Assembly: GCA_964016885.1 (NCBI GenBank)
Contig: OZ024744.1
Span: forward strand, 68,882,001 to 68,946,000
DNA: 64,000 nt
Reading direction: 5' to 3'
Origin: Eledone cirrhosa
Lineage: Eukaryota
The number at the start of each line of letters is the position of its first letter. Position 1 is the first letter of the stretch. This document shows, piece by piece, positions 1-64,000 of the stretch. The translations under genes were made by a program, and so were the position numbers. The notes beneath the pieces are model-generated. The model worked only from the letters and a program-made list of their open reading frames with translations. It made no database searches and was not told the DNA's origin.

Positions 1-280
1 ATGGCCATAATGAGTGCTTTATTTAATAGGATAGGGGAAATAGAGGTGTAGTATGAATTGATATCAAACTGTATACATTTTTTATTTTTGTTCTCTTTAA
101 TATCCTTAAACCATTCAATAACTTCCCCTGTATTTCCCCACTGGTTAAGATATATTTTGTGCTTAATCTGTGGGATAATTTTATGTAAAATTTTCTTACT
201 GATAATGCCAATGTCAGATTTGGAAGGGCAGATTAGTCTTATCGAAAGGTTACTAATGAAATCTTTCTTATGGCATTTTT
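1..280 (-). mobile_element. Penelope-like element RT fragment (Hydra-type), N-terminal RT motifs
   Basis: Manual minus-strand translation gives HKKDFISNLSIRLICPSKSDIGIISKKIL...LNQWGNTGEVIEWF...CIQFDINSYYTSISP. This is homologous to the PLE RT at 57432-57965 (RLIAPSKSDLGRLSK...QMDITNYYATISP). Confidence 0.8.
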
Positions 281-283
281 TAG

Positions 284-1103
284 ATTTACGCCCTACCCTT
301 TACCCCAGCACTACCACTCTTCTCCGTCTGGCTGAGCTTGTTCTCACCCTTAATGGATTTTCTTTTTCGGAAGAATTTTACCAGCAGGTCTCTGGGGTAG
401 TAATGGGGACCAGAATGGGTCCAAACTATGCCAACTTGTTTGTTGGCTACGTCGAAGCCCAGGTCTTCTCTGAGTACGCTGGACCGACTCCTGAGCTATA
501 CGGTCGTTATATCGACGACTGTATCGGCGCCACCTGTCTATCACAAGAACAGCTCGACTATTTTCTTTCTTTTGTCCCATCTTTCCATCCTGCTCTCAAT
601 TTCACCGCCTCCGTCTCCGTTTTTCTGTCACTCTATTAATCACTCTCACCACACCCTCTCTATTTCCATCTACATTAAACCAACAGACTCCCAATCTTAT
701 CTCGACTTCACCTCCTCCCATCCAACCCACACCGAACACTCCATACCCTATTCCCAATTCCTCCGTCTTCGTCGACTCTGTAGCCAGGACGACGATTTCG
801 AAACCCATTCCCTTCGCATGGCTTCCTGCTTCATCCAGCATGGATATCCCCCACCTTGATCCAAGCTGCTCTCATCCGCGCCCGTGAAACAGACAGCAAC
901 ACAGCCCTCTCACCTCACCCCCCGCCCTCCCAACACCCGTGTTCCTTTCCCCCCCCCCCCATGTCCCTACCATTCCGGCGACATATCCTCCGTCCCTTTT
1001 GTATCCTCACTTCTGACCCCGTCACTTCTCGCTTTTTTCCAAACCCACCCATTACTGCTTTTAAGCGCTCCCGAAACCTCCGCAACCTCCTGGTTCGCAG
1101 TTC
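284..1103 (+). mobile_element. Penelope-like element RT fragment (Neptune-like), degenerate
   Basis: The ORFs carry GVVMGTRMGPNYANLF, RYIDDCIG, YIKPTDSQSYLDFTSSHP...SIPYSQFLRLRRLCS and AFKRSRNLRNLLVRS across stops and frameshifts. The fragment ends in (TATG)n. Confidence 0.85.
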
Positions 1104-1106
<3 letters not shown>

Positions 1107-1135
<29 letters not shown>

Positions 1136-1170
1136 TGTATGTATGTATGTATGTATGTATGTATGTATGT
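1107..1170. repeat. (TATG)n microsatellite
   Basis: Seen directly. A matching (CATA)n tract lies at about 1824-1894. Confidence 0.95.
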
Positions 1171-1207
1171 ATCTATATGTGTATATATGTGGGAGATATA
1201 TATAATA

Positions 1208-1780
1208 CTATCAGTGGTACCCGGCGTTGCACGGGATAAGGTATTTTGGAACGCGGGCCGCCAACAGACCTAATCGTGGAAAAACTGCATGCCTGGACAA
1301 TATGTAAAGAAAATAAACCGAATACTCTGATGGCTGGATAATCTAAGATTTTCCTCGATGAAGCAGGAAAAAGGCAGGTCTTCACCAAATGCGGGCCCTA
1401 GGGATCAAGAAAATGTTTTTTTATGTGCATAATATGCCTTGAAGTTTCGGGAAAATCGGCTAGACGTAACACCTCAAAAAGGCCCTAAAAAGCTGAAAAA
1501 AATGAAATTTTTCACCTAATGCGGGCCCTAGGCAATAAAAAAGTTGGATTTTCTTTGCTCACGGTATGAAGAAGAGACTGACTAATACATAGTTACAATT
1601 TCAAGGAAATCAGTCTGACGTAGCGCCTAAAAAAAAACCCTAAAAAGCTGGAAAAACACGCAGTTTTTCACCTAAGGCGGGCCCTAAGGGATCACAAAGT
1701 TGAATTTTCCACTCCCTGAAATATAAGTAATACACATGTAAAGTTTGAAAAAGATCGGTTGGGTACTTCTCGGGTTTCAC
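1208..1780 (-). mobile_element. Non-autonomous Helitron-like element
   Basis: ctatcagtggtacccggcgttgcacggg at 1208 closely matches the 3' terminus (hairpin + CTAG) of the Helitron at 27086. There are three internal ~130-150 bp repeats containing ttcacc.aa.gcgggcccta. Confidence 0.55.
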
Positions 1781-2189
1781 ACACACACACACACCCCACA
1801 CACACACAAATACACACATACGCACATACATACATACATACATACATACATACATACATACATACATACATACATACATACATACATACATACATGATGG
1901 CTGCCCCCTCGTTATCTAGTATGGCCATTGCACGAGGAGAAAGAAAAAAAAAAAAATAATAATAATAAATAAATAAAAAGAAAAAAAAAAGAAATATATA
2001 TATATAAACATATACATACTCACACACACATATACACACACACATACATTAATAACAATAATAATAACAACAATAATAATAATGACAACAACAATAATAA
2101 TATACATATACATATACATATATATATACACACACACGCACACACATAAACATATCTACACACACACACACACACACACACGATAGCAA

Positions 2190-4283
2190 CTAACAGCGCT
2201 GCGATCGAATGTGGCTTTTTAGCCCAGCCAATGATCTAAAATGTCTTGCACAGAGTCGGCAACCAAAACATTTACTGGGAATAGTCGGCTGTGGTTGGAG
2301 TTCGTGTAATTTTGCATGTCGCTTGAGCCCTCCTGCTGATTTACATTCTCTACCACATGTTTGGCAAGCATGATGAGTAGCATCTCCAACAGCAGCCTGG
2401 TAGTCAACCACTGGTCTTACTTTATGACTGCGAAGATGACTTTCGAGTCCAGCTTTGCTTAGGCAGAGTCTCGCACATACGCTGCATGTCAGCACATACG
2501 CTGCATGTCAGGACCCTCGCCGTCTCGAAGTGCAACAGCAATGCCCTTCCTCACATCCCGCTTTACTTTCTCGTATGCGATTCGAGATGCCTCAAAGGCA
2601 ACTTTTCCCTCATATACAGTCTTTCTCCATTTATTACGATCAGCAGCAATATTTTCCCATGTATCAGCAGAGATGTTAGCGTCTTTCAGAGAGGCTTTCA
2701 AGGAATCCTTATACCTATTTTTTTGGTTTATGTGGCGGTCGTTTTCCTTTAACCAACTCTCCATAAAAGAGTTGTTTTGGTATTCTAGAATCCTTCATCC
2801 TGGCAAGGTGACCACTCCAACGGAGTCGTTGCTTAAGCACAAGAGCTTCTATACTGTCACACATAGAGCTTTCCAAAATCTCGACATCACTGATGTGGTC
2901 CCCCCAGTGAACGCCATGGATCCGTCTGAGACACATCTGATGGAAACGCTCCAATTGCTTAAGGTGGTGTCGATATGTGACCCAGGTCTCGCAGGCATAA
3001 AGAAGACAAGAGAGCACACATGCCCTGTACACCTTTACCTTTGTCCTCCTGCATATGTCTCGCCGACCCCAGAGTCGCCTTTCTAGCTTTCCGAAAGCAT
3101 CACTTGCTTTCCTAATCCTAAGTGAGATTTCACTGTCAAGGTTGCTGTATCGATTGACAGTGCCTTCCAGGTAGACAAACTGATCAACCTCTCCAAGTCG
3201 TTTGCCATACACATAGATGTTTGGTTCAGTGTACTGCTTACCAGGGGCAGGTTGGTACATGACGACGGTTTTCTTGAGACTGACAGTCAGACCTAGGGCA
3301 GTGCAAGCGTCAGAAAATGCATTCAAAATGTGCTGCATATCACTCTCCGTGTGCGCTACTAGATTGCAATCATCTGCATACAAGATGTCTCTTATGATTG
3401 ATGTAAATACTTTTGTCTTCGCAGCAAAGCGCCTGCTGTTAAATATGCTGTCTGAGGTTCGATATCGGATGTAAACACCATGCTCGCAATTCCTGAATGC
3501 AATACAGAAAACTATTGCAAAGTATATAGCAAACAGGTTCGGTGCTGGAATATCCCCCTGTTTCACTCCATATTTTACTGAGATAGGCTCCGACATGTTA
3601 CCCCCGACATTAACCCAAGCCTTCATGCCGTCATGGAAAGACCTAACTAAAGCAAGGAACTTATCAGGGCAACCAAGTTTCTGGAGAACCTTCCATAATG
3701 CATCTCTGTTAACAGTATCGAAAGCCTTTGTCAGATCGACTAAAACCTAATACAGATCCAAGCCTTGTTCCATGCACTTCTCCTGGAGCTGTCTTGCTGA
3801 GAAGATCATATCAGTAGTGCTGCGTCCAGCACAAAAACTAGATTGTCTTTCAGAGATAACACAATCTGCAATGTGTATCAGCAGACGGTCCAGAAGCACC
3901 CTACATAAAACTTTCCCTACGACAGAAAGCAATGATATACCTCTGTAGTTCCCACAATCGCTCCTGTTACCCTTTACGTTGTACAAGACCACCATTACTG
4001 CATCTCTCCAGTCCTCAGGTACGGATTCATTAGCCCATATCCTGCCAAACAAAGAGTGAAGATGTTGCAGGAGTCTCTCACCACCATATTGTAGGAGCTC
4101 AGCATGTATGCCATCCATAACTGGAAATCTTCCACTGTTCAGCTTCGAAATAGCCACTGCAACCTCCACAAGCGTCGGAGGTTCTGCGAGAGCTACTTTC
4201 ACAGGACTTTCTGGAATGGGATTGAGGAAATCTTCACTGACGACAGACGGCTGATTCAAAAGATCATCAAAGTGCTCTCGCAT
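2190..4283 (-). mobile_element. RTE-clade LINE, 5'-truncated, with RT and three C-terminal C2H2 zinc fingers
   Basis: Motifs NYRGISLLS, GVKQGDIPAP, LYADD, LLYACETW, RLRWSGH and RIPKQLFYGEL. The C-terminal ORF 2190-2495 has three Cx2Cx12Hx3H-like units. Frameshifts and stops are present, and the tail runs into (GT)n. Confidence 0.93.
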
Positions 4284-4931
4284 AAAAAAAAAAAATAAAA
4301 AATAAAAAAACTCAACATACATACATACATACATACATCCTTCCCCAGTTTTATATATAAACATATATAGATTAAAATAACAGATTAAAGTTTAAGCAAA
4401 GAATCGTTTTTTTCTTTTTTAATAAAAAAGACTTTTTTTATCTCTTTATATTATTATTTTCCTTTTACTTTATTATTATATGTTTTAACTATTGTTTATA
4501 CTTTTTGCCTTTATGTGCCCTCACGTGCTTCTGCATCTTGTGAAAATATTTGCCTGTACCATGGCATTTAGCTGTAGTGCTGAATAACAACCCCACTATG
4601 GACTCTCTCCATACTCGCCATTCACGATCTCCCTCTTGTTGCCCTCTATTGTATTTCTAATGTTCATGTGACTAAGCTCGGTAGAGATTATACTCAGCAC
4701 TGTATTTTTGTTTATAAAGCTCTGATAATTCCTGCCCAATGGTATGGATGAAACATTCTCAGAAAATAAAAATTGTATGAGTATGTAGGCGTTCTTTGAT
4801 TTCTTTTACATATAACGGCTCTGTTCTCGTACATTGAGCTTATACAATACTGTCACAAATAAGACTTGTACAGGTGCGTTTATGCGCATATGCTCCGTGG
4901 TCTACGTAAATAAATATATATATATATTTAT

Positions 4932-7900
4932 GTCAGGTTGCTCTCGAGTGCTACTGGTAACATGTAACCCAATACTACCTGTCTCATGGTCGGGTCATCG
5001 GTGACTAAACCGGCAACCCCACCAAGCTTGCTTGGGTGAGGAGGGTGATATTTGGACACCCTGCGTGATGAAATACAAGACCCGGCAAAGGGCGGAGGAA
5101 CTCAGCAGAGTCAACGGCCACTCAAATAGTATTTTTTTTTTTACCTGGGAGTGAAGGTCCCCCAGTTGTTGTCGCAACACCTTTCTAGGAGGGGGAAACT
5201 CTGAAAAAAAAACCTGCCGCTTTGGAAGCATCCGATGATGTTGACCAGTTCTCCTTTTCGGGTAGTGTTTTCGATGCTCAGAGAGTGGGATTGGTCGCGT
5301 GCAAGGCCTTTCCCCACTTAAAAATCCTTCAAAGCACAGGCATCGTTTTTTTAGGATCTGTTACAGGTTCGTGTGGCTGGCCGTAGCCTAAAAGTGCACC
5401 AAACTCTATGATGACAGATGATAACCTTGAAGTCAATGGCAGTAAGGGCTCTGGAACTTATTGTGAAGGGGTCTGGCCCGGTAGCTATCCCATGGCACCG
5501 CAGCGAGGGATCGGTCGTCATCCTACAACTGCAAGGATTCCCAGTCCAGTTAAACTCGCCCTGAAAGAAGATCTGCTTTGGTGTCGAGGGAACTCGATCG
5601 CTATGGCATGGACATCGTTGCTCTTTCAGAAACGAGATTGGCAGGTGAGGGTCAATTCACAGAACAGAATGGAGGATATACCTTCTATTGGCGTGGTGGA
5701 GCAGAGGGTTCTAGGAGAGACGCAGGGGTCGCATTTGCAGTCAGGAATGGAATCGTCTCAAAGCTGGAAAATCTTCCTTGTGGATTCAATGATCAGAAAA
5801 TGTCCATGAGAGTCCCTCTGATTCAAAACCGCTTTGTGACTCTGGTCAGTGTGTACGCTCCTACTATGTGTGCTAGTGATGATGAAAAACTAAGTTTCTA
5901 CATGTCTTTGAGAGAGGTCATCCATGGTATACCTTATGCAGACAAGATTGTCATCCTTGGTGATTTTAATGCACGTGTTGGTAATGACTGGTAAGCTTGG
6001 AGTGTGAAGGGCAGGTATGGGGTAAGTAAGTGCAATAACAATGGCCTACCTCTGTTGCAGATGTGCTCTGAGATGGATCTTGTTGTTGGGAACACGCTCT
6101 TTCAGCAGAAAGACAAATATAAGACAACTTGGATGCATCCAGGTTCCAAGAAGTGGCACCTTATTGACTTCGTTTTAACGAGAAAACGTGATATCAGAGA
6201 TATCACATTGGTTCGTGTATTGCGAGGCGCGGAATGTTGGACTGATCATCGTCTGGTGCGCACCAAGTTTCAATTTGCTGTGAAGCCCAAAGTAAGGGGG
6301 GGGGGAGAAGGTTGCACTTCCAAAAAAACTAAACGTGGCTCGTCTGAAAACAGAGAAAGTCAGAGCTGAGATGTCGAGGTCCCTTGAGTCCATGGAATGT
6401 GAAAACACTTGGGAATCATTGAAGAAAACCGTCTATAATGTTAGTGCTGAAGTTTTGGGTCATACCAATAGAAAGCATAAAGACTGGTTTGATGAAAATG
6501 ATCCAGTGATCCAGACCTTGCTTGAAGAGAAACACAAAATGCTGACATCATTGTTGTGTTGGACACGTTCTGACAGGTGTAACCAGACCTTCAGGCAGAT
6601 CAAGGCACGTGTGCAACATCGATTGAGAACCATGCAGGATACCTGGTGGAGCCAAAAGGCTGATGAAATCCAGAAGGCCTCAGATAGACATGATAGAAAG
6701 CTCCTATACAGTCTGCTGAGAGAGTTGTATGGTCCGACCGGTTCACAAATATCACCACTTCGCTCCGGGGACGGCAAGGAATTGCTCAGAGATCCGAAGG
6801 AAATCCTGATCAGGTGGCATGTCCACTTTGATGAGATTCTCAACAAACCATCAGAAATTGATGATGAGTTCATCCGGTCGATTACATCCAGACCTACAAA
6901 GCTGGCAATGGCTGATCCTCCTTCATTTGATGAGGTGGTGAAGCCAATTGCCAAATTAAACAGCAGCAAGTCACCTGGAATGGATGGACTGAGTGCCGAG
7001 ATTTTCAAATGTGCTGGTGATAACTTCTTAAACCGCCTCACTGATCTCTTTGTGAATGTTTGGAATGAAGATGTGCCACAGGATTGGAAAGATGCATTGG
7101 TGGTGGTACTTTACAAAGGAAGGGGAGCCAAAGATGACCGTGGCAACTACAGATGTATTTCACTGCTATCTGTGGCTGGGAAGATCTTTTGCAGGATATT
7201 GTTGGGCAGATTGATACAGCACATTGCTGTTGAGGTACTTCTTGAGTCCCAATGTGGCTTTACGAATAGCAGAGGCACTGTTGACATGATCTTCTCGGCC
7301 AAACAACTTCAAGAGAAATGCCTTGAGCAGCGCATGGACTTATACCAAGTTTTTGTCGATCTGACCAAGGCATTTGACACCGTTAATCGGAAGGCTTTGT
7401 GGGTTATTTTAGAGAGATTGGGCTGTCCTGAAATGTTTGTGAACATTCTGAAACTCTTCCACCATGACATGCAGGCATGGGTGAATGTTGGAGTTAAACT
7501 GTCTGAGCCAATCTTGGTTGAAAATGGTGTCAAGCAGGGTGATATACCTGCACCGACTTTGTTTGCCTTGTATTTCGCGATGGTGTTCTTCATGGCCTTC
7601 AAAGATTGACAACACGGTATCTATCTCAGATATCGCACTTCCGGCAAGCTGTTTAACCTTAGGGATCTCACTGCCAACACTAAGGTACTGAGTACCTTGA
7701 TCAGAGAATTTTTATATGCAGATGATTGGGATCTCTTTGCACACTCCCAGAGTGACATGCAACACCTTATGGATTCTTTTTCCAATGCGTGCAGTGCTTT
7801 GGGACTTACAATCAGTCTGAAGAAGACTGTCGTCATGTACCAACCTGCTCCAGATAAAGTTTTCAATGAACCCTCCATACACGTATGCGGTCAAAAGCTG

Positions 7901-8705
7901 AAGGCTGCTGACACATTTGTGTATTTGGGGAGTACTCTGAGTGTGACCTGCCCTCTAGATGCAGATGTTGGTCTACGTGTTAGTAAGGCAAGTGAGTCTT
8001 TGGAAGGCTCAACGACCGTCTTTGGTGCAGGCGAGGAATCACAATGAGGACCAAGGTGAGAGTGTATACTGCATGTGTACTGTCAGCTTTGCTGTATGCA
8101 TGTGAGACATGGGTTGCCTACAAACGGCATATCCACAGACTGGAATGGTTTCACCAGCAGTATCTCAGAAACATGCTTGGTATCAAGTGGCAGATGCATG
8201 TGAGTGATGTTGAGGTCCTTGAGAGAAGTGAGTGTCGGAGCATTGAGACTATCATCCACCAACGGCGTTTGCGATGGACCGGACACCTCTGCAGAATGGA
8301 GGATGATCGAATCCCAAAACAACTCTTGTATGGCGAGCTTTGTGAGGGTAAGAGACAACCTCGCAAACCAAAGCTCCGATTCAAGGATTGTGTAGAGGAC
8401 TCATTGAAAAAAAAAACTGGTTTGATGATGGCTGACTGGGAGATAGAAGCTCTTGAAAGAGAGACTTGGCGTGGAATGGTGAATGATGGGGTTCATAATT
8501 TTGAAGACAGACGCATAGAGCACGAGAAGATCACACGAGATGTGCGTAAGCAATGCCCTGGTGTATCTCGAAACGATCGGTGTCTCCATTGAATTGAAGT
8601 GCCCTGAGTGTGGAAAAATTTGCTTTAGCAAATCTGGTCTCAGGAGCCACAGTCGCAGCCATGTTCAACGAGAACCAGTGAACTATGATCTCCAGACTTC
8701 TACAC
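4932..8705 (+). mobile_element. RTE-clade LINE, near full length (5'UTR, APE endonuclease, RT, first C2H2 finger), degenerate
   Basis: APE motifs DIVALSETR, SVYAPT, LGDFNARVG, HLIDFV and TDHRLV. RT motifs NYRCISLLS, FVDLTKAFD, GVKQGD and LYADD. Zinc finger CPECGKICFSKSGLRSHSRSH. Several frameshifts. Confidence 0.93.
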
Positions 8706-10730
8706 AACATAATAACCGGCAGACTAACACCCAAAATAATTGTAACTGTAGATCAAATAGAACCTGCCCTTTAGATAAAAAATGCTTAATCAAGGATATC
8801 ATATACTCATGCACCGTCACAACTAGCAACTCTTCTGAAACCTATATAGGCTCTACTTCGAACTGCTTCAAAACCAGATACAATTCGTACCTCCACTCTT
8901 TCAAAAAACACAGTCTAGCCAACTCGACTTTACTATCTAGCTACATACACTACATAAAAACTAAAAATAAATCTTATACACTTAAATGGGAAGTTATAGG
9001 TAACGCGACATCGTACAAACCACCTAATAAATTTTGTAACCTCTGTCTACTAGAGACCCATACTATTATCTTCTCAAACCATAACCTCCTTAATAAAAAA
9101 TCAGAAGTGTTCGCGATTGCCAGCACCCCTTCCGACACTCCTTCCAAAACTTTAAACCCAATATATAACAATGTCAGACTTGAACCCGTCACCACCTCTA
9201 GCAACAAACCTCAAGGGCACACCTTACACCACATCTCCACACTCGTTGATCCACTTTAACACAAATAGTGACATCCTCCTAGTACCTTTTACCCTAGAGA
9301 TATCCCCATGTACATCTACTTTTTGTATATTTGCCTTCAATTACTTAGACTACATTACACCACTATATAATTAATGAACACTATATAATTAATGAACTTT
9401 AAACACTGAATTAGTTGTGCTATTGTTGTTCTGTGTATGGAGTGCCATCATTGGATAAATGGAAGATTAATTAATTTATTAACATAAAACATCTATATAA
9501 CCTATATGCTGAGTGCAATGAATTATGTACAAGTGATGTATGAGTTATACATACATGTATGACTTTATGGTCAGATTAGTGACATTGTAAGTGAGAATTT
9601 ATCTCTGGTCTACCCTAGTGATATTTAACTTTGCCATGCAATCAGACATGCACTGACCCAGAGCTTACCAGGAGTTATATATAGAAGTGATTCTAATAAA
9701 ACCCTGGCCGGTTCTGCGGGTAGACTACACTTACAAAGATCATTGATTTTGGGATCTGACTCTTCATGTAGAATATTCAGTTGTGGCACTCTATGATAGA
9801 GGGTAATCATCCTAATATGAACACCTTTAGTACTTCTTGATAGACTACACTGTAATTATAGATGGGATACTTAAATTTAGAAACTGTTTATAACCTTATA
9901 TGATAGGGACTCATTTGAGACACCATTTATTGTACATTAGGATAATAAATTTAGTTATAGAAATCAGCTAGCTACCTCCTCTCACGCATTAACTCCCCTT
10001 AATTACACACACACTTCCGGAAAATAATACGATGTCAATTCTCGCAACAAAAACAACCTGCTCTATAAAATTGGATTAAAGATCAACAAGCTGTAATATT
10101 CTAACTTAATTCATCAAGCATCCAATATTGAATCATCGTAGATTATGTGAAGGACAAATATAATCTATATATTACGTTTCCTGGATTGTGAAAATGGTGG
10201 TGCATACGAAAACCATAACATTATTTTGCTTCTCATTTTTAATATTTCTCTACACACAAGCTTCTATATCATACATATAAAAAAAATACTTTACCAATAC
10301 AACCCCCATAATACTCTTGATTGCCCGCTTAAAGTGCTTGTATTACATATAACACCCTGCCGCACTATAATCTTATATAAACAAGACACACGTACATGCC
10401 CCATGTGTAACTATTGTATACACTAACTACTTCAAACTATCCTCTTGCTTTATCTTCGTAAACTGCCAATGTTGTATTTTAACTTTAATTTTGTTCTTTG
10501 ATGTGACTTTAATCTTTGAATGTAAATTGCCATGCTAAATATTATAATGGATGTCAACCCACTGTGCATCAATATATACATATGTTTCTGTATGTCTCTT
10601 GTGTTGAAAAGGAGGTCATGTATGTAAACAATCATTGAAAAATTGCTCCGAAGACTCCAAACCTCAGTTTGGAAGAAACAATTGTAAGTGAATAAATGGT
10701 TTAAACAGAACTTTGATTCATGTAATTTCT
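8706..10730 (+). mobile_element. Penelope-like element 3' fragment (Hydra-type GIY-YIG endonuclease + 3' region)
   Basis: CNCRSNRTCPLDKKC (CxCx5Cx5C), IIY...YIG, FKTRYNS and CNLCLLE. A hammerhead-like motif near 10650 suggests the 3' pLTR. The 3' boundary is uncertain. Confidence 0.75.
10643..10691 (+). ncRNA. Degenerate type I hammerhead ribozyme (U4>C)
   Basis: ttgct-CCGAAGA-c tccaaac ctca gtttgga a-GAAA-caattg-TA-agtga. Stem III is the palindrome ACAATTGT, and AATAAA follows. Confidence 0.65.
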
Positions 10731-10889
10731 ATATAACTGCTCTGTAGAACAACTGATGTTATTACATTGAGCTATTTATCTTACTGGTAATAAGGTAGTA
10801 ATAAATTACTGTCTTTCACTATTTAGGGTTTTAAATATATATAACTATAAAAGGTTTTAGTATATACATAACCATAAATAGTATCCTTA

Positions 10890-11004
<115 letters not shown>

Positions 11005-11410
11005 GTATATATGTGTTGATATGTGTTTGTATGTAGTATATATGGACTGTAGATACATTTACATATAGGGAAGTGAATATGTGATCCAGCATGGTCCCCC
11101 ACACTTCCTCTCCCAGACCAATATCAACGAGACATCTTTGACAATTATCTTTCTTTTCTCTTTTTCCTGTCATCCCATTCTTATTAAAAGACATGTATCT
11201 TACCCCTCATTAAAACCCAGACAAGCACCTAAATTCATCTTTGATATAGAAATTTGTAGAAGATAATCTTTATGGATTTGGAAAAGTTGATTCAGCTATG
11301 TCATTATATGTTCATGAAAGGTCAGCTAATGAAATAAAACCAGCAGGAGAGTAGGTTTACGACCACCTTCTCAAACACCCTTATCTTACAACCTCACCAT
11401 TTTCTGAGTG

Positions 11411-11417
<7 letters not shown>

Positions 11418-11492
<75 letters not shown>
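11418..11492. repeat. (TG)n microsatellite
   Basis: Seen directly. Confidence 0.95.
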
Positions 11493-11496
<4 letters not shown>

Positions 11497-11730
11497 TGTG
11501 TATATATTAATTCTTCCGGATCTTCATCATCAACACTCATTAACACCACACACCACACCCGAGACACATCCAAATCTCTATTATATATAGTCACACATTT
11601 CAACACAACCTGATCTCAGTTTGACAATCGCCACAGACAGACGAATGCGAGAAAGTTCTCCAACCCAAGTTAACCAGGAATCTCTAAAATACTTCCCACC
11701 GAAGTTAACAAAGAACTTACTGGATCTACC

Positions 11731-11894
11731 AGAGTCGGACACTATGATTTGAAGCATAGAGTTACGTCCCTTTATGATCTGAGTTCAAATCCCGCCGAGG
11801 TTAACTTTGCCTTTCATCCTTACGGGGTCGATAAAATAAAGTACCAGTAATACACTGGGTACTTGCTGGTCTTGTGCCAAAAGTTGAAACAATT
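11731..11894 (+). mobile_element. SINE (same family as 36234-36424), 5'-truncated
   Basis: Box B-like gagttcaaatcc plus the conserved body ttaactttgcctttcatccttacggggtcgataaaataaagtaccagtaatacactgg, shared by six copies in the window. Confidence 0.85.
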
Positions 11895-12437
11895 ATATTA
11901 TAACATTAAATCATAAATTTTTTAAACACTACAAGTGAAGTCATTCTTTTCCTTTTTTTCAAATATAAAAATAATATATATATAATAATTATATATAATA
12001 TATATCTAATAATTCTAAGGACATGATTTATGATATATATATATAGTCGGGATCATGGTGACAGGTGGATCTCAGAAGCAGGGAGAACTACTTCATTAGT
12101 AATTCAAAACAAACTGTGCGAGAGCGTGAAAAAACAAGTTAAAAAGTTTAGAGCTTAAGTGTATATTTTGATGGTTATTTGGTGGAAAGGATCTTGTTAG
12201 TTACACCCAAAGTTTTCAGTGTATAAGAATGGGTAACGGATAATGTGTTTTTAAATTTTTATTTATTTATCGCTTATCAGTTTTCACTTAAATACTCCGT
12301 TCTCTCGAGAAAATAACATATCGATGTAGAATTACGATCCGGTTTACACACGTGCTAACGTATTTGCATAGTATTGCTATTTTGAGAACAGTTATCTTTT
12401 TACTTAACAGCTTAAACAATGAAACTCCAGTATATTA

Positions 12438-12523
<86 letters not shown>

Positions 12524-12528
<5 letters not shown>

Positions 12529-13352
12529 TACTTGGCGAGGGTCATATTTGTGTAATAATATTGCCAGAATTAATAACAGAACACACTCACTGTTTGGTTG
12601 GTAGCATAGGTGAAATGATAGACCAACACTGGGGGGAACTAAAAGGACGAAAAAATGGTTCAGTACTATACGAACATGCTAGGCAACAACACGACGGTAA
12701 CATAGACAACATAGAAATTAGAATATCTAAACATAGAAATGACCCAGCAGATAGGCAAATCAGAGAGGCCAGCGAAATAGAACTTAGAAGGCCAAGGCTA
12801 AACAGAAAAAATGAATGGAATAACAACAACACCCAAACAAACAACACTGATCTAAGAGAAGTATAAATAAATAAATAAATAAATAAATAAATACATACAC
12901 AACAAGCACAATAACAACAAACACATAAACACACACTAGTAAACTAAGATAGAATACACAGTCACCCAAACACGAACACACATCAAACAAAACACTATAC
13001 ACACACGCAAACGCATGCGCAGTGAAGACAAAAAAATAAACAAATAAATAAATAAATAAACAGACTAAATAAAGATGGCGTAGGCATACAATGCAACGGG
13101 AGGAAACATAATAGCAACACTGACGATTTTGCAGATGTGCAACGAAAGAACTTTGTTAGACTATATATATGTGTTTGTGTCTATATTGTATCTGTATTTT
13201 TGACCGTCGGTCAGTCAATGGCAACATTGAGAACCGAATAAATTAAATTAACCGATATAAAAGACACAGAAGCGAAAACCAACCAAACAGTGAGTGTGTT
13301 CTGTTATTAATTCTGGCAATATTACACAAATATGACCCTCCCCAAGTATAAC
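12524..13352 (+). mobile_element. Truncated Penelope-like element: GIY-YIG C-terminal part, hammerhead motif and inverted 3'-end copy at the 5' end
   Basis: HWGELKGRKNGSVLYEHARQQH...RQIREASEI...LNRKNEW is the PLE EN C-terminus (Nematis-like). 12524-12601 is the reverse complement of 13278-13352. Confidence 0.75.
13116..13157 (+). ncRNA. Minimal type I hammerhead ribozyme (weak stems)
   Basis: aaca-CTGACGA-tt ttgca gatg tgcaa c-GAAA-gaac-TT-tgtt. Confidence 0.55.
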
Positions 13353-13432
13353 AATATTTGTTTCATATCAAAAACCTCGCAAAACTATATATATATCGAA
13401 ACGGCCCGAGCTCACCCGTCGGAGTCCTGAAT

Positions 13433-13473
<41 letters not shown>

Positions 13474-13586
13474 GTTATTCCGGTCCGGGTTGAATCGGAG
13501 GTAACCACAGTAAGTAAGGTACTCAATACAAAGCAGAGTATAAAAGCTTTAATATAGATGAGATTCTACAGGACTAGAACTCAATT

Positions 13587-13633
13587 ATTCCTGATGATTT
13601 CTAAAGAATGAAACAGTTCTAGTCCTGTAGAAT
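13587..13633 (+). ncRNA. Type I hammerhead ribozyme
   Basis: attc-CTGATGA-t ttc taaa gaa t-GAAA-cag ttctagtc ctg-TA-gaat. The cleavage triplet is GUA. Confidence 0.7.
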
Positions 13634-13667
13634 CTCATCTATATTTTATATATATATATATATATTT

Positions 13668-13719
<52 letters not shown>

Positions 13720-13848
13720 ATATATATATGTACACACACATAAATACACTTTTATATTAAGTGGTATTAGGCTTGGTGAAATAATCCCCGGAAAGTAATG
13801 ACTTATAGCATCAACTATAGACACATATTTCCCATCTATCTATCTATC

Positions 13849-15255
13849 TGGGGTGAGGTAACGAACAGGGTGTTTGCACTGACCCAGAAGTGGGCCGAGT
13901 GTAAACTGTCCCTGAAAGGTCGGGCGGAGGTGGCGAACACTTATATAGCGTCCGTCATCTACTACCGCCTGACCGTTGTGTCTTGCCCAAGGGAGACGCT
14001 CGCCAAAATAGAGCGCGCACTCTTCCAATTCCTTTGGAAGAAGCGGGCTCCTATGGTGAGGAGATCCATCTGCTGTCAACACCCTTCGAAAGGAGGGCTG
14101 AGGATGCCGTGGCTAATGATACGTAAACACGCATTAAGGCTACGGCACCTCCAGGTGTTCCTCACCGGTCAACTGGTGTGGGCCCCTTTTGTGAGGCGAG
14201 CCTTTCCCAAACTCGTCTCGCTCACCGAGCTGCAATCCTGGGTCAAGCAAAGACCGAGAAAACTGGGCGCCTGGCACACCGAGTGTGCCCAGGCGCTCAC
14301 GGCTCTCTGGCAGGCGGACCCGGCGGTCAGTGGAGAATCCACCTCGTCATTCTATAGAGGGCTGGTGGTTAGCAGGTGCGACGACGCCCTCGGAGAAGCC
14401 CTAGGCATGGAGGAAGACGAACTGGCCAACCTGTTCGGTAGGATATTCAGCCCAGGACGCATGGATAACTTCTAGAGGTCCCTGGCCTGGCAGTGCTACC
14501 GAGGGGCTCTGCCCGTTCGAGAAAGGCTCTACAGACACGGGTGCCCGAGTAGGGACCCCTCGAAAAAGATCTGTCCCAGATGCGTGTGCCACGAGGAAAC
14601 CGTTGCACACGCATTAGTACACTGCTCGGGCATTGCCGATCTGTGGGGCTATGTCGAACAACTGCTGTCAAGAGTGGGACCGATCCGGTTGACCACCGAG
14701 TCTATTGTAACGATCAAGCCGCCTCCCCTCTTCAAAAACGAAGGAGAGGCGGTGATTCTGTGCGTAGTAGCCATGGCGAAAGAGGTTGTATGGTGGACGC
14801 GTCTGAAAGGACTGAGGTCAGACACCTTTCTCTCTGGCTAACAACTGGTCAGTTTCTTCCGATATCATTTCGGAAGAAGGATCAGGATGGAGAGAGAGGT
14901 GCTGCACCCCAGCCGTTTCTATGAAAGATGGGTAAAAGTGGCGAGAATGGCCCGTGTGAATGGGCCTTCACTCTACATCAGACTGTAGTTGAGAAAGATG
15001 AAAGATCATGGGAGCACCCTCTCTCTGTGCTCCTGAGGAGAAGGGTTGCAAACTTTTTTCGGGTGTGTGTGCGACCCCCAAGGCGCCTCCTCCCTATTGA
15101 GGATTTTGTTTTTCAATTTATTTTTGTTATTTTTTATATTTTATATTTTTATATTTTGTTATTGCCTCCTCCTTATTGAGGACGCCTGTTTATGTAAACT
15201 CCCCCCATTGTACTTGTCCCACTCTTTGATGCCCTGGTGGCAAATAAAAAGAAAG
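13849..15255 (+). mobile_element. L1/Tx1-clade LINE 3' fragment
   Basis: LSLKGRAEVANTYIAS..., GGLRMPW and CPRC...EETVAHALVHC, highly similar to 19756-21130. The 3'UTR ends in AATAAA. It is flanked by (TATC)n on both sides. Confidence 0.92.
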
Positions 15256-15315
15256 TTATCTATCTAACTATCTATCTATCTCTCTCTCCCTCTTTCTCTT
15301 TCTCTATCTCTCCCC

Positions 15316-15396
<81 letters not shown>

Positions 15397-15407
15397 CTAT
15401 CTATCTC

Positions 15408-18400
15408 TGGGATGAACACACGTGTGAAACTTGGTGGGTAAGTTCTGCTTAAATTTCTATAGAAATTCTTGACTGTGAGCCTTCATTTTTATACCAATTT
15501 GTAGAGGGACTGCCAGGTCAAATTTTGATCTGGTCAGTCTCTTAAAATATCCTAGGCCTATAGGCGAAATACTTCATGACAAATTGTTTAGAAAAACTAA
15601 CGTTTAAAAAAAAAATGGTTGAAGCAACAACTTCTTCACCAACATTCGAAAGAGGAAAAGGGAAGATATGCTTACAGCTTCCCCCTTCCACTGTCATAGT
15701 AGCAGATGTCTCAGACAAAGGCCAGAGAGAGGAAGGATTTTTTTCACATGCTGACCGACAACTTGACGTTGCCATGGCAACAAACCAAAACCAAAAGTGA
15801 GAAACAATGAACAAAAACAACACAACCAGCACCACCAGCAACAACAACAACAATGCTATGAACGAAAACAACACCAAGAACAACGAAGACAACAACAATA
15901 ACAAGAACAAAAAAGACAACAACTCCAGCACAAACGAAACCGACCAAACACACCAAAAGTATAAAACGTTTGCAGGAAGCCTTGCCAACGAGACAGAGTC
16001 TATAGAGATAGATCTGTCAAACCAAGCATAGCCCCAAAAAGACGCCCCGCAACATATAACTTTCGAAGGTAACGGCTTTCGAATAAGTACCCCACCGGAA
16101 ATTAGGGCCGCGATCTAAGAAAAACAATTTTCTTCCGGACGATCTGCTCACAAACCAAGAAATCGATGGCTTTAAGCAATAGCACGGTGGAAACCGCGCT
16201 AAAGGAGGCAATGCCAGACATTGCTTACCACCAGAGGGCCAAGCAGTATAGGAGCATCTCTGTGCTCTTTAAAAACGAGGCCCTCGCCCAGAAATATTCG
16301 GTGGCTCCAATTAGAACGAGCCAACACATCTTCTTTTCAACATACATGGGAAGAAGAACCCATAAAATAAGGATCTCGCAGATCCCACCAACATTTGGTG
16401 GATCCTGAGTGGTTTTTTGGAGAAGACAACCTCCTCTCTGCAAAAAAATCAATCCGACAGACTGGAGCGGGACCTCAATTGAGCTTTTAGTTCAAATGAA
16501 ACCGGAGAGGATTGAAAAATACCGGAAAGGGTGCCGGTGGATGATAACCATGTTGTCCACATGGCAGTGGAGGGCGAAAGACCACAATGTTTCAAATGGG
16601 GAAAAGACACATATTTAAAAGCATTTTGCCCAATGCTGGATGTGGAAAAACAAATGAAGGCGTTGTTGCCAACCCCAAAACTACAACAGACATACCCGAA
16701 AACAAAAAACACAACCCCCAAACCATCAACATTCACCCAACTATCACAAACCACAAAAGACACCACACCAAAAATTCCCCTGAAGGAATCTGTCCCACCC
16801 CTTACCCCTCTGTCCAACACTCCCAGAAATACACACACAAACACTCCACCACCACACAACATACCCCTCCCATCTACCCACAATGATAACACCTCAGACA
16901 CGGGAACCTCAACATCTCCAAGTGAGGGTGAAGCGGAACCTCAAAAATCCAAGAAGCAAAAAAGACACAGAAAAAAATACAACAAAAGCATCAACTGAAA
17001 ACACGCACACACCCAACACTGACATAAACATACCACCAGAAACGACAACCACACCAACAACACAACCAGACACTTCACTAATAAAACAAACACTCACACC
17101 ACCACAATCACAAACTACAACTACAAAAGAAAACTACAAACAGAAACAGTACATATAAAAAACAAAACACATTACACATACATAAAAACAAGAAAAAATG
17201 AACTGGTGGAAACTGTCCGAAAGGACCCCACAATACAAACGGAAGAGAAAACCTTCCCCACCAACGACCCATCCCCAAACCTCAAACTTATCAGGGTAAC
17301 AAACCTACAGTATGAAACTTTAAAAGAGAATTCCCCACATGACGTGCCCCCCTTGCCAAAAGCCCCTTAACCGTATCCTGCTAAAAGGATTCCCTCCCTC
17401 CCCAAACACCACCAATCTGGACATAGAGATCAAACAACCTGACCTCCAGGAAACGAAAAGGTAAGTGTTCCTGCTTTTTCTCTCCTTAACTCTTCTTCAC
17501 CAACATGGCGACTATACAAGTTGGATGTTTGAATGTACGTGGCCTGGGCATGTCCTGGAAACAGGGCCAGCTTTTAAATGATCTCAGGTCACATTGTATA
17601 GATGTAATAGCCATCATCGAGTCCAGAATTCACGACAAGCAGCAGCTAACCCCCATGTTCAAGGATTTTGAGATCTACGCATCTCTCTGTCAGCCAGGAG
17701 GTTGAGGGAGAGTTGCTGTTCTGTTTCGAAAAATCTTGGATCTCAAAATACAGACGATTCACTTGGACCCGGAGGGCAGCCTGGTGATCCTGGACGTGAA
17801 TGGTAGTGAAGGTGGGGCTTTTAGACTGGTGGCCGTATATGCCTCGACCAGAGTTCTTCAAGCGTCTGGAGCCATTCCTGGGAACGTCTCGCTCCTTAGT
17901 GTTAGCGGGGGATTGGAATGGCATCTTAGACACACGTTGGGACTATGTAGGAGCTTGTGATAATAGAGTGAGGGGGGGGGGGGGTAATAGCCTCAAAAAT
18001 CTCATCAGCGAATTCCAACTCGCTGATAGATATCGACTAGACTTCCCAAGTGCACCGCTGTGGACGTGGGCAACCGCACTGGGTCTTCTAGATCGTATTT
18101 AAATAAATGTTTAATTAGACAGAATGATAAGGAATCATTAAGCTGTCCACAAATGCACATGGTTGCCTATTCAGACCACAAATTAGTCACCTGCATAGCC
18201 AACCTTGATAGAACACATAGACAGGGACCCGGATACTGGAAGCTAAACATCTCGCTCCCGGCGCGTAAGGCCTACAGTAAACGGATTAGCACCTTAGTTA
18301 AGAGCCAGTTGGCGGGGGCGATCGTCAACAACAGGTGGTGGAGCTCTCTCAAGGGAAAAATTAGAATAGAATCGATAGCATTTAGCAAGGAAGTAGCTTT

Positions 18401-21132
18401 AGAAAGAAACAAAACTGAAAAGGAACTGGTAGCTAAAGTAGAAGAGGCACTTGGGAATGGCAGTACAGCTGACGTGCTAGCGGCGAGAACAGCACTAGAC
18501 CAGTTCTTCAACGTGAAACACGAAGGTTGTATTGTCAGAAGTAGAACACCTGCTCTAAGAAACGAGGGAGCCAAAGCTGTTAGCTGGGCCCGACTGACAG
18601 AGGCGAAAAGTGGCAACAAATCTACAATGTGGTCTTTGAATCCAAGCAGATGTGCACGGCCTTCCAGCAGCATTTTGCACAACTGTTCGGGCAAAGCAGT
18701 ACGCGAGCGAGGTGATGGACTTCAGCCCTACCTCGACGGCGTACTACGACTCTCGAGCAGAGATGACGGGAGCTGCGAAATGCCGATCACAGCGGACGAA
18801 ATAGAAGATGCCCTAGGCCACTGCGGGAAACGCAAAACACCCGGTTTAGATAGTCTACCCTATGAGTTTTACATAGCCAGACTTGTTCTTTGGCGTCCTC
18901 GAAACGGTCTACTGCAACTGGCAGCAGAACGGGAGGATTCCCAGTTCTGTAGGAAGAGGCGTAGTAACGCTGATCAGGAAAGATGAGAACAAGGGGGATG
19001 AGATAAACAATTTCAGACCCATAACTCTGCTCAAGTTAAAGATTTTGGCCAAGGTGTTAGCAACGAGGCTGGTGTTTGTCGTCGAGAACCTGGTAGGGGA
19101 AGCGCAAACGTGCGCAATCCCGACCAGGTCCATACACGACAACCTCCACCTCATGCGATACATCATAGAGAGGGTAGGGTGTAAACCCGGCTTCGGTGGG
19201 GCCCTGATCAACTTGGATCAGTCTAAGGCTTTCGATAGGGTTGACCATCGTTACCTGGATGCGGTGCTCGAGGCGGCAGGCTTCGGACCCGTGTTCAGAG
19301 GCTGGATTGCTGCAATGCACAACAGCAACATCTGCTCAAGGGTCAAGGTGAACGGCTACCTCTTGGAGCCGTTCCATATTACGCGATCCATTCGACAGGG
19401 ATGCCCTCTCTCCTCCCTTCTGTACGTACTGACTCTCGAGCCACTACTGCGGAAGCTGGAGCTATTGCAGGGCATCCCTCTGGAACCGGGACTGCGGAAA
19501 GCGGCGTCGGCCTACGCCGACGACGTGACAGTAATGGTGTCGAGCGCCTCGCAAATCGAGGAAGTCGGCACCTTACTAAAGGAATCCGAAAGTCTCACAG
19601 GAGCGAAGCTGAACCGGGACAAGTCCATCGGTTTGCAACTCGGCACGTGGAGAGGCAAACCGATGCCTTCCGATGGCGTTGTCGGACGCTGGACGGAAGG
19701 ACCGGTAAAGCTGCTCGGGGTCTGGTTTGGTCCGGACCTCCAGGTGGAGAAGAACTGGAACGAAGTGACGGCCAAGGTGTTTGCACTCACCCAGAAGTGG
19801 GCCGAGTGCAAACTATCCTTGAAAGGTCGAGCGGAGGTGGCGAACACTTTTATAGCGTCTGCCATCTACTACCGCTTGACCGTCGTGCCTTGTCCAGCCA
19901 AAGCGCTCGCCAAAATGGAGCGCGCGCTCTTCCGATTCCTTTGGAAGAGGCGGGCTCCTTTGGTGAGAAGATCCATCTGCTGCCAACACCCTTCTAACGG
20001 AGGGCTGGGGATGCCGTGGTTGACGATGCACAAACACGCGCTCAGGCTGCGGCATCTCTACGTATTCCTCACCGGACAACCGGTGTGGGCCCCGTTCGTG
20101 AGGCGAGCCTTCCCACGACTCGTCTCGCTGACCGAGCTGCAGTCCTGGGTCAAGCAAAGACCGAGGAAAATGGGCGACTGGCACATCGAATGTGCTCAGG
20201 CGCTCACAGCCCTCTGGCAGGCGGACCCGGCGATCAGTGGAGACTCCACTTCGTCATTCTATAGAGGGTTGGTCCCCAGCAAGTGCGACGACGCGCTCGG
20301 TGAAACTCTAGGCGTAGAGGAAGATGAACTGGCCAGTCTGTTCGGTAGGACCTTCCGCCCGGGACCGATGGACAACTTCCAAAAGTCCCTGGCCTGGCAG
20401 TGCTACCGAGGAGCTCTACCAGTTCGAGACAAGCTCTACAGACATGGGCGCCCGGGCAGGGACCCTGCAAAAAAGATCTGTCCGAGGTGCGTGCGAGACG
20501 AAGAAACCGTCGCGCACGCATTCATACACTGCCTGGGCGTCACTGACCTGTGGGACTATGTAGAACGACTATTGTCGCGGGTGGGACCAATCCAGTTGAC
20601 CACCGAGTCCATTGTCATGATCAAACCGCCACCCTCCTTCAAAAACGAAGGAGAGGCGGTTTTCCTTTGTGTGATAGCTATGGCGAAAGAGGTTGTATGG
20701 TGGACAAGGTTGAAAGGGCTGAGGTCAGACACCTTTCTCTCCGGCCAACAACTGATTCTTTTTTTCAAATACCACTTTGGAAGAAGAATCAGGATGGAGA
20801 GAGGTGCTGTACCCCAGCAAGTTTTATGAAAGGTGGGTGAAAGTGGCGAGAATGGCCCGAGTGAATGGGCCTTCTCTCTATATCAGCCTGTAGGTTGAGG
20901 AAAAGGAGGAGGAGAGGAAAGGAGTACAAGCTCTTCGTACTCCTGGAGATGAGGGTTGCACATTTTTTTTCAGGGGTATGTGTTACCCATATAAACTGTC
21001 TCCCTCTATTGGGGAAAATCGACTAACTTTTTAAATTCCATTTGTGATAACATTTTACACGTTTTTATTGTATGTAAACTTCCCCCTTTGTATTTGTCCC
21101 CTTCTTTTGTGCCCCTGTGGCTAATAAAGAAA
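15408..21132 (+). mobile_element. L1/Tx1-clade LINE, full-length, degenerate ORF1 and ORF2
   Basis: ORF1 pieces have an Asn-rich N-terminus and a degenerate CCHC knuckle (CFKWGKDTYLKAFCP). ORF2 from 17505 has LNVRGL, GDWN, SDHK, GPGYWKLN, NFRPITLL, DQSKAFD, RQGCPLS, YADD and CPRC..ET..H...C. It has AATAAA and (TATC)n flanks. Confidence 0.93.
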
Positions 21133-21138
21133 TATATC

Positions 21139-21215
<77 letters not shown>

Positions 21216-21219
<4 letters not shown>

Positions 21220-23200
21220 GGATTTAAATGGATACAGTTTAGTTAAAAGGAATTTATTGACACGTGTTTCAATAACAGTTACATAACCTGAAAACAGCTG
21301 CTATCTACAAAGTATTAGTTATGCAGACATTCAATATTTTAATGTTATTATCAACTGTCATTTCATCAGAATAATTTTACTGAGGACCTGTTTGGTTTTT
21401 ATAGAGAATATTAGGAGGGAGGGGTGAAGTTGTTAGAAGAATAGTTGAGGGAGTGGTTTTTTGATAGCAGTGAGAATTTTTGGTGGCAGTGAGTAATTAG
21501 ATTCCCATCTGTTGTTTTGACATTTTTATAGAATATATTATTGGTTATTTTTCTAAATCTATAGAAGGATTAGAGATAGTATAGATATGCATGGTTGGTT
21601 TTGTGTTTGCACTTAATTAACATTCAGACTTAAATTATTCTTTCAAGTGTACGTATCCTTTCGCCTACGCATTCACACACAAACATATATGCACACCTCT
21701 ACAAAATACATATACTCACATATACATACTTACATGCTCATACTTACATACATATACACATGCACATATATATATATATACATATATATACATATATACA
21801 TGTACATACATACGCATTCATGTGTATACATTTTCATACTCAACTTATCTTTATATACACACGTATAGACACACACATATATACATACATACTCCAGTCT
21901 ATGTGTATATATATATATATATATATAAACACTTTAATACATGAATACACTTACATCTAACTATACACATCAAACATATATATATATTTACTTATTTATA
22001 TACATTTTCACATATATATACATACATATGGTCGCTTTTAGACACATTCATTATAGCATATTCGCACCTATTCTCATCAGCATATTTTCCATTATTAGTG
22101 TGGTAATTTAAGGTTATTAATATACATATATATGTTGAGAAGAGATTGTTTTTATATTTTTCTAACTAGATTGAAGTTTATATAGTTGGGGGGATGTCCC
22201 TCTTTTATGTAATATTCAGCTTGTAGTGGGAAAAAAGGGTTTTAGTTCGGTGACGGCAGAATAATGTTCGTTCAATTCTGTTATTAAGCAATTTCTTCTT
22301 GTGTGTGATTATGGAATAAATCTCAAGATTACACAATTTGCAGAAATTTTGGCTCCTGGAAAAGCTTTGGGTTTTAGCTAATTTCTCCCATTTTAAGGTA
22401 AACTTTTGATCGCTATCCCTGAGCGCCCAAGCTTTTTCTGCTAAAGTTGTTACATTTCTTTGGCTCTGGTGTTTTATTGAGTAAGAATGCCTATATAATC
22501 GAGATTTAAACGATGTTGCCGTTGATCCCACGTAATACCACTTGTTGCTTCCGGATTTAATAGTACACTTATAAATGATATTTTTTTCCAGGCAGTTATT
22601 GCCGAGGGGGTAGTTGTCAGGATAAGTGCAGTTACAGTTGTGTACGTTGGGTTTTCTCTGGAGTAGTATTACGGACGAACTTAGGTGTGGTTTATTTATG
22701 TTCTGTAGTGTATTGTCTACTGTTTTTGTTTGTGTTCTTTGTACTTAAGTTTTTAGTGTTTTCGTATAACCTTCTAGTATTGATCTTTTTTATGTGTTGT
22801 TCAAGGTTTAATGCTGTAGAGTATGACAGTCTTATAGTGGTAGGGTTTAGGATTTTGTGGTATGTGTGTGATGTAGGAAAATGTCTCTTAATTATTTTAA
22901 AGAAGAGTACTGGTAAATTTGTACTAATGGAACTATTGTATTCAGGGTTATACCATAAGTACTCTTTGCATCGCTTTCTATTAGTTTTGTTTGTTGGTTT
23001 ACTGGTGTGTATACTATGGTAGTAAGTGTGGTTTGGTGTTGTGTTATTATATCTACCTATGTGGGATTTATTTTGGGTGTTTTGATTGTTCTCATCTATA
23101 TACTCTATTTTGTTGAGGTAGCCTGCTTTACTAAGGGCGTTATCGTAGTACTCGGCGTGTTCCTTAAATACTTGTATGTTAACAACACTACGGAAAATAC
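21216..23200 (-). mobile_element. Penelope-like element 3' portion (Hydra-type): RT thumb/linker, GIY-YIG EN, 3' pLTR with hammerhead
   Basis: YYDNALSKAGY, WYNPEY, IRLSYS, CNCTYPDNYPLGNNC, IIY...YVGST, FKSRLYRH and CKLCNLE. Linkage of the 21216-21640 terminus to this ORF is inferred. Confidence 0.8.
21254..21374 (-). ncRNA. Type I hammerhead ribozyme with a 70-nt loop II
   Basis: Minus strand: ttatt-CTGATGA-aatgacagttg [70 nt] taactgttatt-GAAA-cacgtg-TC-aataa. Stem II is 11 bp, stem III is the palindrome ACACGTGT, and the triplet is GUC. Confidence 0.8.
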
Positions 23201-23245
23201 TGTATATATATATATACATATATATATAATAAAAAGCTCGTCGGA

Positions 23246-23283
<38 letters not shown>

Positions 23284-23285
<2 letters not shown>

Positions 23286-23412
23286 TCTGACGAGCTTTTC
23301 ATTTCAGAGTGGGGCCAGATCGATACGGATCGAACCTTGAGCTGATCTATAGCGAACGCGTGTCACCAATCAATAAACTTAATGAAGACATAACAACTCG
23401 TCCTATCATTAT
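23284..23412 (+). mobile_element. PLE pseudo-LTR fragment with a degenerate hammerhead (expanded loop II)
   Basis: ggt-CTGACGA-gct...agc-GAA-cgcgtg-TC-acc, one A short of GAAA. Homologous to 58728-58866 and the reverse complement of 53446-53585. Confidence 0.6.
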
Positions 23413-23416
23413 TATA

Positions 23417-23512
<96 letters not shown>

Positions 23513-23807
23513 CGTGCGCGTGTAAACCATTGAAATTTTTGGGGTGGAGAAGAAGAAGAGAGAGAGAGGGGGGACATCGGAGTTTGGAGAAAAAAGTTTT
23601 AAGAAGGCTGGGGTTGCTAGGCATTCCGTAATGGGTCCGAGGGGAATAGTCAGGTGTCATACACACACACAGACACATATACATATATATGTATATGTGT
23701 CTGTGTGTGTGTGTGTGCGTGCGTGTGTGTCTGTGGATGAGAGAAAGTGAGTGAGAGAGAGCTTTTAGATAGATATAATCAGTATAAAATTCCTTTTTCT
23801 ATGTATA

Positions 23808-23853
<46 letters not shown>

Positions 23854-23886
23854 TATACATATAACATATATATGTATATTTATATA

Positions 23887-23936
<50 letters not shown>

Positions 23937-23975
23937 CATATATATACATATATATATATATATATGTATATATAT

Positions 23976-24029
<54 letters not shown>

Positions 24030-24119
24030 AGGTAGGTATATATGTACATAAACATGTATATAAGTACAAACATATATATAACGATATACAAATGATATAT
24101 ATATATACATCATTTATGT

Positions 24120-24237
24120 TAGGCGTGTGGCTGAGTGGTTAGAGAATTGGATTCGCAATCGTAAGGTTGTGAGTTCGATTCCTGGACCAGGCGATGCGTT
24201 ATGTCCTTGAGCAAGACACTTTATTTCACGTTGCTCC
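24120..24237 (+). mobile_element. tRNA-derived CORE-type SINE
   Basis: A box tggctgagtggttag and B box gttcgattcc, followed by the CORE-like tgtccttgagcaagacacttta. Confidence 0.8.
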
Positions 24238-24599
24238 TTCTACCTGGAGTTGCGACCGATAGATAGTATTAGCAATTGGAAAGACCAACGGAAACATTGT
24301 TCCCTCGGTCCGATATGACGAAAGTCGATCGTCTTCCTATGTTAGGATATTTACCATTGGGTAGAACTGGTGGTGGTTCGGATTGTAAACGATGATGTAA
24401 TAAATTAATTAAAGCACTGAACATTATGCAGATCATCCATAGTAGATGTAGTAAACCGTGTCTGATGCAGGAATGAAGTTAACTATTCATTAAAACAACA
24501 ATAGAAGGTCGGGCTGGAAAATTTACTTTGGAATTTTAATTCTACGAAATCACTATTCCTAATTCCATGCCCCCCCCCCCCTATCATTCTATTATGTGT

Positions 24600-26400
24600 A
24601 ATAAATACTTTGTTCTGGGCAATCTCAAAACGATATCCATAACATCAACTGCGTCCTTCACCTCATCGTTGTTGGTATTCAATTCATCCTGGCTTACTCC
24701 ATTTCTTTTTTTGCCTTGACATCAAGTTTATATATCATGTTATTCCTGACGCCGCAGACTTCCGAACCCTGAATCACTTCCTCAACTTTAAAGTTCTACT
24801 CCTTAACCTTTCACCCCGACGCTCATCTGTCTGGTTATACTTCCTGGGGCTTTCAATTGTTCTTCTCGAGTGAAATATAACAGCAGGTTATTAAACTAAC
24901 CTCCTCATCAGTTACGTTTAAAGGCAAATCTCTCAATTCACCAATCCCACATAGTTTGCTTAATGTCGTTAATTTGAAAACTTATTCGGCACCACTTCTC
25001 TTGCCTACGAACGGCTCAACTCATATATTTATTTATTCTTCTCCTTTCACTAATCTCTCGATTTCAGCTCTCTTTGCTAGTTCCGTGATCTTTCTCGATA
25101 TCACTATCTCCATCAAGCAAATCATCGCTGTCTCGCTCCCTCTGTCTTTTACAAGCGCACAGATTCCGGTTCCTATCTCGATTTCTCCTCTAGGGGGAAC
25201 AGCAACTCATTTTTTTCTTTTCAAAATTTCAAGGCCATGGCCTATTTTCCTGGCTCTACATTTCCTTAGCTGACACATAATCGCACAACCACCACACATC
25301 TCACTTCTACCCCCCCCCCATATATATATATGTGTGTGTGTGTGGGAGAGAGAGAGACACACACACACATAACCACTGTCACAACACACGCATATACTGA
25401 ACACGTCATCATCTACTTCAATTTTTTTAATCTCTGCTGCTTTAAAAGCCGAAACCAGGATTTTGAGATTCAGGCTGAAGCCAAGGGTAGGATATTTATT
25501 CAGCGCCGATGCTCTCTTTAGACCAAGCCGCTCTTAATTGCGCCTGTAAAGTCAGCAAATTCAACGCCTCTATTATTAACTACCTCTCTTTTCTCAGGAA
25601 CTGTTAATATTCAAGTATGTATTCGCGGTGGACCTTCATCTCTTCCATCACCTACAATCTGACCTTGTCACCACCGCTTCTTTCCTCTTCCATCATACCC
25701 CCCTTTCAATCGGACTCTTAACCTATATAATCTTCTTGCCCATAGCTCCCTTCTTACCATATTCATATTATTATACCTGCCATCACCAATACCATAAACC
25801 TGACCGGACCCAACGACCATATGTTCCTCATCAGATATGCCTTGACCAATCTTATTTGAAGGTTCTGCCTCTGCAGAATTATCTATACCGGGAAACTGGA
25901 CGTAGAATAGCGAAGAGATCACATCTATGACATCAGGCTTAGTAATGATACTCCAGTCTTTTGACATTTCTCTTCCACTCATCACAGTATGCAAAAAGTT
26001 CCGGCATTCGGTTAATTTCCACCTCTCACCTCCAGAGTGAATAGCAACTCATTTTTCTCTTCAAACTGTTAATACCATGGTCTACATTCCTGGCTCTGTT
26101 TACCTTGACCGACACACCCACACTGATACACGCAACCAACACACATCCCACTTATACATATACATATAGAATTAGAGACACACGCATAACCAGGGTTACA
26201 ACACATATTGACTCAGATACTGTTGTCTCAACGCACACCGTGACAACATACGCACATACAGAAAAACAGACGCACTGACGCACACATTCAGACAGGCACG
26301 CACACTGACACACCGAACCTGCTACTATACACACATTTTAACTATGATACCGCCTCTCCTTCCTCTTACCGGTCATCGACACCCTTAAGGAGCGTCAATA
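24600..26400 (-). mobile_element. Two diverged tandem remnants of an unidentified element, possibly CR1/L2-type 5' end/ORF1
   Basis: 25160-25260 and 25995-26097 are diverged direct repeats (..agcaactcattttt..ccatgg.cta..ttcctggctct), each followed by a CA-rich tract. Similarity of the translations to LINE ORF1 is weak. Confidence 0.3.
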
Positions 26401-26849
26401 ATCAGTTCTTCCCTTCCACAAAATTCCTGATATAGAAAATTCTAAATTTATGTAGTAATGGAGGTGGTGAGGGTTGTGTTGGTGATGGTAGTGTTGCTTC
26501 AGTAATGGGTGTTTTGTGCATGTGTATATGTGTTTATGTGTTACTACACACACACGTTTCATGCTGCTTCACTATACCCTTCCTCCTTCTTATACCGCAG
26601 ATTCTCACACACATTGTTTCTCGCTTGTCTAGTTCTTCAATCACTAAAACTGCATACCATGTTGCCCCGACTTCCGATACCTGCTTCACACACAACTGGT
26701 GGATTTCTAAATTCTTACAGCGGTTTCTCTTGCCTCTGAAGAATAAAATGTCATTTTCCATAACAGCTTTACGATTTTATTGCGCAATTACATAACGCTG
26801 AGATAGCTGTGGCATATGACATATATAAATATTCATAGCCAAATTCGTG

Positions 26850-27085
26850 AATATTTATTATAAATAAATATATATATTATAAAATGCACATATAATATAT
26901 ATATTATAGATCAATAAAATACACATATAATACATATATTATAGATAAATATAATATACATATAATATATATATTATAGATAAATAAAATACATATATAA
27001 TATATATACTATAGATAAATAAAATACACATATAATATATATATTATAGATAAATATAATATACATATAATATAAATATTATAGA
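26850..27085. repeat. AT-rich minisatellite (~33-37 bp, tattatagataaataaaatacacatataatatata)
   Basis: Tandem units seen directly. They resume at 33144-33200 on the other side of the Helitron. Confidence 0.85.
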
Positions 27086-27129
27086 CTAGCAGCAGTACCC
27101 AGCGTTGCCTGGGTAGGTAAAATAATATC

Positions 27130-30100
27130 TTCTGAAAGTGAAAGGAATGTCTTTACCGGATGGAATGAGGGGTATCCTTGGTATGAAGACAGTACCCCCC
27201 CCCCCCCTTACCACATCCTGTAAGTATTGTTGCCTCAATAACATGAGGCATCGCCTTTTGGACGACCAGACGCGTGCCGTTGGAAAGCCTTCGAGGTTCT
27301 AAATTCCTGAGGAGCATGGCAGGGGCACCTTTCTTAAGTCGCAGTAAGTGTGGTGGCAATCCAGGAGGGTCTAGGGAGTTAAGAAATTCTGTGGGGTAAT
27401 TAACAACTTCGTCCGGATCAGCCATAGAGTCAAGGGACTTGTAGATGTGCAGGTTTCCTGGCAAGCACAACGTGAGCTGTTTATTGATGTTTCCAACTAT
27501 GTGGTTTTTCGAAGCCAATACTGCGCGTTCACACAACCACTCTTGATTTGTGTAGTTCTCAAGATTAGGAAAAACAGACGTCCGTAACTCAGCAATTGAC
27601 TTAACGCATCTGCAAATCCCTGTGAGGTCCGCTGCACCATCTCCGTCGAGTGAGACTTTGCCATCTCTAACGACAAAATGGCAGCAGCAAAACATGCTGA
27701 CGTCTCATCACTTTGCAGTTGTGCTCTCATGTTTGTTGTAAGCGTCAGCTTTCTTACATAACGCAAAGTGAGGAGACTTTAAGTCATGCACCAACCTCAT
27801 CAGCCCGCGTACCTTTTGGGGTTACAGGCAGAGTCTGTCGGAAGTCCCCAGATAACAGGAAAGTGACACCTCCCATTGGTTCTTGACAGTCCCTGATGTC
27901 TCTGAGTGACCGGTCTAATGCCTCGAAAGCCACCTTGTGGTCCATTGTGCATTCGTCCCAAACAATTAGTAGGCAGCGCTTTAACACCAGTGCTTTTCCG
28001 AAGACTTGCTGATGTTGCACGTGGGTGTCTCAGATGATGCCACGTTGAGAGGAAGACTGAAAGCAGAATGGGCAGTCCTGCCACCAGGCAGCAAAGTTGC
28101 TGCAATGCCGGAAGAAGCCGCGGCCAATGCGATGTTTCCGTGTTGCCTCACTGCAACAGTTTGATTACAAATGTTTTGCCCGTGCCTTCAGGTGCGTCCA
28201 GGACGATTATATCCCCTACCCGATTAAGGATGGAATCAACGAAAATGTTGTAGGCTTGTTTTTGATCCATTAGAAGTTTTGGTTCATTTTCTTCAACATA
28301 TATTTTTAGTTCGTCGACATCATATGACGTTTCACGTATAATGTCGTTGGAAATGTCAGAAGGCGCATATCGAAGTGTTAGCGGAAGTACATATTTCTCC
28401 AAGAGATCTCCGCGTAGCAATTTTGTCCGGTTCCATGTATAGTAAGACGGTATTTCAGAATACAACAGAGTTCGAGCGAAGTCATCATGTTGACAAAGTT
28501 TGAAAAAAGCGGTGAGTGTAGTTTCCTTTGGTGAGATCGCCAGCTGAGCAGCTGTTGTATCGTTGAAATACACCCGTTGACCGTTTTCAAGGTGAACGGC
28601 AAGTTGTTTAATGACGGGGTGTCGTTGGTGCAGTGGGAAGCCAAAAATGCGACAAAAGGCTTCATTGCTGTTAATGTATCGGCGTGCTTGGTAGTCAGAT
28701 ACATTGTCTCTACTATTTTCATGACGAAGACCAAAGACGGCAGCATCCGACCCCTTGTTTACGTACTTACAAACGTAATAAATTAATTTTACTGAGTTGC
28801 AAAATTCGACGTTATATGGGCGTTGAACGTTTTCAAAAGGGGGGGGGCAATATGGCACTATCCAGCTGTTGTCGATTTCGCGTTCACCAACTTTTGCTGT
28901 GAACCCACCGTCTTCAGGTCTCCTGCGCCTATACAACGGATATCCGTCACCGCCAATCTGTGTTTCCTGCAAAAACTGCCTGGGATATCGTTTTTACACT
29001 TTCCGTTGTGTATGCACGGGGACTTCATATTGAGTTCATGTACGCAAGGACCATGGACCATGTTTGATGTGACTATACAGAAGAGGTCCTTTTCAATCGA
29101 CGGATCAAGTAGTTCGGCTGAAATGAGTTTGTCGATGTAGTTTGAACTGATTTTTGTAACCAACCAAATCAAGATATGGGCATGCGGCAGCCCTCGTTTC
29201 TGCCATTCAACCGTGTACATGTCACACCTGACAGGCCCCAAAACCTGTCCTTTCTTTAATAAATCCATTAATTTGGATAATTTCAGGCGAAACAATCTTG
29301 CTATGAGATCGTGCCTGTGTCTTGTCGCTTGACCGTGGAACAGTTCGTTTGTAATCTCCTTCCACTTGGGATTGCAGGTAAACGTTATGAAAAGGTCGGG
29401 GCGCCCATAATGTCGTACGTAAGTCATGGCGTCCTGAGTTCTCTCGTGCATGTATCGGGTCCCCCTCTGAACGTTGAAGGCAAAATACACACTTGCCCTA
29501 AATTGTCTGGGGATACGTCGTTGTTAATTCCACCGCATAGATGAATGTAACATTCAGATCGAAGATTCTTTTGATTTAATTTAATGAACCATAATCTCTC
29601 GGACTCCATTTTAACGGCCATATCAACAGTAAATTGTTGGAAAAGGTCCCGAGAACGGTGTAGATGGTTGAATGAATTGTCCCTTACCATAAATCGGAAA
29701 GCGTAGAAATCCATGCAGGTGACAGTTTTGCTAAGATGTGCCTCACCATTGCCTACTGAATGTTGAGGAATGCCGAAATGGTATCCGTCCGCGCCGTTGA
29801 CAAATAGCAATGAATACTGGAGTGCATCGTAGGATCTGTGTGTCTCATTGACACGCTGTAATGTGCTGTCTCGGTGCTGTTCACCACAAAAAAACGCAGC
29901 AATCTCGTTACATATTGGTGCGTTGAACCGACCAGCGTATTCTCCAGATGGCCTTCGGTCAGCATGTATGACCACACTAAAGTTTGGGTGGGTGGCTGTT
30001 TCCAAAGCGCACTTGAAACTGCGAACATAGTTGTTTTTGTCATGAAGCATTTCTTGAAGTTTTATTATGGTTTCAATGTTAATTTCGGATGAAATAGAGT

Positions 30101-31053
30101 TTCGCATCTCTGCCTGCTCCTGATAGTTTCCAACGAAGTATAACTGAAGAAATTGAAGATCCTTTTCTACCAGAGACTGATTAGACCCAATCAAGTGGTA
30201 GATCTGACCATGGACCTTGAAAGTTAGCATGAACCCACGTTCCGAGGCAAGCTTTGCTCCGAAGGATGTTATATGAAACGCAGAATTGTTACGGCGTATA
30301 TTACGCAGAAACTTCGATGATTCCTCCGTCGTGTCTGTCAAAATGAGTTGCAATGTCTCTGGAGAGTCGCGAATAGGAGGTAGTCTAAATTTACTGTTGA
30401 ACAGCACATTCCATCTCTCTCCCCTGGCCATTTTTCGTAGGACAAAACTGCCAAGTAGAGGTCATTTCCCCAATTTTAATACATGCATGGACGGCGTAGT
30501 CTGAAGAGAGGTCGTAGTTAAAGGCCTTCAGCAACCATCGTGAATTGCAAGTCCTAGAAATGCCACGTAACGATGATCGCCGCTGTTCACTTTGCAGAAA
30601 TCGGCCACGTCGTTGCTCTATGGTTTCAGTATTTCGTGCAGCAGCAGTGGCAGTGGCAGTGGCGTCCCTGCTTCTTCGAACGGCGCGTCGTCCTTCATCC
30701 TCTGGAGCGCGAGTTGCGGATGTTGCAGCGGCATCCCTACTTCGTCGAACGGCACGTGATCCTTCATCCTTTCGCGCGTGAGCAGTGGATGTGGCAGCGG
30801 CGTCCTTGCTTCGTCGAACGGCACGTCGTCCTTCATCCTCTCGAACGCGAGCAGCAGCAGTCGCGGCAGCATCTTTGTTCCGTCGAAGTTCACGCCGACT
30901 GTCATCCTCCTCCGCTCTTGCAGCTGTCGTCTGCACAGCATTATGTGAGAGCCTGATCGCAGTCGCATTTACATCTTCGGCGAGACGCCTTCGCTTAGAC
31001 CTACTTGCATCATTAGATAATCGACCAATGAAAGTTCTTTTCTTGGGGAGCAT
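27130..31053 (-). pseudogene. Helitron RepHel pseudo-ORF (multiple frameshifts, helicase C-terminus deleted)
   Basis: Consecutive minus-strand ORFs at 30391-31116, 29424-30431, 28858-29490, 28148-28972, 27784-28020 and 27153-27695. The reading stops after FIPRIPLIP...PFTFRR, just before the 3' hairpin. Confidence 0.9.
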
Positions 31054-31966
31054 TGTTTTTAGAAAATTAATCAGGGAGAACGATAAATAGTGGACAAATA
31101 AAGTTAAAGTAAGCAAATCTAAACACGGATATAAATTGTGAAAAAATATGATAAATCTATGTGGTCTGAGAAAGTGGGTATGTTTTTGAAAGATTTTGTG
31201 TACCAGTCAAACTTCAGGTTTTAAGTTAGGGGCAACGCAGCGTACGGACTACCGGTGATAAAGGAAATTAAATATTGTGGTTACAGTGGTAGGTATGTAA
31301 GTGTCAGTATGTTTGTTCAGTTCGAACATAGCATTAAGTAAGTACTAAACATTGAAAGGATAGAGGAAAAATGGCCGAAAAATCACAGGATGATAAACTG
31401 GAACCTTATGACCATAAACACATTAACTAAACCCCCTTTAAGGTGACAAATGTTGAAGAAGCATGCGTTTCAGAAACATGGGGTAGCTTATGAGAGTATG
31501 TATGTATAAAAACCTACCACTTGTAAAAAGCCAAAAAAGAAGTGTGAACCTAGGTCGGACTTTACTGATATAAATAGGAGTGATTTCGCACAATGAACAA
31601 CACTCGAGTTGTCTGATTGGTTAGATAATACAAATAAGTGTGATGAAATCTACTGAACACAACTCACTGATGTGTGGTTGGCCAGAGGTCGCCATTTCGC
31701 ATTTAATTGAAGTGCAATTAAACGGGTGAGACAACCGGGTGCAAAAACTAATAAATCATTCGCACAATTTAGGCATGAGTGTGAAATAGCACAATCCACA
31801 TACAGTAGGCGTTAAAATTTACACCTGGGTTAAATCGCGCTTTCTTGGTTAGGAGTGTGAAATGACGCCAAAGTTCAAGGGAAAAAATTTGACTCCCCAT
31901 TCCACACTTAATTGTTGTGCAATTACACATGGGGGACAACCGGGTGCAAAATTAAATTCAATCATC

Positions 31967-32224
31967 CTAAAGTTAACTAAATAAACTAAAGTTAAGTCAG
32001 GGGGATTTAAAAATTCGCTACTCCATTTCTAGGACATGAGTAACCCATGCGTCAACTCTCGTTTAAATTGGCTTTTATTTCCAGAAGTTGAAATGCATTT
32101 CAACTCCTGGAAATAAAAGTCAATTTAAACGAAAGTTGACGCATCGGTTATTCATGTCCTACAAATGGAGTAGCGAATTTTTAAACCCCCCTGACTTAAC
32201 TTTAGTTTATTTAGTTAACTTTAG
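31967..32224. repeat. Loopless palindrome, 129 bp arms
   Basis: Centred on aaatg|cattt (32095/32096). The arms are complementary with scattered mismatches. Confidence 0.92.
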
Positions 32225-34280
32225 TTTATTTAGTTAAAATTCAAGTGATAACGAATGTGTGGTGCTTTATCTTATGGCAGGCAATAACCATTTCGTTTAG
32301 TTTTTGTAAGGATCAAGTATAAACTCCTGAGGTTATGGTGCTTTTTTATTGTGGCAGTTTGAACTTTTAAAGGTTAAGGAATTGGGCTCATTGTCCCCGA
32401 GGGGGTCCTCTTGCTGAATTGAAATGAAAGTAAATGTGCCTCGCTGTATTTTCATCTGTAGTACATGAATAACAACTAAGTCGAAATTCGTTTTATTGGA
32501 CTACCAATTATCGAAGCTATGACGCTTTGCTGCATTACAATAGCCAAATTCAATAAATGACTCGCCGGGGGGCTTGCTGTCCCCTGGAGGTCCCCTTGCT
32601 TGTTCCTGGTATAGACAGTGTCTTCAACATAATCTTTAAGCAATGGGTAACGAATGTGTCCGGTAAAGTTAAAATCGAACGTAAACTTCAAAAGTTATCA
32701 GGTACTAATACAGTGTTAATGTGAACATCAATAGATAAGTCGAAGGGGCTTACTACCCGACCCCGGGGTCCCCTTGATAAGTTCAAGTAAAAGTTCATGT
32801 GTTCACCTTCCTTTATAAGCCATGGGTAACCAATACATCTCGCTTCGTGAAAACCAAACACCAACTCAAGCAGTTTTGTTGCATTGATGATATCAACTTC
32901 AACATTCACCAAGTCGGTTTACTGCACCCCAAGGGGTCCCCTGCCTGAATTTCTGAATTTATTTGTAGGCCATAAGCAAACAAAAGATTAATTTTGGTGA
33001 AGATGGGAGGCAAACTGCAGGAATTATGGGGCCTTTATGCAGTAGTACTGCTGACTCCAAGCGAGAGGTTTAGGGGGGTTATCTGCCCCTGGGGGTGCCC
33101 CACAAGACATACAGACAGACATCTTCTGTTTTATATATATAGATAAATAAATATAACACACATATAATATATATATTATAGATAAATATAATACACATAT
33201 CTGTTAGACACGAAGTGACTAACAACAGAATGTTTTAGTCACTTTAGTGTTCTAACATATATGTGTAGATCGTCAATTTTTCTTTCAAGGTCTGGCCGTG
33301 GCCATGGTGATTACATGCCATTGGCTAATTTTCAACCAATCAGAGTAAGTGTTGCTCAAAAGCATCCGCCATTTTTTTTTGTTTGTTTTCATAGTTCATT
33401 TATTTTTGTTATTTCGTCGTTATATGATTTTTTTTAATTTATATTAACTATTTTTAAAACAAATGTAATATATTGAGGTTAGGGTTAGGGTTAGGCGGTC
33501 AATAGATAAGATGAAAGTCTATCGTAAAAGTTTGTACAAATATTTTAAAATTTATCGTTTGTACAAAACGATTCTAAATTTTTGTTTGTAAAAAAATGTT
33601 TAAACGCTTCAAAATAGCGTGTATTCATGTTCTGTAATGTCCCATTTTTGTGCACCCTTTTGCCAAATAAAGAAATATATCTTTGTATCTTGTTCCTCTT
33701 TATATATTGCAATCGAGTATAGGCAGAGTTCCGATTGTAATACAAACTGCACTTTGTTTGTAAATATTTGTAAAAATAATTTTTCTAAAAACATTGTAAA
33801 AATTTGTGTCACACGCGTTTAAAATCTTTTATATATATATATATATATATATAAAACTAAGGTTGTCTGTCTGTCTCTCTACTAAAACGGTCGCCACACA
33901 TCTAAACTTATAGATTAAGCTCCAGCGGAGAGATCGGTAAAAAAAATTTCAAATCGAATGTGTAATATTGATGTTTCAGTTAAAATGTATAAATACAGTT
34001 GAGAGAAGAGTTATTTCCCTTTAATGCAACGTGAGCAGACGATAAATTATTGAAAAGGCGCAAATTTTCACTATTACACATTTGTATTATTGTCAGTATT
34101 AACTTTGCCTTTCATCCTTACGGGGTCGATAAAATAAAGTACCAGTAATACACTGTCACTATAAGTAGATGCCCATTCACAAACAGTATTGAAAATATGT
34201 TCTTCGACAAATAAAAATGTTTTGTTGATACTATTTCGACGAGCGCTCGTTGTTCTACTCCACGCACGACCACCACAAAT

Positions 34281-34468
34281 TGGTGACCAGCTCAACACAA
34301 GTATTGGTAGAGCGTCAGACACCATGCTTTGCAGCATTGTTATGGCCCTTTGCGTTCTATGTTCAAATCCCGTCGAGGTTAACTTTGCCTTTCATCCTTA
34401 CCAGTTCGATAAAATAAAGTACCAGTAATGGACTGCGGTAATGGCTTTGTGCCGTAAAATAGAAACAC
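34281..34468 (+). mobile_element. SINE (family of 36234-36424); a partial second copy lies at 34099-34155
   Basis: gttcaaatcccgtcgaggttaactttgcctttcatcctta...gataaaataaagtaccagtaat. Confidence 0.85.
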
Positions 34469-35025
34469 TATTAATGTGCAATAAGAGCAAAATCTCACGA
34501 CATAGCTCAATTATTTTATCTAATGTTGCAACAATACAGGGAAATGTAGTTTGTGTATTTTTTTTTATATTTGCTCATAGGCTTTTCCAATTTCGCTCAG
34601 CCAACAACTATTAAAAAGAGAGTTGCTTAAGATAACAATTTAATCACAAATTGTTCTTATCTTTTAATACACTCCAAAAAGTCATCAAATTGTGTGCAAT
34701 AAGAACAAATCTCATTAATTTGCTCAGGAAATAAAGAAAATTTATATAGACTGATAATTGCAAATGTATGTAAATATTTTATTTTTATATTGTTTATTTA
34801 TTTTATGTTTTCTATTATGTATAATATATTGATTTAATATTGATTGTTTTTTGTTGTTATTTATATTAAAAGTCTGAAAATATTTTTATACATTTTACAC
34901 TAATATTTATAAGATCATTTATAATAACAATTATATAATCTAATTACATTACAACGATAATTTATTATTAATATATATCATGTTTAACTAGAGTTATTAC
35001 AAGCATTGCCTTAAAAAAATATTAA

Positions 35026-35389
35026 ACTAGACATGAAAAATGCGCAAGCTCAAAAGAGCCACAGAATGTTATAATAAACCTCCAAAAGTGTGGGACTAGA
35101 GTTGTTACTCAAAAATATTGTAAACATTATCTATCGTACACGCTGTGGCATCTTTTATAAAAATATCACAATAAATACATCTATGTTTAATGTAATAACA
35201 GCTATAAATAATTACGTAATATTATTAAAGATAGATGTATTTATTGTGATATTTTTATAAAGGATGCCACAGATTGTACGATAGATAATGATTACAATAT
35301 TTTTGAGTAACAACTCTAGTACCACACTTTTGAAGGTTTATTATAACATTCTGTGGCCCTTTTGAGCTTGCGCATTTTTTATGTCTAGT
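35026..35389. repeat. Foldback/MITE-like inverted repeat, ~158 bp arms, ~46 bp spacer, ACTAG...CTAGT ends
   Basis: 35026-35184 is the near reverse complement of 35231-35389. Confidence 0.9.
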
Positions 35390-35569
35390 AATATATATAT
35401 ATATTATAAATATAATATATATATTATAAATAAATATAATAAATATATAATATATATATGTTATAAATGTAATATACATATATATATATAATAAACAAAT
35501 ATAATACATATTTAACATATATATTATAAATATAATATACATATAATATATATATTATAAATAAATATA

Positions 35570-35655
35570 ATTGTTTCTACTTTTGGCACAAGGCCAGCAA
35601 TTATCCCAGTGCATTACTGGTACTTTATTTTATCGACCCCGTAAGGATGAAAGGC
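35570..35655 (-). mobile_element. SINE 3' fragment (family of 36234-36424)
   Basis: Reverse complement of the SINE body and tail. Confidence 0.85.
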
Positions 35656-35714
35656 AACAGAGAGAGAGAAGAATGCCTTTATATAGAAAAGCAATAAGAA
35701 AAATGTATGACATT

Positions 35715-36986
35715 TTATTTGCGCTCTTTGCTACAATGCGTTGCTTCAGTTCCTCTATAATAATATTTAGCTTTTTCCTCCTATTTTTGTACTTTATTTC
35801 CAGTCTATTTTTAGTGTCTATGTTTTGTAGTGTCCCATTCAGTAGGGACTCAAGCTTTCCAATGTCATTTCTCATTTCCCTGATTTGACCATTCAGTCGT
35901 TTCTTCCACCAAGGTTCTGATCTTTCTTGTTTGTTGTTTCCTCTCGCTTTTATGCCAAGTAATTTCTTCCAAGTAATCTTGCTGTTGCTTTGAGGATATT
36001 GTTGCACTGGTGAAGTCTCCTCGCCTCAAGGTATGGGCTGACTTTGTTTACCTTAGCTGTTGTTTCTTTTAATTTTTTCCTGTCTACAACTCTTAGGTTC
36101 ATAGGTTTCCCACTATCATTGTTCATTTCATCTACCACTAAGTTTAGGATATCAACTAAATCTTGTCCTAGCCCGTCAGCCTTCATCTCCTCAATGGCCG
36201 TATCTTTATTCCAGGTATTATTTATTTCAGCATAGGGCGGTGAATTGGCAGTATCGGTAGAGGGTCGGACGCCATGCTTTGACGCATAGAGTTACGCCCC
36301 TTTATGATCTGAGTTCAAATCCCGCCGAGGTTAACTTTGCCTTTCATCCTTACGGGGTCGATAAAATAAAGTACCAGTAATACACTGGATAATTGCTGGC
36401 CTTGTGCCAAAAGTAGAAACAATCATTTATTTCAGCATTCAGATCATTGTCTGTTTCGGATGGTTCCTCCGTTCTCTCAACCTCTTCACCTTCATTTCCC
36501 ACTGGCTCGTTTGACTGGCATACTCCACTCTCCATTTCTAACCTAATCTCTCTGCTCAGTTCCTCCAGTTCCAGCTCGCTTATCCACCCATTAGTTCTTA
36601 TTACCCGAGCCTGCCGGGCCAATTTTCGTTCATCTAATTTAAATAGACCAATCTCGTTCCAGATGTTATGCATCCGTTTCCTATAGCCTTTTTCCTTGGG
36701 GTTACTCTTCAGGTAACATTGCATAACAGTTCTATTCAATTCTTTCGTCCAGTTGGTTCTGGTCCCTTTCCTTCTTCTTCTTCCTCCGACACCAGCAGTA
36801 TTTGGATGACAGCCAGGCCCCTGCTGCTGAGCCAGGGAGCACCTGCTGGGTGAGCGTCTGTCACATGACATTCCAGTCTCCATTTCACCGTTATTCGAAC
36901 TGTTTAGGTTCGACATTGAAACAATCTTATCGAGGATTGGTGAATGTATGGTTACATAACCACCGGTGATTTCATCAACCTCGGTG
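35715..36986 (-). mobile_element. R4/Dong-clade LINE, 5' portion (N-terminal domain), interrupted by a SINE
   Basis: WTKELNRTVMQCY...GYRKRMHNIW...QARVIRTNGWISELELEE and EPWWKKRL...[12 protein letters not shown], the same family as 40307-42990. The 5' end abuts (TAA)n at 36987-37012. Confidence 0.85.
36234..36424 (+). mobile_element. Complete tRNA-derived SINE with 14 bp TSD
   Basis: TSD atttatttcagcat at 36220-36233 and 36425-36438. Degenerate A box, B box gagttcaaatcc, and a Meta/Nin-like central domain (gcctttcatcctt.cggggtcgataaa). Confidence 0.9.
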
Positions 36987-37012
36987 ATTATTATTATTAT
37001 TATTATTATTAT

Positions 37013-39963
37013 TGGTTGGTGAAGCCACGCTTCTTATCGCCTCCAGTTTTTTTTTTCAACGTTTTACCTCGTTTGCAACCGTTCTAAACCTTTTATTCAA
37101 GTTTTAAATTTGATAAAAGTTTAGAAGAAGTGACCCACCTCATACAGGGGTTCACTAGTAAATAATACGGCACCCATTTACGGGGTGTCGTATTCGTATT
37201 TGTGTAAAAATATTTTTTTGAAAAATTTCAACATGGATAACACAAGAAAGAGAGAGAGCGCTGTCAGACAACACAGAAAGAGGGCGACTTTATCAGCATG
37301 TCAACAAGACAGCGTTCCAGCGGAGGTAAATATAAACGAAAATATTACAAAGGAAAAAAGATTGTTACAGATTTAAAATTACCAAATATTTCTAACACAA
37401 ACAACAATAACACCAACAACAACACCAACAACAACACCATCAATTACAACAGCAACAACAAAAATAACAGCGGTAAAGTCGAGAACGACAATAACAAAAA
37501 TAACAGCGGTAAGGTCGAAAACGACAATAACAATGACAATAACAACAGCCACAACAACAATAATAGTAGGAACAGTATCAACAAAAACAACAATAATAAC
37601 AACAGCCACAATAACAGTAACAACAGCAACAGTATCAACGAAAACAACAACAACACCAACAACTGTACCAGCGAAAACAACAACAATGACACCGATACCT
37701 GTAATAGCGATCTCAGCACCACCAGTAAGACAAGTAGCGGCAGCAATAGTGGTGTTGCTGAAAAAGGGACCACTTCTTTTGCAGGTGTCGCCCGAAATAT
37801 CGAGACAGTGTTAGTCACAGAGGAGGAGATAGCAGTCGCAAGGGCCATGGTGACAAGAAGCGCAAATAGAGTTTCCATGAAACCTCCACCCGATTTTTTC
37901 AAGGACCAGCAGCTACTTACCGCACCGTAAGCAAAGTCTCACATCGAGTGGAGAGAGCCACGGAGGCTCAAATCCAAAAGGCCTTGGGGTGCGTCTGGGC
38001 ACGCAAAACCCACATCACCCGAGGCAGAAAGTACGCCACAGTAGACGTACTTTTCGCCACCCCCCAGGAAGCAAAGTCTCACTCTTTGGAAACCCTAAAG
38101 AGTGAGGAGATAGTCTTGGTGCCCTCCTACTGCGGGCAGAAAATTGTGAGGGTCAAAGTGACCCAGGTCCCACCCGACGTGCACATACCTTGGCTGGCCA
38201 CGTCTGTCCTTGCTGGAATCGAGAACAGGGCGACCATGCTGCAAGTAGAAAAAATAGGGAGAGAGAACTGCTAAGGTATAGGCATGCAAATGCTTATACA
38301 AACTGACCAGGAATGTATCGACGCTATCCCCGATATCATAGACGTTGAGGAAGGACTCCAACTCCCTATAAGTGTAGAAGGAAGACGGCCAAAATGTTAT
38401 CTCTGTGGGTCGAAGGGTCACCTCAGGGCCTTTTGCCCGCAGAAGACAGCGAAGAAGGCCCCTCTCCTTCCAATACCTGGTCCGCTGCTACCAAGAGCAG
38501 GGCAGGCAACAAACGAAGAAGCCCCTTCCACGGTGAGTAGGAGGGCAACGTCCGTAGCACCCGTACCAAGGCCACAGATAACTAAAGCAGCATCATCAGT
38601 AGCGGCAACAACAATAGCTACACTTGAAGTAGCTACACCAGCAACAAAATTGCCGAAGAGGACTCCACTACCACCACCAACAGCCGTGGAGCACATACCC
38701 CTCCTAGACGCCACAGAATTCGACATGGAGTTTGAGGCGGGAGTGAAGTGGCAAACGGTCTGCCACAAAAATCAAAAAACAAAAAAACCTTAGATTCACC
38801 CTCCAAAAGCGAAGGCATACAAAGAGGGGTAAAGGCAGCAAGGAAACTTGCAGCAACACCACCACCATCACCACCACAAACACCAACAACGCAAACACAA
38901 CAAGACACACACACCAAACAGCAACAAAATCACCCCTCCCCCAAAAAATTACACAGCCATAAACATGGCCAAAAAAGAACTCATAAAATATATAAAGCAG
39001 CACACAGACATCTCAGAAAAAAACTACTACACCCCACCAACACCAAGAACTCTCCCGACAAACATAAGGATCATCGAAATCTCAATAGAACAGTACAAAC
39101 CTTTAAAACAAAAATTCCCCAACGCAGTTGGAGACTTCAGAGGGACGGTTTCCAAGAGGAGGTCAGTGTATATCCTCTTGGAAACACCCATGACCAGCGA
39201 AAGGGACGGTTCTACTGTCCCTTCACCACACAAACAAGGTAAGTGACCCTTTCTCACTTGACCCGTTTCTCATCCAACATGGCTGTACTCAGAATAGGCA
39301 GTATAAATGCACGTGGCCTGGGGTCATCTTGGAAGCAGGGTCACGTGCTCAATGATCTCAGGTCACTAAACATAGATGTGGTGGCCATCAGTGAAACCAG
39401 ATTCTCCGAAGCACGGGCCTTCGCACCGATCTTGGCGGCTACGATGTATACGCATCTCCCAGCCGTCTAGGATCGGGGGGAGGGGTAGCCGTCCTTTTTC
39501 GGAGAGGCTTGGATCTCGCGATACGGGCCATCTTCCTGGACCCAGAAGGTAAGTCGGTGGTGCTGGACGTGACCGGCAGCGAAGGCAATGCTTTCAGGCT
39601 AGTAGCCGTCTACGCCCCAACAGGGGCAGGACGGCCAGATTTCTTGTAGAGACCTTTCTTGGAACGTCCCGCTCTTTAGTGTTAGTGGGCGACTGGAACG
39701 GTATCTTGGATGCACGCTGGGATCGTGTGGGGCTAGTGGATAGGGGAGGAGGGTGCAAGAGCCTCACCAACCTGCTCAGACGTTTTGAACTGTCTGACAG
39801 GTATCGACTGGATCACCCGAATGTGCCAATGTGGACATGGACAAACCGCATCGGGTCATCCAGATCGTATCTCGATAGGGTATTCTGCAGAGAACTAGAT
39901 AAGGTTAGTATAAGTTGTCCACAATTTAAAATAATCGTCTACACAGACAACAAATTTGCCTTT
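37013..39963 (+). mobile_element. L1/Tx1-clade LINE 5' portion (ORF1 + APE), 3' part missing
   Basis: ORF1 has a poly-Asn tract and the CCHC knuckle CYLCGSKGHLRAFC. ORF2 from 39279 has INARGL, ISETR, GDWNG and YLDR. It starts right after (TTA)n. Confidence 0.9.
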
Positions 39964-40189
39964 TGAAGCGTTCCATAAAGCGGGGCGGAGCCAATTTTCT
40001 TTAGCCATCCCTGGATACTCTTTTAGATAGTACCTAGTGCGCCTATGACAATCGGGACCACTTTGACTTCATGGCAGTTCCAAATCCTTTTTACCTCCCA
40101 GTTTAAGTCCTGGTATCGGTTAATTTTCTCCCTCTCCTTCTCTTGCCCTCTCGTGTCGAATGGGCAGGCCACATCCACAATCAGGCACG
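39961..40189 (-). mobile_element. R4/Dong 3' fragment (diverged copy of 40360-40587)
   Basis: Direct nucleotide similarity to the RLE-coding end of the adjacent element. Confidence 0.85.
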
Positions 40190-40230
40190 AATTATTATTA
40201 TTATTATTATTATTATTATTGTTATTGTTA

Positions 40231-42990
40231 TTCCTTGAATCTCAGTCATTGATGTTGGTTAACTGGAAAGTCCGTTGGATTGAATATCAAGCCACTACCT
40301 GCAGCCTCAGATATTCAGGACGTATCGGAGGGTTCTTGCTGTTCCAAGCAAGCATGCCTTTTGAAGCGTTCCAAAAAGCGTGAAGGGGCCGATTTTCTTT
40401 AACCATCCCTGGAAACCTTTGGAGATAGTCCCCAGTGCGCCTATGACAATCGGGATCACTTTGACTTCATGGCAGTTCCAAATCCTTTTCACCTCCCACT
40501 TTAGGTCCTGGTATCGGTTAATTTTCTCCCTCTCCTTCTCTTGCACTCTCGTGTCGAACGGGCAGGCCACATCCACAATCAGGCACGATCTTTTTTCTTT
40601 GTCCACAACCACCAGGTCAGGTCTATTGTGTTCCAGTTTTTTGTCCGTCTGTATCCTAAAATCCCACAGCACCTTCACCTGACTGTTCTCCATCACCGCC
40701 TCTGGCCTATGCTCATACCATTTCTCAGAATGTGGTAGATTGTTTACTTTGCACAGGTGCCAGTGGATCACCCTGCCCATCACATCGTGTCTCCAGCCCT
40801 TATAGTGGGTCTGGGCTAGGTGTTTACACTCGGACACAATGTGAGCCACAGTCTCCTCTCTCTCTCCACAGATCCTGCACAGTGGGCTAGCCTCCTCCTT
40901 GTAGATATGGTGCTTCAACCACTTCGTTTTGAGGGCCTGCTCCTGCGCAGCCATTAGCATTCCTTCTGTAGCCTTTTTGAGGTCTCCTCTTCTCAACCAG
41001 TTCCATGTCTGTGGATCTCTAAATTCAGTTTTCTCAAAGAAGGTACTATGAAGGGATTTTCCCTTAAGGCTGCTCTTCCTCCTTGATGTTATTTCCTCCT
41101 TGGATATCCCCTGGCCTACTGTCCCCTCCTTCAGTACAGCTCTGAGCATTGGCTCCTTACTATAGGTCACGTATTTGTATAGGTTGTTTTTCTCCATCTG
41201 AACACAGTCCTCTATGCTGATAAGACCTCTTCCACCCTCAGATCTCCTTAGGTAGAGTCTATCGACATCACTCCTCTTGTGGAACATGTTGTAGATAGTC
41301 AATAGCTTCCTAGTCTTCCTATCCATTTCTTTTTGTTCAGCAACATTCCATCTCAGAATTCCTGCACTGTACCTAATAATAGACACAGCTCGGGAATTTA
41401 CTGCGCTTATGGCATTTCTGCTGTTCAGATGTGACTTCAATACGCTCCTTACTCTCCGAATGTATTCAGTTCTTAACAATTCCTTCATTTTTTGGTTCTT
41501 TATGCCATCAGCCTCCAGAACGCCCAAATACTTGTATCCTTCCTCAGAGTCAATTTCCTTTATCATCTCACCTGTTGGTATCTGGATCCCGTTACTTCTG
41601 CTCAACCTACCCCTCTTCATCACAATGACTCCACATTTACCAATACCAAACTGCATACATATATCACTGCTGAAAATACGGACAGTGTCAACAAGCACAT
41701 CCAACTCCTTCTCACTTTTCCCGAAGAGCTTAAGATCGTCCATGAAGAGGAGGTGATTGATGGTAAGCTCTCCCCTTCCCAACTTGTATCCTGCTCTCAC
41801 TTTTCGCAGCATAATGGTCAAGGGCATCAGGGCAAGGACAAACAACAGAGCGGACAGGCTATCTCCCTGGAAGATACCTCTCTTGATCTTCACGCTTCCC
41901 AAGGATACTCCAGTTGATGTCAACTCTGTCTCCCAGGACCCCATACTCCTGCCCAGCAACTGTCTGATGTTATCTGCCACCCTGAAGATCTCCAGGCTTT
42001 TGGTGATCCAGGAATGAGGCACCATGTCAAATGCCTTTCTGTAGTCTATCCATCCCATGGCAAGATCAGTGTGTCTCCTCCTGCAATTCCCCATTACCAT
42101 CTTATCAATAAGCAACTGGTCCTTTGTACCACGTGACTTCTTTCGGCATCCTTTCTGTTCGTCCGGTAACAAGTTGTTTGTGTGGAGGTGATGGTAGATT
42201 TCCTCAGACACAATGCTCGTCAACAGTTTCCACATTACGGGCAGACATGTGATAGGTCTATAGTTGGTAACATCATTACCCTTGATTCGGTCTTTCATTA
42301 TCAGAACTGTGGTACCTTTTGTCAACCACTCTGGCACCTCACCCGACACCAAGCAGTCATTGAACATGGCCGTCAGCTTCGGGTGGAGGGATGTTAAATG
42401 TTTAATCCAATACCCCTGCACACCATCTGGGCCTGGTGATTTCCAGTTGGTTAGTTTTTTGGCCTGCCCCTTAAGAGTTTCAACTGTGATACTCAAATCA
42501 GTTTGTTGTTGTGCCTGCTCACCGATCTCCCTCTGTACTGTCTCAATCCACCCTGCCTGGGCATTGTGTCTAACATCCAGCTCCCATATTCCACTCCAGA
42601 ATGTTTTAGTTTGCTCCGCCCCAGGGATCAAGTCGTTGCCTCTTTCTTTCCCCTCAAGCTGTCCAAACAGCATCTTCTGGTTGTTGTCGAACATGCGGTT
42701 CTGTTTATACTGACTGACTCTGTTCTCGTATCGCCTGATTTTTGCACTCTTTGCTACAATGCGTTGCTTCAGTTCCTCTATGATAATATTTAGCTTTTTC
42801 CTCCTAGTTTTGTATTTTATTTCCAGTCTATTTTTAGTGCCTATGTTTTTTAGTGTCCCATTCAGTAGTGACTCAAGCTTTCCTATGTCATTTCTCATTT
42901 CCCCGATTTGCCCACTCAGTCGCTTCTTCCACCACGGCTCTGCTCTTTCTTGTCTGTTGTTTCCTCTCGCTTTTATACCAAGTAGTTTCC
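40231..42990 (-). mobile_element. R4/Dong-clade RLE LINE, 5'-truncated, 3' end in (TAA)n
   Basis: See the CDS below. A short 3'UTR is followed by (TAA)n at 40190-40230. Confidence 0.93.
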
Positions 42991-43027
42991 AATGCTCGTC
43001 AACAGTTTCCACATTACGGACAGACAT
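40307..43027 (-). CDS. R4/Dong RT + CCHC + restriction-like endonuclease (uninterrupted; first ~12 aa are junction artefact)
   Basis: [64 protein letters not shown] and KINRY. Confidence 0.9.
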
Positions 43028-43133
43028 GTGATAGGTCTATAGTTGGTAACATCATTACCCTTGATTCGGTCTTTCATTATCAGAACTGTGGTACCTTTTG
43101 TCAACCACTCTGGCACCTCACCCGACACCAATA

Positions 43134-43193
<60 letters not shown>

Positions 43194-43205
43194 ATTATTA
43201 TTATT

Positions 43206-46200
43206 GGCGACCTACGTAGTAAATCGTATCATCGTGAGCTCCGCAAAGGTTTGTTATTTTCAGTTGTTTAAAATTGCCATTTATGGACATTTTTTATTGT
43301 TAACTGTATATAACTGCACATACATTGTTTTCTGAAAAGGACACCCAAAAATATTGGGGCCTTGAGCCCAAAATTTAAACTTTTATAATTATCAAACAAA
43401 AATTTTTCTTTGAAAAATCATGGACGACTCAAAGTCACACCTTCCTCACAAACTAACACCTCACACCGACACCACCATTGTAAATATTACTACGTTTGCC
43501 AACACTATTTCCCGCCATTACCAATGACTGCAGGTGTTAAAGCCGCCACCCCCACCACCACCACAGCGACAACAGAAACAAAAGAAAAAATAAATTAACT
43601 CGTGATATCGAAATGATTTCAACCAAAATGAACTCTTCCTCACCTAACACCACTGACGCCACCACCACCACAACTGAAACTAAAATTAACAATAAAAAAA
43701 ATAACGTTAACAACAACAGCAACAATGAAATTAAGAAAACCACCCTGAGTTTTGCCAGAGTAGCAAAAAAGTGCGAAGCATTCCTGGTAACTCCTGAGGA
43801 ATTAGAAGAAGCCCCCCAAAATGGTAAAGAAAGATGGGTACAGGGTCAGGCTCATCCCCCCCCCCTACACACACAAACCTAATAAAATGGAGCATCGGCG
43901 CCTATGCACGGTGTCTTATCGGACGATTAATATAAAATCGCACCAAGTGGAACGGGCATCCGAGTCCCAAATCCAAAAAGCTTTGGGACATATATGTGTG
44001 GGCAAAAAACCCCACATCAGACGTGGGCAGAAATATGGAACCGTGGACGTGTTCTTTGAAACACCACAGGAGGTCAGAGAACACAGCATGGTCCCATTAA
44101 GAAGTGACGAATTCACACTCGTCCCAAGCTATTGTGGCCAGAGACTCGTGAAGATCAGGGTGACCCACGTTCCACCGGCCATCGAAATCCCCTGGCTAAT
44201 AGCTGCCGTCCTCGCCGGCATCAAAGCCAACACCAAGATAATCGAAATAGCGAAAGAAAATCAGGAGAACTGGTCTGGATCTGGAATGAAGCTCCTGATC
44301 CAAGTGGACCAAAAAAGCATTGAGGAGATCCCAGAGGTAATAGACCTCAGTGACGGCAGCCACCTCACCGTAATCGTCGAGGGCCGAAGGCCTAGGTGTG
44401 TCGTTTGTGGTGAAGGAACCCACTTAAGGGCTTTCTGCCCTCAGGCTAAAAGGTTGAGGCCACCTCTCTTACCCACCCCAGTGACTCAACCATCAATACC
44501 ACCAGCAGCAGAGATGGCAGCAACAACAGAAGCAACTGTAACAGCAACAACCCCAGCAACAGTAGCAAAACCAACACTACCACCACCCAACGCGACAGAA
44601 CTAGCACCAGCGCCTACACCATCCACCACGCCACAACCAAAACCAACGCCTGTGGAGGATTTTCCACTCCCCGGCCTATCACAACTGGAGACAGATTGTG
44701 ACGACGAGGAGTGGGAAACGGTATCAATAAAAAAGAAAAAAGAAACCAAAAAAGAAAAAATTCTCTTCCCTCTCCCTCCAAAAACAAAATACAGAGGGAA
44801 ACAAATAAACTATCAAACAAAAATGTTAGGACAGATATGCCACCATTCACACCAGCTTCACCAACCCAATCACCAGAATCACACCAAAACCATCACCATC
44901 ATTAACCCCAACACCACCATCACCAACACCACAAAAGTCACCAAAAAGCGAAACAGAAACAAACCCACAACAAACGCAAACAAAACCAAACAGCCAAAAC
45001 GATACACACTACACAGCATTAAATTTGAACAACAACCAATTATTACACTACATCAAACACAACACCAGCATCAAAGAAAAAAACTACACAACACCACAAA
45101 AGTTCACTCAACCTGCACACATACAAATCACTCGCATCAAACAGAAAACGTACACGACACTAAAACAAAAATTCACCAAAGTCATCGGAGATTTCCGACA
45201 AGCACTCTCCAGGAGGATTTATAAGGACATCCTTCCGGAGGAGGCCACAAGCAGTGAATAGGATGGAGAAACCATCCTTCCTCTACGAGAAGTAAGGTTA
45301 GTGGTCTTTCCCATCTTTTTCACTCCTTTTCAACATGATCTCACTCAGAATAGGCAGCATAAATGCGCGTGGCTTGGGTTCGTCATGGAAGCAGGGCCAC
45401 CTGCTCAACGACCTCAGGCCTCTAAACATAGATGTAGTGGCCATCAGCGAGATCAGAATCTCCGAAACACGGGCCTTCGCACCGATCTTCGGCGGCTGCG
45501 ATGTGTATGCATCTCCCAGCCGTCCTGGATCGCGGGGGGGGGGGGTTGCTGTGCTTTTTCGGAGAGGTTTGGTTCTCGCCATGCGGGCCATCTTCCTGGA
45601 CCCAGAGGGTTAGTTGGTGGTGCTAGACGTGACCAGCGGAGACGGGCAAGCTTTCAGGCTAGTGGCCGTCCATGCCCCGCCAGGAGCAGGGCGGCCTGAT
45701 TTCTTCCGGCGTCTGGTGACCTTTCTTGGAACGTCCCGCTCTTTAGTGTTAGTGGGCGACTGGAACGGGATCTTAGATGCACTCTGGGACTGTGTGGGAT
45801 TAGCGGATAGGGGAGGAGGGTGCAAGAGCCTCACCAACCTGCTCAGGCGTTTTGAACTGTCTGACAGGTACCGATTGGATTTCCCGAATGTGCCAATGTG
45901 GACTTGGACAAATCGCATAGGGTCATCCAGATCATATCTAGATAGAGTATTTTGTAGGGAAATAGATAGGTCTAGCATAGGCTGTCCACAATTCAAGATA
46001 GTCAGCTACACGGACCACAAATTCGTGATCTGTGTGCTTGACTTAGATAGGCTTCATAGACGAGGACCCGGTTACTGGAAGCTAAACGCGTCCTTACCAG
46101 CGCGCAAGGCCTACAGAGACCGGATTAGCGAACTAGTTAAGCAGGCGTTGACGGGGGCCATCGTCAACAACAAGTGGTGGTTTGCTCTGCAAAGAGCGAT

Positions 46201-49005
46201 TAGAATAGAATCGATTAGGTTTAGTAAGGCTTTAGCAATAGAGAAAAATAGAGCAGAGAGAGAACTAGTTAGAAAATTAGATGAGGCGCTTAGCAAAGGC
46301 ATTGCGACCGACGTACTTGCGGCGAAATTGGCCCTTGACCAATTCTTCAATGCAAAACACGAAGGCTGCGTTGTCAGAGCAAGGGTGCGTGCTCTCAGAC
46401 ATGAGAGGACGAAAGCCGTTCAATGGGCCCGAGTGGCGGAGGCGCGTCGTGGCAACAAAGCCACGATCCGGTCTTTGGTGGACCACGACGGGCGCATGCT
46501 ACTCGATCCCGGGCAAATGTGTGAAGCTTTTCAGCGACACTTTTCTCAGCTGTTCGGGGACAGCGGTGGGCCGGGTCGAGGGATGGACTTTAGTGTCTAC
46601 CTCGACGGACTGCCGCGGCTCTCGGCCACTGAAGCGAAGTGTTGCGAAAAGCCGATAACAGCCGCTGAAGTAAGGGAGGCAATGACTGGCTGCACAAGAG
46701 GTAAATCGCCTGGTTTGGATGGTCTGCCCTATGAACTTTACGTACAGATGCCAGACTTGTTCGGAGGCCTCTTGGCGGACGTCTACTGCAACTGGCAACA
46801 GAACGTGAGAATTCCCAGTTCTGTGAGCCGAGGAGCAGTGGCACTGCTGAGAAAGGATCCGAACAAGGGGGATAACATAGATAATTTCCGGCCCATAACT
46901 CTGCTAAACACAGAGTTCAAGATTTTGGCCAAGGTGCTAGCAAAGAGGTTGGCGCTTGTCGTTGGTGGTCTGGTGGGAGAGGCGCAGAAATGCGCCATTC
47001 CCGACAGATCCATCCACGACAACCTCCACCTCATGCGATACATCGTAGAGAGGGTAGCTAGGGAACCTGGCACGGGTGGGTCCTTGATCAATTTAGATCT
47101 GTCGAAAGCTTTCGATAGGGTCGACCATCGTTACCTAGCGGCAGTCCTGAGGGCGGCTGGCTTTGGGCCCGTCTTCAGAGGCTGGATCGTGGCCATGCAC
47201 AGCGACATCTGCTCTGTGGTGAGAGTGAACGGTCACCTGTCGGAACCGTTCAACATCATGCGCTCGGTCCGCCAAGGATGTCCCCTCTCGTCCCTCTTGT
47301 ACGTATTGACTCTCGAGCCATTACTGCACAAACTGGAGACGTTGAGGGGCGTCCTGCGCGAACTAGGATGCGGAAGATCCGTGTCAGCATATGCGGACGA
47401 TGTCACCGTAGTGGTGTCGAACGCCAAACACATCGAGGCGATCGGCACTACACTAAGAGAATACGAAGCGGTGACAGGAGCAATGATCAACCAGGAAAAG
47501 TCAGTGGGTCTGCAGCTCGGCACCTGGAGAGGCATGTCCATGCTGTCCAACAGCGTCGTCGGACGCTGGACGGACGGACCGGTTAAATTGCTAGGGGTCT
47601 GGTTCGGTCCGGACCTCCAGACGGACAAAAACTGGGACGTGGTGACGAGCAGGGTGGCTTCTCTCATCCAGAAATGGGCGGAGATGAAGCTATCCCTGAA
47701 AGGTCGAGCGGAGGTGGCTAACGCGTACATCGCGTCTGTCATCTGCTACCGCCTGACCGTCGTACCTTGTCCTAAGCCTCGCCTGACTGCGCTGGAGCGT
47801 TTGCTCTTTCGCTTTTTGTGGAAGGGACGCGCTCCGATGGTCAGGCGGTCCATCTGTTGTCAACACCCGCTACGTGGAGGGCTGGGCATGCCGTGGCTGA
47901 TGATGCGCAGGCACGCGCTCAGGCTACGACATCTCCACCTCTTCCTCGACGGTGATCAGGTGTGGTCGCCGTTTGCTAGACACGTATTTCCCCAGCTCGT
48001 TTCTTTGACGGAGCTGCAGTCCTGGGTCAAGCGAAGACCGAGAGGGAGCGCCTGGAGACTGGAATGTCTTCAGGCGCTCACAGCCCTCGACCAATCGGGC
48101 AATGTGATCGGTGGAAACTCCACCTCGGCGTTCTATAGAGGATTAGTGGAGGGGAAGAGCGACGACGTACTTGGGGAAACTCTAGGCGTCGACGAAAATC
48201 AACTAGCCAATCTCTTCGGAAGAACTTTCGGGCCGGGGCCTATGGACAACTTCCAGAAATCTCTGGCCTGGCAGTGCTACCGAGGAGCCTTGCCAGTTCG
48301 GGATAAACTCTACAGGCATGGAGGTACCGTCAGCCGGGCAGGTCCGAGATGCGCACAGGGCGACGAAACCGTCCTGCACGCACTCGTCCAGTGTCCGAAA
48401 ATTGCTGACTTGTGGGTTTATGTCGAACACCTGCTGTCGCGTGTAGGACGGATCCGGCTATCATCTGAGTCCATCGTGAGGATTTCCCCGCACTCCTCCT
48501 TTAGCCGGGAAGGGCAGGCAGTTTTTATTTGTCTGGTGGCCATGGCGAAAGAGATAGTATGGTGGACACGTTTGAAACGGCTGAAGACTAGCACTTACCT
48601 CTTCGGTGATGCTCTGATTGACTTTTTCAAATTTCATTTGAAAAGGAAAATCAGAGTAGAGAGGGAAGTGCTCTCTTCCCAGCATTTTGTTGAAAGATGG
48701 GTGAGAGAAGCAAGAATGGCCCGAGTGAATGGGCCTACTCTGAGTATATATCTGTAAATTAAAGTTGGAAAACTGGGAGAGGGCACTTGCCTTGGTGGTC
48801 AGGGTCACTGTGGCTTTTTACTGGGCTTTCTCCACAAATGTCCCTCCGAAGTCTCCCCCTATTGGGGAATTTTTCATTGTTATTTTTTTGTTACATCCTC
48901 TGTTTTTGTTTTTTACACGCAGAAATGCCCATTTGTACCGTCCTGTATTTCCTGTACTGTCCTTAATGTCTACTTAATGTAAACCCGTGTGGTTAATAAA
49001 GAAAA
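43206..49005 (+). mobile_element. L1/Tx1-clade LINE, full length, young
   Basis: ORF1 (about 43420-45300, frameshifted) has CVVCGEGTHLRAFC. ORF2 runs 45335-48757. The 3'UTR has AATAAA. It is flanked by (TTA)n at both ends. Confidence 0.95.
45335..48757 (+). pseudogene. Tx1 ORF2 (APE-RT-zinc knuckle) with a single in-frame TAG at 45611-45613
   Basis: ORFs 45335-45613 and 45614-48757 are in the same frame. The sister copy has AAG at the equivalent codon (39551). Motifs GDWN, TDHK, NFRPITLLN, DLSKAFD, RQGCPLS and YADD. Confidence 0.92.
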
Positions 49006-49018
49006 CATTATATGATCG

Positions 49019-49052
<34 letters not shown>

Positions 49053-49163
49053 TATGATTATTATATTATTATATGAGCATTGCATGAACACACATTATAG
49101 CAGTAGCTTGTTGACAATTCATATGAAGCACGTGGTTAGACAAACAAACTTAAAATATAATAT

Positions 49164-49344
49164 AATTGTTTCTACGTTAGGCACAAGGCCAGCAATTACC
49201 CAGTGCATTACTGGTACTTTATGTTATCGACCCCGTAAGGATGAAAGGCAAAGTTAACATTGGCGGGATTTGAACTCAGAAAGGCAAGGGCCGTAACTCT
49301 ATACGTCAAAGCATAGCGTCCGACCCTCTACCAATACTGCCAAT
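49164..49344 (-). mobile_element. SINE (family of 36234-36424)
   Basis: Reverse complement of the nearly full-length SINE. Confidence 0.88.
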
Positions 49345-49869
49345 ATAATATAATATAACATGACGTATAAAATATACAAGTGTACAGACCGAAAAAGTAA
49401 TTCTGCCCAGCGCAACTGTGAATCTTTAAACTCATACATGTGTTCCTTAACTAAACAAAATAGGGACCATATGGTGTAGCTCCGCAAAAATTAAACAATG
49501 ACGATAAACACATACGCACCAAATGATGACGTAAAGGGCACACATAGTGGATAACTCCCTGTTACTCACTACTAAATACGTTTCTAAGGCTAAGGAAGGG
49601 AGACTACTCTACCACTTCATCTATGAAATCAAAAATTCAAAAAACTCAAAAATTCAGACTGTAGAAAAAATAATAATAAACTCCTCCACCGTATATATTA
49701 GCTGTATTTCTAAGGCAAAGGAAGGGAGGTTATTCTACCACTTCATCTATCATATCAAAAATCCAATAGCAAATTCCTACACCGTGTATATTACCCAGAG
49801 TAACAATAACATTCGTGCATATACAAATAAATATTATCGGACCTATGTAAGGAGCTATGCTATTAACAG

Positions 49870-51372
49870 CTCTCCCAACCAGTCAAACTGATAATACGAA
49901 AGCCATTAAATCGTTATTAACCTAGTGTAAGTTTATATGACTATAATCAACTGTATTAAATTTATCATCCTGTTTGAGGAGAAAATGTGGACCCGGAAGA
50001 ACACACCTAATAACTTCGATATTACAATGGGATCTAGTGACTCAGCACAGGTCACTGATTTAGTTGGACCATACCTCCTCCATGAGTTACATACAACTTT
50101 TCCCTAGCTTCGCGGTGGGCTATACCGTGATGACGCCCTACTGACCCTTGAGTATAAAAAACACAACATTGAAAGAACTAGGAAGGACCTACATAAATTC
50201 TTTAAATGCTTCAACCTTTGTATTTTTTAGATGTAACCCTTGACTTAGAAAATAAGACCTTCACACCTTATCATAAACCTAACGAAAATCTGACATATGT
50301 AAATGCTAATCCAACCATCCTAAATCTGTCCTAAATGCCATTATTAAAGGCGTATCAAATAGGATTAGCCGACTGTCACACAGTGAGGACCCATTTAACT
50401 CTAATGTTGAATTTTATAATGAAGCTCTAGCAAGGTCTGGATATAAGAATAAGTTATATTACAAACCTAGTAACTCCCAAACCACGTGTGCAGGACCAAA
50501 TACTATAATTACGCATAAGATGTCTCTTAATAATAACAGTAATAGAGGTAAGACCCATATAGTAAATAATTCTGCCCGGCCACGGCGGAATAAACATACC
50601 GTGAACCCTCCTAATACCCATACTATTAATACTAATAGCGATGTTATAAGATCTAGAAACCAAGGACATAGAGGGGTCAGTGACTTGGGTAGGAACCTAA
50701 ATAACGTAGGGCAGCCACATCTGGTAAATTATGGCAATATTGGGCATTCTATGGGCAACCACTCACTTGGGAGGAAAACTAGAAAAAAATAGAAGAAGAG
50801 TAAACACATACTTTAACCCACCCTATACCTCTGAAATCGTAACCAACATTCCCAGAACCTTCTTCTCTATCTTGGAAAGGAACTTCCCGCCAGGCAGTAG
50901 ATATCATGGTATTATTAATAAAAATACGATTAAACTATCATATTCCACTACCCCTAACTTAGCTTCCCACTTAGCCCGCACTAATAATAGGAAAATTAGG
51001 GTAGGGTTTGAGACCATCAACTTTGTAAATAACCACCAACAACCTAACACATTGGGAAAAGAGTTCCCTGACGATGGTAACGACACACCAGATGTACAAA
51101 TAACATTTCGGGATAGTACAACCAACCAGTTCTCCCGATGCATGTTGAACAGTACAAACCTCAATTGTAATTGTAGACGGTGAGATAGTTGCCCTCTGAA
51201 GGGCAACTGCCTCATGAGGAATATAGTTTATGCATGCGATGTTATAACGGCTACCTCTACCAAAACTTACATTGGCTCAACCTCCACCTCCTTTAAGACA
51301 AGATACAACTCCCATAATTACACATTTAGATGTGATAGGCTCAAGCATACGACCTCTTTGGCCGGGTATGTT
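49870..51372 (+). mobile_element. Penelope-like element (Hydra-type), degenerate RT + GIY-YIG
   Basis: FDITMGSSDSAQVTDLVG, GGLYRDD, FLDVTL, YHKPN, YFNPPY, IKLSYS, CNCRR*DSCPLKGNC and IVY...YIGST. Confidence 0.88.
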
Positions 51373-51393
51373 TCAGACTGTCCCCACAGAACA

Positions 51394-51432
51394 TGAACCT
51401 GAAGATTGCGAAAGCATGAAAGTACTTGTTCA
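51394..51432 (+). ncRNA. Minimal type I hammerhead ribozyme
   Basis: tgaac-CTGAAGA-t tgc gaaa gca t-GAAA-gtac-TT-gttca. Stem III is the palindrome AGTACT. Confidence 0.7.
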
Positions 51433-51623
51433 ATTAACACTTAACATTTTATATATATATATATTTTTTTATTTAATTTAGGTTTGTTGGTTCACCACTG
51501 GATAGAATTGATAATTCCGTATGGTCAATCTTGATGTAATATTATGGAGAGTACTCAACGTAGTGCAGTTCACCCGTCTTCGTTTGTGTAGTTGGTGGTG
51601 CTAATACGGCGTTAATTATTATC

Positions 51624-51903
51624 AATAACAGGAGGCTGGACTGGTGTAAATCCTTGAAAAGTTTATTATACTATGATCATTTCAATGACCGGGTTCCGTA
51701 TGAATCCGGTGATATCATCAGGTATTCGAAATATAACAAAGGAATATATAAAATCCATGGGTCCGAAAATCAGAGACAGAGAAGACGACTGACCAACTAG
51801 CTGCTTTCACCTCGGTCAGTCACCCTCAAGTGATGGCAACATCTGGTGAGGGAGAGAAAGCTTATAATGTACTACCACCTCTCCGCCAGAGAATAAAAAA
51901 AGA

Positions 51904-51996
<93 letters not shown>

Positions 51997-53130
51997 AGAA
52001 AAGTCAGCGTAAGGGTCACACTACAGTCATGCTAGAAGACGCCGCGAAAAATGTTATTCCAAAGAACCCATTTTTTAACAAAGGGAATTTGTCGGGAATA
52101 TTCGGATTTCGACAAAATTCTACGTATTATACTTAAGCATGTATTACATTGACTGAATTCTCTACTCTATACCTCAGGACTTTTTTGTGACTCACACTGA
52201 ATTCGGAGACCCGAACTTTACACTAGGTACGACCTGATACCATTCCATCTCTTCCATCCTCTATATCTATATGTACAACCTTGTATTATCTTACTGCAAC
52301 TTGATCTAGTTTGTATTTCCCCTTTGCTTTGATTCCTCCGATATGTTCTTATATATTTCCGTCTTACTACATCACTACCCTAGCTATGATGGCGTTTTAT
52401 TTATGTATTTTACTTTTTACTTTTTACCTTATTAATGTATTTTTATTAATGTATTTTTTATTTATTTTTTTATTTATTTTTTATCTTTGTATTTTTATCT
52501 TTGTATCCTGCTTTTATTTATTTGTGATTTTCTGCTTATTATTCCTTTCTCAGGTCATTATGCACCATTCATAGCTCCCTACCCACCAAAGAACCACACT
52601 ACTTATAACCTGGACTAACTGGGACTTAAAAATAATTATAGTCTATTGGCACTTTTCATTGGGTTTTACCACTTTCGACTGATGTGGTGGATATCCCGGC
52701 TGTGCCCCGGGCGCTCAGAAAGTTCAGCCTTCCTTGAGTGCTTGGAAAAATAAATTTCCCCTCTTTCGGTAAACGAAACTACTCGGAGCGGTAGATTTGC
52801 CCCGGGGCCCGCCGCACCTCCTGTTTTGACCGCCACATTATACTCATACCTATAAACTCTAGTTAGCTGTATCATGCCTTCCTCTGCTGGCACGTAAATA
52901 CCCCCCCCCCCTGTGTGAATTAATAGTATTCGTTTGGTATAGACGATGGCCTGTAGGAGCTGGTTGACTTCCCGCTAGCACACTTGAAGCCTATCGCAGT
53001 TACGTTCCTAGAGTACTCGGAAAAATTAATTTCCATTTATTTCGCTAGATTCATACGGAACCCGGTCATTGAAATGATCATAGTATAATAAACCTTTCAA
53101 GGATTTACACCATTCTAGCCTCCTGTTATT
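51624..53130 (-). mobile_element. ORF-less PLE-type element with hammerhead-bearing 3' end and ~83 bp inverted copy at the other end
   Basis: 51624-51706 is the reverse complement of 53048-53130. There is no TE ORF inside, and it contains (GAAA)n at about 51905-51995. Confidence 0.7.
51668..51725 (-). ncRNA. Type I hammerhead ribozyme
   Basis: Minus strand: atac-CTGATGA-tatcaccgg [13 nt] ccggtcatt-GAAA-tgatca-TA-gtat-AATAAA. Stem III is the palindrome ATGATCAT. Confidence 0.72.
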
Positions 53131-53200
53131 TTATATATATATATATAAAAGAAAATTTCGCTCTACATAGCTGAATACAATAAATGTTTTTTCGAATGTT

Positions 53201-53410
53201 TTTTCGAATATTAATAATAACATTCGATTCGTTTGTAATTATATAAACAAGCCTCAATTTTATAGCCATGTTAGTAGAATGAACACTTCATTCTTGCTCT
53301 TGCCAACATAAGAGCAAGAATGAAGTGTTTATTTTACTAACATAGCTATAAAATTGGGGCTTGTTTATATAATTACAAACGAATCGAATGTTATTATTAA
53401 TATTCGAAAA
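53201..53410. repeat. Foldback palindrome, ~100 bp arms, 8 nt loop
   Basis: ttttcgaatattaataataac...cttgctctt-gccaacat-aagagcaag...gttattattaatattcgaaaa. Confidence 0.92.
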
Positions 53411-53445
53411 ACTCAGATTACATTTATTATATATATATATATATA

Positions 53446-58866
<5,421 letters not shown>

Positions 58867-58966
58867 ATAATACACTCTGTGTAGCTCTACACCTCAACAC
58901 AGAAGTGAACCTAAACACCGAGTGCTCACCCGGGTGAACCTGCAGTAACTCCAAGTTACACTCCCT

Positions 58967-59019
<53 letters not shown>

Positions 59020-59065
59020 TTCAAAATATTAACAAATGAAGATATTCACATAATCAAAATATATG

Positions 59066-59129
59066 CTTTACTATATATATTTCGAAGGTACTGTGTTTTT
59101 TTTTACCAGTACGTCCTCGTCAGATAAAA
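59066..59129 (-). ncRNA. Type I hammerhead ribozyme
   Basis: Minus strand: ttttat-CTGACGA-ggacgtactg [13 nt] cagtaccttc-GAAA-tatata-TA-gtaaag. Confidence 0.72.
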
Positions 59130-59318
59130 TATCTGATTTGATATATGACATATCATGATATTTCAAATCCAGTATTGGCAGTGTTATATATATATATATA
59201 TATATACGATATCGTAAATATACGTATCGTAAATATTCTCTAAATACTTGTTGAGTGCTTTTATATCAGTTATAAATATTTACTCGTTGTTAACCCAACA
59301 ATTTAAATAAAACTTTGC

Positions 59319-59362
<44 letters not shown>

Positions 59363-59573
59363 AATAAACAACATAAGATCATTATTTCATTTACCAGTCG
59401 TTTACCTGACGACTGAAAGCAAATAAATCTGCTTTCAGTCGTCAGAATGAAAAAATGCAGGTGTTTTTTTTTTAGTGTGGATTTGAAAAACAAAAATATT
59501 AGAAATATGACAGTGAGGTTAAAGGAAGAAGAAAAAAAGATAATAAATATAAAAGTATATAAACACACACACA

Positions 59574-59655
<82 letters not shown>

Positions 59656-59730
59656 TATATATATGTATATATATGTATATATATTTATAAATATATATAT
59701 ATATACATACACATAAATACACAAATACAC

Positions 59731-59786
<56 letters not shown>

Positions 59787-59821
59787 AATTAAGATTCTCT
59801 AGAAAGGCCGGAGGATAGGTA

Positions 59822-59866
59822 AATATTGCTGATGAGATGTAACAACATCGAAACTAGTCCAATATT
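59822..59866 (+). ncRNA. Type I hammerhead ribozyme, canonical core
   Basis: aatattg-CTGATGA-gatgt aaca acatc-GAAA-ctag-TC-caatatt. The triplet is GUC, with cleavage predicted after 59859. Stem I extends with bulges over 59794-59888. Confidence 0.88.
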
Positions 59867-60153
59867 CCTGTCTGGCTTTCTGGAGAATAGAGGAAAGGTG
59901 TTTCCTCGAAAACCAGTATGACTCTAAAAACCGGTTTGTCTGTGTGTTTACATACAGAATAGCTGAACACTCACAGTAAAGTGTCCAGTGAAAAACTCGG
60001 TACATCTACATATGTACACGTGTGTGTATTCATATGCATACTAGTATTTCAGTATACATATGTGGATGTACATTTTTAACTTAATTGTTTAAGCGTCAGT
60101 CATACAACAGTGAGTTACAAACGAAACGAAATTTAATTTCGTTTCGTTATTTG

Positions 60154-60198
<45 letters not shown>

Positions 60199-60238
60199 GA
60201 TATTAAACAAATGGAAACTATATTTATAAAACCATATT

Positions 60239-60304
60239 TATTTCATTATACATATTTCGGGGATACCATATTAAAAATATGGCATGCCTTCTTCAGATAA
60301 AATA
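60239..60304 (-). ncRNA. Type I hammerhead ribozyme (inverted copy of 61280-61345)
   Basis: Minus strand: tattttat-CTGAAGA-aggcatgccatatt ttt aatatggtatcccc-GAAA-tatgta-TA-atgaaata. Confidence 0.75.
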
Positions 60305-61279
60305 CAATATATAAACATTTTATAAATAATTTTGACGTACCATAAATATAACACAAAGAAAAAAATTTTTTTCTGTGAAACAAGAAATTACAGAGTTGAT
60401 CACATAAAATCATGGGTATGTCTATAGTGTCAACTAGAACTTGAGATGACCTTCTCTTTTTCTCTTTCTTTCCTTTTCCGGAAAATGCATATGCATGTGT
60501 ATATATATTTCCGTATTTTTTGAAGTTTTATCTCATTTTTGGTACATCGACCTCAGAATTTTTAAACTAAACATATGGTCATTGTTGAGCAAAATTATTT
60601 TCACACATTATATATCTATGTCTCATTCATGAATATTGATATTTACATTATATTACCCAATTCATATGAATTGATAATTCAAATTGATAGGACATAACGT
60701 AAAGATGTAAATCTATCATCCCTCTCTCTAGATATAGCTCTTTCTTCTCCTCCCTCTTTATATATGATGAAATCTATGTATCGGTTGTTTTAACTTTGCC
60801 TCTCGAGTTTCTCTCTTGTTTCTCTCTCATTTCTCTCCTATTTCTCTCACCTCCCCATATATAATTATTATTATTTGGGCTACCTCTATTCTCCCCCCCC
60901 CCACTTCTATCTTTCTCTCTCTCTGTTTTCTCTTCATTTCTTATTTTCTCTCCGCCCCCTCCCCAACTGTCCTTAACACTATAACTAAATAATTACAGTA
61001 CACCCTCCCTCCTAAATCTCTCAATTTGTATGATGAACTATTATTATTCATCTGTTGCCTCAGCTGCTTCTCTTTTTTCACCCTATTTCTCTCTCCCCTA
61101 TCTCTCTCTATTTCTCTCTATTTTTCTTTACATACATTTCTTCTTTTTCTCTGTCTTTCTTTTTAACTGTGCTTAACACTAAATATTTGTAAACATCTCA
61201 CTACCAAACCAGCTTTTTACATAACGGTTGGTCAATATTTATGGTACGTCAAAATTATTTATAAAATGTTTATATATTG

Positions 61280-61345
61280 TATTTTATCTGAAGAAGGCAT
61301 GCCATATTTTTAATATGGCATCCCCGAAATATGTATAATGAAATA
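61280..61345 (+). ncRNA. Type I hammerhead ribozyme
   Basis: tattttat-CTGAAGA-aggcatgccatatt ttt aatatggcatcccc-GAAA-tatgta-TA-atgaaata. Stem I is 8 bp and the triplet is AUA. Confidence 0.75.
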
Positions 61346-61534
61346 AATATGGTTTTATAAATATAGTTTCCATTTGTTTAATATCGTATATCTACTCCAA
61401 AACTTGTCGAGTGCTTTATATCAGTTATAAAATATTTACTTGTTGTAACCCAACAATTTTATATAAAACTTTTGCATATATATATATATATATACATATA
61501 TACACACATACATATATATATATACATATACATA

Positions 61535-61860
61535 TATATACATAATTATAAAAATAAATAAATAAAGATAAATAAACGAATATAATGCATATACTAAAGT
61601 AAGCAGTCAAATGACCTTACACGGACAAAATACATATATATGAAATCAAAATAATAAATAAATAAAAGTAAAATATAAAGTCAAATATAAAAAAAATTTT
61701 ATAATTTTTATATTTGACTTTATATTTTACGTTTATATGTTTATTATTTTGATTTCATATATATGTATTTTGTCTGTAAGGTCATATGACTGCTTACTTT
61801 AGTATAGGCATTATATTCGTTTATTTATCTTTATTTATTTATTTTTATAATTATGTATAT
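61535..61860. repeat. AT-rich palindrome, ~160 bp arms
   Basis: catatactaaagtaagcagtca.atgaccttaca... pairs with ...tgtaaggtcatatgactgcttactttagtata. The centre is near 61697. Confidence 0.9.
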
Positions 61861-61916
61861 AATATGTATATACATATATATATATATATCTATATGTGTA
61901 TATATGTATATCTATA

Positions 61917-61993
<77 letters not shown>

Positions 61994-62173
61994 GTGTTTT
62001 TGTGTATTTATGTGTATGTATATATATATATATATGTGTGTGTATATATATGTGTGTGTGTGTTTATATACTTTTCTATTTATTATCTTTTTCTACTTCT
62101 TCCTTCAGCCTCACTGTCATATTTCTAATATTTTTGATTTTCAAATCCACATCCAATAAAAACACCAGGATTT

Positions 62174-62233
62174 TTTCATTCTGACGAACGAAAGCAGATT
62201 TATTTGCTTTCAAGAAACCAGTGGTAAATGAAA
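62174..62233 (+). ncRNA. Type I hammerhead ribozyme
   Basis: tttcatt-CTGACGA-ac gaaagcaga ttta tttgctttc aa-GAAA-ccagtgg-TA-aatgaaa. The base of stem II is mismatched. Confidence 0.65.
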
Positions 62234-62323
62234 TAATCATCTTATGTTGTTTATTACATAAATAAGCTCTGTAACCTACAAAGAGCACTCTTTTTTCCTG
62301 GACCTTTCCGACGGAATTACTTC

Positions 62324-62508
<185 letters not shown>

Positions 62509-62604
62509 TTGTAAGGTTTTTGATATGAAATCGTGTGTTACAATCAATATTGTTATATTTTGGAAGGGTCAATTTGTTATAATATATTTCTGGCAATATT
62601 ATAA

Positions 62605-64000
62605 CATGACCCTCTCCAAGTGCCCCAATAATCACAGGCATAAATCTGAAGGTGTAATCAGGGTGGAGTATCTGCAGATTTCTCATTAGTTCTGCATAAA
62701 TATTCTCCTTTTCGCTAATCTTTGATATTATATTGGCATCTGCTGGGCAGCTAACTTCCACTACTATGCATGCCTTCTTTTCCCTGTCCCATATCATAAT
62801 ATCTGGTCTCTTATGTCTGCATTTTATTGGGGTTTTTACTGGAACATTCCACCAGTACTCTTTCCTATTATGTATATGGATGTCTTCCACATTGCTGTAG
62901 CTTTTAATGTGTTTATTATCGGGGCTATCTTTTCTACGGATTGCATTGTACAGTGTTTGGGCCACTACATCATGCCTCATAGGTAGATAGTACCGTGATG
63001 ACATCCTTGAACAGCTACTTATGACATGGGTGACATCTTCGATGTTAATTCTGCAGAGTCTGCACTTGTTATCACATCTAGGTGTTTAGCCTGCATCCCT
63101 ATCTCTTTTGTGAATACGTTATTTCGTGTTGATTTCCCGTTCTTGGATTGCAAAAGCGTATCCTTCAAAGGTTGTTGTTCTAAGATAGACTACTTTCCTT
63201 ATCTATATTACTCTCAGTCTGGGGCTTTCTGGCAACATATCGATGCATGAATTTTTGCTGATAAGCATGTAGTTTTCATCCGCGGTACTGCTGGGCAACT
63301 TCCCAGGTCAAGATTTTTCTTCATCCAATCCATGTTCAATGCATAGAGTCTCACATTATCCACAAAGAAATTACGGGTTAAGTTCGTATTTCTGTCCTCC
63401 TGTGAGCCAATGATGTATCCTTCACATTTCTTGAGCAGAAAGGACAAGGGGTTTAATGACAGGATGAATAATATCACAGAGAGACTGGCTCCCTGAAATA
63501 TACCCCTGCGATATTATATTTTATCAGTGAAAATAGAGTCCTCCCTCTCTGTCTTTAACCCTAGGATTGTAGCTCAAGAAGAAGACAGCTTCTCTATGGC
63601 TCTGATAATAATGTCTGGGACTTTAGCAAGTCTGAGGGCCTTTATCATCCAAGAGTGGAGGACAGAATCAAATGCTTTCTTGTAGTCCAGCCAGACTGTA
63701 GCCATAGTCCTCCTAAGTTATCGCACCTCTGACATCGCAGTTTTGTTGATTAGGAGTTGTTCAGCACATCCCAAACCCCTTTCTTTCCAGCTGCTTGTTC
63801 ATCTGTGATGATGTTATTATTTTCACAGTGATCTTGGAGGAATAGGTTCAGGCAGGCTGTATACATCTTATACATCAGGTTCTGGCATCCAATGGCTCGG
63901 TGGTTTTATGCCAAGTGGGTGTCTTTGTTCTTGGGGACCAGTAATGTTTGTGCTAATGTCAACCATTCTGGTATACGTGTGTGTATCTCCCTTAAGAACC
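62605..64000 (-). mobile_element. Second R4-like RLE LINE family, degenerate, running off the window
   Basis: WLDYKKAFDSV, RGIFQG.SLS, FFVDN, RHDVVA, RPDIMIWD..VEVSCP and MPVIIGALG. Confidence 0.85.

Follow-up and report, generated by a model that had tools for sequence, protein, structure and literature searches.

A hammerhead-dense nest in Eledone cirrhosa is probably a pile-up of Penelope-like element 3' ends around one retrozyme-like repeat

In the genome of Eledone cirrhosa, six hammerhead motifs and several nested inverted repeats crowd positions 59000-62260 of the window, the 64,000-nucleotide stretch of contig OZ024744.1 (assembly GCA_964016885.1, positions 68,882,001 to 68,946,000) that was analysed here. 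We propose, with a probability of roughly 0.75, that this nest arose as four independent insertions piled up in (TA)n/(CA)n tracts and is for the most part inert; three of the insertions would be 5'-truncated 3' ends of Hydra-type Penelope-like elements (PLEs). The fourth, module D, is most likely a retrozyme-type non-autonomous element that borrows (TA)n-targeting machinery. We regard the nest as mostly known biology.

The six motifs listed in the first-pass annotation all lie where it placed them, and five of them, in modules A, B, D, E and F, have the complete CUGANGA...GAAA...NUH core with helices I, II and III. The minus strand carries the hammerheads of A (59129-59066, type I, AUA site, predicted cut after 59072) and B (60304-60239, predicted cut at 60247), and the plus strand those of D (59822-59866, type I, GUC, predicted cut at 59859, with a long bulged helix I), E (61280-61345, AUA, predicted cut at 61337) and F (62174-62233, GUA, predicted cut at 62226). 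The motif of C (at 59445, minus strand) keeps CUGACGA and lacks GAAA because its stem II grew into a palindrome. Since B/E and C/F are mirror copies, the six motifs represent four insertions, not six. The interval 59000-62260 holds five full hammerheads, whereas 1000 block dinucleotide shuffles averaged 0.003: three shuffles held one full motif and none more than one. The clustering is accounted for by the concentration of (TA)n tracts alone: eight of the window's 31 tracts fall within 58960-62510, and the probability is 0.32 when counted per (TA)n tract against 0.003 per base.

The motifs differ in quality. The helix II base pair 10.1-11.1 is G-C in A and D, A.C in B and E, and A.A in F, so that only A and D carry a paired base there; F is mismatched at two positions of the helix II base. 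Reads of the B/E family restore an A-U pair, which most family copies have (71-100% of family depth in three runs) and E lacks. For A, the local minimum free energy favours a different fold by 9.1 kcal/mol. Rfam gave no hits across the window at the gathering threshold; relaxing the threshold brought up a single hammerhead match, that of D to HH9 (34.2 bits, E 5.2e-6, against a gathering score of 52). The microRNA and snoRNA matches at the relaxed threshold were far under gathering and mostly on microsatellites, and were rejected. A second hammerhead descriptor, whose loop rule made it overlook A, B and E, served only for finding further motifs.

The nest adjoins on its left a broken coding remnant of a Hydra-type PLE (55943..58010, minus strand; reverse transcriptase (RT), thumb and GIY-YIG-type endonuclease). 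An inverted 3' end copy of this element follows (58041-58865, plus), which mirrors 55317-55072 and 53945-53446 and carries a decayed hammerhead with a long stem II, and then a one-sided tail (about 58866-58968, plus). Module A (59018..59185, minus), a PLE-type 3' end that stands alone and is a distant relative of B/E, ends in a (TA)n tract (58969..59017). G1 (59208..59316, plus) probably represents a second tail copy of the B/E family; it keeps few terminus bases and begins with a tiny head-to-head palindrome. Module C (59363..59562, minus) is an inverted copy of F without the tail, and is followed by a (CA)n/(TA)n tract (59563..59783) that mirrors 61862-62063 and forms the inner part of the outer head-to-head pair. 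Module D (59784..60157, plus), a folded retrozyme-like unit of 374 nt, is separated by a (TA)20 tract (60158..60197) from module B (60198..60349, minus), a 152-nt inverted copy of the E terminus without tail. Between B and E lies an 885-nt, pyrimidine-rich, non-coding spacer (60350..61234, plus), low in copy and variable among copies, which we take to be the B/E element's 3' UTR in truncated form. Module E (61235..61386, plus) is a direct 3' end cut 49 nt from its end; it, and not B, bears the tail G2 of about 90 nt (61387..61475, plus). The AT-rich, 326-nt palindrome P (61535..61860) lies between TA tracts, has no intact hammerhead and shows only weak local similarity to one; it may be a decayed PLE fold-back or MITE-like, and stays unclassified here. 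Module F (62064..62258, plus), a direct 3' end cut 32 nt from its end, has a 69-nt tail (62259..62327, plus) that is missing from C and is followed by (CA)n(TA)n.

The two inverted pairs, the palindrome and the direct repeat claimed earlier were recovered at their places. The outer inverted pair (59366-59562/62252-62064) is 87% identical with 8.1% substitutions, the inner pair (60198-60349/61386-61235) is identical at 151 of 152 positions, the palindrome arms differ by 3.3%, and the direct repeat (59225-59315/61382-61471) is 87% identical. The earlier view of hammerhead-bearing retroelement pieces nested in (TA)n tracts also holds, as the nesting order agrees with arm divergence (0.7% for the inner pair, 3.3% for the palindrome and 8.1% for the outer pair). 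Gene conversion can reset such divergence. The description of the nest as ORF-less was likewise borne out: seven of its eight stop-to-stop frames of at least 80 aa are microsatellite read-throughs and the other is a 93-aa frame, and neither a PLE endonuclease profile nor tblastn with 150 homologues gave anything significant there. An endonuclease C-terminus considered at the spacer start was not supported by the profile search. There are no tRNA genes in the window.

The first-pass annotation had taken the modules as a class for non-autonomous ribozyme retroelements, a view that does not suit A, B/E and C/F, which fit PLE termini in every structural feature tested. Their hammerheads lie 32-55 nt from the end (cut-to-end distances of 55 nt in A, 49 nt in B/E or 139 with the tail, and 32 nt in C/F or 101 with the tail). 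Helix III is a palindrome of 3-4 bp with a loop of 1-3 nt, and the cut falls mostly after A or U. A, B and the G tails end in (TA)n, and C and the F tail in (CA)n(TA)n. B/E (with G2) and C/F (with 62259-62327) each form a head-to-head inverted copy with a tail on one side only, while A is solo. (TA)n is also the target of published Hydra elements (Craig et al. 2021, PMC8557442), and in 23 of the 24 families that the supplement of that study lists with a 3' hammerhead, 29-152 nt separate the cut from the end; one published Hydra family cuts 354 nt from the end. By our own count, 15 of 26 rows of the same supplement have an unpaired helix II base, as in B/E and F. An inverted pLTR, junction palindromes and an optional tail are described PLE anatomy (PMC3846280; PMC8557442), and opposite-strand hammerhead pairs 100-700 bp apart have already been ascribed to truncated PLEs (PMC4209133).

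Coding PLE remnants elsewhere in the window provide a local comparison. A profile of 150 homologues detected four, at 8705-9115 (plus), 22774-22208 (minus), 50842-51381 (plus) and 56700-55988 (minus), with 112-169 bits; the last of these falls within the 55943..58010 remnant next to the nest, which scored 133 bits and matched a homologue of 759 aa by tblastn at 3e-68. The four remnants or their homologues carry the Hydra marks RWK, DKT/S, CxCX5C, CxxC and CxH. A Hydra-type hammerhead lies downstream of three of the four (10643 plus, 21374 minus, 51394 plus), and the fourth is followed by a decayed one. The neighbouring coding PLE shows the same anatomy as the modules, with an inverted end and a one-sided tail. 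In two remnants the gap from stop to hammerhead is 831 and 1384 nt, which brackets the 930 nt upstream of E. Pfam assigned neither RT nor GIY-YIG to any of 12 window frames or 10 homologues, and a word-index protein search and a PDB search returned no matches. In the Atlas, the neighbourhood of one homologue includes clusters in which HTH_animal, GIY-YIG and RVT_1 have partial shares, which we take as a lead only. The refuting case set for the idea of ribozyme retroelements included each module being only the terminus of a coding PLE. A, B/E and C/F agree with it in structure, although no coding parent could be linked to them: the endonuclease profile gave nothing in the nest, no coding sequence is physically attached to these modules, and aligning their ends with the 3' ends of the coding remnants in the window gave nothing significant.

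Module D stands apart. Its length of 374 nt, 35% GC, lack of an ORF and high self-pairing agree with described retrozymes (150-450 nt, GC <45%). Its folding z-scores are -10.0 and -9.0 in two computations, and that of the minus strand, -7.5, is almost as unusual. Helix III, with 2 bp, a UA loop and GUC, is unlike the Hydra type; GUU is a common variant of the GUC site. Read depth was taken over 59784-61234 from four sequencing runs (X1, X4, X15 and X6) of the 12 containing the sequence, X1 possibly coming from the window's own source; it is a summed contig depth and does not equal copy number. In three runs the depth of D varies 3.0-3.7-fold along its length and is 7-113 times the spacer median. 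Given this flat depth, without inverted copy or tail, D behaves as a unit-length, multi-copy repeat. In X6, 59793-60117 occurs on one contig of another organism with 6 differences. No RNA run is among the listed runs containing the sequence, which therefore have no bearing on expression.

D alone among the modules fits a non-autonomous retrozyme-like element, and it may be a new member of that class. We tentatively suggest an undescribed retrozyme family, common to at least three related species labels, in which a self-cleaving circle of 330-400 nt would arise from tandem source loci and circularly permuted monomers would be put into (TA)n by a Hydra-clade PLE enzyme. It is just as conceivable that D is a lone pseudo-LTR from a different PLE clade, or a fold-back of MITE type that carries a hammerhead by chance. 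D is a monomer at this locus, its ends are complementary over about 11 nt, its last 75 nt or so (from 60083) are found in other contexts too, and a cut as far as 354 nt from the end has a Hydra precedent. The absence of a head-to-tail D joint among the 15 of 31 joints shown points the same way, but the right end (60118-60205) was skipped as repeat and tandem joints there are invisible. Against this alternative stand the flat depth without inverted copy or tail, the helix III and the agreement in size, GC and self-pairing. The D core pattern had no matches in metagenome, viral and prokaryote collections. Our literature searches listed no paper on a cephalopod retrozyme or octopus hammerhead family of its kind, although the supplement of PMC7229834, which lay outside the search, may list one. 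If the retrozyme reading of D is correct, D would be tied to a specific partner clade by a common target, giving a testable pair in one genome; if it shares target and enzyme with Hydra PLEs, it would bear on what mobilises animal retrozymes, and it may extend retrozymes to this lineage.

It is improbable that all four families are non-autonomous ribozyme retroelements without a coding parent of their own, with B-spacer-E as a short unit moved in trans by a PLE. The nest does hold no ORF, and its non-coding spacer comes in several variants; PLE ends have been reported to pick up unrelated DNA and mobilise it in trans (PMC3846280), and retrozymes have been proposed to derive from pLTRs (bioRxiv 10.64898/2026.07.22.740005). 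However, the depth peak on the B arm exceeds the median spacer depth 695-fold in X1, 554-fold in X4 and 430-fold in X15, a RAD library whose read starts pile up inside B stem II (60283/60286); X6 showed no depth on the B arm. This drop of about 430-700-fold in three of the four runs indicates strong 5' truncation across B/E copies, and suits random truncation better than a fixed unit, as do the strand-switch joints, which fall at several differing arm positions (60227-60349). Moreover, the window's coding remnants have equally long non-coding gaps before their hammerheads. Spacer depth is non-monotonic, with a separate small repeat peaking at 60568-60665, and in other copies the spacer is continuous with the E arm (joint 60349-61234: 267 reads, 11 starts in X15). 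Two metagenome loci matching the B/E pattern were discarded as chance 19-nt matches inside bacterial genes, which we take, from our own reading of the ORFs, to be cysQ-like.

The preferred reading, truncated PLE ends, suggests the following course. The RNA of a PLE has a small hammerhead close to the 3' end, as seen in the sequence, and its reverse transcription would begin at a nick in (TA)n and usually halt early, consistent with the depth gradient of B/E. The copy may often fold back, so that a mirror-image end is added, producing the head-to-head arms and one-sided tails found here. Judging the order from arm divergence, C/F would be the oldest insertion, a palindrome with a microsatellite at its centre; its central (TA)n would later have received D, the B-spacer-E-tail unit and P, which would have pushed the C/F arms 2.5 kb apart. 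A and G1 may be stumps of families related to B/E. The (TA)n/(CA)n targets would be self-renewing, and E and F RNA would be trapped in long mirror-copy duplexes or left without a partner of the same family.

The folding predictions also speak against the earlier claim that a plus-strand read-through transcript is cut into defined fragments. In the predicted fold both E and F are bound to their mirror arms, E to B through 65 of its 66 nt and F to C through 49 of its 60 nt. The 152-bp E-B duplex is predicted at -222 kcal/mol, against -44 for the separate folds. The resulting 1478- and 889-nt fragments would not be unit-length repeats, because no two same-strand motifs belong to one family, and helix III dimers between D, E and F are impossible because these are three different families. 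Short palindromic helix III motifs are reported to need a dimer, and minimal motifs of this sort cleaved poorly even as dimers (PMC4209133); eight of nine tested frog dimers failed to cleave (bioRxiv 10.64898/2026.07.22.740005). If the plus strand is transcribed, a cut is likely at D alone, and there just once, after 59859. Although the three plus-strand cores are intact with a local helix I cost of just 0.6-1.6 kcal/mol, D cutting first would part the C arm from F, and PLE protein can assist hammerhead folding (PMC11167929), a working multi-ribozyme cassette cut at 59859, 61337 and 62226, with fragments that circularise or act as PLE templates, is very improbable because E is sequestered in its duplex and helix II is mismatched in B/E, where E misses the common A-U pair, and at two positions in F.

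The stacking of (TA)n-targeting PLE ends can thus generate hammerhead-dense, inverted-repeat-rich DNA that looks designed and is debris. As such it matters little, beyond a caution for anyone scanning microsatellite-rich animal genomes for ribozymes; a modest gain lies in the families, with several Hydra-type ends whose 3' UTRs are long and a canonical-hammerhead repeat, D. HH9 is a conserved single-copy intronic motif. D aligns over the entire model (Hammerhead_HH9, RF02275), including the helix I bulge and the 6-nt loop II, but its 34.2 bits fall below the gathering score of 52 and D is part of a repeat. Metazoan non-LTR retrozymes (Cervera and de la Pena 2020, PMC7229834) share with D the canonical type I hammerhead, low GC, self-pairing and many copies, and the mussel repeats measure 350-390 nt against its 374; in contrast to them, D stands here as a monomer flanked by (TA)n tracts. 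Monomers are common in some retrozyme families (PMC7229834; Li et al. 2026, bioRxiv 10.64898/2026.07.22.740005).

For the other modules, the minimal or PLE-associated metazoan hammerheads (Cervera and De la Pena 2014, PMC4209133) are comparable: family-variable, scattered singly or as opposite-strand pairs, dimer-dependent and of low activity. Here, in contrast, four insertions are nested in 3.3 kb, with the short palindromic helix III retained. Described PLE insertions (Arkhipova et al. 2013, PMC3846280; Frangieh et al. 2024, PMC11167929) have the same head-to-head arms, one-end tail and AT-rich targets, whereas the arms here are split by later insertions, and target-site duplications are unreadable because the targets are microsatellites. 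Published Hydra elements stay below about 3 kb and their 3' ends are short, and the 3' UTRs here are long. A close likeness is to the Hydra-clade PLEs, including Hydra-1_Obim (Craig et al. 2021, PMC8557442), in (TA)n insertion, a type I hammerhead on the sense strand that lies 29-152 nt before the 3' end and has a palindromic helix III of 3-4 bp, a frequently unpaired helix II base and an inverted 5'-truncated copy; the helix III of F is the four-pair form of Hydra-1_oBim. The nest differs from them in that no ORF is attached and this genome's 3' UTRs are much longer, in tails of 69-90 nt against the 30-40 nt usually quoted, and, compared by eye, in the sequences of A, B/E and C/F, which depart from those listed.

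A descriptor scan of the nest at 59000-62260 found five complete type I hammerheads, A (59129-59066) and B (60304-60239) on the minus strand, and D (59822-59866), E (61280-61345) and F (62174-62233) on the plus strand. A sixth motif, C (59445, minus strand), keeps CUGACGA and has lost GAAA, in whose place the reverse complement of the core stands, giving a single long hairpin. Block dinucleotide shuffles gave a mean chance expectation of 0.003 motifs, with one motif in 3 of 1000 shuffles. Rfam returned no match in the window at gathering level, and D was the sole hammerhead match at relaxed level (Hammerhead_HH9, 34.2 bits, E 5.2e-6). The outer inverted pair agrees at 87%, the inner pair at 151 of 152 positions and the direct repeat at 87%; the arms of palindrome P (61535-61860) are 3.3% apart. 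No credible ORF was found in the nest. The observation made in the first-pass annotation, including its predicted cuts, its repeats and the lack of an ORF, is thus confirmed. Because B/E and C/F are mirror copies, the six motifs represent four insertions. The accompanying interpretation, that non-autonomous ribozyme retroelements had accumulated here, is partly supported: it suits D, while A, B/E and C/F are better read as 3' ends of Penelope-like elements (PLEs), and the nest is mostly known PLE debris.

The D hammerhead is canonical, with a G-C closing pair, a 6-nt loop II, GUC and a 2-bp helix III; helix I is extended by about 20 pairs and bulged. Its fold is close to the local MFE, and 298 nt separate the motif from the right end of the unit, which measures 374 nt at 35% GC and has a folding z of -10.0 (-9.0 with another shuffle; -7.5 on the minus strand). 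Coverage of D is even, staying within 3.0-3.7-fold in three runs. Positions 59793-60117 recur, with 6 differences, in a single contig under a third organism label; other copies reach at least 19 nt further left, and the cut site is GUU in many (14-66% of depth). D is alike in size, GC and structure to metazoan non-LTR retrozymes (PMC7229834), and we consider it retrozyme-like with a probability of roughly 0.6. It is possible that D is instead a solo pseudo-LTR or a MITE-like unit: no tandem arrays were found among 15 of 31 joints, the right end of D being left out as a repeat, while monomers are common in metazoan non-LTR retrozyme families (bioRxiv 10.64898/2026.07.22.740005). As a retrozyme, D would possibly be one new member of that type, and the supplement of PMC7229834 may bear on its novelty.

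The further proposal, that read-through RNA is cut into defined fragments able to circularise, is unlikely on the modelled folding. Helix I of E and F would form at low local cost, and a cut at D would release F from C, but the E/B and F/C duplexes and the mismatches stand against it. In the folded plus-strand transcript, the B arm takes up 65 of the 66 nt of E (-222 kcal/mol for the duplex vs -44 for separate folds) and the C arm 49 of the 60 nt of F; B is paired with E over its full 66 nt on the minus strand. At a position that is A-U in 71-100% of family depth, E and B are mismatched (A.C); F has two mismatches, an alternative fold of A is favoured by 9.1 kcal/mol, and the C hammerhead is dead. 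Such motifs reportedly need a same-sequence partner and cut poorly (PMC4209133), and in the sole PLE tested cleavage required protein, and insertion did not require cleavage (PMC11167929). The likeliest result of transcribing the locus is a single cut, at D; no circle would follow, because circularisation takes two like ribozymes.

The window is animal DNA dense in retroelement remnants and microsatellites, and its SINE gives it an octopus-like look. A search with remnant frame 22205-22744(-) gave 3190 relatives (E<=0.001), and a profile from the best 150 of these scored 112-169 bits at four places in the window, with no match inside the nest. The four remnants (8705-9115+, 22774-22208-, 50842-51381+ and 56700-55988-) and full-length homologues, to which Pfam gave no name, share RT motifs, RWK, DKT/S, a CxCX5C linker, CxxC, and CxH around conserved E and N; from RWK onwards these are marks of the (TA)n-targeting Hydra clade of PLEs according to Craig et al. 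(PMC8557442). A sense-strand hammerhead motif follows three of the four, at 10643+ (one core change), 21374- and 51394+. A decayed hammerhead follows the fourth, with a sister at 23285 whose first core half is intact; the end of this remnant adjoins the nest, and its 3' end recurs inverted at 58041-58865, with a tail on one side only.

Several other ends were observed. The hammerhead at 21374-21254(-), with GUC and an intact core, is canonical apart from the loop closed by stem II, which is about 70 nt long; the (TA)n end of a Hydra-type remnant is 42 nt away. The PLE end at 23232-23410, a sister of the decayed ends 53446-53574 and 58737-58865, begins 3 nt ahead of its hammerhead core and has a long stem II insert; a 16-nt mirror copy across its (TA)n tract suggests fold-back on self-complementary (TA)n. 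A further PLE-like stump at 12525-13400 shows, partly by eye, an inverted 5' copy, a tail and a hammerhead-like motif near 13118, and a related end (62504-62640) seems by eye to sit directly right of the nest. CTCTGT occurs at a similar place in the F tail (62267) and after two coding Hydra-type remnant ends (58875, 10740), and is absent from the E tail; its chance is about 0.005 per 15-nt window, for a motif chosen after the fact. Elsewhere lie five copies, 80-95% alike, of a SINE-like repeat of about 170-190 nt (11731-11901, 34300-34467, 35560-35657, 36244-36430 and 49154-49344), and long open non-LTR reverse transcriptase frames at 40307-43036(-) (909 aa; 1662 relatives at E<=1e-50, top identity 66%) and 45614-48757(+) (1047 aa). 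Judged by their translation, the fragmented frames at 27153-31206(-), whose N-terminal end has a 69-nt tandem repeat, are Helitron-like Rep/helicase.

Merged (TA)n tracts are concentrated around the nest, with 8 of 31 in 58960-62510 against 1.7 expected. Four of the 11 hammerhead-bearing insertions of the window, counted by hand, fall in this stretch (P=0.003 per base, 0.32 per tract). Arm divergences of 8.1% (outer), 3.3% (P) and 0.7% (inner) fit an order in which the microsatellite at the centre of the outer pair received the later insertions, although gene conversion could blur it. Other long palindromes exist at 31967-32224, 35027-35388 and 53200-53411, and P is therefore not special. Their arms are 90-95% identical, two adjoin TA-rich tracts, no hammerhead was detected in them, and they are candidate fold-back or MITE-like families. 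In an 83-nt palindrome at 13557-13639, flanked by TA tracts, the loop contains a small hammerhead core.

Depth in four sequencing runs was compared over 59784-61234, an interval outside which A, C/F and P lie. The B-arm peak was 695x (X1), 554x (X4) and 430x (X15, a RAD library in which many reads start within stem II) the median depth of the B-E spacer (60350-61234), summed contig depth not being copy number; the B arm was absent from X6. The peak within the spacer comes from a small unrelated repeat, 60568-60665, whose loose ends in other copies start like the terminus of the 35027 palindrome. In other B/E copies spacer and arm are continuous (267 reads, 11 starts), the last 60 nt are common to sister families with different stem II sequences, and strand switches occur at several different points. 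This pattern is what 5' truncation plus inversion leaves.

Taken on sequence form, A, B/E and C/F would be PLE-type 3' ends, here lacking a linked coding parent: a profile search found none in the nest, and the ends did not align with those of the coding remnants. The 930 non-coding nt ahead of E are bracketed by the 831 and 1384 nt of two of those remnants. The main text of PMC13282606 nowhere mentions ribozyme or hammerhead. The Hydra hammerhead list of Craig File S2 includes one from Octopus bimaculoides, and by our own count a helix II base is unpaired in 15 of its 26 rows (PMC8557442). Helix III of Hydra hammerheads is a 3-4 bp palindrome, and A, B/E and C/F have the same form. Of 24 Hydra families that have a 3' motif, 23 place the cut at a distance of 29-152 nt from the end (PMC8557442); the corresponding distance is 55 nt in A, 49 in B/E (139 with tail) and 32 in C/F (101 with tail). 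B and C are inverted copies without a tail, E and F are direct copies that end in a tail, of about 90 nt in E and 69 nt in F, and G1 (59208-59316) is a second, nearly bare copy of the E tail. Hammerhead pairs on opposite strands from truncated PLEs were reported in 2014 (PMC4209133), and an inverted copy with a one-sided tail is known PLE anatomy (PMC8557442, PMC3846280, PMC11167929).
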